Shown here: piece by piece, positions 1 through 64,000 of the stretch
How the letters are laid out: each line of letters opens with the position of its first letter
Position numbering within the stretch: the first letter of the stretch is position 1
NCBI RefSeq assembly: GCF_964188315.1
Contig: NC_135667.1
Span: 27,218,001 to 27,282,000, forward strand
Origin: Podarcis muralis
Lineage: Eukaryota
Reading direction: 5' to 3'
Length of the DNA stretch: 64,000 bases
Position numbers and translations under genes: made by a program
Notes under the pieces: generated by a model
Seen by the model: only the letters and a program-made list of their open reading frames with translations
Told to the model about the DNA's origin: nothing
Databases searched by the model: none

Positions 1-894
1 CTGCTATCCGCAGCCTAGACACGGCTAGCGGAGCGCTAATCCCGAAGCTTGGGGCGTGCGGAGCTCAGCGCGCCCCAAGCTTCTGGGCGCCGGCAAGGTC
101 TCCGCTAGCCCTTGCTGGCGCCCAGAAGCTTGGGGCGCGCTGAGCTCCGCACGCCCCAAGCTTCGGGATTAGCGCGGCGCTTCGCTAGCCCTGGGAGAGC
201 CCCGCGACGTCGCGGGGCTCTCCCAGGGCTAGCGAGACCTTGCCGGCACCCAGAAGCTTGGGGCACGCTGAGCTCCGCACGCCCCAAGCTTCGGGATTAG
301 CGCGGCGCTTCGCTAGCCCTGGGAGAGCCCCGTGACGTCGCGGGGCTCTCCCAGGGCTAGCGAGACCTTGCCGGCACCCAGAAGCTTGGGGCGCGCTGAG
401 CTCCGCACGCCCCAAGCTTCGGGATTAGCGCGGCGCTTGACTAGCCCTGGGAGAGCCCCGCGACGTCGTGGGGCTCTTCCAGGGCTAGCGAGACCTTGCC
501 GGCACCCAGAAGCTTGGGGCGCGCTGTGCTCCGCACGCCCCAAGCTTCTGGATTAGCGCAGCGGTCCGCTAGCCGTGGGAGAGCCGCGCGACGTCGCGGG
601 GCTCTTCCAGGGCTAGCGAGACCTTTCCGGCACCCAGAAGCTTGGGGCGCGCTGAGCTCCGCATGCCCCAAGCTTCGGGATTAATGCAGCGCTCCGCTAG
701 CCGTGGGAGAGCTGGGTCTCCCACGGCTAGCGGATAGCTTCCTGAAGCCTGGAGAGCGAGAGGGGTCGGTGCGCACCGACCCCTCTCACTCTCCAGGCTT
801 CAGCGAAAGCCTGCATTCGCTCCATAGGACGCACACACATTTTCCCTTGCTTTTTAGGAGGGAAAAAGTGCGTCCTATGGTGCGAAAAATACGG
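1..894. mobile_element. Right part of a Tc2/pogo-like (Tc1-mariner superfamily) non-autonomous MITE with an expanded palindromic interior; left end lies outside the window
   Basis: Ends ...GTGCGTCCTATGGTGCGAAAAATACGG followed by TA (895-896). The terminal ~95 bp (gcctgcattcgctccata...aaaaatacgg) is shared with the complete element at 8050-8308, which has matching TIRs and TA flanks. Confidence 0.75.
33..735. repeat. GC-rich 128-bp tandem array built from palindromes, preceded by a 59-bp perfect inverted repeat
   Basis: Unit starts at 184, 312, 440, 568 and 696. The first unit contains a 54-bp perfect palindrome (182-235) and every unit carries an AAGCTTGGGG...CCCCAAGCTT hairpin. 33-91 is the exact reverse complement of 117-175. 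Confidence 0.95.
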
Positions 895-3800
895 TAAGCA
901 ATTGTCAGCCTTGCTCCTGCTAAAACCAATGCCTACCAAAACGTCATTCAAACACTGATTCCAATTATGAGCAGATTGCTTGAGTCCATAAATAGATTTA
1001 TGTAGTTTCCATACCTGATTTGATTTACCAACTTTCAATCCTGGCGGTAGCTCCATATAGAGCTCTTCAGCCAAGTCTGAATGAAGATAAGCTGTAGAGA
1101 CATCAAATTGATTCACTTTGAACCCTTTCTGAGCAGCAACTGCTAATAGTGCCCGTAGGGTTTCACTCCTTGAAGTGGGTGCATAGACTTCGGAATAATG
1201 TAACCCCTTTCTTTGCGTAAAACCTTGAGCTACAAGCCTTGCTTTGTACTCTGGTTTCCCCATCGCTGTTGTCTTTATCCTGTACACCCACCTACAACTT
1301 ACTGCCTTGGTACCTTCTGGCAGTTTGGTGATGGAAAACACACCCAGTTCTTTCATAGAATTCAACTCTTTTTGCATGGCCTCACGCCACCTACTGGCCT
1401 CCTCCTGGGGTAATTGCTCAACCTCCTCAAAACTTTCAGGTTCGCAATTTGCCAAACCAGCCCAAACACTAATAGCTTGGTACCTTTCAGGAGGTTTACC
1501 TTTGTTGGTACGCTTGGAACGCCTTAACAGTTCCTGCAATGTTCCTTCAGTTTCCCCCTCTGACCCAGAATCACTAGTCGTCACCTGTTTGTCACTAGTA
1601 GTTGAAGAACTTTCTGATTCTGACTTTACACGTCTCTCTTGCTGTACAGGTGAACTTTTAGAGCTAGAAGATTCTGACTTTACAGACTTGGGTGAACTAG
1701 ACGATTTCTCACCCTCGTCCTCAGACTCAAATTCCTCAGCCTGTTCTGGAACTAATACCTGCCCGGGGGCCTGAGTTTCATTGTTACTGTTCACCACATC
1801 AAATAGTATGTCAGGATTTCCATGAATTTTATTCCAACCATCCTGTTCACAAAATTCCGCACTTCTGCTGATTGTGATTTTCGTTTGATTGCCTTCTACA
1901 TTCACAAATCTCCAACCTTTTGTGTTTGCTTGATAACCACAGAAAAACATTTCTTTAGATCTAGGATCGCCTTTCCTACGTTGTGCCCTAGGCACCAGCA
2001 CATAAGCACGACATCCAAAAACTCTTAGATGATCAATTTTTGGTTTTTTCCCAAATAGCATGAAGTAAGGAGTGTTGCCTACTGTGCTATTGTACACTCT
2101 GTTAAAAGTATAATTCGCATACAGTGCAGCCTCAGCCAAAAAACGCTGTGGAAGTCCAGAATCAAACAGCAAAGCAGCAATGGCTTCCTGTAATGTTTGA
2201 AATTTTCTTTCGGCAACTGCATTCTCCTGTGGTGAATAGGGATTGGTAAGTCTATGAACTATACCTTTCCTTTTTAACCACATCTCCAGCGTGTGGTTCA
2301 CATATTCCCCACCACGATCTGATTGTATTTTACGTACCCTGGTGTCAAATTTACATTCGACTTCTTCAATCCAATCCATCAGGATGGAAGCTGCTTGTGA
2401 TTTTTCTTTCAGAAAGAAAACCCAACTAGCCCTTGAAAAATCATCTACCAAAATTTGCATAAATCTCGCACCTCCAAGCGATTTGACTGGCATAGGGCCA
2501 CACACGTCTGTGTGCACAAGTTCAAAGGGTTTCTTGCTTACTCTATCAGATCTAGGATAGTTACATGTCTTAACCTTGGCATGTTTACAAGCACAACAAT
2601 CCAGAAAATTTGGACAGGGTTTAATGTTACACTCCTCAGCTAAATCTGGCATCTTGCTTACATACTTAAAGCATATATGAGCTAACCTTCTGCGTAGTAG
2701 ATGTGCACAACCTGTATGAGGAGCCTTATTTACACACTTAGCTTGCGCTTCACCTGTTGAACATCTACCTGCTGCTAACTGCTTTTCATCCAAAACAAAA
2801 AGCCCATCCTCACAGGGAATTTTAACTAGCTCCTTCCCCTGTTTTGAAATGTTGCACACATCATTTTCAAACTCAATCTTAAAACCACTTTTTACCAGGC
2901 ATGACACACTCAAAAGTCCATTCTTCATTCCTGGAAGAACAAAAACAGGAAGGTTAGTTTGCAAACAGTTAACATAAATTGTGCCTTTAAGGTTCATTTC
3001 TCGTTTACTATTGTCTGCTATAGTCACGGTTTTTGCAACTGGCAATGTCTTGCAGTTCATCAAGCTGCCACTAGATGTCGCTGGAACTAAACTGTGACTT
3101 GCTCCACTGTCAATTATCCACTTCAAGGTTTGTTGGCTCCTTTTAGGACTCTGTTGTGCTGCCATTGCAGATAGTCCCTTATCAGCACCAGCTCCCCCTC
3201 TGGATCGTTGATTCTTGTAGTTCTCACGTCGTCTTCCCCTGTAGCTCCGGAAACTGGCCTTGGACTGTTGAAATTCCTGTTGCTTTTCTGGACACTTTGC
3301 TATCAAATGAAACCTGCTGCCACATCGAAAACATGACTTGCTGGCCATAGCAGACACTTGTGAGGCTTCCTTACAGCTCTGCCTGCTAGTTCCCCCACGC
3401 TGGGAATTATCTGAACATCCAACCCTTGGGGTATTTGAATCATCAATACTTTTTCGATGATGTTGATATTCTTGCTCACACAATCTACCAGTCACATAAT
3501 TCATATTCAACTGGTCCTCTGGCAAAACTTGTAAAGTTAGTACTAAGTTTTCAAACCCTGCATGCAGGCTGCTAAGCAGAGTATAAACTTTAATATTTTC
3601 AGGAAAATTCACACCTAGAGATGACAGTCGGTTGAAATACTCAGTCATCTGTGACGTGTGTTCAACCACACTATCCCCTGGCTTCAGTTTCAACTCATAC
3701 AAAGCACGTATAATGTTCACCTTCTCTCCGGGCATGGCTCTATGAGCTCCCCAAATTTCAAATGCAGACCTTAAATTTTCCACATGAGGTAATTGGGAAT

Positions 3801-4050
3801 CGTCTATCGATACCATCAACATGCATCTAGCTTTAGTGTCCATTTTATCATGTTCCCTGTTCTGAGCATGTGCAGCAGCCTGTTGTTCTGCTGTGGCATC
3901 TGCTGCAACAGCCACAAACGGCTTTCGCCTCTGGACATAGTCAGCCCACACTTCTTTGGCTTCCAACCAGACTTGAGCCCTCTTAGACCACTGCCCGTAA
4001 TTAGCAGAGTTCAACTTTGTAAAGGGAACCTGGAAATTTTCCACTGCCAT
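895..4050 (-). CDS. Copia gag-pol polyprotein (about 1050 aa open; RT truncated before YVDD, RNase H absent in window)
   Basis: Zinc knuckle CFRCGSRFHLIAKC; protease WIIDSGASH; integrase HTDVCGP / SDRGGEY / ENAVAER (DDE intact); RT KARLVAQGF, YSEVYAP, QFDVSTAYL, IYGLKQS. After DNCL (895) the ORF reads into MITE sequence. Confidence 0.92.
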
Positions 4051-4410
4051 TCTTGGGGTCTCCTGCTACTCCCTCTGTGTGCCCTTGCTTCTCTTTCCCC
4101 TTGGGATTTGTTTTACTCACTTTTCAGACGCCTCCAGCCTCCTCTGAAGCCTTTTAAACTTTTTTCCTCTGTCTCTTCACTAGCAACCTACCACCGTCCT
4201 CTGTTTTTATTAACAAAACAAAAACACAACGGGAGGTCAAGCTAGCCTTTTGCAGCTAATGAAGCTGTAAATCTTCACTTACACAGCTCTCTCAACTTTC
4301 TGCAGCCTCTCAGTTCCTTTAAGAGCTGGATTTACGACCAAGCCGGTCTTCTCTCATCTGAAAGCTGCTTTCACTTTCTCTGCACACAATACAGCTGTAG
4401 AAACGTAGAA

Positions 4411-4422
4411 GGAGCCATAACC
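4411..4422 (-). promoter_or_regulatory. Copia-type primer binding site
   Basis: Minus strand GGTTATGGCTCC matches 10/12 to GGTTATGGGCCC, the Drosophila copia PBS (cleaved initiator tRNA-Met primer); it lies between the LTR and gag. Confidence 0.55.
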
Positions 4423-4776
4423 TAAGAGAGTCTGTGTACTGGTCCAGTAAACGCTTCCGCTGCACCAGCAGCAACAGCTCTCTTTGCAGAGCATTAATTA
4501 AGTCCAGTGCAGAGATTCTTGTTGCAGTACAAGCTTCAAAGTCTCAGCAGCAAGGAAATAATGACACAGGGAAGCCTGTCTTTCCAAAGACAGGTTTATT
4601 GCAGAAAGATAACAGAAACACCTCCGGAGCTTTCAGACATTTTTGCTTCACGCCCCACAGGCAGAGAAAACAAACACTCTTTATATACTGAGCAACTTAA
4701 CAACTTAACGAGCTTGACTACTTAAAGTCACATGACATTGCTAACTTGCCAGCATCTTAGGTTTCACACCCTAACA
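4423..4776 (-). repeat. Putative 5' LTR of the Copia element
   Basis: Minus strand starts TGTTAG at 4776, with TATATAAAG (~4680-4688) and AATAAA (~4596-4601), and runs to the PBS-like motif. The inner end lacks a clean CA, so that boundary is approximate. Confidence 0.6.
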
Positions 4777-4860
4777 GGATACACCATTTACCTTCTCACC
4801 GGAGTGGTACCTATTTATCTACTTGCACTTTGACGTGCTTTCGAACTGCTAGGTTGGCAG
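4777..4860 (-). mobile_element. Sauria SINE internal fragment into which the Copia inserted
   Basis: tttaccttc...ggtacctatttatctacttgcactttgacgtgctttcgaactgctaggttggcag matches 31850-31925 of the full-length copy. Confidence 0.85.
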
Positions 4861-5499
4861 AAGCAAACTAAAAACTGCAAGGAGCGGGAGTTGAAGAAGT
4901 CAGGGAGTGGGAAGAGGGGAATGAGTCTTGGAAGCCATCAAATTTCAGTAAAAGCTTGAGAAGAGCAGAAGGGATGCAATGAGTAATTGTGTAGGAGACA
5001 CAAAATTGTGTAGGAGGCAGCATCAAAAATACCCACCACCACCCACTCAACAAAACATCCAGATTTAGTCATGATTATAGTAGACACATTTTATACACAC
5101 ACACACACACACACACCCCCCATACAATTACTGTTGTTGTTGTTTTTAATGTTGTCCACTGGGGGCAGCTCACAGTTTCATCAGCCCATGCATACATACA
5201 TCTGAAACTAGCACTGAAATCCATGGAACTTATATTAGTCATAATGTGAGCAGAAGTCTGGAAAATGCAACTTAGTCAGACTGCACTTCTCCAGCGATTT
5301 ACTTCTGTCTGATCAGATAGAATTAGGATTGCACCTTGAATTCAGATTGAACTCAGTATATTTACAACAAAGGAAAGGAAGTCCTCTAACACCCCACCAC
5401 CATGAAAAACATAATTAACGTGTATAATCTTATTGTCACAAGGTGACACAATGGCCATTAGACAACTTTAAAAGGGAGTTAGAAAATAAGAGAACAAGA

Positions 5500-5800
5500 A
5501 GAATATTCCTTGAAAGAAGACTGGAAACTGTTTCCTGATTATATGGGTGAAAATTGTGTACATTTAAAAACACTGGTAGCATTAAGATAAATTCAACAGT
5601 GTAAACAAGTTTTGATGGTGTAACAATGGATTACTGAATGGTTTAGTTCATTTAAAATATGCAGGGATGTACGGTATGCAAAATGAACCACAGAAAGAGA
5701 GGAAGGGAAGTCATTGATTCAAGGTTGTTGAAATGAATATTTTGAAATGTAAATTAGAAAAATCTAATAAAAACTATACATAAAAAAACAAAACAAAACG
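5500..5800 (+). mobile_element. L1-clade LINE 3' end fragment (also present in copy 2 at ~10735-11040)
   Basis: Encodes ...KEDWKLFPDYM...LVALR*, like the ORF2 C-termini of the long L1s in this window, followed by an AT-rich 3' UTR and A-rich tail. Confidence 0.6.
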
Positions 5801-6584
5801 GAATTACATTAGAACCCCCCCCCCCCAGTGGATCAAAGTATCCCCAACTATAAGCCAGGATTGATAATAATGAAACATCAACATGCAGAGGAGGTATGAC
5901 TCTGTATACCAGATGTTGAGGACAAATTAGAAGGCAAGGGAAATGCCATCAGTTTCATGGCAGCATCAGGGAGGAGGTCCATGACGGGTGACCATTGTTT
6001 GAAACAAAGAGTATCGGACGAGATGGACCGTTGGCCTGATCTATCAAGACATTTGTTATATTGTTACAGGAGACAAAGTAATAACTGATCTTGTCCTAAA
6101 TTCTCATTTAACATCCTTAGAAGGAACAGGAAAGACAGTAACTCACCATAGCAATGCCTTAATCTTCCAGAGTTTTTGGCACCTGTTCACAAATTTTCCC
6201 TCACTTGTGAAAAATGAAAGACATGAAAATTACCTACAAATATTAGAGAATAGGATAGTGTGTGCCATAGTTTAGGCATTTTAAATAAGTCCACAACTAT
6301 CCCATAGATCAATGAAATTAAAAAGATGCATTGTCTCCATCTAGGGTGAGGGAAGAAAGAAGCTGCAGCCAGGAACAGGACATGTTTGTGGTAGTTTTCA
6401 CAACTGACAAAAAACTCCTGATTCATTGAAGGTTTAGATAACAACATTCTCTAACTTGGTCACTTTCCAGGATTGTCATCTTATCCACAGGGAGATAATC
6501 CACTCTGTACTGTAGTTCATTAGGGAGGACTTGCACATTAGCAATTAAATAGTTTTTTTCTTTCTCCTCAGTGACAAATGAACC

Positions 6585-6744
6585 CAGGGACGCGGACTTA
6601 TAAAAAATATTGGGGGGGCCCGGGAAAGCTCATGAATAATAAATAAGCTCATGAATATGCAAATTAAGTGGCGCCGCCTCCTCGTGAGCGAATAGGGGAG
6701 AGCGTGCTGCGCCTAGCCCCATGGAGTCGGCGCCTATGAGAGAG

Positions 6745-6784
<40 letters not shown>

Positions 6785-7239
6785 GCCAAGCCCCCTTCAC
6801 CGCCTGCCCCCCCCGCCAGCCCCCTCTCCCCTCCTCCCTAGGCGGCAGCTCCGCCATGACCACAAACGGCGGCGGCGGCAGCAGCAGCCGCGCGCGGCCC
6901 GGGCTCCCCTCGCCGGCCGCGGGAGCCAAGGCGCGCGATAATTTGCTTAAATTATGTCAGCGGCGCCCGGCAGAGCAGCCCTCTCGGCCACGGCAGCCCG
7001 GCTCTCCCAGCCCCCGGGGGCCGCCCTCCTCCCTCGCGCACCCGCAGCGTGCCCGCCCGGGGAGGCGGCGCCCCCAGGAGAGGCGGCAGCAGCAGCCGCG
7101 CGCGGCCCGGGCTCCCCTCGCCGGCCGCGGGAGCCAAGGCGCGCGATAATTTTTTAAATTATTGGGGGGGCTCCGCCCCCCCAATAAAATTTTTGAGGGG
7201 GCTCGGGCCCCCTCAGGCCCCATGGGGTCGGCGCCTATG
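6585..7239. mobile_element. Non-autonomous hAT-type DNA transposon, GC-rich, with internal repeats and (AG)n
   Basis: 8-bp TSD AATGAACC at 6577-6584 and 7240-7247; imperfect CA...TG TIRs (10/14); absent from the paralogous empty site at ~11810. Confidence 0.85.
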
Positions 7240-7307
7240 AATGAACCCAAAGATCAGGAAAAAACTGTTTATGTATGCAACAACAGCTGCCCAGATGATT
7301 TATGCCA

Positions 7308-7440
7308 AGCACAGGCAAACTTGGCCCTCCAGATGTTTTGGGACTACAATTCCCATCATGCCTGACCACTGGTCTTGCTAGCTAGGGATCATGGGAGTTG
7401 TAGGTCAAAAACATCTGGCGGGCCAAGTTTGCCTATGCCT
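7308..7440. mobile_element. Short palindromic hAT-like MITE (related copies at ~11880-12004, ~24565-24665, ~28993-29139)
   Basis: ccagatgttttgggactacaattcccatc ... gatcatgggagttgtaggtcaaaaacatctgg inverted arms; recurs several times in the window. Confidence 0.7.
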
Positions 7441-7794
7441 GGTTTACACTTTTGTTCTTCCTGCTCACATGGCAAAAAGAGCTCAGAGGGAAAAGGAGAG
7501 ACTGACACATTTGCAGAGACGTGCAACATTTTTATTTATTTTATTTAAGATATTGAAAACCAAATAAACATGACTGTGCACAACTGGTTCCACACATTTC
7601 AAAGCATGTTTTGATTTCATGCCAGGATTTCAAAATCTTGCTTCCCAGTTCCAGATCTTTAGGTTACACAGGGCAGCACATAAGCCAGGGATGCCATCTT
7701 CATTTCAACATCAGGAAATGGCATTGCATGCAAAGTTGGGTGGGACATGTCCTCCGGCTCACCCATAGCTCTATTCTGGACCATCTGCTTGTGG

Positions 7795-7945
7795 AAGTTG
7801 CATAGCTCAGTTGGTTAGATCGTGGTGCTGATGACGCCAAGGTTGCAGGTTTGATTCCCCTATGGGACCGCTGCCTATTCCTGCATTGTAGGGGTTGGAC
7901 TAGGTGATCCTCAGAGTCCCTTCCAACTCTACAATTCTGTGATTC
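7795..7945 (+). mobile_element. tRNA-derived SINE with CR1-type 3' tail
   Basis: tRNA-like head with A box (tagctcagttgg) and B box (ggtttgattcc), then the CR1 tail gtcccttccaactctacaattctgtgattct. Confidence 0.8.
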
Positions 7946-8049
7946 TGAGGGGGCTGCTCAATTGAAAGAATTGTGTTTCCATAACACTTGCCTTTGTGCT
8001 GCATTTCTAGGCACAGATTTGGGCTTTCCAGTCCATGTCCAAGTATGTA

Positions 8050-8308
8050 CTGTATTTTTCGCTGTATAAGATGCACCAGACCATAAGATGCACCTAGTTT
8101 TTGGAGGAGGAAAACAAGAAAAAATAAATCTGAATCTCAGAAGCCAGAACAACAAGAGGGATTGCTGCACAGTGAAAGCAGTGGTACCTCTTGCTGTTCT
8201 AGCTTCTGGGATAGCCCGCGCAGCCTGCATTCGCTCCATAAGACACACACACATTTCCCCTTAATTTTTTGGAGGGAAAAAGTGAGTCTTATAGAGCAAA
8301 AAATACGG
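8050..8308. mobile_element. Tc2/pogo-like MITE, complete
   Basis: TA-C(T/C)GTATTTTT ... AAAAATACGG-TA termini with an internal hairpin. Confidence 0.85.
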
Positions 8309-8972
8309 TATTTATTTTTGCCTCACCACTTTCCCCATGAAAACCCGCTCTTTGACACTGAATTGGAGCAAGTGGCAATTCATGGAAAACCTGAATTGCT
8401 GTTTGTTCGAATTCAGCAGTAGAGACTGGGTTTTCCTGGGGAATGTGGAGGGACAAAAAATGGAAAGTGCGTGGACACGGGCCAGGGAAGTGAAGACCTG
8501 TGGCATAATCTTTAATGGACTTTAGCCCATATCATCAGACATCTGAAAATGAAGGAATATATGGAAACCTAAGAAGAAATAAGCTAGACTTTAAAGTGCC
8601 ACAAGAGTCTTTGATATTTTTGTTGTGGCAGACTAAAACAGGTTCCCTTCTAGAATTTGTTTGCTCAGGTCCTTCATGCTGTGACTACATTTCTCCAGGG
8701 CAAACATTCAAAATTCCACAACAGCTGAATTCCCAAGCTAAAATGTCAGTGCTCGACATCAGAAATGTTTGTGTTTCATTATTTCACTATCCTTAAACCT
8801 CGCTTTCCTATTTTTCAAGACTTTAGGTGACAAATTATAGGCTTTTCTAGACACAAAAGTATTAGTTGAAAAGACACTTGTGGGGACCAGTACAAATGTG
8901 CACCTATACAAAAATATACATCAAAAGAAAAGGCCAGCATTTCTGATATTAAAGGGATGTGGCTGGTAGGTA

Positions 8973-9908
8973 TCAGAGGTCTCTCTTCCTCCCTGTCACT
9001 TTCCGGAAAGCTTGTTTCACATCCTTATTCCTTAAGCTATAGATCAGTGGATTCAACATGGGTGTGACGGTGCCATAGAATAAGGAAATGTATTTGTCTA
9101 GATCTGAGGATGTCTTGGTTTGAGGCTGTAAGTACATTGACATGGCTGTTCCATAGAATATGGTGACCACCATGAGATGTGAACTACAGGTTGAGAAGGC
9201 CTTGGCTCTGTTCTCTGTGGATTGCATTTTCAACACGGTGGTGATAATACGGGCATAGGTGACCAAGATGAAGCCAAAAGGAAGAAGCAGAGTAAGGATG
9301 CTGGTGGCAAACATTGACACCTGGTTTCCACTAGTATCTGAGCAGGCCAACTTGAGCATAGCCTGGACCTCACATGTGATGTGGTTGATAACATTATGCC
9401 CACATAGAGAGGCCTGTGAGGTGAGAGAAGGTACCAGGATCAGCAGGAAGGAGCTGCCCCATGAAATGGTTGCCATAGCAATGCAAACGTTACTGCTCAT
9501 TATGATATTATAGCGCAGGGGGTTGCAAACAGCCACCCAGCGGTCATAGGACATCATTGCCAGGAGGAAGCATTCTGTCATCCCCAAGAAGAGGGAGATG
9601 TACATTTGGGCGTAACAGCCAGAATGGGAAATGGTGGTCTTGGCTGACAGGCAATGAGCCAACATCTGGGGGATGGTGCTGGTAGTATAGCAGATGTCAA
9701 GGAAAGACAGGTTGCCAAGGAAGAAGTACATGGGGGTGTGCAGGCGGGGGTCCACCACAGCAAGCAAGAGGAGGAGACCGTTGCCCACCACAGTGATGAG
9801 GTAGATGAGGAGAAAGAGGCCAAAGAGGGCGATCTTCGTCTGAGGGTTACTGGAGAGGCCCAACAGGATGAATTCGGTCATGGTAGTCTCATTCTCTCTT
9901 CTTCCCAT
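8973..9908 (-). CDS. Olfactory receptor, class II (gamma group; OR2/OR13-like), intact, 311 aa
   Basis: N-terminal NET sequon, LHTPMYFFLGNLS, MSYDRWVAVCNPLRY, KAFSTCSSHL, PMLNPLIYSLRN; single coding exon; acceptor-like ttcctgtttccgtcccag just upstream of the ATG. Confidence 0.97.
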   Translation of the reverse strand: MGRRENETTMTEFILLGLSSNPQTKIALFGLFLLIYLITVVGNGLLLLLAVVDPRLHTPMYFFLGNLSFLDICYTTSTIPQMLAHCLSAKTTISHSGCYAQMYISLFLGMTECFLLAMMSYDRWVAVCNPLRYNIIMSSNVCIAMATISWGSSFLLILVPSLTSQASLCGHNVINHITCEVQAMLKLACSDTSGNQVSMFATSILTLLLPFGFILVTYARIITTVLKMQSTENRAKAFSTCSSHLMVVTIFYGTAMSMYLQPQTKTSSDLDKYISLFYGTVTPMLNPLIYSLRNKDVKQAFRKVTGRKRDL

Positions 9909-10094
9909 GTTATTTCCTCTAAGCGCTTACCTGGGACGGAAACAGGAAAATAAATTGGAAATAAATAGCCTCACCTGACCCAAGAGTGTTGCATTAATTT
10001 ATATTGCGGCTTACATCTTGTATTATTGCTGAAGCCTCAAGGCTGCTAAGCAATAATGAGGAAAATAAGAATCAGGAAAACCCCCCACAATATT

Positions 10095-10328
10095 AGAAGC
10101 AAACTAAAAACTGCAAGGAGTGGGAATTGAAGAATTCAGGGAGTGGGAAGAGAGGAATGAGTCTATGAAGACATCAAATTTCATTAAACGCTTGAGAAGG
10201 GCAGAAGGGATGCAATGAGTAATTGTGTAGGAGACACAAAATTGTGTAGGAGGCAGCATCAAAAAAAACCACCACCACCCACTCAACAAAATAATCCAGA
10301 TTTAGTCATGCTTATAGTAGACCCAATA

Positions 10329-10370
<42 letters not shown>

Positions 10371-12004
10371 GCATACAATTATTGTGGTTCTTTATGTAGC
10401 CCACTGTGGGTAGCTCACTGTATCATCAGCCCATACATACATACATCTGAAACTAGCACTGAAATCCATGGAACTTATATTAGTCATAATGTGAGCAGAA
10501 GTCTGGAAAATGCAACTTAGTCAGACTGCACTTCTCCAGCGATTTACTTCTGTCTGATCAGATAGAATTAGGATTGCACCTTGAATTCAGATTGAACTCA
10601 GTATATTTACAACAAAGGAAAGGAAGTCCTCTAACACTCCACCACCATGAAAAACATAATTAACGTGTATAATCTTATTGTCACAAGGTGACACAATGGC
10701 CATTAGACAACTTTAAAAGGGAGTTAGAAAATAAGAGAACAAGAAGAATATTCCTTGAAAGAAGACTGGAAACTGTTTCCTGATTATATGGGTGAAAATT
10801 GTGTACATTTAAAAACACTGGTAGCATTAAGATAAATTCAACAGTGTAAACAAGTTTTGATGGTGTAACAATGGATTACTGAATGGTTTAGTTCGTTTAA
10901 AATATGCAGGGATGTACGGTATGCAAAATGAACCACAGAAAGAGAGGAAGGGAAGTCATTGATTTAAGGTTGTTTAAATAAATATTTTGAAATGTAAATT
11001 AGAAAAATCTAATAAAAACTATGCATAATATAATAAAAGGGAATTACATTAGAAACGCCCCCCAGTGGATCAAAGTATCCCCAACTGTAAGCCAGGATAG
11101 ATAATAATGAAACATCAACATGCAGAGGAGGTATGACTCTGTATACCAGATGCTGGGGACAAATTACAAGGCAAGGGAAATGCCATCAGTTTCATGGCAG
11201 CATCAGGGAGGAGGTCCATGACGGGTGACCATTGTTTGAAACAAAGCGTATCGGACGAGATGAACCATTGGTCTGATCTATCAAGAAATTTATTATATTA
11301 TTACAGGAGACAAAGTCATAACTGATCTTGTCCTAAATTCTCATTTAACATCCTTAGAAGGAAAAGGAAAGACAGTAACTCACCATAGCAATGCCTTAAT
11401 CTTCCAGAGTTTTTGGCACCTGTTCACAAATTTTCCCTCACTTGTGAAAAATGAAAGACATGAAAATTACCTACAAATATTAGAGAATAGGATAGTGTGT
11501 GCCATAGTTTAGGCATTTTAAATAAGTCCACAACTATCCCATGGATCAATGAAATTTAAAAAATGCATTGCCTCCATCTAGGGTGAGGGAAGAAAGAAGC
11601 TGCAGCCAGGAACAGGACATGTTTGTGGTAGTTTTCACAACTGACAAAAAACTCCTGATTCATTGAAGGTTTAGATAACAACATTCTCTAACTTGGTCAC
11701 TTTCCAGGATTGTCATCTTATCCACAGGGAGATAATCCACTCTGTACTGTAGTTCATTAGAGAGCACTTGCACATTAGCAATTAAATTTTTTTTTTCTCC
11801 TCAGTGACAAATGTACCCAAAGATCAGGAAAAAAAACTGTTTATTTATGCAACAACAGCTGCCCAGACAATTTATGCCAGGCACAGGCAAACACGGCCCT
11901 CCAGATGTTTTGGGACTGCAATTCCCATCATCCTTGACCACTGGTCCTGCTAACTAGGGATCATGGAAGTTGTAGGCCAAAAACATCTGGAGGGCCGAGT
12001 TTGC
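10095..12004 (+). repeat. Segmental duplication, copy 2 (immediately 5' of the minus-strand OR)
   Basis: Matches 4859-7433 apart from the hAT insertion and (CA)n length. Confidence 0.95.
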
Positions 12005-12415
12005 AAATGCGTGATTTATGCACAAAGATGGAAATAAGAAACAGTCCCAACCAAGGAGGATTGGCAGATGAAATTGATGGACTATGCAGGGATGGCTAAA
12101 CTCACATAAGGAAACAGGAAGAAAAAAATTCAGTAAAGAATGGGAAAATTTGTGGACTATTTGAAAAATTATTGCGAACAACTTAAATCATTAGCAGGCT
12201 TAGCATAAACTGAGCAGTTAAGATATAAATGAAATAGAATTTTTAGGTGAAAAACAAATTAATAAAGAATTAATTTGGATATGTAGCAGTAAAGATAAAA
12301 TGTAAGGAGCCAAAGAGAGGAAATATAATCAAATTGTAGGTTTGTTCTCTTTCTTTCATCTGTAATTAAACTTGTATGTTTGTTGTAAAACTGAAAAACT
12401 ATTTAAAGAAAATAC
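12005..12415 (+). mobile_element. L1-clade LINE 3' fragment
   Basis: Degraded ...RWK.ETVPTKEDWQMKLMDYA... ORF2 C-terminus, AT-rich 3' UTR and A-rich end. Confidence 0.7.
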
Positions 12416-14162
12416 ACTGACAAATGAAGAGGAGGACACAGAGGAGTAGAGAAGGGGTATATTTTCAGCTATATTGGAAACCTAATATTGGAGTCATCCT
12501 CTTAAAAAGTATAACAGTAGGGATTTTCATCCATTTTTATTCATTCAGAATCAAATCAAATTCTGCTTTATCTTGGGGTAGGGTATGTGGCTTCCCACCA
12601 CTATCTCCAGTGCCCCAGAATGACACAAGTTCTAGTGGCATTCTGGGAACGACCTTCTCAGCCATTATGTCATTTTTGTTAAGGTTCTGATCATGCCCAT
12701 TGGGTACCATAGGTTGTGACCAATATTAATCATTTTCAGAATAGACCTATTGAAATGAATGCCGATCATTAATCTAGGTACATTATTTTCAATCAGTCTA
12801 CTCTGAGGAGAACTTAGTTTAAGACAACCCCAAGTTATAGAAAACTATAATTATTGTCTTCCTCAATCACTGTGCATTTTTTATTTTATTTTTATTTTTT
12901 AATTCATTTTGTTTCTCAAGCAGTTGCTTGAGGTTGCTATTATGTTTCCAGTGGTACATAAACTCACAATCACAACTGCTTTTCATACTTAACACATTTC
13001 AACATGGTATAAATACAACTATTTCTTCACGAAAGGAATAAGTTGGTTTATTATTTTAACCAACAGAAATTAGAATCCAGACTAAAGTATCAAAATGAAT
13101 ACATGCCATCACCAATAAATAGAGGATTAAAATGCTAAAGCCATAAACGAACACAAAGCGTAATTGTATTTTGGCATACTTTGAAAACTAATATGATGTA
13201 CAACTGTGCTAAAGAATTGGATGTTGCTTTAGTAATGCAGTAGGTACCAGAAGGCACAATTTCAGCAAGTGCTTGTTCAAGTTAATCTTTCTGTAAGAGA
13301 TCTAACTAGATTTGAAAGATGTGCTCTAGAAGCTATTTTATGCCAAGTTTTAAAAGCATCTTCAATCTGTCAGTGTGCATCTTTTGGTGAAGAAAGTATT
13401 GATCTGACGTGTAAAGATCTTTCCTATTCTAATTGATTCAAGAGGGTTCTGGAAGCTTCCCTGTGTGATACAAACTAGTGCAAGCTGGAAGTTTCTAGCT
13501 GACACGTAAGTTTCTATTCTGCCTAGAAACAAGCAGAAGGTTCCTGATGTTTGGGTTCTTCCTTCAGAGAAGCTGAACAGCTGGTTTAAACTGATTCTAT
13601 TATCTCTTCCACTCGTGGTCATGCTGACTATAATAAAAGGCCAGAAAGAGCCTGAGTTTCGCTTTCTATCTTTCTCTTTCCTTCTGGTGTGGTGTTCTGT
13701 ACATAGTATGCTTAGTGTTAAGGTTTTAGTCTTATTATAAGTTGTTGTAAGTTTAGGTTAAGTCTGCTGCAACTGGATTTCTTATGGACAGTACCAATCC
13801 TGAATGTATGGATTTGTGACCATTAGGCGCATTTACCTTCAGTAGCAGTAGTAAAACTCTGCTGGATGGAATATTAATTGCCTGTGGTCTATTTTGGGGG
13901 AATCCTGCAAAGTGCTATGTCTTTTTTACTCTGCTAACTATACGCTGGAGTTCTGCTCTGGATCAATATGAGCAGAATTCATGACACAATCTTGACATTA
14001 AAACTATGGAGGTGGCCTAAGAGCAAGATATTTTTTGTTGGAAGAGAGGACTTAGCTAATGTTGCAGTGGACAAGCAACATTGTGAATGACCTTAACTTG
14101 TAACAATACAAACAAAACTAAATTTTAAACAATACCTTGCAATCATTTTGTGAATAAAAACA

Positions 14163-14535
14163 ATAATAATTTATTATTTGTATCCCGCCCGTCTGGCTGG
14201 GCGGCTTCCAACAAAGATTAAAAATACATTAAAATGTAACACATTAAAAACTTCCCTGAACAGGGCTGCCTTCAGATATCTTCTAAATGTCAGGTAGTTG
14301 TTTATTTCTTTGACATCTGATGGGAGGGCATTCCACAGGGTGGGTGCCACTACTGATAAGGCCCTCTGCCTGGTTCCCTGTAGCTTTGCTTCTTGCAGTG
14401 AGGGAACCACCAGAAGGCCCTCAGAGGTGGACCTCAGTGTCTGGGCTGAATGATGGGGGTGGAGACGCTCATTCAGGTATACTGGGCCAAGGCCGTTTAG
14501 GGCTTTAAAGGTCAACACCAACACTTTGAATTGTG
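14163..14535 (-). mobile_element. L2-clade LINE 3' end
   Basis: VLTFKALNGLGPVYL...ALSVVAPTLWNALP...YLKAALF is the typical L2 ORF2 C-terminus, followed by a (TAA)-rich tail. Confidence 0.8.
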
Positions 14536-14539
14536 CTCA

Positions 14540-14712
14540 GAAGCACAATTCTTTACCTCTCAGTAGCTGCCTGGTGTTTACATCCAGTCTCATAACGATA
14601 ATATAGCATTTGGGAAGAAAAATGAAGTCCGGTAATGCAATATTGGAGACTAAGGTGGAGAAGATCTCCACAGTCACCATATATTTTCCTTTGGCGCTGA
14701 AGTAGCAATGCA
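14540..14712 (-). pseudogene. V2R remnant (TM6-TM7 and C-tail)
   Basis: SAKGKYMVTVEIFSTLVS...FIFLPKCYIIVMRLDVN aligns with [18 protein letters not shown]...[16 protein letters not shown] of the intact V2R at ~57.1-57.2 kb; flanked by TEs. Confidence 0.85.
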
Positions 14713-15293
14713 GAAACCACACACGGACACACTGGCGGAGGAAGGGGTGTGTGGTGAGTGTGGTCCACCCCTGGTGTCATCACTGAGGGGGGATGACATT
14801 GCCCCCCCGCCCCCCCTGGGACACTTACCCCGCCCCAGGTGTGCAGCTAGCTCCACCTCTGCGTGGACATAGGAAAAAACAACCCCAACCGCTCCCCCCC
14901 AAAAGACCCACATGCTGAAGGAGATAAACTTGAATCCCGATTGAGTCATACTTTGAACCAGTGCTTGGAAAGTTAATTTTTAAAATGAATTTTCCCCCAT
15001 TCCCATTCTTCCCTCCAAAAAGGAATTCATTCCAGTTCAAGTTCACCCCCTCCAAAAAGGAACTAATCCTGCTCCAGTTCAATTCACAATTCAATTCACA
15101 ATTCATCCATGTGGTCCTTGGCAGGTTTTTTTTCAGTCTTCAGAATTTTGCTAGCTGCTCTGCTAAATTACAAAATATACTTAAGAATATCAAGAAAGCA
15201 TCAACACACACACACAGTGTAATGTGAACAATGGTTTTATTTGTTTTCCCCAACAATTGATCTTTAAGTTTAAAAAAATCACTTTTCAGAGAG

Positions 15294-15345
<52 letters not shown>

Positions 15346-15660
15346 CACCACCCCACCCATCTGGCTGGGTTTCTCCAGCCACTCTAGGCAGCTTACAGCA
15401 TACATAAAGAATTGTAAAGCATCAGACATTAAAAATTTCCTGATACAGGGCTGCCTTCAGATGGCTTATAAAAGTCAGATAGTTGTTTATTTGGGAGGGT
15501 GTTCCACAGGGCAGGCACCACTACCGAAAAGGCCCTCCCTCGTTCCTTGTAACCTCATTTTTCACAGTGAAGGAACCACCAGAATGCCATTGGAGCTGGA
15601 CATCAGTGAACTGAACGATGGGGCTGGAGACGCTCCTTCAGGTATACAGGGCCAAGGCCG
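15294..15660 (-). mobile_element. L2 3' end with long (AAT)n tail (15294-15344)
   Basis: Homologous to 14163-14535; perfect AAT run at the tail end. Confidence 0.8.
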
Positions 15661-18600
15661 TATTAAATGGTAAATACAATGGTCACAATCAAACACAGAG
15701 CTAAATCCGATGAAATTTTCTTAAGTTTTAACAAATTAAAACTTAAATTGCATTGAATTAAAAATTGTCCAAAGTTCCACTGCTAAAGGAATTTAATTCT
15801 TGTTCAGTTCACCAGGAAATTATAAGGTACTTTCAGGTGTAATTAATTTTGAATTATTCAGTTATTAGTTAATCTGCATTAGTTAATTCCTAGGACTAAC
15901 TTGAATTCAGTGGGGCTAACTACTGAGTAGACATGTATGGGAATGTTCCATAACACAGGAGTAACATAATCTGGATCCAGCCCAATGAAATGTTTACATA
16001 TGCATCATAAACTGTATATGTAAAAGGATATTTAACAGTTTATGTAAAAGCTTAAAAGATAAACCAAATAAAGGAATGGATAAGGAAGATCCCACAAGGT
16101 ATCACAATGTCTCCAGGGGCTAAGGCTGCTGTGGTTTCTAACTTTTAAAACCCAAGATGCTTCATAGATAATTGCTCAGTGGGGAATAGGGAGGGCTCAA
16201 TATAGCTCAAACATGAGAACCTGAACTTAAGTAACTTTTACCCAAAGTTCTTAAACGTTTCCCATGACTAAACGTTTTCTTACTTTTTGCAGGAAGATTA
16301 CACAGCAGTGGAGGTAAGATGCATGGAAGAGATGGGACCCAATTTAGAAAACATCAGTCTTGTAGGGGTTTTTTTAGGATTATTTTTTCTCTATGTTTTT
16401 AGCTTGGAAGGACAAATAAAAGAGTCTCTCATGGTGAAAATGCTCCTAATTTTGAGAGCTAATTCCGAGAGCAGTAAGCTTCATTAAGCACCTGCCAAGG
16501 ACCACAGTCATTTTATTTTAATATGTATTTTTTTAATAACTGCTGGTTTTACTTGCATTTTGAAAAATGTTTAGGTTGCCTTGTTTTAAACATCTGATTT
16601 ATAAATCATTGTCATTTTCTTTGTAAACTGCTTAGGTTTTTTTAAAAATAATTAAGCAGTATATAATTCCTGTTTAATAAAGAAAAAAAACCACTCTCTT
16701 ATCTTTTAAAACTGCCCTGGAAATCCTGATGAAGGCATGTATATAAATCTTTTAAAATAAAGCAAACATCTTGAATTCAATGGCAGTTAAATATGCCTAA
16801 ATCTAGATCCAGCCAATTGCATTTTTGTGAAACTTTGTGAATTGCTGTTGCATAGCTATAACTCCCAAGTCAGTTTTTGCAATCCTTGTGAAGAATTTCA
16901 CAGCTTTGCCTATACTACTAGAGGATATTGGTTTATTTTAATTTACTCCTAGAAATTTCAAGACCAGTTGTTAACAATCAACTTTAGGTGCTAACAAATG
17001 GCCTGTTTATAATTATTTGCTCTTGTCAGGAATGAGTATGGTTGCTCCCGAGGTAAACAGCCGACCTGCCTTTTACAGGTTTTATTGGTTGCAAAAACCA
17101 TGTACAGTGCAGAAGTCCAAAATCCATGTCTGCCTCTATCACTAGCAGATTCTGAGAGTGGTTTCTTCCGGTTTCCCCTCTAGCACCAAAGCCGAGACAA
17201 CCCCCTTCTCCTCCTCTTTTCCTTACGTTTAATTCCCTGGCGAAAACTATGCGACGGTAGCTGCACTTCAATCTCCCTTTCTGTTTGCCTGGGTGCAGCG
17301 CTGTGGCTCACCTGAGCCTGTGTGAGCCTTTGCCCCCCCCCCATCCGTTTCTCCTGAGGCTTCACCTTCACCAGTCTCTGGCGAGGTGCTTGTGCTTTCC
17401 TGCCTCCCTCCCCTCTCTTGATGGCAGTCCACTGGCAGCTCTCTTTTTTAAAAGTATTTTTATTAATTTTTTAACGTTCATTTTCAACAATTATTAAACA
17501 TACTTTTATATCTTATGCAAATTTTTTTGACTTCCATCAATCACATCTGAAATTTTTCCAGTCTTTTCTCTTAATATACATTTCTTACATTCACTATTAC
17601 ATTTAAATCTCATAAATAATGTCTCTCTTTGCAATATTTCATATATTTCTCCTTACAAAACTTCTTCTAATCCTACTAGCGTAATTTATTGATTACAGTT
17701 GCTCTTCAAATAGTTTGGCTATTTCTTCCAATCTTCTGTAAATCTCCGGTCCCACAGGTTTCGAATCCTTCCTGTCATTTTATCCAATTCTGCGTAGTCC
17801 ATTAATTTTGTCTGCCATTCTTCTTTCGTCGGTATTTTTTCTTGCTTCCATTTCTGAGCCAACAATACTCTTGCCGCTGTTGTTGCATATAAGAACAATT
17901 TTACATCCTGTCTATTAATATACTCACCTATAGTGCCAAGTAAAAATGCTTCTGGTTTTTAAAAAAATGTATATTTCAACATCTTTTTCATCTCATTATA
18001 TATCACTTCCCAGAGGTTTTTTACTTTCTCACATTCCCACCACATATGATAAAATGTTCCTTCTTTTTCTTTGCATTTCCAACATTTATTATTTATCTTA
18101 TACATTTTGGCTAATTCCACAGGTGTAATATACCATCTATACATCATTTTCATCATATTTTCTTTCAAGGCATTACAAGCTGTAAATTTTATTATTTCTT
18201 TCCACAACCTTTCCCATTCCTTAAGCTGTATGTCGTATCCGTAAAACTAACATTTTAGTCTTTCTTTTGTTTAATTTAAAACCTGCTACTTGTCCAAATT
18301 GTTCTATTTCTTCAGTAACCTATTTGTCTTTGTTTAATGGTTCTTGTATAGTTAGTACCAAGTCGTCTGCAAAGGCTTTCACTTTATGTTCTTTCCAGTC
18401 AACTGAAATTCCTTTTATTTTCTCATTTTCTCTGATTGTCCTTAGGAAGACTTCCAGTATCGATATGAATAGTAGCGGTGAAAGTGGACACCCTTGTCTT
18501 GTACCCTTCATAATTTCAATATTTTCAGTTATTATATTATTTACTATCAGTTTTGCTTTTTGATCAGAGTATATCACTTTTATACCTTTTATAAATGATT

Positions 18601-18987
18601 GTCCAATATCCATTAATTCCAAGTTCTTTATCATATATTCCCAAGCCTTTTCCGCATCTGCAAACATTAACATCGATTGTTTATCATTCCTTGCCATCAG
18701 ATATTCAATTATGTTCACAATATTCCTTATATCATTTTTCATCTGACAGCCAGGAAGAAAACCTGCTTGATCTTTATGTATTATCTCATTCATTATTTTT
18801 TCAACCTATTTGCTAATATACTTGCAAATAATTTATAATCATTATTTAACAGTGAAATTGGCCTATAATTCTTCACTTGTAATAAATCAGAGTCTGGTTT
18901 GGGTATTAATTAAATATATGCTTCTTTCCATCACTTCTTTCATTGGTACAAGTAGGGTGTGCTTTCATTCTTTATAATATTTCACTG

Positions 18988-21945
18988 AAATGAATAATAT
19001 ACTGGGAGGGGAAAATATACCACAATCCTGGAAAGAAGCACTGATCACTCTAATCCCGAAACAGGGAGTGGAGTTGACAGACATGAAAAATCATAGACCA
19101 ATCTCCCTGTTGAATACAGACTATAAAATCTATGCTGGGGTGATGGCTAATAGATTAAAAAAGACTCTAAACAAAATAATCAGCAGAGACCAGGCGGGCT
19201 TCTTACCGGATAGACATATAAAAGACAATACAAGAATAATAATTGACCTGTTGGAGTATGTGGAAATGAAACCAAGTAAAAAGATGGCCATGTTATTGGT
19301 TGAAAGCTTTTGATAGAGTATCATGGAATTTCCTACTGAAAACTTTCAAAGGTCTGGACATAGGGGAGAAAATAATTAATGGAATTAGGGCGATATATGA
19401 TAACCAAAAAGCAAAATTGCTAATAAATAACGAGATCACAGAAGAGTTCAGCATCGAAAGGGGGACAAGACAGGGGTGCCCTCTCTCCCCACTTCTTTTT
19501 ATTGCCACCTTGGAACCACTTTTAATAGCAATAAGAAAGGATAAAAACATAAGAGGAATTAACCTAGGAACTCGATACTACAAAATTAGAGCCTTTGCAG
19601 ATGATGTAATTGTAACCACTGAAAACCCAGTGGAAAGTATCCAAAAAACGCTTGCACAACTGGAAGAATTTGGGAAGGTCTCTGGGTTCAAACTGAATAA
19701 AGGAAAATCCAAATTATTAACGAAAAATTTACATAAGTCAGAACAAGAGGAACTGGAAAATACAACAGGTTTAAAGGTAGCCAATAAGGTAAATTATTTG
19801 GGGGTTTGGATCACCAATAAGAATATAAACTTATATAAGGACAATTATGAGAAGAAGTGGAAGGAAATGAAACAAGAATTAGAGACTTGGGGGAAATTGA
19901 ATTTGTCCCTGTGGGGGAGAATATCCACAGTTAAAATGATGGTACAGTGGTACCTTGCAAGACGAATGCCTTGCAAGACGGAAAACTCGCAAGACGAAAG
20001 GGTTTTTTGTTTTTTGAGCTGCTTCGCAAGACGATTTTCCCTATGGGCTTGCTTCGCAAGACGGAAATGTCTTGCAAGTTTGTTTCCTTTTTCTTAACAC
20101 CATTAATACAGTTGCGACTTGACTTCGAGGAGCAACTCATAGCACGCGGTGTGGTAGCCTTTTTTGAGGTTTTTGAAGACTTTGGTGATTTTTGAAGCTT
20201 TTCCAAAACTTTTCCGACACCGTGCTTCGCAAGACGAAAAAAATCGGAAGACGAAAAAACTCGCGGAACAAATTAATTTCGTCTTGCGAGGCACCACTGT
20301 ATTGCCAAAGATGATTTTTATGTTCCAAACAATACCTATAAATAGAGGCATAAAGTGTTTTAAGGAATGGCAGAAAGACCTTGCCAAGTTTATTTGGCAA
20401 GGGGAAAAACCACGCATAAAATTTAAGCTACTAACAGAGTTGAAGGAAAAAGGAGGCTTTGTGGTCCCTGACCTTAAACTGTACTTTGAGGCAGCGTGCT
20501 GGACATGGATTAAGGACTGGATATTAATTAAAAACACGGGAGTCCTAGATCTGGAGGGATGGGATATTTTGTACGGGTGGCATGGCTACATAGGCTATGA
20601 CAAGGTTAAATCCCACAAAGGATTTTTAAATCATATTGTGAGAAGGGCATTATATGGAGAGGAGTAAAAAATCAGTAGTAACCAAAACACCATGGTGGCT
20701 GTCACCAATGGAATCTATGTCGGTTCACAGGATAAATATGAACTGCGATTGGCTAACATATAAGGATTTAGTAGAGGAAACAAGTAGTGATCCGAAAATA
20801 AAGGACCTAAGTGAATTGAAACAGAAGGGAATAACCTGGCTGGAGTATTATCAACTAAAAGCCGCCCTTGAAAAGGATAAAAAAACCAAAGGATTTGACA
20901 AAAAAATATCCTATCTGGAGAAGGATATTTTATATAATAATCAAAAGACACTTTCAAAAATATACAAACTACTTTTGAATTGGCAAAGAAAGGAGGAAGA
21001 TATCAAAGAAATTACAGTAAAATGGGAGAGGGACCTGTGACATATGATCAAACCCAATATTTGGAATGAATTATGGACTAAAAATATAAAATTCACGGCT
21101 TGTTTCCTTATAAGGGAAAATCTTATGAAAATGTACTATAGGTGGTACCTGACCCCTGTAAAACTTGCAAAAATAAATAAATCAGACAATAACAAGTGCT
21201 GGCAATGTAAGGAACAGATAGGAACATACTACCATATGTGGTGGTCCTGTCTAGAGATACAAAGATTTTGGAACATGATTTATGAAGAGATAAAGAGATT
21301 GATAAAAACTACATTTAGCAAGAAACCGGAAGAATTTTTACTAGGAGTGGTTTCAGATAATATTCCCAAAAACAAAACTAGGCTATTTGTGTATGCAACG
21401 TCAGCAGCAAGGGTTATAGTGGCAAAACACTGGAAAGATAAAAATACACCCACTAAAGAGGAATGGGTAGTCAAATTGTGCGAGTACTTGGAGCTCACAA
21501 AGCTGACAGGTGCAATAAGAGATAAACCTAAAAAGTTGGTGAAAGAAGAATGGGAATGTTTAAATAATTATTTAGGGGACAAGGGCTCAGCAAGACAGAT
21601 CTGGCTATGTTTAGAATGATACCGCATAGAGAAATGTTCCCTGATGCCAAGATGAGGGATTCCTCTGGAATGCAGATAGAGATAATTGATAAGAATAATG
21701 ATCTGTTGTGAGCTTGACGGAAGTGTACAATAGATGAGCTTTCCTGCTTTGGCTCATCTTCCCTTTTCTTCTTCTTCTTTTTTTTTCTTTTATCTTCCCC
21801 ATAGTTGCTTATGTTCTGTGTCATGTACTTCGATATTTTTTTAAGTTTTTTTAGTTTTTTTGTCATTGCTATTAAGGAATTTTCCTTTGTAATTTTGGTT
21901 GTCTATATTTATATGTACCTGTTTAAAGCAAAATAAAAGTTTAAA
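18988..21945 (+). mobile_element. 5'-truncated L1-clade LINE inserted in opposite orientation into the host L1
   Basis: RPISLLNTDYKI, QGCPLSPLLF, FADDVIV, CWQC...HMWWSC, ORF2 stop at 21619, AATAAA-rich end; 12-bp TSD AATATTTCACTG at 18976-18987 and 21946-21957. Confidence 0.9.
19945..20299. mobile_element. Tigger/pogo-like MITE inside the inserted L1
   Basis: TA-CAGTGGTACC...GGCACCACTG-TA; removing it restores L1 ORF2 (TVKMMV-LPKMIFMFQ). Confidence 0.9.
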
Positions 21946-22158
21946 AATATTTCACTGTAAATTCCTCTATCTTCTTTGCATCTTCTTTTCCAGTTTTTTT
22001 AATACAATTGTTTATAAAAATTAACAAATCCTTTTCTGATTTTCTACTACTTTTCCGTCCAATATTATTTTATTTATTGTGCTTTGAGCTTTTCTTTTTT
22101 TAATTCGCCATGCCAACCATTTACCTGATTTATTGGCATATTCAAAATTCTTCGGTCT

Positions 22159-22593
22159 TGTAATGGGAATTGGGGTTGCTTGTGCGTAAACTCCAAACTG
22201 CTCCAAGCTGGTTGTACAGCTAAACCTTTCCCTGGTTTGACAGCCCTTACAACGCGACTGTCTCAGTCACTGGCAGAATCTGTCAGTGGGCGTTTCCTAA
22301 ACTTCTTCCAACATAAGAATTCCTTGACTCCAAGTCTCCTCCTAGATTCTCTGCGCGGAAGCTTTCTGCGCAGTGTGGGCGTGCCAAGCGGAGGTCCTGT
22401 GCTCTCCCCGCTGATCTCACTGGAAGTGTCTCGGAGCCTTCCCTCCGAAGTACTCTCACCCTCCCCTTTCTTCCTGGTGTCACCTTGATTCCCTTCCCCA
22501 GCGGAAGCTCTCTCTCTCTCCTTGCTAGTTCCCTCCCCTGCATCATTGGGGCGACTTCCCTCTCCTCTTGTCTCTGATGGCAGTTCCCTGACA
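22159..22593 (-). mobile_element. Solo LTR inserted in the host L1
   Basis: TG...CA ends; 5-bp TSD GGTCT at 22154-22158 and 22594-22598; removing it restores NIKRMR-PKNFEYANKSGKWLAW. Confidence 0.85.
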
Positions 22594-24249
22594 GGTCTCA
22601 TTCTTTTTATATTCCATTCCACTTCTTGATTAATTATCATTGCAAATTGGCTTTGTAACATCTTAATGTTCTGATTAATTTTTCCATCTTTCGGATTTTT
22701 TATTAGCTTTTTTTCATTTTCCATAATCTGATTTAAAATCTCTTTTTTCCCTTTCTCTCTAAACTTTTTTTCTGATTATGTTTTGTTGTATAAAGAAACC
22801 TCGCATAACAGTTTTACTAGCGTCCCAAACAACATTCATTTGGGTTTCTTTATTACAATTATTTACAAAATACTCTGTTAGCATCCTCTGAGCCTCCTCA
22901 TTTATTTTTTCATCTTCTAACAAATTTTCATTTAATCTCCATCGAAAAGTCTTTTCCTCTAATTCTTTTAATTCACACTTAATTGCATTGTGATCTGAAA
23001 GTATCTTTGGTTGGATTTCTATTTTTGTAACTCTAGGTGTTAGTTCACTGGATATCCACACAGTCAATTCTTGAAGCCGGTTGATTTGGTTCTGAAAAAT
23101 ACGTAAACTGCTTATCTAATGGGTGTCTCAGTTTCCAAACATCTATCAAATTGCAATTCTCTATCATAAAGAAAAAAAGTCTTTGGTAACTTCCCTTCTT
23201 TTATTTTCTCTTTTTTGCTTGACCTATCCATTTCCAACGAGACCACTCCATTCATATCTCCCATGATTATAATTTTTTGATCCATAAATTCAAACAGTTT
23301 TTCTTCCAAATCTTTATAAAATTCCATTTTACTGCCATTTGGTGCATAAATTCTGACAATTATCATTTTTTCACCTTGCCAGTTGACTTGTACTGCGATG
23401 ATTCTGTCTTCATCTTTAAAGATCTGCTGAGCTTCTAATTTTTTACATACATCACCACTCCTCTCTTCTTACTTTTATCTGATGAGACAAACACATTTCT
23501 TAATTTTTTGTTGATTAATACACTACTGTGTTTCCTGGCTACATGAGTCTCTTGTAAACAAATAATGTCCAAATTCTTTTGTAACAAAAACTGTCCAATT
23601 CTATTCCTTTTAATTTTTTTATCATTTATGCCATTAACATTCCAAATCCATAATTTCAATGCCATTTTGGCCTTCTTTGGTAAGTAAAACTGTTAAAGTT
23701 CTTAAACCTGTCCTCCTCCTCCTCCTCCTCCTTCCTCTTCTTCTGATTTATTAATATCTACTCCCTCTGGCGTCACTGCTGCTGCCTCTTCTCCCTTTCC
23801 CAATTCTTTGTATCTTCTCAGAAATTTGTATGTCTCATCCACATTTTTTAATTTAAATTTCTTTTCTTTGTAATAAAATGAAACTCCTTCTGGAAATTCC
23901 CATTTAAATTCAATTCCATTTTTTCTCAAAATCTGAGTTAATGTCTTATATTGGTCGCGTTTTTTTAACAAGCGAAGTGGGACGTCTTTAAATATGATTG
24001 TGAATATTCCATCAATACATAATCTTTTTTATCTGTTTTTCTGCAAAATCAAATTTCTCATTTCTCTATCCTTAAATATAATCAAACAATCTCCTGGGAA
24101 TTTTTTTTGCCTTTGTTGTCTTCGTTTTAATCCTGAGTGCATTTTGTATTGTTTTTGCCACATCTTCTACCTCCATATTTAGCCAATGCCTGTATTCATT
24201 GAGAATTGTAAGGTATTAAGCAGGGATGAGGAACCCGAAACGTCTAGAT

Positions 24250-24562
24250 CCAGGGTAGGCAACCTAAGGCCCGTGGGCCGGGTGCGGCCCAATCTCCTTC
24301 TCAATCCGGCCCACGGGAATCAGTGTGTTTTTACATGAGTAGAATGTGTCCTTTTATTTAAAATGCATCTCTGGGTTATTTGTGGGGCCTGCCTATTATT
24401 TTTACATGAGTAGAATGTGTGCTTTTATTTAAAATACATTTCTGGGTTATTTGTGGGGCATAGGGATTTGTTCTTTTTTCTTCCAAAATATAGTCTGGCC
24501 CCCCACGTGGTCTGAGGGACGGTGGACCAGCCCACGGCTGGAAAAGGTTGCTGACCCCTGTT
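24250..24562. mobile_element. hAT-like (Charlie-type) MITE
   Basis: cagggtaggcaacc...ggcccgtgggccgg start and aaaggttgctgacccctg end; internal tandem duplication of catgagtagaatgtgt...tctgggttatttgtgggg. Confidence 0.65.
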
Positions 24563-24753
24563 CTAGATGTTATTGGATTACAACTCCCACCATCCCTGAC
24601 CACTGACCTTGCTGGCTGTGGCTGATGGGAACAGGAGTCCCACAACATCTGGAGGGTGACAAGTTCCATATCTTAGGTGTAAAACCATCCCTGTTCCAAA
24701 ACTTCCCATTTCAATCCTGATTTCATTCTCTTAGCTCAAGCATTGTGTGTGTG

Positions 24754-25698
24754 ATGGAGCAATACAATCAAACAATTGTCCTGGAGTTTGTGTTTCTGGG
24801 ATTTTCCAAAGATCAAGACACCAACCTTTACCTCTTTGCAGCGGTCCTTTTCATGTACCTCATCACCCTGACAGGTAACACACTCATCATCGTGGCCATC
24901 CACATAGACCCACGGCTCAGCACACCCATGTACTTCTTCCTGAGCTATCTGTCCTTCCTGGACATCTGCTACACAACAAGTGTGGTGCCTCAGTTGTTAA
25001 TCCATTTCCTGACCAGCTACAAGACCATCTCCTACAACAGGTGCATGGCTCAGCTCTATCTCTCATTCGCCTTCGGAAGCATTGAATTTATCCTCTTGGC
25101 AGCCATGGCTTATGACCGATATGTGGCTGTCTGTCATCCGTTGCATTACAAGGTCATCATGAGCAGGACAGTGTGTATGCAGTTGGTGCTAGCATCCTGG
25201 ACAGCCGGATTTCTCAATGCTCTCCTGCATACGGTGTTCACTGTGCGCCTTCACTTCTGCAGCTCCAACATCATCAATCACTTTGCCTGTGAAGTCCTGG
25301 CTGTTATCAAGATTGCTTGTTCAGACACTTCCATCAATGAGATTCTGTTTCTGGTGACAGGGTCCATTGTGCTGGTGATCCCCTGTATTGTGGTCACACT
25401 TTCCTACGTCTATATAATCCGTGCTATCCTACGTATCCAGTCTTCAGGAGGTCGTCAGAGAGCCTTCTCCACATGTACCTCTCACCTGACCGTAGTCGCC
25501 CTCTGCTATGGCACAGCAATCTTTGCTTACATGAGCCCCAGATCCAACACTTCGCCCAACCAGGACAAGATGCTGGCTTTCTTCTATGCAGTCGTTACTC
25601 CGATGCTCAACCCTATAATCTACAGCCTAAGGAACAAGGAAGTCAAAGGAGCCCTGGCTAAAGCAAGAGGGAAAAATATCGTTTCTGAAAGGCATTGA
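24754..25698 (+). CDS. Olfactory receptor, class II (gamma group), intact, 314 aa
   Basis: ATG at 24754 (MEQYNQT, sequon); LSTPMYFFLSYLS, MAYDRYVAVCHPLHY, RAFSTCTSHL, PMLNPIIYSLRN; acceptor ttcattctcttag ends at 24734. Confidence 0.97.
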   Translation: MEQYNQTIVLEFVFLGFSKDQDTNLYLFAAVLFMYLITLTGNTLIIVAIHIDPRLSTPMYFFLSYLSFLDICYTTSVVPQLLIHFLTSYKTISYNRCMAQLYLSFAFGSIEFILLAAMAYDRYVAVCHPLHYKVIMSRTVCMQLVLASWTAGFLNALLHTVFTVRLHFCSSNIINHFACEVLAVIKIACSDTSINEILFLVTGSIVLVIPCIVVTLSYVYIIRAILRIQSSGGRQRAFSTCTSHLTVVALCYGTAIFAYMSPRSNTSPNQDKMLAFFYAVVTPMLNPIIYSLRNKEVKGALAKARGKNIVSERH

Positions 25699-27589
25699 TC
25701 CATTTGTGAATTTGTATACGTCCAGTAAGGTGGCAGAGCAGATGGAGACATGCAATTTGCTTAATCACTTAATTATTCCACACAATGGACTTGCATAGAA
25801 ACTGAATCTAGGAGGAAACATTGTTTTGATACAAGATGAACATTTAACATTGCCAAAAAAGAAACAAAAGCATTGAGGAAGTAATGGGCATGAAAAGGAG
25901 AGTCACTGAAAGTGTTGAGTGATCTTCCCACCTCAAAACAATTCACCTGCAACCCCAAGAGGAGTGGTTTGGAGTTTGATTTTGCCCCATTTAGCAGATT
26001 ATCAGGTTAATCCAAATTTGCAGGGGAAACACATTGAGGTTGGTGCTGCTTGCGTGTAACATCTTATGGACTAGGTAAGCTAAAGGGGAATGTAAACAAT
26101 AAATATGCCCCAAGGTATCTTCTCTATATCTCCTCTTTGCCATCTCTCTCACAGGCTCTTGCTACCTATCCTAACTCCTTCATCGGACACCTCTTGATTC
26201 CATACTTTTAAGTCATCAACAAGGAATGTCACAAAGGAGGCATTCCATTGTTACCTTGACAATCTACCTACCTGGACAAGTCCTCTGCTGTGTTGCCAAA
26301 AGGTTTTCTAATTCCCCCTGCCCGCCCTCTCAAATGTGGCAATTTATATATATTAAAGTCAAGAAGACAGTCATGGAAAATCATGGTGAACAGATGTTGG
26401 CTTAAGGAGATGGTTGACTTTAAGATTTAAAAAAAAAAAAAATTCAGAGGAAGAGAGTCTGAAATGAGGTGGTGGAGCATCCCTACAGTAAGAAGCCACA
26501 AAGGGAAAGGGAGATAGGCTGGGAATAGAGATGGTACCCTTATGCTGAACTAGAAGCTTGATACCTATAGAATATTTTGGATATTAACAAATCCAAAATA
26601 ACTGTTGTGAATGGACTCAGTCCATTCACACATATTGTTAGCAGCAAAGCAGCTGCTTTTTCTCCCATGAGAGATGAGGTGTTGCTGAAGTAGGCATTTG
26701 AGAGTACTGAAACCACAAGCCAATATTGGAAGTGCAAAGGTGCATTGGAATCTCCCGTGTGTGCTAAAGAGCGGTGGAGCGAATATACCCATAAGCTACC
26801 CTCTTTTGCACTGGGGTGGGGAATATATGAGAGAAATACAGCAAATTGTCAGAGGCAAATCTCACAGAGTTGAATGGGACTTACTCCCAAGTAGGTGTGC
26901 TGCACCAACACTGACCAGGGCCACTTCTCAGTCATGTCACCCATCCTGACACCAAAATATAGCTTCTTTGTTTGCTGTATTGTTAGTTGAGGTGATGTTA
27001 TTTTGAGAAGAGAATCACAGCAGCTGCCATTTGTTTTTCACACAAAGCCGCTTTCTGAGGTGGTTTTTCGATTTTTGAGAAACTCAAAATGGCTGCCTCC
27101 TTTGACACTCACCGGGGACCACCGTTGTGGTGGGCTGCAAATGAATATGTACAGAAAACCACACACCTTTACTGATTGGGCCAACTGTGCCTCTAAGCAC
27201 TGTCCTTTTCTCCGAGAGATGCAATGTTAAATATCCCTCCAAAGAAAAGACAGATTGAATCAGACATGTGAAAAATATAAAATCACAGTGTTCTGTTCCA
27301 CATAACCCTATTTTTAAACTTGAAGTATAAAAACAACAAGAACATTTTACACATTTGGATTTCTTCTCGTTTCATAGTAGAATGTCTTGCAAACCCCCTC
27401 AATGTTTTTTTTATTTCACAGCAGATAAAGAGGTTTAAAAGGCAACCCATGCCATTCTTTGGGGTGGAGGAATGAACAATGTAAGCATATTCATTTCTCA
27501 TCAGAAACTTAGGAGACCCACCAAGCTCAATAGGACTTAATCTCAAGTAAACACGCCAAAGAAACAAATGTGTGTGAGGGGCCATTTCT

Positions 27590-28075
27590 TTTCTTTTCTT
27601 TTTTTGATAATTTTTTTTATTGCAAAGTAAATACATTAATACCAAGCCACACATAAAGAATACTATAAAGAGAAAGAAAAAAATGAAGAAAAGGGAGGAA
27701 GCAAAAAAGACAGTAAAAAGAATAAAGAAAAGTATAATATTTCAATACAATAAACACTATTTTACAAAATAATAATAGCAATAGACTTCCATCACCCTCA
27801 CAACACTTAATTTCACATTTCATATTTTATCTGTATTTCAGTATTATTTTCATCTTAATATATAGATATGTATATATGTATGTTTCCCTTTTTCCATTCA
27901 CGAGGTCATTCTAGACACAGCCTAATTTTTACATTAGAACCTTGTCTTTCTAAATAATCATTCAAACACTTCCATTCCTTCTTGACTGTATTCATTGGCT
28001 TTAGTCTTATTACATCCATCAATTTGAACAGCTCCAAATATTCACATAATTTACATAGCCATTCCTCTTTGGTCG
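27590..28075 (-). mobile_element. L1-clade LINE 3' fragment
   Basis: PTKEEWLCKLCEYLELFKL...KKEWKCLNDYL...RLCLE* closely resembles the C-terminus of the 18988-21945 element; poly-T at ~27590-27620. Confidence 0.8.
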
Positions 28076-28181
28076 GTACCAGGAACCAGCTGAGGTGCCA
28101 TTTCACCAACTAATCTCTCCTTAAATTACCGGCTCAATTTCATAATTGGTTGGTGGATTCACTGTTTCTTGCCACATCTAA

Positions 28182-28375
28182 GGCTGTGTACACATTACTA
28201 GGTTGTCCTGATTCCTCAATTTGAATCCAGGCAGGTTTGGCGGGAAACGCATCAAATTGTGATTATTTCCTAAGAAACCACATATGGATTGTAACTAATG
28301 TTGTGTACACACTGCTCCCAAGCCAGTGATGAAAGCACACTGGTTGCGGAGCAAACAGGAACCGTGTACACAGCC
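28182..28375. mobile_element. Short MITE with GGCTGTGTACAC TIRs (PIF/Harbinger-like)
   Basis: 12-bp perfect terminal inverted repeats; TSD not clean. Confidence 0.45.
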
Positions 28376-28417
28376 CTAGTGCAGGATTGCAGCCTAAGTC
28401 ATCTTCAAAATGTGCCC

Positions 28418-28926
28418 TTATGAGATTTTCAGGGGGATCTCAGTATCCCAGACCTGGAAAAAGGGAAACATCCTCTCAGAGAAAGGATAGTTGAAAGTAT
28501 AGATAAGTTCCATGGAGTCGGCGTCATAAAAGGAGAGGATTTCAAAATCGTACTCCAGGAGTATCTTGATCCGTCGCGGGGATTTCCACAGTGAAAGGAC
28601 AGTGGAAGGAGAGGTAGAGGCCATGTATTCTCCCTCAATCAGCTGCAGTGCCCAAAACCCCTCAGTAACTCTGATGCATTGGTACCATTTTCTCCCTATG
28701 GATTCCCGGACTGCCCCGATGGCCCATGCTTTGGCCTTGCCCACCTCTACCACCCATTCCATAGTCCCAGAGGTGATGCCTTCTGCTCCGAGGACACATG
28801 GCGAAAAATTGAAGCGCTCAGGGTTGTCAGGAAGAACCTGGGCCTGGCTGCCCAGGTACACACTTTTCCGGTCTTCAGAAAGGATGAGGGTAGGGAAGGC
28901 TGTCTTGGGATCCAGTATGACTTCCA
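28418..28926 (-). CDS. Terminal exon encoding a complete PRY/SPRY (B30.2) domain
   Basis: EVILDPKTAFPTLILSEDRKSV, PDNPERF...PCVLG, WVVEVG, WAIGAVRES, GFWALQL, LSFYDA, FPFF; acceptor tctctgtttttag at 28927; phase 1; stop at 28418-28420. Confidence 0.93.
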
Positions 28927-29526
28927 CTAAAAACAGAGACGGAGAATAGTTTGCAAACAACCTTACCAGCTGAAGAAATGACTTTCTACTCTAGGGGTTG
29001 AGAACCTTTGGCCCTCCAGATGTTGCTGAACTACAACTACCATCATCCCTGGTCATTGGCCGTGCTTCCTGAGGCTGATGGGAGTTGTAGTTCAGCAATT
29101 CCCAGAGGACCAACTGTTCCCTATACCTGTTCTACTGCTTTAGTGGTAACAGTTTCCAGAGCACAGACATCTCAAGGTGAAGAACAACGTTTTAGGAACA
29201 GTGAATGTTATTTAACGGTACCTTTGCTAACCAGAAAAAAACATGTACCATTTTCCTTCCTAGGATAAGTTCTAAAAACTAAACAAAAAACAACTTTGTA
29301 GATTTGGGCATAATTTCAGGTTGAACCCAGGAAAGCCTTCCTTGAAATATTACAGGTATATTTTTATGATAATTACAAACTCATATTCATAACTATATCA
29401 TTGCTGTTAAGAAGAAGAAAAAGGCCCTGATAATTATAATATGGTAAGTGTAACTTAAAATTGCACATTATTTTCAAAATTACCATTCCAGAAGGCGTCT
29501 TCTTCTATTTGTCCCCGTAAACTAAC

Positions 29527-29637
29527 CTTTCTTTTGAGTCCCACAAAACTTGTCAGTGATACTGGACAGCAACCTTTCTTCCCGTTTTCTTTTTTCTTCC
29601 CTCGTCGAGGCCGCTGCTTTTGTAGGCTGCAGGAAAA
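29527..29637 (-). CDS. Candidate linker exon of the PYD-B30.2 gene (100 or 111 nt depending on acceptor)
   Basis: Donor AAAG/GTTAGT at 29526; acceptors at 29626 (ttttcctgcag) and 29637 (aaacaacag); open frame PTKAAASTREEKRKREERLLSSITDKFCGTQKK joins in phase 1 to VEVILDP. Confidence 0.6.
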
Positions 29638-30099
29638 CTGTTGTTTTTAAAAAAAGGATGCTCTTGTTAAAAATAAGTAAATAAAAGAAAGAAGATTTCC
29701 CATCCCCTTTTTGCTCCCCTTACACTGCATGTACAAGAACAGTGTCCGTTTGCGGAAGTCCCATCAATAAACTGATGCAAATAGGATCAGGGTCTGCATA
29801 GTATTGCAGTAGTTAGGGCTCCTCCAGACTTTGCATCATTGATATAGGGCTCATGGAATAGAAATGTGCAGTATAAAGTCTGAGGCTGTTCTGTGGGCAG
29901 AATTCCACCCATCATTGGAGGGCTGCAGTCACATAGAAATATCACAATAAGAAACTGCTGGAGACCCAATGTCACAGCTGGCATAGTCTTGGATCTGCCA
30001 GGGCCCCCAGCCCCCAGAAGCACATAACAAATATGGTGGTATGTAGCTGCCCATTGGCTAAGCCTCCATATGTGTTTGGACTTTTTCACAAGGCTAGTA

Positions 30100-30298
30100 C
30101 AGTGGTACCTTGGGTTAAGAACTTAATTTGTTCTGGAGGTCCGTTCTTAACCTGAAACTGTTCTTAACCTGAGGTACCACTTTATCTAATGGGGCCTCCT
30201 GCTGCCACCGCGCGATTTCTGTTCTCATCCTGAAGGAAAGTTCTTAACCCGAGGTACTATTTCTGGGTTAGTGGCGTCGGTAACCCGAGGTACCACTG
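30100..30298. mobile_element. Tigger/pogo-like MITE
   Basis: TA-CAGTGGTACCT...AGGTACCACTG-TA. Confidence 0.88.
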
Positions 30299-30628
30299 TA
30301 CAGCTTCCTGCAACTGTGAGGCTCCATCATACAATATGGAGCAGGGAACAGCATGTGGCCGCTTTTTTAAAGGGCCAGGCAGCCACTGCTACTCACTAAG
30401 CCCTCGTCAGCTGCACTGAGGTAGTGGCAGTCCCAGTGATGTCGCCATGGGCAAGGAAGGGAGAATCTCTGCTGCCAGGGAGGCAAGGGAATAAAGCATG
30501 AGTTTGAGGTATCAGGGACAGTAGTGAGCTCACCAGGCGTGGAGGACAAGGGCTCCACTGCAAGTATGAGGCCCTTCAAGGACTGTTGCAGGCCCTATAC
30601 TGCTGCATTGGAGAGACAGGTTTTCATC

Positions 30629-30745
30629 TTAGAATCACAGATTCATAGAGTTGGGAGGGACCCGCAGGGTCATCTTGTCCAACCCCCCTACAATGCAGGA
30701 ATCTCAGCTAAAGAATCCATGAGAGATGGCCATCCATTGTTGCCC
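30629..30745 (-). mobile_element. CR1 3' end fragment
   Basis: agaatcacagattcatagagttgggagggacc...gtcatcttgtccaaccccct is the reverse of the CR1 tail. Confidence 0.7.
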
Positions 30746-31010
30746 ACCCAGGCACACAGCAGACGAGCGAAGACCGTTTGGTGCTCACAACCACACCATA
30801 CATTTAAAGCACACGGATTCCGCCCAAAGAATTATGGGAGCCATAGTTCGTACCTCTGTGATGGTTGAACTGCAGTTCCCAGGATTCCATGGGCAAACTC
30901 TATGGGCATTTCTCAAGCATGTTTGATACATGGATGAAGCGCAGGATTCATAGCAAATTGGACAAGAGACGTACGAAGCCTGGAATGGTGGGGCTCCTTT
31001 GTTTACTTAC

Positions 31011-31287
31011 ACGCTGGCATCTCTTGTTTGACTTTTGCCGACAGATCCTTTCTATTTATTCGGTCGAGGATGTTGACTGTCATCTGCAATGCTTTTGCCT
31101 CCTCGTAGGCCCTGACCATGAGCCGTGCTATTTCAGTGAGGTCAGCCTTCTCGATCTTACAGTGCCGGATCGGCTTGTAGCCTTGCTCCAGTGGGTAGTC
31201 TTCGAGGTGCATCTTAAATCTCTTGAATTCCTCCTCTGTGAGCTCGTCCAAGTAGTCCACCAATTTGCAGCAGACACTGTTGGACAT
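31011..31287 (-). CDS. Pyrin domain (PYD) exon, NLRP3/NLRP12-type
   Basis: CKLVDYLDEL...FKRFKMHLEDYP...EKADLTEIARLM...KALQM..IL.RINRKDL parallels human NLRP3 CKLARYLEDL...KKFKMHLEDYP...EKADHVDLATLM...INRRDL; Kozak gccaagATG; GTAAGT donor at 31010 (phase 1); upstream acceptor ttctttctcctag near 31337. Confidence 0.93.
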
Positions 31288-31682
31288 CTTGGCCCCTCCC
31301 AGTCAAAGGTTTACGGAAGGAGGAAAAATGGTCTCTAGGAGAAAGAAGGGGAGTCAATTCTCTTCTGATTGGATTGAAGAAGCAAAGATGGGGCTGACCA
31401 GTTTCTGCAAAGTGTCATGAGCTGTGAGCTGAAGGATGCACAATAATTTTACAGAACGATTTCAGTTTCATAAAAGGAGACTCCTCAACCCATTTATTAT
31501 TATTATTATTATTAAGCAACTTAATGACAAAATGCAAACGGGAAATCAAAAGCCATTGAAAAGAATGAAACAACAAACAATACCACATTCCTAAAATGCT
31601 CATCCAAAAATATAGTAAGAGGGACAAGTTTCTGGAAAAAAGCATAATGTCAAGGGGAACCAGTGGTTGCAAATATCAGTTA

Positions 31683-32036
31683 AAAAAAGGTAAAGGGACC
31701 CCTGACCATTAGGTCCGGTCGTGACTGACTCTGGGGTTGCGGCACTCATCTCGCTTTATTGGCCGAGGGAGGCGGCGTACAGCTTCTGGGTCATGTGGCC
31801 AGCATTACTAAGCTGCTTCTGGCGAACCAGAGCAGCGCACGGAAACGCCGTTTACCTTCCCGCCGGAGCGGTACCTATTTATCTACTTGCACTTTGACGT
31901 GCTTTCGAACTGCTAGGTTGGCAGGAGCAGGGACCGAGCAACGGGAGCTCACTCCATCGCGGGGATTCGAACCGCCGACCTTCTGATCGGCAAGCCCTAG
32001 GCTCTGTGGTTTAACCCACAGCGCCACCCGTGTCCC
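31683..32036 (-). mobile_element. Full-length Sauria SINE
   Basis: GGGACACGGGTGGCGCTGTGGGTTAAACC head to (ACCTTT)n tail; 12-bp TSD AAATATCAGTTA at 31671-31682 and 32037-32048. Confidence 0.95.
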
Positions 32037-32724
32037 AAATATCAGTTACCTCCCTCTAAATAAAGGTGAGCCCAACCTCACGCCAAAATGAATACTAAAT
32101 AGGTAGGAGTCACATAATAAAAATAGATTGGCCCCATTCTGCTCAGTTTTCCTTTTGCTACAAAACAAATATGCTCCATCTCCACACAGCTCTGTTGAAG
32201 TGATGTCCTGCCTTTTCATGCTCTGTGAGTATCAAATATACCACAGAGTACTCCATTATGTGTGCATATTGGGTACATTCAGGTCAAGTTCCAAAGTCTG
32301 TTTGACAAAAACTTAGAGGGGAAGCTGTGATAATTACAGCAAAAGCAAGAAAAGAACTTTGCAGCAACTATGTCTGTCCGTATTCAGGAGTAAATTATAT
32401 TGAATTCAATGGGGTTTTTTCTCCCAGGTAAGCGCAACAAATTTATTTTCTAGTGCAGAAGTTGTGTTGTGGGTGCCTATCCCACTTCCACCTGACACAG
32501 GTATATATATTGCATATTATAAACAGTATGTCACCCTGCTTCCATAGCCCTGGCTCAGGTTTGTTAATTATTCTGTAAACCCAGCCAAACCTGTTTGATC
32601 AGCGACGACGGGAGGACAAAAGAGACATGTATGTACAGAACAAGAAGCAAGGCGCCTTTCAAGTCAACAGCCCAGGCTCAACATTTAATTTGAGGGAGGG
32701 TTCAGAGTTTGGGGGAAAACTCAC

Positions 32725-32790
32725 CGTTCCTTCCTTGCTGCGGTTGTCCTCTTTGGCATAGCACAGCAAATGAAAGTGAAAGTTCCGGGG
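32725..32790 (-). promoter_or_regulatory. Putative non-coding first exon of the PYD gene and adjacent IRF element
   Basis: Strong donor ACG/GTGAGT at 32724; GAAAGTGAAAGT at 32772-32783 matches the IRF-E consensus. Confidence 0.5.
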
Positions 32791-33904
32791 AAGGTAAAAC
32801 TCAATTCTGCCTCCCTCCCAAAGCTGAAAGTGTCGTCATAGCTTGCTTGTGCCGCGCAGACTTTGAACACTGTTGCTTCCTTCAAAGTTTACAGCTAAAA
32901 AAAGGTTAGAAACCTTTCTCAAAAAACGAGCTGCTCTGGCTCTATAGGAAAACAAGCATACATTAGATAGCCAGCTGCTTAAGAGGAAATAATCCTTGAG
33001 TAACTTTAACAGGAGCTCCATCTGCAGAGATCAATAAGGGAAGCTTTTCATGTCCTGGGGGTTCGTCAGCTGTTAAAGTAATAGGAGCAGGGGTCTTATA
33101 CATTTTTTGAAATCTAAACCACACACATACACATATGCACATTCATTTTCTTGATGTTCTTCTCCTTTGCTGATTTTCAGTTTGGTAAGACTGTGATCCA
33201 CTCTGCCAAAGAAGTGAAACAGGAAAGTATCTGAATACTGGGAGCCGGGGCTGTTATTTTCTTAGCGCCCTGGTAAAGAGTGTTAGAAATTTAATTAACT
33301 TATGAATAGAGCAGGGATCCTGGCAAAAGCTTTAGGGGTCCGTACCTGTTTCTTTGGTGCATCCCCCCCCCCCCTTTGGTCTGTCATTTTCCGCCACTCT
33401 TCTCAATAGCTTGGGATTTGAAGGATAAAGCTATCCAATTGTTGCATGCTGGGAATCCCAGTTCTCCTCCATTAAAGAAATCCCACCCTCGTCCTTCTCG
33501 TTACAGGCTCCTTTCCTGTGCTTGTGCTGCCCTCGTGTGGTCCCATTACTCTTCACTGTAGGTATTGAGTCTTTTTCAGTATAGGAGCACAAGGGGATGG
33601 GGAGGCGTGGATGGGGTAGCCTTTTCCTCTCATTCCATGGTCTCAACAAAAATGCCAACTGCCTTTAGGAAAGGGAGGGAAGCTCCCATCCCAATGCAAT
33701 AGCTTTGGTGGGGGGGGAAAGGTGATTTTCAACAGGGCTATAGTATTGGGGGTGGAACAAGTTAAATCCCACTTCCCAGTGCACCACAGGCTCAACTAGA
33801 CCATCCAGCAGCCAGGTTTTTTTTTAAAATGGGGGGAGTGGAGATTTATATTTCTTCATGTGACATCTTGTCATGTGTAGCATGGCCCATAAGTCTACAC
33901 ACTA

Positions 33905-34152
33905 AGAAGAAGAAGAAGAGTTTGGACTTGATATCCCGCCTTTCACTCCCTTTAAGGAGTCTCAAAGCGGCTAACATTCTCCTTTCCCTTCCTCCCCCAC
34001 AACAAACACTCTGTGAGGTGAGTGGGGCTGGGAGACTTCAGAGAAGTGTGACTGGCCCAAGGTCACCCAGCAGCTGCATGTGGAGGAGCAGAGATGCGAA
34101 CCCGGTTCCCCAGATTACGTGACTACCGCTCTTAACCACTACACCACACTGG
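33905..34152 (-). mobile_element. MIR-like CORE SINE with L2-type tail (Squam3-like)
   Basis: tRNA-like head ccagtgtggtgtagtggttaagagc, core cccaaggtcacccagc, (CTT)n tail; a degraded relative lies at ~42630-42810. Confidence 0.8.
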
Positions 34153-36780
34153 TTCTACAATGAGCTCAGCTTTTTAGACTTAATGAGTATGAGTCAGCTA
34201 AAGTTGACCACTTTAAATTTCCATTGATTTTAGTGGTATTTAAGATTGGGTTTAATTCTGCCACTGGCATCCATACGAATTACGTGTTTCGCTCTGATGA
34301 TTGTAGCTTGTTTAGCTTTGGTGCCTGTTGTAGACATGTGCTTCCTTTATAGGACCACGACACAGCACATGCCAATTTGCTAAAAAGTAAGTTTAGCAGG
34401 TAACCCAAAGTACTGTAGAGCTGGCAGTTAACAGATACAAGTCTTTTCTGCAGTTATAAGTAAACTGGGGGTGGGATTTCCCAGGCAGTCACAGCCACAG
34501 CCTATGAATGTGAGGTCACAATGGGTAGATGAGGTCACAAATCCAGTCTCTGGTGACGGTCATGTTGCCTATGGTGATTAATCAGGTTATCCCTGCATCC
34601 CATTGCTAAGGTGCAGTTGAGGTTGAAGGATTGAGGAGCAGGTTCACTTCACTCATTGTCTCAATGGCATTTCGGCACCAGGACATCTTCAGAGTACCGG
34701 TACTCATTTTCTCAAGGTGCATAGTATTGCTGAATAAGAAAGGAAGGATTCCTGTATATTTCCCATTCATATTTTATCCCATGTCTCTTTAGGTCTGTAT
34801 CTTGTGCTTTACTATAGAATTAGGCTATGTAACAGCTTTATATAGCACTGTTTAAAGCAGGAATAGGGAACATGTGGCTGCTACTATCATCATCAATAAG
34901 ATTTATATGCCACTTAATATACAAAATACCTAAGTGGTTTACATAAAGCATAGTAAGGTAAGAAAAATAAAAATGTATGTACAACATTTAAAACCAAAAA
35001 TACAAAGAAATACATGAGTAAAAACAGAAAAGCTATCAATAAAGCATTCAGTTAAATATCAATAAATAATAGAACATGGTGAATCTGATGAGCCTGGGAA
35101 TGCCAGCTTAAATAGATGGGTCTTCAGGAAGTGTTTAAAGTTTGAAACTCTTTCTGCCTCATGAACTGTGCATGGAAGCGTGTTTGACCACTGGCTATGT
35201 TGACAATAGCTGGAGTGGCACAGGTTCCCTGGTTTAAAAAATAAACCCAGCAGCAGGATTTTGGAGGTTCTCAGACAAGGCATCTCTGTGGGACCCCTTA
35301 ACTTGAGTTCTCCACATTTTATGGTAGATCATTGCAGCTATTCTGTAGCCGGACATTTTATTCAGGACAACCAGAATATCAGTTGGAGTACCCCAGTATA
35401 TTTATTTTGCTTCATAGTGTTAAATACAAATAAAAAGTACAAAAAAATTAAATAAGGGCTTAGAGCTCATCAGTTATTCCGGTGCCTTTTCATTCATTAG
35501 CCAGAAAACAATAGAAGGCAACAGCAATTTTATTTTTAGAGAGCAACTGGACAAAAGTCTGTCTGGGTGCTTTCCAGGAAAAAAGACTAGAGACTTAGGT
35601 TTTTTTTATTTAAAAAAACAGCTGAACATTCAGGAGAGAGGCCAGGAATATTTCTGAGGAGCCACATCCTTGTTCCACCCACCCTTAAGGGTTGTGATAG
35701 TCATGATAGGCATGTAAGTGGTTCTGTTCAGGCAGCTGAGTCCTTGACGGGTGCCAGCACAAAGTGAAATAACCTGCAACCGTTGCAAACTATAGAAATC
35801 ATTTTGGTTCAAGCTGAAGACAGTTGCCCCAGTCCAACAAGAGATCCTTACAGGTAAGCAGCCTTCTGCATGCCACTAATGTGCATTTTAAAACTGTTTT
35901 CACTCCACTCTTTGAGCTGAAAAAGGCTCCGAGAGCAGGTTTCAATTATCAGTAATGAGACTCATGTTCACCCATGACCCTCCAGCATTTTGAATAAAAC
36001 ATTTTTGCAAAAGGCTATTTGAAGAGCACAGATGGTTGTGTTTATGAGTGCACATGAGAAACGCCCAACAAATGGTACTTATTGTTCCTGTCTTAGCGCT
36101 TCTGTCCTTTTCTTACATACACCAGGCCTAACTCAGCTGATAGGCGGACAGGTTTTGCTTCGCAGCAAGTCTAGCGGCCCAGACTTCACTTAAGCTTTTG
36201 GCTTACTTACTTAAAACCATCTGAGTGGTTTTACTGAACTGTTCCTCAAAAGATAGTGCCATCTCCAGCATGGCGAGTTTGCTCTTCTCCTGCTGATGCA
36301 CATCACTCCACCATATATATTTTATGGATGAGCCTCAGTGGGATGAGGATGCCTTGGCCCACAGGATCTTAAGATCCTTGTAAACCTATAATTCATCAGA
36401 AAACAGGACAACCTTTATCCCATACACCCCCTAATTCAATCTCCTTGTGAGCAAGGCTGAGCCAAAACTTGCTAGAAACTGTATGATCCTTCCTATGCCT
36501 CAGGCAACACCATGCTGAAGGCCGCAGGTTGACAGCTGTTGCAAATCTGCTGTAAAAGGTGTCTTTCAGACGAGTAGGAAGCATCCATCATACAAAACAG
36601 TATTTATTTACAGGTACAGATTATATGCAAATGGTGATAGGGAAGGCGGCGAGTGCCAACCGGCCAGCCAAACTGGAGGACCCAGAGTTCTGGCGCACAG
36701 CTTAGCCGCAGGGACCATCACACAGCCTGAGGCTGAGAGTGCACCAAACAGGGAAAGGTCAGTTTTGGCCCGCCCCAAAG

Positions 36781-37336
36781 TTACTCAAGGTCATTGAGGA
36801 GCTGCAGTTCAAAGACCTGCAGGTGTTCCTTGAGCCGTCGATGTGCCTCGGCGCTGTGCGGCCGCCGCTCGCGCTGAAGCTCACAGATCCGAAGGCGGAG
36901 TCGCTGTTCTCGGCGCCGGCAGGCCTGGAGCTGCCGCTGCGCCTTCCCCAGAGCATCGAGGGCCGCCTCCGCTCGCCGCTTCCACAGCAAGGCACTGCCG
37001 ACCTGGTAGCTGTGCTCGTTCTGGATGTAAGCCCCAGCTGGGGGAGGAAGGCGCAACATATAGAGAGAGAGGGAAACGGGGTGGGATGAATCCCCCACAG
37101 GCTCCGGGAGGGCCGGAGAAGGAGAAGCTTCTTCCTGGCCAGTAGCAGCGGGTGACTGTTCCAGGGGAATGTCTGACAGGGTGGCCAGGCTCTCTGACGC
37201 CGGCCCCGGGAGGTCAGGCTGGCTTCGAGGCTCGCCGCTGGTGGGAGCAGCCCCAGGGCTTGGCAGCTCTTGTGCAGGGAAGCAGGAGATGTCCATGCAC
37301 AAAGGACTCGACTCCTCCTCCAGGCAAGGGCTGCAG
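36781..37336 (-). CDS. THAP7: THAP7 coding exon 4 (HCF-1 binding motif and coiled coil)
   Basis: YMLRLPPPAGAYIQNEHSYQVGSALLWKRRAEAALDAL.KAQRQLQAC.RREQRLRLR is nearly identical to human THAP7; acceptor ttccttgcctacag at 37337; AATAAA at ~36603-36608. Confidence 0.95.
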
Positions 37337-37684
37337 CTGTAGGCAAGGAACAGAACCCTGGTCAGACAGGAACCGAGTGGGGAAGATCTGCCACACTTTT
37401 ATGACAGGTATAGTGACAAGCAGAGGAGGACAAAATTGGACATGCCCTTGTTCCAGATGCTTCCCGAAATAACCCAAGCATGCCAGCATGGAGCAATAAC
37501 TGTGGTCCAACTTCAACTGGAGGGCGGCAGCTTCCCTACCCCTGCAGTAAGGCAGCAATTCTCTGTGCACACTTCCGAAGAAGCAAGCCCCACTAAACAT
37601 CATTAACATTCACAGGATGGTACAGGAAGGGAGGGAAGACCTTCCACGGAGCATGGCAAAAGAAGCCAGAAGGGCAGTACTCAC

Positions 37685-37801
37685 CTCTGCTTCTGCTGAC
37701 GTTTCGCGAGTTTCGAGTTGCCTAGCTTTGATTTTTGGCGCAGTTTGGTGTGAAGTTCAAATATTGTGGGAACAGCACCCTCTTTGAGCCGATGGTAGCC
37801 A
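37685..37801 (-). CDS. THAP7: THAP7 coding exon 3
   Basis: GYHRLKEGAVPTIFE; canonical AG/GT sites; phase 2-2. Confidence 0.95.
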
Positions 37802-38609
37802 CTGCAAAAAGGAGCATCAACACTCATAAGCCATCATCTGAACTACAGACCTTGCAGCAAGACATCTCTTTTTGGGGAGCTGCTGGGTTCTGAGAGGTGC
37901 TAGCTGCACCTGCGGTTAGCCAGTTATATTTCTGCATTGCAATGGTTTCCCTCTAGATCTCTGCACATGCAACTGCATGTGCGGAGTCCCAAATAAACAG
38001 AATGAGCTTTGTAAGTAACACATGCTGCTTAAATTCTGATTTCTCTCCACAAATCTCAATGGAGATAATCCAGTGTGACCTCCACAATACAGCACTCCCA
38101 CTTGCTTATTCTCCTAAGAAGATATAAAATTGCTTTATAAGGAGTCGGACCATTATTGCCCACTACTATTTGCTCTCAGTGATACTTAAGTAGTATGTAT
38201 TGGGAAAAGCCTCTTCCTGAGTCCTTAAGATCCTCACACACCTTCATTACTTTATCAAACTGATCTAACAGGTCTTGGTGACTTGGGTATGTCTAGGTTT
38301 ATCTACATCTACACAGCATCTACACATTGGATTCTGCCCTCACCCCCCAAAAAAGTATTTAAATTGAAAGCTGGTCACCCTGAATAAACCACAGAGCGGG
38401 TCTTCCATGACAGCTTTCTGGCCATCAACAATTGTTCCCCCCACCCCGCCGGCCTTTAAGTCATTTCTAGCTCCCTTCTCCACCCCCTCTGCAAGCAGCA
38501 CCTTTGCCAATGGCAAATGTATAATCTAAGACATTGTATAATCTAAGACATATCCACCTGTTTTAATTCTGCTTAACTGTTCATGCCCTTTCATATTCCA
38601 GTGACCTAC

Positions 38610-38762
38610 CTGGTGCCCACCAGTTCGAAGCAACTCTTCTCAAAGTGCTTGGAGCAAAAGTAAACATACTTGGAAGCAGGGTCCCAAAGACCCTGGCCGC
38701 TCATGTCCTTCCTCCGACAATTCTCCAACCACATCGCTCGCCGGGGGTTGTCCTTTGGAAGT
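38610..38762 (-). CDS. THAP7: THAP7 coding exon 2 (THAP domain)
   Basis: LPKDNPRRAMWLENC...SGQGLWDPASKYVYFCSKHFEKSCFELVG; canonical splice sites. Confidence 0.96.
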
Positions 38763-39403
38763 CTAGGAGCACACACAGGAGGTGAGTCAGGCAAGGATGA
38801 GTAGCAGAGTGCAGCAAAACAATGGAGGCCTTCTTCCCAGGCACAAGGACATTTGTCTAAAAATGTCATCCCAGGAGCTTCCCTGTCATGTGGACTTATG
38901 TGCATCATAGAGCAAAAGTATGATTTGATTGCATGGAATAACAATTGCTCTGAGTGAGTTGCTTAATGTCAAACTGAGTCTGACTGATCCCTTGGGACTC
39001 CAGATCCTTGGCTAACATAAGAGTCTTTCCCAGGCTGGAAAAAGAACTACAGCATCATTCTAGCCCTTTAACGCTAGGAGACACTACAAGGATATCTGAA
39101 TTACTATTTCCAAAGATTATGGCTGTTCTGCCAACAGTATCACTGCGGTGCAAAAGGAAAGTAAGTGTAGCTAGGTAAAATATTCCATAGTTTTTGGTGA
39201 AGCCACCCTACAACTTGCCCTTCCCATTCACATTTCATGCCAACAAACCCCTATCTTGAACACTTTTTTTGGTGAGGGAGAGGGCAGGACATGATTGTTA
39301 CTTTAAAAAAGAAGTATGCATATTACAGCTTCTGTTTGTGCGAAATCTGCTTAAGGTACCATAAAAAGGCACTGTGAACTTCAGAAATGATAACAGGGAA
39401 ATA

Positions 39404-40041
39404 CAGTGGTACCTTGGTTCTCAAACACCTTGGTACTCAAACACCGAAAACCCTGAAGTAAGTGTTCCGATTTTTGAATATTTTTCGGAAGCTGAACATC
39501 TGGTGCGGCTGTCGGCTATTGTTTCTGGGGCACCTGCACCAATCAGAAGTTGCGCCTTGGTTTTTGAACATTTTGGAAGTCAAACAGACTTCCGGAATGG
39601 ATAAAATTTGGTGCTTTTGTTTTTGCTATGTATTTTGCATTTTTGTTTTTTAGGCTTTTTCAGTTAATTTGTTTTTGTTACTGTGTGGAACCCAGTTTAG
39701 CTACTGATTGATTGACTGTGTGACTGCGGAAGTGGATAAAAGCCCCCCATCCAAACAATGACTATCATCAGTGCAGGTAAGAAAAAAAACTAATTTTAAT
39801 TTTTATCATCTACAATACTGTCTTATTTATTTTATAGTATAGTGCGTTGATTATTGCTTTCATTTTATGGATCAATGATCTTGTTAGATAGTAAAATTCA
39901 TGTTAAATTGCTGTTTTAGGGGTTGTTTTTAAAAGTCTGGAACAGATTACTCTGTTTTGCACTACTTTCTATGGGAAAGCACGCCTTGGTTTTGGAACGG
40001 ACTTCCGGAACGGATTAAGTTTGAGAACCAAGGTACCATTG
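39404..40041. mobile_element. Tigger/pogo-like MITE in a THAP7 intron
   Basis: TA-CAGTGGTACCTTGGTTCTCAAAC...GTTTGAGAACCAAGGTACCATTG-TA. Confidence 0.88.
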
Positions 40042-40230
40042 TAATGGAAAGATCTTCAACTAGTCAAAGGAGTGACAGCAGGAATCTGGTAGGTTTTCTT
40101 AGCCTTTCCTCTGCCTTGTGACAGCTCTAACTTTGGATCAATGGCTACACACACACACACTTTATTTTCTGCCATGAGCTCCTCAAGGAAGGGTGGGACA
40201 GAAATATAAGAAGAAATACTAATATCCCCA

Positions 40231-40591
40231 GGAGACGCGGGTGGCGCTGTGGGTTAAACCACTGAGCCTAGGGCTTGCCGATCAGAAGGTCAGCGGTTTG
40301 AATCCCCACGACGGAGTGAGCTCCCATTGCTTGGTCCCTGCTCCTGCCAACCTAGCAGTTCGAAAGCACGTCAAAGTGCAAGTAGATAAATAGGTATCGT
40401 TCTGGCAGGAAGGTAAACGGCGTTTCCGTGTGCTGCTCTGGTTCGCCAGAAGCGGCTTAGTCAAGCTGGCCACATGACCCGGAAACTGTCTGCGGACAAA
40501 CGCCGGCTCCCACGGCCCATAGAGCGAGATGAGCGCCGCAACCCCAGAGTCGGTCACGACTGGACCTAATGGTCAGGTGTCCCTTTACCTT
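40231..40591 (+). mobile_element. Full-length Sauria SINE in a THAP7 intron
   Basis: Consensus head and tail; 14-bp TSD TACTAATATCCCCA at 40217-40230 and 40592-40605. Confidence 0.95.
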
Positions 40592-40706
40592 TACTAATAT
40601 CCCCAACGTGATATTCCTGCAGACTAGTACCAGCCAGCCCTCAATTCAAAATGGGCACCATTTTAAAAGGGAGATTGGGTGGGCCCAGAATAGCATCAAC
40701 TCTCAC

Positions 40707-40786
40707 CGATGGAAGGAAATGCCTCGGTTGCGTGTCTCAGGAGTGTCACGGGTGCAGCAGCCAGTGGCAGAACAGTGGCGGGGCAT
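40707..40786 (-). CDS. THAP7: THAP7 first coding exon
   Basis: MPRHCSATGCCTRDTPETRNRGISFHR; acceptor directly before the ATG, donor GTGAGA. The four exons total 906 nt (301 aa plus stop). Confidence 0.96.
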
Positions 40787-43099
40787 CTATAAGAAAAGAG
40801 AGGAACTTTAAGACCCACACTATCCTGAAGACTCAGGGTAAGCTATAGAAGCTATTATATTTGTATTTTAAGAGGAAGGGGCATGCTGGGTATTCAGAAG
40901 CCCCAAGAGCTGACTAAGTGTGCTAAGAAAGTCCCAAAGTTCTGCAACAAGTTATCATAATTCGTTGCCAAAAGCATCTGAATTCTATAAGCTGCATAAA
41001 TTATTCTAATCAGTACAATTTATTCGCATAATCTGCTAGTTTGTCTTTTTTAGGCAGAGGTTAAGACAAGGAGCTATATAGGGAAGCGAAGTCCCACCCC
41101 ACAATATAACTACTGGAAATCATCTTCATCCACCCACCTGGTTTATGAGATTTCACCAGCATCGCAGACAAAACTTAAAGCCCACCATCACAAGACATCT
41201 AAGATTCTGAAGAAGCAGGATCCCTTGCACAGGAACACAGTAAGTTTTTCAGTCTGGCATGGAATACACACAAGCTGACTCTCAAGTCATGTAGGTTCTT
41301 CCTTTTGTTATACTTGATGAGCACCTACTCTCTGTTTGCATCTGTTTCAATTATTTTTCAAGGTACCAGAAATAACGAGGGGGAGGGAAAAAGGAAAAGC
41401 CCCCTCATATTTTCTGGGCCTCTGTATCTCTCATTGTAGAACAGCAGAAACAGCAAGGCAGCACATAACATCCTTATAACACTAAAGCAATATCCCAGAA
41501 ACCATTTAAGTAAATACACTTAGGGTTTGGACAGCTAAAAGCAGAGCAACCATCTTCAGGAATTGGCATAAGGCAGCGCAAGCCATGTATCCTTTGGAAG
41601 AAGATTACTGAAGCTCTCGTCAGAGATTACTGAATCTCTTGTAAGGGTTTGGGGTTGTGGGGGGAGACAAAGCATCAGACCAAAATGTTCAAAAACCAAA
41701 CTAGGAATCTGAAGCGAAGAGAAAATTACTTGCACAAAGCAATATAAAATTATGAATGCTGAGGAGGAAAGGATACTAGAACAGGGTCACCTAATAAAAC
41801 TGATTTGGCAGTAGGCCAAGGACAGGGAAAGGAACGTGCTTCTGCACACGGCAGATCAATGCAGTGAATTCAATACCCAGATGTGATAACTTAGTACTTA
41901 GTACTTTAAAAAGAAAAGAGCATTGAACATGTTCATGGAGAAGACCATCAACTGCTATAAGTGGATATTATTCTTCCACAGCCTCTTACATCCATATTTG
42001 GATGTACACCTCTTCCAAGTTCTCTCCAGCATTCTCTGTTGTTTGCTTCCTGCTGTTAGTTTTAGATTGTCCACCCATTGTATATGTGGCCATACCCTTC
42101 GACTTTTGAAACTGAAGGCTTCCAGTTACCAGATATTGACACAAAGCAACAGGGAATGAGAGTTGCTTTCATCCACTGCTGGGAAGCATGGGGCATTCCA
42201 GAGGATCTACTTGGCCAATGATGCATCAGTATGCTGGCCTAAATAGATCCAATGTAACATGGTAGCTGAAGTATAAGCTCTCAGAGATCTTAACTCTCCA
42301 GTTTTTGGCTTAGGCATTATTTTCATTTGCACGGCATTTCATTTTATGATGCTAGGGCTGAATTTTCTTCCCTCGCAGCCAAGTTGGCTCACATTTGGAT
42401 GTTGCAGATATCACTTAGGTTGCACTAGAGGCAAGGTGGTGCCCAACAACAACGGAATCCAGACAAGGATACAAATAGGAATACGGAGAGCAGAAGCTGA
42501 TGCTGAGAAAATACAGCGGTACGAGATAGGAATGAGAAAACACTGCTCTTAAGTGAAACAGAGAGAGGCCTAGACAGAAGGTTTCATACATCTCACAGCC
42601 ATTCAGCTCATTCAGCTGCTGATCTCCTAAGGGGTTATTTATTTTTAAAACCTGTATCCCACCCATCCCCCTGGGGGTTCATGCCTCCGGCGCTCTTCCA
42701 CTTTCGCCACTCACTTCAACCCTCACAAACAACACAGTGAGGTGGGTGGCTAGTTCAAGGTCACCCTAACCAGCTTCAGAGCCAAATAGTGGGGGAATGA
42801 AGCCAGGATTCCCACCCCACACAACTCCCCCCCCCCCCACACCCCAAGGTCCTAGTCTGACCCTTTTAATACCAGCCCACAGGCAGCTGAAAACAGACTG
42901 GCGACGCCCTTACATTCACACGCTTTCACCCACCCGACCGTGGAAGTCCTAACGTGCATCAGTAATTGGGGGCCAGCGGAGGGCAAGGAAAGGCATGGAG
43001 GGTTTGGGAGGTTTTTTTGCCAATTACGCCCATTATTCCGGGTTAGCTAATATGGAATGAAATGGGAAGAACGTTTGAGTGACAGGAACTGAGGACCAT

Positions 43100-44120
43100 C
43101 CCAAAGGGACGGGGAAGGGAATGTCATGAGCCGCCTCCTGCCCCCCCCCCCGCAAGGAAAGGGACATTCCAGAGTTTGAAATGACTGGGGGGGGATGTGC
43201 AGAGCAAAAGGGGCGGGGCCACAGCAGGTCTCCATCTCTCTCTCCCCCCCCCACCGGGAAAGGAGGAAAAGCGGCCAAAATGCCCCTCCTCCCCCTGCCC
43301 ACCGCCGAGAACGGAGACGCAGAGGAAGGGCTCGGGGCGGAGAAGTCGGGTGAGCGGGTCACTAATTTTTATTTTATTGGTTTCTCTCCTCACCTCCCCA
43401 CTCCCATTGCTCGGGGCACCGCCGTCGCGGCTTCGAAGCTGACAGGGGGAATCTCAGCACCTTCTCGCGAGAATAGGTGCGCGAGCAAGCGAGGACCTAG
43501 AGATAGGAAAAAGTAAAGAGAGCCCCCTCGGCGGCGGCCATTTCCGCTCTCGAATCCCATTCGCTCAGGCGTTCAGAATGCAAGGATTGCTTCCCCCGTA
43601 GAGCAAAGAGCCAACGCAAGAGATCACAACGCTTTTATGAAAAGCATTTTAGTCTGCAATCCTAGACGTCTTTGCCCGAGGGTAGGACAACCTAGGGGGT
43701 TGCGTCTTGTGCATTACAGGAAGTTCAGGCTGCGCGCTTTTCTCACCTTTTCCTATCTCTAGGGAGCGAGATTGCAGCTCCTACGTATCACCTGACCAAT
43801 CCCCCTCTCGCCATTCTAGGCGCTTGTGGTGTTGCTTCCGGGCAGCCTGGCGCAACGTAACCTCCCGCCTCCCTCCTCCCAACCCCACCCTCAGTCATTA
43901 CAGCCAATCAAAGACCGCCCCCTTCAGATCAAATGCGGGTTCTAAAAGAAAAGAAAAAAGCATAACGGATTGCGTGCGCATGAAAAGGCGGGTACCGTCG
44001 CCCCCTGGGCCAATCACAAGCGCGCCAAAGCACCCCGGCAGGAGGCGCGCGAGCCTGGGGGCCAACTGTCAGTGGGCCGGTTTGCTTTTAAAGCGGTTCT
44101 GTCCATTTAGACAAGGCAGC
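43100..44120 (-). promoter_or_regulatory. CpG-island promoter of THAP7, with a putative 5' UTR exon ending at 43394
   Basis: CpG-rich; TCTCGCGAGA (43463-43472); YY1-like GCGGCCATTT (~43535); three CCAAT boxes (~43796, 43903, 44010); GC boxes; NRF1-like TGCGTGCGCA; minus-strand donor GAG/GTGAGG at 43393. Confidence 0.75.
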
Positions 44121-44199
44121 CTTTGCCCAAAAGTTCACAAGCTGATAGACATGACACCAAAAGAGGGGAAGAGAGAAAGAAGCAGACTCGAGTGACAGT

Positions 44200-44600
44200 T
44201 ATTAAAGTTAGAGAGCAAGTTCCTATCTACCAATTTCGCATGGGTCCCTCTACCTATGGAATATGCAGAAATGGCGAAACTTACCGCGAGAATAAGAAAT
44301 CAAGATAACAGACTTTTTATAAAAGAGTAGAAATTATTGAATATTTACAGATAAATTGCAAACAGATAAAAACATTAGCAGGATTATTGTAATAACCTGC
44401 AGTTTCATAAGAGTATATATTTAAAGTAGATAATTAAATGGGCAAATTAAATGAATTTGGATATGCAGAAGATATTAAAACAAATTTCAGGAACTGCAGA
44501 AAGAGGGGAAAGGAAGTCAAACTTCGAAATGTTAAATTGATTGTAAAACTAATGAAATGTATAAGCTTGAAAAGTATAAATAAAAACTTTTTTTTAAAAA
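44200..44600 (+). mobile_element. L1-clade LINE 3' fragment
   Basis: Degraded ...YAEMAKLTARIRNQ...EYLQINCKQIKTLAGLL* plus AT-rich UTR and A tail. Confidence 0.65.
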
Positions 44601-44686
44601 AAAGCGACTCCTACCTATCCAGAAGGTCCCTATCCCTGCTCTTGCATTCCCTCCCTTTAAGCTATGTAAAGGGCCACAGACAAGAA

Positions 44687-44832
44687 TATTGTTATGGGTA
44701 CATGGGCTTCTTAGCCATGTTCAGATTTTTTACTGCAGTTTTTGCTAGGGGAAAATATGTTTACAACTTCAATGAAGCCAAATTTATCACCCTCAGCATG
44801 TTATTATTTTGTAGTGTTTGGATATATTCTAG
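44687..44832 (+). pseudogene. V2R remnant (TM5-TM6)
   Basis: [11 protein letters not shown]...[21 protein letters not shown] aligns with [12 protein letters not shown]...[21 protein letters not shown] of the intact V2R. Confidence 0.85.
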
Positions 44833-45107
44833 CTTTTTTATTCTTCCCCCACTCTACTGGAACTGAACAAATATGCCATGCTTTCTTCAGAATTTATGGT
44901 TGGGGTATTATAGTTTCAGTGGTGTACAAACTCATTATCTTGAGTATTGCCTCTTTTAACGGGCCTCTTTCAATCGGACTTGAGGTGTGTTGAGTCAGTC
45001 TGTGATTAAAAATGAAAAGTTCTGCATTGTCAGCTTCAACAAACTTTGAACTTCCAGAAGTTAAACAGTGGTGAGATAAAAATATTCTTGTGTAACCCAT
45101 CTCAATA

Positions 45108-45359
45108 CAATGGTACCTCTGGTTGCAAATGGGGTCTGTTCCGGAGGCCCATTCGCAACCTGAAAAGAACGCAACCCACGCCTGCGTGTGCACGGGTCAC
45201 GATTTGCCGCTTCTGCACATTCGTGTGATGTCATTTTGTGTGTCTGTGCATGCGCAAGCGGTGAAACCCAGAAGTAACCCTCTCCGGTACTTCTGGGTTG
45301 CCACGGGACGCAACCTGAAAACGCACAACCTGAAGCAAACGTAACATGAGGTATGACTG
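45108..45359. mobile_element. Tigger/pogo-like MITE
   Basis: TA-CAATGGTACCTC...GAGGTATGACTG-TA. Confidence 0.75.
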
Positions 45360-45999
45360 TATATGGAGAAGGAACCAGGGATACCATCTTGTCCTCAGGA
45401 CTGAGGGTGCCTACCACTGCAACGCGGATGTGCGACATCACACGCATATGTACAGGCGTGTGTGTCATCGCACATCCACATGGTGATCTCTCTTCCTCCT
45501 CTCTGCAAGCAGGATCCAACACCCCCACCCCCCACCCCGGGAAAGGATGCCTTGCTGGCTGGGTGCAGAGGATGGAGCTGAACTCTCTCAGAGGCAGTGC
45601 CACTGACGCTGCCGGGTTTTCTCATTGACTTTGTGGGTGCCCAGCCCCCACAATTATAGTATTGTGCCTCCCTGGAGTTGGCTGCTATGCAAGGAACTTT
45701 TGGGTTTACTACTACTAACTGCCCTTTTGGTAAAAATGCGGAATTTCTTCAGTTTTAAAAATATCAGCTTCCACTTCCTTCCCAGGAAAGAGGAGGAGTA
45801 TTGAAAGAAACTAGACCAGAAGGCCTGATCCCAGCAATTAAGTCTTTGAAAACATTTAAGATATGGGATGTGGCAGTAGACAAGGAAATATAGGGAGAGA
45901 AGAAAATTATTTCCTTGATCCTGGCAATCTAAATTATCCTAAACATGAAAATTGTGAAATTAGAATGCTCTCCTTCTCGCACTATACCATATTCAACTA

Positions 46000-47400
46000 T
46001 ATGATCATAAAGCAGTTTCAGCCTGGTGCCAATCCTGAGCCCTCCTCCTCCTCTGATCACTCTTGGCAAGAAATATTGTCTTCCATGAACACAGTCTTAA
46101 CAGTGAGTCCATAAGTGACTGGAGGCCAGTTCTGGATCCACAAGTCCTTCCACTGTGGGGATGTAGGTTTTCTGGCAGGAGTTGATCATGGTGAGGGTTT
46201 GTCAAATGTGCCTTACTCTTGCTGTTTCTCCTTTTGCCCTGAGCTCGTGCTTATTCTAAGTCCATGACACGCTTGGTAAAGGATGTTCTCCAGTTGGAGA
46301 TGAAGATAATTCCACTACCGAGCTTCAGGAGGAGGGGGGGTTGCGGGGCTCACGACCCCGCCCACACTCCCGCGGGGCTGTCGCCAGCCTCGCGGGAACC
46401 AGGGGATTCCCTTGAGTCACATCCCCCCGCAGCGCCAGCCAATCGGCTGGCGGCGGGGGCGGGCCTACTAGAGGCCACTTAAGGTCGGGGCAGCCCTGGG
46501 CTCGCCCCTTTTCTCCCTCGCAGCCGACGTGGTTTATTCTAAGTCCATGACACGCTTGGTAAAGGATGTTCTCCAGTTGGAGATGAAGATAATCAGTAGA
46601 GTTGGGGCGATAACACATCCCTGTTTAATGTCTGATCCCACTGTGAATGGTTGACTTTGAGAACCATTGTTATCCGCGATTGCTGCTGTCATGTTATCGT
46701 GGAGGAGCCAAAGGATATTCACAAATTTATCTGGGCAGCTGTTTTTCAGAAGGATAGCCCGCAGGGCAGTACAATTTACAGTATCAAAGGCCTTAGACAG
46801 GTAGAAAAACACCATGATTTTGTTCTCTGCATTTTTCTTGAAGCTGTCAAGCAGGGAAATTCATACCCACTGTCCCCTAGAACGTCGAAAACCATTTTGG
46901 GATTCAGGAAGTGTGTCCTCAGATAAAGGTAGGAGACAGTTTGCTAAGATCCTTACAATAATTTTGCTGGCTGTGGCTAAGAAAGAGATGCTTCAATAAT
47001 TTCCACAATCTGTTCTATAACCTTTTTAAAAAAGATTGATAATTTTGGCATCTCTAAAGTCTCCTGGCATCTCCCAGATTTTTTTGATGAGCTTGTGAAG
47101 TTGTTGGGTAAGCTCAATTCTGCCCACTTTGAAGACTTTGGCAGGTATCCCATCAGGTCTGCTGGCTGTGTTGTTTTTCATTTGGTTAATAGCTGTACAC
47201 AAATCTCCAGATTTGGAGATACAGCAAGTTTTGGAGATACATGCAACACTAGCATGCTGGGGTAAGATTTGAGGTAGATGGGAAAGGTGGAATGAGTTTC
47301 CTCTCCTACCCTTAAAGACCACCACGTTTCTTGTTCCAGGGCAGCTGTTATCTTGAACATTATCACTCTTTTTAGAAGGAAAGGTGTATTGCAGTATTTT
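46000..47400 (-). mobile_element. Fragmented RTE-clade LINE
   Basis: PDGIPAKVFK, LSKAFDTVN, IKQGCVIAPTL and terminal HPHSGRTCGSRTGLQS; interrupted at ~46205-46595. Confidence 0.8.
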
Positions 47401-47624
47401 GAGCAAAAAACACGATGGACTAAAAAAATAATGAGTGAAAATATAACCTGTGCATCAGAACTTGAAAGATGAAGAAAAAGGTGACCAGCAGACTTAGACT
47501 TGAAAGATTAGCAAAATGATGACATACGGGTCAGAACTCCAAAAAAAGAACGAAAAAATAACCTGTGGGTGAGGACACCAAAGCAAAATTTTTTTAAAAA
47601 AATGACAATTTTGGTGATATTCTA

Positions 47625-48250
47625 AAGTATTTGGCTATCCTTTGTTCCTGAGTACCAAATGGCTGTGGAGATCTTCTCCACTGTGGCTTCCAGTACTGGC
47701 TTACTAGGTTACATGTTTGTTTGCAAATGCTACATTATTGTGTGAGATCTACTGTAAATCTAGTCAATCAATAAATATTCTAAAGTATTGTAGAGTCTGC
47801 AATTTCTGCCATAATATTCTTCTCTATTGAGGTGGTGAGTAAATGGACATAACTTACAAATTAGCATGGATCATCATTGTCACTTTCTTCACTTCTATCC
47901 ACAAATCAGAGGACATTTGTGTGATATATTACCCAAAATAAAAGATAATGGATTAAAAAATGTTAGTTGAGTGAATCTCTCCAGGTTCTCCAGTAATATA
48001 TTTTGGCAGGGACATTTGGACTTCCATTTTTGGCTCTCCATTTGATTTATCCTACCCCAAGTTCATGTGTCACATTAGCAGACACTGGCATTTCCCCCTC
48101 ATTCATCTGCAAGGCACAAAAATGCCAGGATATCATGTGACTATTTAGTGGTACCTAACATCTGGCAGACAAATATAGAAAAACCCTGCTACAGCAAGCT
48201 AACTTCAGAATTGTCGAATTGTTCCTTAATCCACCAACCCAACCAGCAGA
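47625..48250 (+). pseudogene. V2R remnant (TM6-TM7) plus 3' UTR homolog
   Basis: WLSFVP...[17 protein letters not shown]...KCYIIV; the following ~470 bp resembles 57260-57700. Confidence 0.8.
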
Positions 48251-50843
48251 TCCTTTTCTTTTATTTTTTTTGTAGAAAGAACTTACAAAGCTACCCAGTC
48301 CAAGTGTTTTGTTATTTCAACCTGTTAATAGTCTGATAAATCTCTTCCTTCAAAATATCTCTATTCATTTTGGTCTAATGTGTCCCACTTATACATTTTA
48401 CATTAGATATGTCCTCACCTCAATGTTTCATCAAGCTATTGAGTTTTAGTAATGATAAATTCCCAAATAGGGAATTTATTTTTGCATTATCATAAGTAAC
48501 ACTCCCATCTTTTTGTATCAGTGAATAGATTTTTTTAGACATCTGCTTCCCCTTTATCACATGTGCTAAACATTTGAATGCTCATATAATGATTCATATA
48601 CTAGCATATAGGGAGAAATTCGATTCAATTCTCATTTAAAGATGAAACTTCTCACCAGCGAAACAATATGTGAACCAAAACAGCCATCAATTGAAATCTG
48701 AAGTTCTAAAAATTTTGCAGTGCAGTTCAAGCAACTCTCATTGAAGGGTTGTGTGAAAGAAACATTCCTACAGGAAAGCTATCTGTGTTCTTTCCTTGAC
48801 AGGAACCTAAGGGAGATGTTTGTTTCTCTAAAGTTTTATTGAAGATGGCATTAAGATATATTGAAATTATTCTATCCCCTGTGGCAAACTGTAAGTGTTC
48901 CTTAAAAGTTTTGGCCAAGAATGAGAATTGATTGGAATTAGGAGCATATTGTAGCACCCTGCTTGTGGTTAACGCTTAGCTGGAATGAAATATTCAACGC
49001 AGCAATAGAGAAATTAAAATAATAATTTATTTGTCAGACAAATAAATGAGAGGCACAGTGGTATATGGTTACCAAGCTCTGGCCTGGCCTCCTGCCATTA
49101 TGGCCAGCACTTATATTCCCTCAGCCCAGCTCCCTTGCTCCTCCTTTGGCTGCCTCTGTCCAATCAGCCTGGTTGAAATTCCTATTGGCTGCCTGCTATA
49201 TCCAATCCTAAAAGATACACCCATATCCTCCTGTCCTTATATGGAACACAAAGAGCTATATATTGTTACATCTATAAATGACAAATAAGTAGTAATATAT
49301 CTTACATGTGTCTCAACAAGGAATCTTAATTACCAGCTCACCTCTTGCCCTCCTTGCCCTATTGCCTTCTAAAACAAATGGTTAATCTTAAATTTTTATC
49401 TTAAACATATGTCAAGGATCTTGAGTTCACATCAACATTGAAAGATCTCCTTCATTTGAAGGTTTCTAAACAAATGCCTGACAACTATATATCAGGAGTG
49501 CTCGCTGGCGTCTCCTGTCTGGCAGGGGGGCTAGGCTGGTGGCTGACTTAATTTCAGGATAAATACAACTCTTACAACTATATGAAATAAGAATCTAGCA
49601 TTTCTTAAATCCTTTGCATAATTACATTTAAGCCAACATATTTAATACATAACATAGGTAGCCTTTTAAAAGGAATAAGGCCTTTGTAAAGTAAAAAAGG
49701 AACTCAGTAAAAAACAGCTTCAAAAGAAGCCTCTTCAGTTTACACCCCCCCTTCAGCCAGCTGCTTTTCCCATTAGCTCTTCCCAACATTTATTGCCCTT
49801 TAACTCTCTCAGTTTAAGAAAGAAACAGCTTTAGAAAAGACTTCCCAAAAATGCTCTCTTTCTGCCAGCTAGATGCTTCTCCATTGCTCTTGGCCTTTTT
49901 AACCTTAGGAAGAAGATCTGGCTCATTTTACTGGGAGGCACATTGGTATTATTTTACTATTTACTCATTCCTAATTATGTTTATCTCTGCTTTTTTTATC
50001 TTCTGTAACATGTAGGGTCAGTGTCGCTCTCAGCCTGTAATTCCCCCTTTTACGACTTTGAGAATTGTTTTCTGCTATAAATCAAGGGGCCCCTTGTCTA
50101 GGAGGAAAACATTGCCAAGGTTCTCTAAGCAGCTGGTCTTCTGCCTGGCATGAAACATTTGAAAATCTTTAAGCTCTCTCTTTAATATACAAGCCCTGAT
50201 CAAACATTAATAAAATGCAGACTTATGATTAGATGCCTCAATATATCCTATATGGTCCTGAAAACTGAATGTAAGATTAGAAAAAATTGAGAAATGGAGC
50301 AAAATCATAATGGAGAGATTCACCTATCCCTATCAGGCAGACATACTTCCACCCTGACTCAGTCCCAAGGCCCAGGATTTATACTTTTGTTTGTCCCATT
50401 ACAGCATATTCTCTATACACTTCATCTGTTCCACAACAACTACTTATTATGGTTAAGATATGACAAGTATTCCCCCCCACCCCGTTCTTCCAACACACCT
50501 GCTGCTTCAGATTGGATAACCGATCATTAACTCCCCTATAATTACTGTATCAATCTCAAGATGACTGAATGTGTTTTTCATGAGGCCCCAGTGCATTTCC
50601 AGAGACCACTACTAGATATCTAAATGCAAATGCAACCCCCACTGTCTCTGGCATTTCAAGTAAGAGAGGAAAGCCAGATTCTGTAAGTCTAATCTCAGAT
50701 CTTTTCTTGATTTTGTAACCAAGCTCCCAGGAATTCATCTCTTGCTTAGGTAGCATGTAGTACCATTCAAGATAACCTGCTTTGTGACTGATCCGAAGAC
50801 CAATGTTGTAAATGGAATACAGGGCTCTCTGTCTAGAAGGAAG

Positions 50844-51070
50844 ATGAGCATGATATTTTTTGTGATGCTAGTGCTCTTGTTGCTTCCATGGATGATATGT
50901 AATGGGAAAATGATCAGTACGTGCACCATCAGTGACCCATTCCATATTCCGCACAAGTATTATCAGCCAGGTGACCTGATCATTGGTGGACTTACTTCTC
51001 ATCTCTTTCCTTCTCTTAACTCGGAAGACTTCAAGAAATACCACACCTTCCAGCAATTACTTAACGTATT
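50844..51070 (+). CDS. V2R (class C GPCR) exon 1 (signal peptide)
   Basis: MSMIFFVMLVLLLLPW...YYQPGDLIIGG; donor GTAAGG; phase 2. Confidence 0.9.
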
Positions 51071-51119
51071 GTAAGGACTTTATTTGATGCTCATTAATAT
51101 CCAGATCCTAACCCTGTTT

Positions 51120-51305
51120 ACCGGTGTTTCCATGTGCTGCTCTGGTTTTGCCAGAAGCGGCTTAGTCATGCTGGCCACATGACCCTGAAAAACTGTCTGT
51201 GGAAACGGACAAACACCGTCTCCCTCAGCCTTTAAAGTGAGATGAGCACCGCAACCCCAGAGTCGTTCGCGACTGGGCTTAATTGTCAGGGGTCCCTTTA
51301 CCTTT
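51120..51305 (+). mobile_element. Sauria SINE 3' half in V2R intron 1
   Basis: Matches the 3' part of the full-length copies, ending ggggtccctttacc. Confidence 0.85.
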
Positions 51306-51945
51306 TAACCCTGTTTACACAGAAATGAAGACAAATACTCTTTAATGCAGTTTGAAGCAGAGACTGCTCTCATTTAAAGATGAACCTATGTTTTTAACAG
51401 TAATGAAACAATAAGCAAACCAGAACCCAGCTATGCCTTGAACTTCAAACTTTTCCAAATTTTGCAGTGCAGTTCTCCAGTCAAGTAATGCATACTAGGG
51501 TAAAGTGTACATAACAATGCATATTTTAGTGAAATAACATTTAAAAATGCATTATATCTGCAGACATCACTTTGCAAAATGTATACACTGGGCAGAACTG
51601 CATACAAAAATATGAATATTAGGAGAAATTTGCACTAAAATGCTGGTGGCCTTTTTTTTTTTTTAAATCACAAACTGATATCAGAATGTAAACTTAAGAT
51701 TGGAAAAATGAGAAACAGAGAGAAATAAAAACTGACAGATCCACCCATATTTATATCTTTGCCTGCCAAAAATTGAGTATTGGTTTGAATCAGGAACATG
51801 TATCCTATATGCGATTGAAAACAGAATTTAAGATTTGGGGGGGGGGGGGGGAGAGAGAAATGGAGAGAAACCCAAACAGACAGATTCACCCATCTCTATG
51901 TCACACAATGCCTGGTAACTCAATATCAAGTAACTCTCATTGCAG

Positions 51946-52237
51946 GGTTGTGCCAAAGAACTACCAGCATATTCTGGCATTGGTATTTGCTGTCAAGGAG
52001 ATCAATGAGAATCCTGAGATCTTGCCAAATGTCACCTTGGGATTTCACATCTACGATAGTTATTACATTGAAAGGATGACCTATCGGGCAACTCTGGAGC
52101 TTCTATTCACACAGCAGAAATTTGTTCCCAACTACAAGTGTGACACTCAGAAAAGTCTGTTGGCTGTCATTGGGGGACTTGATTTTGAAACCTCTCTCCA
52201 TATGGCAGCCGTCCTGGGTGTTTACAAGACTCCACAG
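51946..52237 (+). CDS. V2R exon 2
   Basis: [34 protein letters not shown]...AVIGG; 292 nt; phase 2 to 0. Confidence 0.95.
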
Positions 52238-52809
52238 GTAAGATACAGGTAACTTCATGAGTCATTTGCATTTTCCTTTTCTACCCAGAAAAGTTTTCCG
52301 GTTCTGAGAGACAAAGATCACGTTCACACAATACAGTTAAAGCACTATTATTCCACCTTAACACTCAGAATCCGGAGAACTGTAGCTTGTTAAGCATGCT
52401 GAGAATTGTTAGGAGACCTGTTACAGAGCTACAATTCCAGCACTCTTAACAAATCTCCAGTAAATTTTAAACATCATTTATTACGGCCGTAGGCCCATAC
52501 AGGTAAAAACAACACATAAATAACAGTAAACATTATTGGTTACATGAAATATTTCACAAGCCACAAATCCACTATGCTAGGACCACACTCCACTCTTACA
52601 AAAGCTGAAGCTGATGACACTCTCAGGAATATCTTTGCATTCGAGATGCACAGATTTTGCAGTGATGCCATCAAATCAACTTGCTCCATCCTGGATACTT
52701 TGGCCTAGCAGGAGAAGTTAATCCCAATCGCAATTGCCCTTTCACTGCAGATGCATGTAGCAATTCTCTCTATTACATTGACATAATATGCTTCCTTATT
52801 TATTTTTAG

Positions 52810-53673
52810 CTCAGTTATGGCTCCTTTGCTCCAGAAGACAGTGATCAAGTCCAGTCTACTCCCTTCTACCGGATGGTTCCAAACGAAGCCCATCAATACA
52901 CTGGCATTGCTCAGTTGCTTCTGCACTTTGGATGGACGTGGGTTGGGTTTATCGCTATAGAGGGAGAGAGCGGGGAGAGATTTTTGCAGTCCATGCAACT
53001 TCTGCTTTCCCAGAGAGGCATCTGCTTTGCTTTCTCAGAGAGAACTCCAAAAAACACATATTGGAGAGTTTTATTTTCTTTAAGTCTCAAGTGGCTCCAA
53101 ATCTACAAAGTTATTGCGGGGAGCAAAGCCAGTGCTGTTGTTGTCTTTGGAGAAACCAAGTCCATGCTTTGTTTACGAACAATGCTCATCATAGGTGAAA
53201 TAACAAATGGCGCAAATACACCAGTAGGAAAGGTGTGGATTATGACTGCTCAGCTGGAGTTTACAGAATTCTTCTACCAAATGACCTTAAGAATGGAAGC
53301 CTTCCACGGTTCCATCTCCTTCAGGGTTCATTCAAAAGAGGTTCAAGGATTCAGAACATTTCTTCAGCTCTTAAATCCTCTGGGGACCAATGAAGACATT
53401 TTTCTCAAGTTGTTCTGGGAACGAGCATTCAGATGTTCATTTCCAAGCTCTAAGACAAAGAAGCAGGTTTATAAAATCTGCACTGGAAAGGAGAAGCTTG
53501 AAGATCTCCCTTCATCTGGCTTTGAGACGAGCATGACTGGCCACAGCTACAGCATCTACAATGCAGTCTCTGTTGTAGCACATGCTTTACATGCCATTTT
53601 CCAAACCAGGTACAAACGCAGAACTATGGAAGACAAAGGGAGGTGGGTGCTTCGAAATCTGCAGCCTTGGCAG
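52810..53673 (+). CDS. V2R exon 3
   Basis: LSYGSF...FYRMVPNE...LLLHFGWTWVG...FHGSISF...SYSIYNAVSVVAHALH...PWQ; 864 nt; phase 0. Confidence 0.95.
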
Positions 53674-54043
53674 GTAATATCTTTCTTGAGACTCAGCTCT
53701 ATTGATATAAGCAGAGGAATGACAACCCAGGGGCATATAGAACAGTGCCTTTATAGGAAGCTACCCTATACTAAATAGGATCTTTAAGAACATCATATTC
53801 AGTATTGTTCACACTTACTGTGACTTTCCTGCATTCCAGGAAAAAGTCACTTGCAGCCCTACCCAGAGATGCTTGGGTTTGGAGACTAGCACTTGTTTAT
53901 TTTCTCATTCATCTTTCAGCTGCCAACAAAAGCTTCAATCTGCCAAGTTCCCTCCCCTGGAAATAATTGTGTGTGGAAAAGATCTGAGAGATGTTCGAGT
54001 TTTAATCAATTGTTCCTGTCCTTCTGTTCCTCTTTCTACTCAG

Positions 54044-54271
54044 CTCCACCCCTTTCTTAGGAGTGTCTCATTTAACAACAGCGTGGGAGAAACGGTGTCT
54101 TTTGGTGAGAGTCTGGAATTGAAGAACGGATTCGATATTACCAATTTTGTCATTTTTCCAAATAAATCCTTCCTGAGAGTCAAGTTTGGAAAAATAGATT
54201 TGGAGGCTCCCACAGGCAAGGAATTTTCAGTTGATGATGGAAAAATGGTGTGGCACAGAAGCTTTAAGCAG
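54044..54271 (+). CDS. V2R exon 4
   Basis: LHPFLRSVSFNNSVGETVSF...FDITNF..FPN; 228 nt. Confidence 0.95.
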
Positions 54272-54932
54272 GTGGGGCACAACTGCGATTTCCAGGCTCT
54301 ATAGGGAAATTGAATATTATTGCACCACTAATAAAACAGAGCAAATGGATAGCAGTCTTGGTGCACTTCTTGCATAACTCAAATCCTGAACCCGTAATTA
54401 TGGAAGCCTAGAACACCATGTTTCCATATATGAAAATTATCCCTATGTATTAGTCTATAAATCTGTAAATTTAATGCTTATATTAAAAAAGCATAACACT
54501 GTTATAAGCCACTCTGCGTTCAACTGGCTGTGCATGCATACACCTGCAACATCACATGCCTCTATATCATTAAATGATTAGTAAGCATTAGGCTACAAAT
54601 GATGTAAAATTAGTATTTTTATGAAACAGTACACAATTTTGACGCTGCATTACTAAAAGTCTGGGTTTTGTCCCATTGGCAACGGAGACCATCAGCAACT
54701 CTTAATCCTGTCTAAAACCTTATCATGTACAGTACAAGCTACTTTATATCCATACAGTATTTGATAGGAATGCAGCCAATGTATTCCAACCATTTAACAG
54801 TCAATCAAACCTCAACCACCCAAAAAACCTGAAACAAGTTTCTCAAAAAAACCCCACCCAACACACCTTGAGTTTGCATCTGTTATTTTATTCTCGGTGA
54901 TAAACTATTCGTGTGTTTATTCAAATGGACAG

Positions 54933-55059
54933 GTTCCACCCCTTTCTACATGTAACCCAAAATGCCCTCCTGGCTCCAGCAAGAAAAAGAAGGAGGGGGA
55001 GAAATTCTGCTGCTATGATTGTTCTCCATGCCCTCAAGGCAAGATTTCATCCCAGAAGG
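54933..55059 (+). CDS. V2R exon 5 (cysteine-rich domain)
   Basis: VPPLSTCNPKCPPG...CCYDCSPCPQGKIS; 127 nt; phase 0 to 1. Confidence 0.95.
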
Positions 55060-56357
55060 GTAAGAGACAAGAACTACTTCAAAGATAGTACACATTGTAA
55101 CATACGTAAGGAGACGGTTTCAGCAAAAAATGAACCAATCATTGATGCCAGTGTTCTTTCTATAATAGCTGAAGCTCAGAAGCTTGAGGCTTTCAATGAT
55201 AATAATTGTATAAATTTTCATATCTTATTGGAGCAACACTCAGAAACCCAACTAGTATCTTTTTATGATATTCCTTCTGATTCTAAGTTAGAAGCCATCT
55301 TTCCCCACCCTAGTGATGTGATCTGCATGGGACTCCTATTGATGATCAATCAGAGGTTACCACTGACTTTGAATGGTGTTGGTCTCTTTTGGCAGCATTT
55401 CTACACTTTATCTAAACTTTTTCAGAAATCGAAATTTCGCCCTCATTTTCTGGTGTGTTATGCAGCAGGAGATAACTGAGGATGGGTCCGTAAGATAACT
55501 TACACAGGAATGCATCCAGTGCATTTGGACAGGACTTACTAATATTATTATTAATTATTCAATGTATGAATCGCCTTTTAAGAAGATTTCTTAGGTGAAT
55601 GAACAATTTAAAATAGCACATAGGAAATATAAAAGCATACAAATTCCATAGTTAACAAACAATAATGCAAGCTGGTGAGCACACAAAGCATACCCAACCT
55701 ACAAGTGTCTTCTCCCACAACCATGACTTCATCACTACAAAATAATCTACACCTTCAACTCAATCCCAGGAACAATGACATCAACATTCAAATGCCTGGG
55801 GAAACAAAAATGTTTTTGCTTAGCACCAAAGTCATGTCAAAGTTGGCCCCAAGTGAATCTCTCTGGGGAGAGCATTCCATAAATGAGGGACACCATTGAA
55901 AAGCCCCTTTCCCCTGATGCCACCTTCCAAACCTCTTTCAGAGGATACATAAGGAGGAGGGTCTCTGATGGGGACCTAAACATCTGGATAGCCTGATATG
56001 GGAGAGGAAGAGAAGCTTGCAATCAAGCAGTTGATAGAACTCTGCCCTAAATGTATCTCCCACTTTATGATTAATGCATGGGAGATTGAATATATGTCTG
56101 AAGGAGCCACTCCACTACAAATGTTCTTAAATCTTCAAACATCATTGTCTCCACAGCAATCTATACAACAGATGATGGCCCCTGTGAAGTTAGCATAACA
56201 TAGGCAGACAACCCAGCAAATTATGCTGATTTCTGGTCCAAAGGTCATAGTGTATTTGTTCTGTCTAGGAATCCTTTTGGTACTCCAGTTTAATGTTAGG
56301 ATGTCATAGACAGTTTCTGTCCGGCACACCCAGAACCTGCATCTCTTCTTTTTCCAG

Positions 56358-57259
56358 ACATGGACAATTGCGACAGATGTAGTGAAGATCGATATCCAGA
56401 CAAAGGCCAATCACAATGCATTCCAAAGGCAATAATCTTCCTGTCTATAAAAGAGCATCTAGGGATGAGCTTGGCTTCCTTGGCTCTTTCTCTCTCTCTG
56501 CTCACAATGTTGGTTCTAGCCATCTTTATTAAAAACCAGGACACGCCAATCGTCAGAGCCAACAATCGGGATCGAACCTACGCTCTCCTCACTTCCCTCC
56601 TGCTCTGCTTTCTCTGCCCTTTGCTCTTCCTCAGCCCACCAGAAAGAGTGATCTGCCTTCTCCGACAAGTTGCTTTTGCTGTCATTTTCACAGTGACCGT
56701 TTCTTGTGTGCTGGCCAAAACCATCACCGTGGTTCTGGCCTTCATGGCCACTAAACCAGGATCCATAATGAGGAAATGGGTGGGGAAAAGACTGGCAGGC
56801 ACCATTGTGTTTTCTTGTTCTCTTATCCAAGCAGGTATTTGCACTGTGTGGCTGATAACCTCTCCCTCATTCCCCCAGCTTGACATGCACTCCATGGTGG
56901 GAGAAATGATACTGGAATGTAATGAAGGGTCCGTCGCCATGTTTTACTGTGTTCTTGGTTACATGGGCTTCCTGGCTATGGTCAGCTTTGTTGTGGCATT
57001 TTTAGCTCGGAAACTGCCAGACAGCTTTAATGAGACCAAATTTATAACCTTCAGCATGTTAGTGTTTTGTAGTGTCTGGATATCCTTTGTTCCAGTTTAC
57101 TTGAGCACCAAAGGAAAATACATGGTGGCTGTGGAGATCTTCTCCATCTTGGCCTCTAGTTCTGGCTTGCTGGGTTCCATCTTTGCTCCCAAATGCTACA
57201 TTATTGTGCTGAGGCCCTATTTGAACAGTAAGGAGCAGTTAATAAAGAGGAAATTCTAA
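56358..57259 (+). CDS. V2R exon 6 (7TM domain and C-tail)
   Basis: [49 protein letters not shown]. The six exons total 2640 nt (879 aa plus stop) with consistent phases. Confidence 0.97.
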
Positions 57260-58086
57260 CATATTCCAAGACCTGCAATTTCTGCCATCATGCTTGCCTC
57301 CAGTGAGATGTTAATACTGTTGATGTGGTGGACAAATGAACATGTCTTACAAATAAACATGGATGACCTTAGTCATTTTATTTACTTTCTCTCAACAAAC
57401 AAATTAGGACAGTTGTGTGATATATTATTCAGAATGAAATATAATGGATTAAAAATGTTAGTTGAGTGAAACTTCAGTGTTCACCACTGTATGGAGTTCC
57501 AGTTTTGGTTTTTCATTTGATTTAGCCCACCCCAAGGTTATTTGTCACAATAGCAGGCATGGACATTTTCCATTCCTTTATTTCCATGGCATAAATATGC
57601 CAGAATATCAAGTGACTATATAGTGGTACCTACCACACGGTGGAGTATGCAAAGAATACCGCTATGGCAAGCTAAATATTCAGAGTTATTCTTTAATCCA
57701 CAGCTCTACACTCTAGCGCCTTCCTGGGCTGCATAGCGCCTCTCCCACAATAATACATTGTTGAAGTGTCACTGCTCCACTCCAGCATTTAAATAGACAC
57801 CAGAGGAACATCTTATTAAAACCTCTTACTGAAGAACAGAACAGGACCCATATATTTATGGGAAGGCTTCAATTGGCCTTGAGGTGTCTGTGTATCTTTA
57901 GTTGAGCAATTGATTAAAAAATGAAAAACACTGCATTGTCAGCTCCAACAAACTCTGAACTTCCAGAATCTACACAAATTTTGAGATTAAAAAATATTGC
58001 TGAGTAATTTATTTCAATGTCTGGAGAAGGAACTCATGGGTTTACATTGAAGATCAAGCTGCCCTTTTTCATAGAGATCCAGGATC

Positions 58087-58403
58087 CAGGGGCATCTTGC
58101 CCATAGAGGCAAGTGGCGCAGGGTGCCAGGCCGCCAAGTTCTGGAGGGCGCCAGGGAAGAGGTGGAGGCTGGACACGGCGGTGCCTCCCGGCATCAGCTC
58201 CCCGCCTTCGCCCACCTCTCTGAAGCAGCACTATGCCCAGAGCCTCCGCCTCTTCCCCGCCAGAGGAGCCGCCCTCCAGCCGCTGCCCGCCTCCTCCAGC
58301 CCCGCAAAGCTGCCGGCAGCACCGTAAAAAGCTCGGCAACTCTGGGAAACCGGGGGGGGGGGATCTTTGCACCATGGCGCCGGATATACTTAAGAAGGGC
58401 CTG
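58087..58403. mobile_element. Non-autonomous hAT element
   Basis: 8-bp TSD CCAGGATC at 58079-58086 and 58404-58411; imperfect CAGG...CCTG TIRs. Confidence 0.85.
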
Positions 58404-58989
58404 CCAGGATCTATTCAGTTTTTAAATTTTCCTTTCAGGAAAGGAGTATTGAAAGAAACTGGATCAGAATGTCTAGCAAATAAGTTTTTGAAAGCATTTA
58501 AGTTATGAAATGTTGAATTGATTGTTCCAATGTGGCAGTGGAGAGGAAAATATAGGGAGAGAGGAAAGCAGGAGGGGACAGATCCCTGAGCCAAAGAGGT
58601 AAGTAATACAGGTGCTTTGGTTGCCTGGTATGATGACCTCTGCCAATCCTCTTGAGCACATTGGAGTAAGGTTTGAGCCAGATGGGATTTGGGGAAATGT
58701 CTTCTCGTATCCCTAAACACTATCACAAGTCTCTTGCTTCAGAGTGCTGGTATCCCAAACAGGCAGCACCAGTGTTTTTAGCAGCAGATTTACTGCTAAA
58801 ATATTACGGTATTTGAACAAAAATGTGGTATGTGGGTCAGGATGCCAAAAAATGACCGAAAGCATAACCAGATCAGGTCTCCAAAAAATGACCATAAATT
58901 TGACCCATGGGTCAGACCGCTGAAAAATAACAAAAAACATGACCGGGGGTTAGCAGCTGAAAGATGACCAAAATTGTGTGCTCAGAGTT

Positions 58990-59190
58990 CAGGACTCTAA
59001 AAATTGACCAAGCTCTCCAATCTGTTAATATCATCATATTGAATCCTGATTCTGCCTTCTGCAGCATTAGATTCCCCTCCCAGTTTGGTGCCATCTGCAA
59101 ATTTGATGAGCATCCTCTCAATTCCTTCATCCAAGTCATTGAATGGGCCCAGGACAGAACCCTGCAGCACCTCACCTGTCACAATTTTCC
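58990..59190 (-). mobile_element. CR1 LINE RT fragment
   Basis: VLQGSVLGP...NDLDEGIERMLIKFADGTKLGG (canonical QGSVLGP and KFADDTKLGG). Confidence 0.8.
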
Positions 59191-59829
59191 AAAATGATGA
59201 TGAACTGTTAGTAAGTCCTAAATGAGTTTAAAAATGCATTAACTTTCTGTTGCAACCTTTTATTTAGAAAGTGATCAGGGCATGCTGCTGCCCAACCACA
59301 GCCACACTACACTAATAGATTTTACAAATGATTTCTATGATTGTCAGCTCTCACTTCCATCCTAAAAGGGCAGGGGCTAACATTGTTGTGAAGGTGGGAG
59401 GGGGATGATTAACAAAATCAATCCTCCTGGCAAACTGGGAATATCACCTCACTCACCCAAGTTTAGGATATTCCACCATTCTTCAGCAGAGTTTCTTTTT
59501 CTTTGAGCAAAATTAGTGGCTCACATAAATGTGAACTAAGCTTTGATAATAAAGAAAACTGTAACAAAATAACACAATGAGAGAAACTAAATACAACAAC
59601 ATGGGGCAAGTCTGAGGCAAGAAACAAGAAGAGGCAGTTGGTCCCTCTTAACTGACACTCTTAACAGAACACACACTGAAGGGAGGGGCTGATTCCACAG
59701 CAAAACACACAAGCCCCGCCCACCAGATACCAAGCACTCTACTATTCAAATTAGGCTCCATTACAAAAATAGCTTCAAAGCCAACCTGGATGTTCAAAGC
59801 CCACCCCCGCATCACAATATGCCTGTCCA

Positions 59830-60100
59830 ATATTGAACACAATATGTTCAAGTGGAGGCCCTTTTCTTCACTTTTCTCTACTACCAACCTTACTGTATGC
59901 TTGTGAAACAGGGACCATTTATAAACGCCATCTCCAACTCCATGAAAGATTCCATCAACGATGTCTCCGAAAAAATTTACACATCACTTGGGAAGACAGG
60001 CAAACTAATGCCAAGTGTACTGGAAGAAGCAAAGATCACCAGTGTCGAAGCAATGATTCTTCAACATCAACTTTGTTGGACTGGTCATGTTGTGTGGATG
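59830..60100 (+). mobile_element. RTE-clade LINE fragment
   Basis: LPTLLYACET...FHQRCLR..L.ITW and QLCWTGHVVWM. Confidence 0.75.
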
Positions 60101-60447
60101 AAGGGCAGGGGGACAGGAGAGAGGGACTGGGGTGGCAAAGCTTATTTAGTATATGCTTGGGTTTTTTCTGTCAGCGTCACCTGGGGAAGTTCTCTTTCTA
60201 TACGCTTGTTATGTTTCTTTGGTGGTGAGAGAGGTTGGGGTGGCCTAGGGTGTGGTTGATCGTCTTTGGCTGGCTGGAGTGGGATTTGTTTGTGCGTGGG
60301 TGAGGGGGGTGGTTGGGTTAAGTTAGCCATATGGAATCGTATGCTGTCGGTGGATTATGAGCTCTTTCTAGTGTTAGTGGGCATTGTTATCTTGGAAGAT
60401 GTTCAGTAGGGCCAGTTCTGGGATGACTTCTAGTACTTGTTTAGTTA

Positions 60448-60615
60448 CCATATTTTTTCGTGTATAAGACCACCCCATGTATAAGACGCCCCATGTATTT
60501 TTGGGGACTCCAAATTAAGAAAACACCCCTCAGCACTACCCGCGTATAAGACGAGCCCCAATTTTAAACCTAATTTTTTGGTTTAAAACCCTATCTTATA
60601 CACGAAAAAATACGG
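60448..60615. mobile_element. Tc2/pogo-like MITE
   Basis: TA-CCATATTTTTTCGTGTATAAGAC...CTTATACACGAAAAAATACGG-TA. Confidence 0.8.
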
Positions 60616-61789
60616 TATTTTGCTTATTTCTGGTATGACTGTGCACACTCCTTTTCTGACTGGGTCCTTGATTACTTGGTTTGGTGGGATCTGCTGGTTC
60701 AGACACAGCATATGTCTGAGAAGGCCCCACAAGGGATCATGGAGATGAGTGCGAGGGGAAAAACTGTTGTGACATTGATTTCTTTAGCAACTTGGAAGGG
60801 CTGTGGTGGGATCCAGAAACGGCAACCTGGAGCCCCACTGACCACTTAACTGCTCTCTTCTCCATGAGCTTGGGAGCTTTTTCTGAGACGCTTGCGGGGT
60901 ATTATGGGATCCTTTGTCTTTTGAGCATCTTTATCAAGATGCTAACAGATCTGCCTGCCTTTGATCAGTTGTGCTTCAAGGGAAGCTCACCAGTCCTCTG
61001 ATTCTTTAATATTTTTCAGCCCAGACAGATGTTAACCAAAGGATCTCACAATAGTCATCTCCTTGCAGGAGCAAGGAAGCATGGGAGAATCAGATGCACC
61101 ACAAGAGCATCTTGGATGGGATGGCTTTCAAAGAGGGCTAGACAATTGCATGGAGGAGAGGCCTATCAAAGGCAACTAGCTGTGATGGCTATGCTCAGCT
61201 TCTGAACCCCTTCCTTCCCTCTGTCCCAGTACCTAAGGGTTGTCATGTGTCTCCAGGGATTTGGCCAGAACAAAGTATATGTTGGGGAAAGGCTCCCTCC
61301 CTGCAAAGAAAATGGAACAATCAGCAGGCACCTGGCTCCCAGCCATGCTAGCAGCAGTCTGGTGCATAAGGGTGGGGGACACAGGAAGGAAGCATTCCTA
61401 TAGTATAAGGCACTCAATTGGCATTGCACCTACCTGAACTCTGAGCCTTTCCCTCCTTGTTCTGGCCTGCCTATCTCCTTAGGAAGATGCAAGCTCTTGC
61501 TAGAAGCCACTGGTGGGAAGAGTGTTCCTATGATTTCCAAATGTTTCAGAAGCATCTTTTTGTTCCTTTAGTTGCTTGATAGAATCATAGCATGGCAGGG
61601 TTGGAAGGGATCCCAAGGGTCATCTAGCCCAACCCCTGGCAATGCAAGGATCCTGCCCACAGCCAGGACTGGCTGGGCTCCAAACTCCAGCATTCTGGTT
61701 ACCATTGCAATTCCGCATGGTGTGAAGAAAGGGGAGAGGGAAATGTGTTGCTTACACTTTCATAACACTGATATGAGATCCACACCATG

Positions 61790-62015
61790 AAGCCCTTTCA
61801 ATAACTAAAGTCTAAAGGGCTGTCACATGGAGGATAGGGCAAGCTTGCTTTCTCCTGCTCCAGAGGCCCTTAGGGCCTGAAGCAGTGACTCTCCTTCCTT
61901 GGAGGTTTTTAAGCAGCGCTTGGATGGCCATCGGCCATGGATCATCTAGTTGAGATTCCTGCATTGGGACTAGATGACCCTCGGGTCCTTTCCGACTCTA
62001 CAATTCTATGATGCT
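61790..62015 (+). mobile_element. CR1 3' end
   Basis: gactctccttccttggaggtttttaagcag...gactagatgaccc...actctacaattctatgat. Confidence 0.8.
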
Positions 62016-62069
62016 ATGTTTTAAAGCTTCTCTGAGTTATTCAAGCCCCTTCGCCATGGTAAGGCAGTG

Positions 62070-62195
62070 TTCTCGAAGCTACAAGCATGAGTTTGACCAA
62101 ACTGCGGGAGGCAGTGGAAGACAGGAGTGCCTGGCGTGCTCTGGTCCATGGGGTCACGAAGAGTCGGACACGACTAAACAACTAAACAATAACAT
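62070..62195 (+). mobile_element. BovB-type RTE 3' end
   Basis: gcagtggaagacaggagtgcctggcgtgctctggtccatggggtcacgaagagtcggacacgactaaacaactaaacaa. Confidence 0.8.
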
Positions 62196-63055
62196 GTTTT
62201 AAAGAGCATCCAATGTGCCTTTAAAGCACATGACTTCCACTGAAATGATTTGTGCCATTGTGACTTCCCTCTCACAGACCTACAATCCCCAGAACCCCTA
62301 ACAAACTGCAATTCCCAGGATCACTTGGGGGAAGACACCTGGTTTTTAGAACATGGATGGAGAGCCTGCAGTTTGCTCACCCCCAATTCCTAGGAACCAG
62401 GAATGGGAAGCTCAAATGCTTCTAACAGTATGGTTATAGGGAGCAGCATGTATAAAATATTGAATGTAATAGGGCTATTAAGGTAATTATATCAGAATTA
62501 TTATGGGACTGTTAAGGAGGGAGGGAGAGGGAAAGGGAGAGTGTGGAATTCTGGTGGTGAGTGATGATTGTATGAGGATTTGAAAGGGAGTTTGAATGTG
62601 AGGCAGTTGAGAGTGAGTTGAGAGCAGTGGGTTCTGGAGGGGCTGGTTGGGCAACTAACTATTCAGTTTAGGATCAGTAGTCTAGTCGTCATTTTTGTAA
62701 TAAAGCAGCATATAAGATAAAGAGAATCTGAGGCCATAAGCTCAGGTACACATGTCATCCTACGATCATTTAGTAAATCATCCATACAGTCTCCTTTAGT
62801 GAGGGTGCAGTACCTAGGATCTGGACCAAGCATTGATATATATTTTTTGCTCTTTTTATAGGTTCATAGGTTTATGTTCTGGTTCTAATGATGTAATAGG
62901 GGTGGGGGCTCTTTAAATACTGGGGGCTGCCACACACTCCTTTTCTTCTTTAAAAGAAACAATGATTTCCCCTCGTTTTCAAAAGCACATGCATTGTCTC
63001 TTTCTTCAGGTTCTTCAGTCACATTTGTTGTGAGACATTGGTGTTATATGCAGCA

Positions 63056-63296
63056 CAGTGGTACCTCGGTTTAAGAACAGTCCGGTTTAAGAACAATTTG
63101 GTTTACAAACTCCGCAAAACCAGAAATAGTGTCTTGGTTTAAGAACTTTACCTTAGTCTAAGAATGGAATCCGAACAGTGGAATGGCACTGGGAGCGGCA
63201 GGCCTCGTTAGGGAAAGCGCGCCTCGGTTTAAGAACGGTTTTGGTTTAAGAATGGATGTCCGGAACGGATTAAGTTCGTAAACTGAGGTACCACTG
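63056..63296. mobile_element. Tigger/pogo-like MITE
   Basis: CAGTGGTACCTCGGTTTAAGAAC...GAGGTACCACTG-TA. Confidence 0.82.
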
Positions 63297-63369
63297 TATA
63301 GGGTTGGGAAGAAAAGAGGGGATGCCTGATTATAGTCTTCCAAAGCAACTACTCTATTCCGAACTTTAA

Positions 63370-63745
63370 AATGGAGAGCGTAATTCTGGTGGTCAACAAG
63401 AGAGGTTCAAATACTTTCTTCAAGGCAAATCTAAAAAAATGTAGTATAAACACCGACAATTGGGAAACACTGGCCTGCAAGCGCTCCAAATGGAGAACAG
63501 CCTTTACCAAAGGTGTCATGGGCTTTGAAGACGCTCGAACTCAGGATGCAAAGGAGAAACGCACTAAGAGGAAGGCACTCTTTGCAAACCCTCACCGTGA
63601 TCAACTCCCGTCCGGAAACCTATGTCCCCACTGTGGAAGGACATGTGGACCCAGAATTGGCCTCCACAGTCACTTATGAACTCACTGTTAAGACCGTGTT
63701 CATGGAAGACAATCTTACTGGCTACGAGTGATCGCCAAAGAAGTA
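63370..63745 (+). mobile_element. RTE-clade LINE 3' end
   Basis: FKANLKKCSINTDNWETLA..RSKWR...CPHCGRTCGPRIGLHSHL, then the same 3' UTR as at 46050-46200. Confidence 0.85.
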
Positions 63746-64000
63746 CGTGCTACTCAGTGAAAGAAAAAAACTTTTGATATGCTCCGAGGCACAGTGCTTC
63801 ACTTACTCCAGAGCTGCACTTTGATATTTAAAAGATACACCTTGGCCCACGTTAAAGCTTAATCTGATGACATAGAGTCCAAACTGCTTAACACTAAAGG
63901 TAACTTTTAGAAACGAGCTCGACCTCTTCCCAACGGTCTTATTTACGTCCGTGTGGGGAGAAACACTCTGACAGAGAACGGACACGAGCCGCGGAAGCTT

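What the first reader, a model, noticed from the sequence alone, without database searches (positions are those of the whole stretch)
28418..31340. Compact PYD plus PRY/SPRY gene: a candidate minimal inflammasome sensor independent of mammalian pyrin
Seen: an intact PYD exon (31287-31011, phase-1 GTAAGT donor) lies 2.1 kb upstream of an intact B30.2 exon (28926-28418, phase-1 acceptor) on the same strand. The 1.4 kb between PYD and the linker exon holds only TE fragments and is too short for a NACHT exon. No RING or B-box ORF is visible between THAP7's 3' end and PYD, so the PYD exon is the only coding exon seen that could feed the B30.2 exon. Models: PYD + 111-nt linker + B30.2 = 298 aa, or direct PYD-B30.2 = 261 aa. 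Established: mammalian pyrin (MEFV) joins PYD and B30.2 but through a B-box and coiled coil; many teleost NLRs carry B30.2 after NACHT-LRR. Here the PYD looks NLRP3-like (CKL..YL..L...FKMHLEDYP...EKAD) and the B30.2 looks TRIM-like. Inference: exon shuffling made a two-domain protein in which B30.2 binds a ligand and PYD nucleates ASC, convergent with pyrin. I cannot tell from here whether it has been described.
Basis: partly seen in the sequence, partly recalled or inferred. Interest (0 to 1): 0.88.

Follow-up and report, generated by a model that had tools for sequence, protein, structure and literature searches.

The report
Lizard gene joining PYD and B30.2
A small, expressed and strongly conserved wall-lizard gene joins an NLRP3-like pyrin death-fold domain directly to a B30.2 binding domain; this looks like a minimal inflammasome-type sensor that reptiles and caecilians kept, that mammals and birds lack, and that no paper I found describes.

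Summary
On the minus strand there are three phase-1 exons: a PYD exon (31287-31011), a 111-nt linker (29637-29527) and a PRY/SPRY exon (28926-28418). Together they encode 298 aa. Assembled RNA contigs from six runs, and raw reads from two more, carry exactly the junctions 31011>29637 and 29527>28926. Neither the direct PYD>B30.2 junction nor the 29626 acceptor was seen. The genome is Podarcis muralis.

The same three-exon gene exists in squamates, tuatara, turtles and caecilians, so it dates at least to the tetrapod ancestor. It is not a squamate novelty. dN/dS is 0.1-0.2 in both domains and about 1 in the linker.

The PYD is closest to mammalian NLRP3 (100 bits against 66 for pyrin) and keeps most NLRP3 residues needed to nucleate ASC. 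The B30.2 is BTN/TRIM7-like but lacks the BTN3A1 phosphoantigen pocket. There is no RING, B-box, coiled coil or NACHT. ASC exists in the same lineages. Teleost PYD-SPRY proteins are a separate fusion.

Databases name the gene TRIM39-like or butyrophilin-like, and I found no paper on it. Function as a ligand-clustered, ASC-coupled sensor is inferred and untested.

The parts
31288..31429 (-). Transcribed 5' UTR of the first coding exon. RNA contigs reach 31407-31429. Some contigs carry further unplaced 5' letters, so an upstream non-coding exon is possible.
   Evidence: Contig pieces. Two in-frame stops before the ATG.
31011..31287 (-). Coding exon 1 (277 nt): ATG plus the PYD (aa 1-92). It ends in phase 1 at a GTAAGT donor.
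   Evidence: Pfam PYRIN E 2.3e-25. The same 277-nt exon is present in five other species.
29638..31010 (-). Intron 1 (1373 nt, GT..AG). It is filled with high-copy repeats and has no NACHT-size ORF.
   Evidence: Joint 29637|31011 in X1, X2, X5, X6, X8 and in X23/X24 reads. Intron ORFs have no Pfam hit.
29527..29637 (-). Coding exon 2 (111 nt, phase 1-1): a 37-aa charged linker. AlphaFold2 predicts one low-confidence helix here, at aa 105-124 (block-mean pLDDT about 59-64).
   Evidence: The exon is 105-111 nt in lizards and turtle and 54 nt in the snake. dN/dS is 0.3-1.3.
28927..29526 (-). Intron 2 (600 nt, GT..AG).
   Evidence: Joint 28926|29527 in all six contig runs, and in 18 reads of X23 and 1 read of X24.
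28418..28926 (-). Coding exon 3 (509 nt): PRY/SPRY (B30.2), aa 130-298, with stop TAA at 28420-28418.
   Evidence: Pfam PRY 3.9e-22 and SPRY 1.1e-15. Foldseek matches BTN3A1/TRIM7 B30.2 with target-normalised TM 0.8-0.88.
28029..28417 (-). 3' UTR, at least to 28029. Contigs break there at a LINE-derived repeat, so the true 3' end is not fixed.
   Evidence: Contig pieces. Sequence.
36781..38944 (-). Upstream neighbour on the same strand: a THAP-domain gene. The order THAP, then PYD/B30.2, then an olfactory receptor is conserved in Sceloporus.
   Evidence: Pfam THAP 2.7e-08. Sceloporus locus L002.

Best explanation
SHOWN. The locus is a functional three-exon gene of Podarcis muralis. It encodes a 298-aa cytosolic protein: an N-terminal PYD of the NLRP3 type, a 37-aa fast-evolving linker, and a C-terminal B30.2 (PRY/SPRY) of the BTN/TRIM7 type. 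It is transcribed and spliced exactly so. It belongs to an orthologous family present in squamates, tuatara, turtles and caecilians, and both domains are under purifying selection.

INFERRED mechanism. The protein has no NACHT, coiled coil or B-box to oligomerise it, so it most likely works on the logic of AIM2.
1. The B30.2 binds a conserved cytosolic ligand or a multivalent surface.
2. Clustering of several molecules brings their PYDs together.
3. The clustered PYDs seed ASC (PYD-CARD) filaments and so caspase-1.

In outcome it resembles pyrin (a PYD output with a B30.2), but it was built separately, from an NLRP3-type PYD exon and a TRIM/BTN-type B30.2 exon, before amniotes and amphibians split.
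For: Gene and transcript:
- Pfam domains.
- Splice sites and a 897-nt CDS.
- Single RNA contigs spanning all three exons in X5, X6, X8 and X13. X1 and X2 carry both junctions, each with part of the coding sequence on a second contig. X13 is labelled another species. Junction reads in X23 and X24.

Conservation:
- About 40 PYD+PRY/SPRY proteins of 264-355 aa from lepidosaurs, turtles and caecilians.
- The same 277 / 111 (105, 54) / 518-527-nt exon layout in a turtle, an iguanian, an amphisbaenian, a gecko and a snake.
- dN/dS is 0.06-0.17 for the PYD and 0.08-0.21 for the B30.2.
- In the B30.2 tree the family is one clade (100/96) that follows the species tree.

PYD competence:
- The family profile scores 100.7 bits to human NLRP3 PYD, 65.7 to pyrin and about 52 to ASC.
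- NLRP3 residues whose mutation impairs ASC nucleation are E15, K23/K24, M27, D31, R43, R80 and R81 (PMC9106292). They align to D14, K22/R23, M26, D30, H42 (Arg in most other species), R79 and K80.
- The same paper reports that NLRP3 PYD alone nucleates ASC specks.

Partner present:
- PYD+CARD ASC is found in a lizard and a caecilian and in the green anole (PMC13076529).

No other module:
- In-frame stops lie upstream of the ATG.
- AlphaFold2 shows only a PYD, one low-confidence helix and a B30.2.
Against: - There is no functional datum of any kind.
- The ligand is unknown. Zero of the six basic residues of the BTN3A1 phosphoantigen pocket are kept (alignment; PMC4303140).
- Strong purifying selection on the B30.2 argues against a TRIM5-like arms race and leaves the ligand class open.
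- Turtle and caecilian PYDs have lost some interface residues: K23 is M or L in turtles, and M26 is F/L in turtles and N/T in caecilians.
- In Podarcis R43 is His and R7 is Cys.
- A monomeric PYD can just as well cap or compete with filaments.
- Tissue and inducibility are unknown because the run labels are coded.
- The ISRE-like motif near the transcript start is not conserved.
Confidence: 0.5

Rival explanations
1. Negative regulator or decoy. The NLRP3-like PYD caps or competes at ASC or NLRP filaments, as primate PYD-only proteins do. The B30.2 targets it to a partner, in the way the pyrin B30.2 has been reported to bind caspase-1 (from my own knowledge, not checked here). The result would be dampened inflammasome output.
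For: There is no oligomerisation module. The PYD is very close to the receptor-type NLRP3 PYD. Some interface residues are lost in turtles and caecilians. Reading through the exon-1 donor hits a stop after two codons, which would give a 94-aa PYD-only product. One run has a low-depth contig crossing that donor (X2 record 12).
Against: The B30.2 is as constrained as the PYD over at least 300 My, which a simple decoy would not need. The main nucleation residues are kept in lepidosaurs. PYD-only proteins are young and lineage-specific, whereas this gene is ancient.
Confidence: 0.25
2. An ASC-independent adaptor. The B30.2 recognises a cargo or signalling protein, and the PYD docks onto another PYD protein. 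That partner could be an NLRP or one of the NACHT-less PYD-FIIND-CARD proteins of lizards. The role could also lie in NF-kB signalling or selective autophagy, as proposed for TRIM20.
For: Lizards carry unusual NACHT-less PYD proteins (scan notes s1-175889 and s1-175915, unchecked; anole PYD-FIIND gene in PMC13076529). PYD-PYD pairing is promiscuous.
Against: The gene is found only in lineages that have ASC and is not found in ASC-less birds. The interface residues kept are those that contact ASC in the NLRP3-to-ASC model.
Confidence: 0.12
3. Origin rival: this is the non-mammalian ortholog of MEFV/pyrin. Mammalian pyrin would be the same gene after gaining B-box and coiled-coil exons, or reptiles would have lost them. 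On this view it is not convergent.
For: The distributions are complementary. Pyrin is reported to appear first in mammals (PMC11258412), and this family is absent from mammalian proteins in the search. Pyrin is the third-best distinct PDB match for the PYD (65.7 bits) and is close for the B30.2 (164 against 182 bits).
Against: The PYD is far nearer to NLRP3 (100.7 bits) and groups with mammalian NLRP PYDs at 99/94. There is no trace of B-box or coiled-coil exons in the 2-kb gene body of any of six species. I could not place pyrin sequences in a tree, and synteny was uninformative.
Confidence: 0.1

Closest known systems
Pyrin (MEFV / TRIM20), mammalian inflammasome sensor
   Same: An N-terminal PYD and a C-terminal B30.2 in one cytosolic protein. 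The B30.2 is of the same BTN/TRIM7/pyrin subgroup (164 bits). ASC is the expected partner.
   Different: There is no bZIP/14-3-3 linker, no B-box and no coiled coil (298 aa; from my own knowledge human pyrin is about 780 aa). The PYD is of the NLRP3 type (100.7 against 65.7 bits). The family is found in reptiles and caecilians and not in mammals.
NLRP3 (PYD only)
   Same: It is the best PDB match of the PYD. The motif FKMHLEDYP is shared, and most filament and ASC-nucleation residues are kept. Reptile family PYDs group with mammalian NLRP3/4/12 PYDs (99/94).
   Different: There is no FISNA, NACHT or LRR. Similarity stops at the end of the PYD.
AIM2 (PYD plus ligand-binding domain, without a nucleotide-binding oligomerisation domain)
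   Same: The same two-module logic: a PYD output and a single C-terminal binding domain, with no built-in oligomeriser. This is the model for how the protein could work.
   Different: The binding domain is a B30.2, not a HIN. The AIM2 PYD is a distant match (about 30 bits). The ligand is unknown.
B30.2 domains of BTN2A2, BTN3A1 and TRIM7
   Same: They are the best sequence matches (182-176 bits) and fold matches (rmsd 2.2 A). The last-exon phase-1 B30.2 layout is also shared.
   Different: There is no Ig ectodomain, transmembrane segment or RING. Zero of the six basic residues of the BTN3A1 phosphoantigen pocket are kept.
Teleost PYD-SPRY proteins (for example Lates 318 aa, Clinocottus 507 aa)
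   Same: The same domain pair.
   Different: In both trees they fall elsewhere. Their B30.2 is nested in fish BTN/TRIM39-like sequences and their PYD groups with fish PYDs. They are a separate fusion.

Membership tests
Tetrapod PYD-B30.2 family (unnamed; RefSeq 'TRIM39-like' / 'BTN3A1-like' models of 264-355 aa) | PYD + short linker + PRY/SPRY encoded by three phase-1 exons of 277 / about 111 / about 518 nt | tested here: met
   Window exons are 277/111/509 nt. The same layout is found in Pangshura, Sceloporus, Rhineura, Eublepharis and Thamnophis.
Tetrapod PYD-B30.2 family (unnamed; RefSeq 'TRIM39-like' / 'BTN3A1-like' models of 264-355 aa) | Falls in the family clade | tested here: met
   The B30.2 clade has 100/96 support and follows the species tree. 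AU tests do not reject monophyly of the family PYDs (p 0.15-0.18).
Pyrin / MEFV (TRIM20) | B-box zinc finger and coiled coil between the PYD and the B30.2 | tested here: not met
   The transcript holds only a 37-aa linker. Pfam finds PYRIN, PRY and SPRY only. The intron ORFs tested are empty.
Pyrin / MEFV (TRIM20) | PYD orthologous to the MEFV PYD | tested here: inconclusive
   Pyrin PYD scores 65.7 bits against 100.7 for NLRP3. No pyrin sequence could be put in the trees.
NLRP (NLRP3) | NACHT NTPase and LRR domains after the PYD | tested here: not met
   The window has no NACHT or LRR ORF of at least 90 aa. Intron 1 is 1373 nt of repeats. The transcript joins the PYD to the linker to the B30.2.
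TRIM E3 ligases | N-terminal RING, B-box and coiled coil | tested here: not met
   The ATG at 31287 is preceded by two in-frame stops inside the transcribed exon. The N-terminus is the PYD itself.
Butyrophilins | IgV/IgC ectodomain and a transmembrane segment | tested here: not met
   Pfam and the AlphaFold2 model show none.
Butyrophilins | Basic phosphoantigen pocket of BTN3A1 (H351, H378, K393, R412, R418, R469) | tested here: not met
   The aligned window residues are S171, A198, C213, M231, S237 and Q287 (alignment; residue list from PMC4303140).
ASC-nucleating PYDs | Filament-interface residues shown to matter in NLRP3 PYD | tested here: met
   Seven of eight are kept or conservatively replaced in Podarcis. 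The eighth (R43) is Arg in most other family members.
ASC-nucleating PYDs | Actual nucleation of ASC filaments | not testable with these tools
   This needs a speck or polymerisation assay.

The most novel reading that the evidence does not exclude
Reptiles and caecilians retain an ancient (at least tetrapod-stem) ASC-coupled PYD-B30.2 sensor. Mammals, birds and probably crocodilians, frogs and salamanders lost it. Its PYD exon belongs to the same lineage as the PYD that heads all mammalian NLRPs (NLRP3/4/12), whereas the NLRPs of sauropsids and amphibians carry other PYD lineages. That would mean a PYD exon was exchanged between this gene and the ancestor of mammalian NLRPs on the amniote stem. 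The 'pyrin-like' solution would then predate pyrin.
Probability: 0.25. Interest if true: 0.8.

Novelty: new variant of a known kind. Interest (0 to 1): 0.62.

Why it matters
Recent surveys state that the pyrin inflammasome appears first in mammals. They list few PYD sensors in lizards (PMC11258412). This gene is a conserved, expressed, ASC-compatible PYD protein with a ligand-binding domain in exactly those animals, and it is hidden under TRIM39-like, TRIM7-like or butyrophilin-like names.

If it signals through ASC, it adds a receptor class to non-mammalian inflammasomes. It would be a natural minimal design, a PYD plus one binding domain, that is easy to test and engineer. It would also be a third independent PYD+B30.2 fusion besides pyrin and the teleost proteins.

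The grouping of its PYD with mammalian NLRP PYDs bears on how NLRP3 obtained its effector domain. It also shows that automatic names mislead counts of TRIM and butyrophilin genes in reptiles.

Tried and rejected
1. Synteny with the human MEFV or NLRP3 loci. Both lie beside olfactory-receptor genes (from my own knowledge; for NLRP3, OR2B11 is also given in PMC13076529). The window's receptors are named only OLF3-like and 13H1-like. The turtle and snake flanks hold no informative gene. No conclusion is possible.
2. The PYD of a lizard's own NLRP3. The third protein search, seeded with the turtle NLRP3 P0177, returned turtle, crocodilian, bird, amphibian and mammalian NLRPs and only a python NLRP12-like protein (47 bits). 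No lizard NLRP3 was returned.
3. Pyrin in the trees. No pyrin sequence was available under a usable id. Only PDB bit scores were used.
4. Phosphoantigen sensing like BTN3A1. Rejected, because 0 of 6 pocket residues are kept.
5. TRIM7-like recognition of C-terminal glutamine. The key residues were read from PMC9394474, but no tool alignment to TRIM7 was shown, so this was not tested.
6. An interferon-response element. GAAACTGAAATC lies at 31458-31469, 30-50 nt upstream of the contig ends. There are four such matches in the window against 1.4 expected, and none at the same place in five orthologous loci. I do not count it as evidence.
7. The second acceptor at 29626 (a PYD-only frameshift product) and the direct junction 31011>28926. 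Neither was listed in eight runs, at thresholds of 10% and 2%. Contigs drop rare forms, so low-level use is not excluded.
8. DNA of the caecilian locus (file too large) and the Varanus locus (no exact record) could not be fetched.
9. Literature. Searches for PYD-B30.2, PYD-SPRY, pyrin-like and MEFV in reptiles found no description. The 2026 paper on butyrophilins in squamates concerns true Ig-bearing butyrophilins.
Full report
OBSERVATION

The ORF 31287-31003 is a PYRIN domain (Pfam E 2.3e-25). The ORF part 28927-28421 is PRY (3.9e-22) plus SPRY (1.1e-15). The 37-aa piece 29637-29527 has no family.

The splice signals can be read directly from the sequence:
- T|GTAAGT after 31011
- CAG|TT before 29637
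- G|GTTAGT after 29527
- TTTTAG|TG before 28926

All junctions are in phase 1. Joining the three exons gives 897 nt, which is 298 codons plus TAA. The two olfactory-receptor genes of the window are exact matches to proteins on a 59.6-Mb NCBI contig that also carries Podarcis muralis RefSeq models, so the genome is the common wall lizard.

TRANSCRIPTS

Fourteen runs flagged as probable RNA hold 22-43% of the sampled words of the 3.1-kb stretch, which is about the exonic share. I laid eight runs.
- In X5, X6, X8 and X13 a single assembled contig runs from the 5' UTR (31335-31429) through 31011|29637, then 29527|28926, into the B30.2 exon. In X6 and X13 it goes on to about 28029-28041. X13 is labelled another species.
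- X1 and X2 carry both junctions too, but in each a part of the coding sequence lies on a second contig.
- The skipped pieces end in GT..AG, which reads CT..AC on the plus strand.
- Raw reads of X23 give 18 reads on junction 2 and 1 on junction 1. X24 gives 1 and 3.
- Nearly all first mates lie on the plus strand, as expected for a minus-strand RNA in the usual stranded library.

No junction 31011>28926 and no use of the acceptor 11 nt downstream (29626) was listed, at thresholds of 10% and 2%. The 298-aa form is therefore the product. The 261-aa form and the frameshifted PYD-only form (scan note s1-189007) have no support, although assembled contigs would hide rare forms.

The transcribed region upstream of the ATG contains two stops in the PYD frame, so nothing can be added at the N-terminus. 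Two contigs carry unplaced letters 5' of about 31409 or 31429, where AG dinucleotides follow pyrimidine runs. An upstream non-coding exon is likely, but I could not place it.

CONSERVATION

A search with the B30.2 exon returned proteins carrying PYRIN+PRY+SPRY from lizards, snakes, an amphisbaenian and the tuatara. They are named TRIM39-like, TRIM7-like, butyrophilin-like or erythroid membrane-associated protein-like. The best hit is a 298-aa model from Podarcis raffonei that is 98% identical over the B30.2 exon and has the same exon junctions.

A profile search added turtles (Pangshura, Mauremys, sea turtles, Pelusios, Platysternon; 48-55% identity) and two caecilians (43-44%). No crocodilian, bird, mammal, frog or salamander protein with this domain pair was found.

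I fetched five orthologous loci and threaded each protein onto its DNA. All have three exons of 277, 111 (105 in Sceloporus, 54 in Thamnophis) and 518-527 nt. Sceloporus also keeps the order THAP gene, this gene, olfactory receptor.

Nei-Gojobori dN/dS among squamates:

| Region | dN/dS |
|---|---|
| whole CDS | 0.11-0.21 |
| PYD | 0.06-0.17 |
| B30.2 | 0.08-0.21 |
| linker | 0.3-1.3 |

Both domains are maintained by selection and the linker is a spacer.

WHAT THE DOMAINS ARE RELATED TO

PYD. Against all PDB sequences the lizard PYD scores 69 bits to NLRP3, 57 to NLRP4, 34 to pyrin and 34 to ASC. A profile of twelve family PYDs scores 100.7 to NLRP3, 73.7 to NLRP4, 65.7 to pyrin, 60 to NLRP9/12 and about 52 to ASC. 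In a search of 1.8 billion representatives, the best non-family hits with a single PYD match are mammalian NLRP3 PYDs at 39-46% identity. Some multi-PYD repeat proteins score higher in total. Similarity ends with the PYD.

In a 57-row PYD tree, the lepidosaur and turtle family PYDs (94/83) join the sampled mammalian NLRP3, NLRP4, NLRP12 and marsupial NLRP3-like PYDs (97/85) in a clade with 99/94 support. All of the following lie outside it: turtle and crocodilian NLRP3, bird NLRP3 (named NLRP6), python NLRP12-like, frog, salamander, caecilian and coelacanth NLRP PYDs, and ASC. The caecilian family PYDs sit next to the clade.

AU tests do not reject monophyly of the fourteen family PYDs (p 0.15 and 0.18). 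With only 95 columns, I treat the grouping with mammalian NLRPs as a lead and not a result.

B30.2. The family profile scores 182 bits to BTN2A2, 177 to BTN3A1, 176.5 to TRIM7, 168 to BTN2A1, 164 to pyrin and 150 to TRIM21. In a 54-row tree the caecilian, turtle, tuatara and squamate domains form one clade (100/96) in species-tree order. The teleost PYD-SPRY proteins are nested among fish BTN and TRIM39-like domains, and their PYDs also group with fish PYDs.

The tetrapod gene therefore arose once, before the split of amphibians and amniotes. Teleosts made the same pair separately.

STRUCTURE AND RESIDUES

I predicted the structure of the P. raffonei ortholog with AlphaFold2, using 36 family sequences. 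The model gives:
- a confident six-helix PYD (most 10-residue block means 87-95, one at 65)
- one low-confidence helix in the linker (aa 105-124)
- a poorly resolved PRY
- a good SPRY sandwich

Mean pLDDT is 72. Foldseek matches the B30.2 of BTN3A1, TRIM7 and TRIM21 at rmsd 2.2-2.6 A.

The NLRP3 PYD residues whose mutation weakens filament formation or ASC nucleation are E15, K23/K24 and M27 (strong effect) and D31, R43, R80 and R81 (partial effect) (PMC9106292). In the gap-free alignment they correspond to D14, K22/R23, M26, D30, H42, R79 and K80 of the lizard protein. Position 42 is Arg in most other species. Turtles and caecilians have lost some of these residues.

The six basic residues of the BTN3A1 phosphoantigen pocket (PMC4303140) align to S171, A198, C213, M231, S237 and Q287. 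That ligand class is therefore excluded.

PARTNER AND LITERATURE

ASC (PYD+CARD) is present in a cordylid lizard and a caecilian and, with conserved flanking genes, in the green anole (PMC13076529). Birds lack ASC (PMC11258412) and also lack this gene.

That survey included Podarcis muralis. It states that the pyrin inflammasome appears first in mammals, and the passages I read do not mention a PYD-B30.2 protein. Searches for PYD-B30.2, PYD-SPRY, pyrin-like and MEFV in reptiles found no description.

HOW IT MOST LIKELY WORKS

Shown: a cytosolic two-domain protein with a receptor-type, ASC-compatible PYD and a constrained binding domain, and no oligomerisation or catalytic module.

Inferred: like AIM2, it should be inactive as a monomer. 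It should signal when several B30.2 domains are gathered on one ligand or surface, so that the PYDs seed ASC filaments. I put this at about 0.5.

The main rival is an inhibitor that caps ASC or NLRP filaments or tethers a partner (about 0.25). The third is an ASC-independent adaptor role (about 0.12).

On origin, an independent assembly from an NLRP3-type PYD exon and a TRIM/BTN-type last exon is favoured over orthology with MEFV (about 0.1). All exons are phase 1, as is usual for these gene families (from my own knowledge). Pyrin could not be placed in a tree, so the B30.2 half of that question stays open.

VERDICT

It is already modelled in databases under wrong names, and as far as I could find it is undescribed in papers. 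Its function is untested. It is a new variant of a known kind: a pyrin- or AIM2-like sensor architecture.

Noticed in passing
PYD trees; window 31011-31287: Reptile PYD-B30.2 PYDs group (99/94) with all sampled mammalian NLRP PYDs (NLRP3, NLRP4, NLRP12). The NLRP PYDs of turtles, crocodilians, birds, a python, amphibians and the coelacanth lie outside. The alignment has only 95 columns, and AU tests do not reject family monophyly (p 0.15-0.18).
   Followed up: partly
window 31404-31430 (-): RNA contigs in X2 (270 unplaced letters) and X5 (34 unplaced letters) leave the genome at about 31429 and about 31409. AG dinucleotides follow pyrimidine runs at both places, so an upstream non-coding 5' exon is likely. 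In four other squamates a ...TTTCCAG acceptor-like site lies 25-30 nt before the ATG. In Podarcis the same site reads CCG.
   Followed up: partly
window 31458-31469 (-): There is an ISRE-like GAAACTGAAATC 30-50 nt upstream of the RNA contig ends. The window has four such matches against 1.4 expected, and the motif is not conserved in five orthologous loci.
   Followed up: yes
window 31003-31011 (-): Read-through of the exon-1 donor meets a stop after two codons (..PACK*). Intron retention would therefore give a 94-aa PYD-only protein. One low-depth contig (X2, 30750-31040) crosses the donor unspliced.
   Followed up: partly
window 727-4050 (-): A long intact ORF (1107 aa) of a copia-type LTR retrotransposon, with gag, integrase and RVT_2 reverse transcriptase domains.
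   Followed up: partly
window 50784-57259 (+); 8973-9908 (-); 24745-25698 (+): The neighbours are chemoreceptor genes. There is a vomeronasal type-2-like receptor (ANF_receptor and 7tm_3 exons) and two intact olfactory receptors (RefSeq names 13H1-like and OLF3-like).
   Followed up: partly
one search hits from snakes (for example Thamnophis P0022 285 aa and P0027 301 aa on one contig; Candoia P0021 and P0033): Snakes show two protein forms per species that differ around the linker. These may be isoforms with alternative linker exons or tandem copies. I did not resolve which.
   Followed up: no
top hits (P0075, P0077, P0078 and others): The strongest total scores to the lizard PYD come from proteins with 4-15 tandem PYD repeats (550-2400 aa) of unknown origin. 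These multi-PYD proteins were not examined.
   Followed up: no
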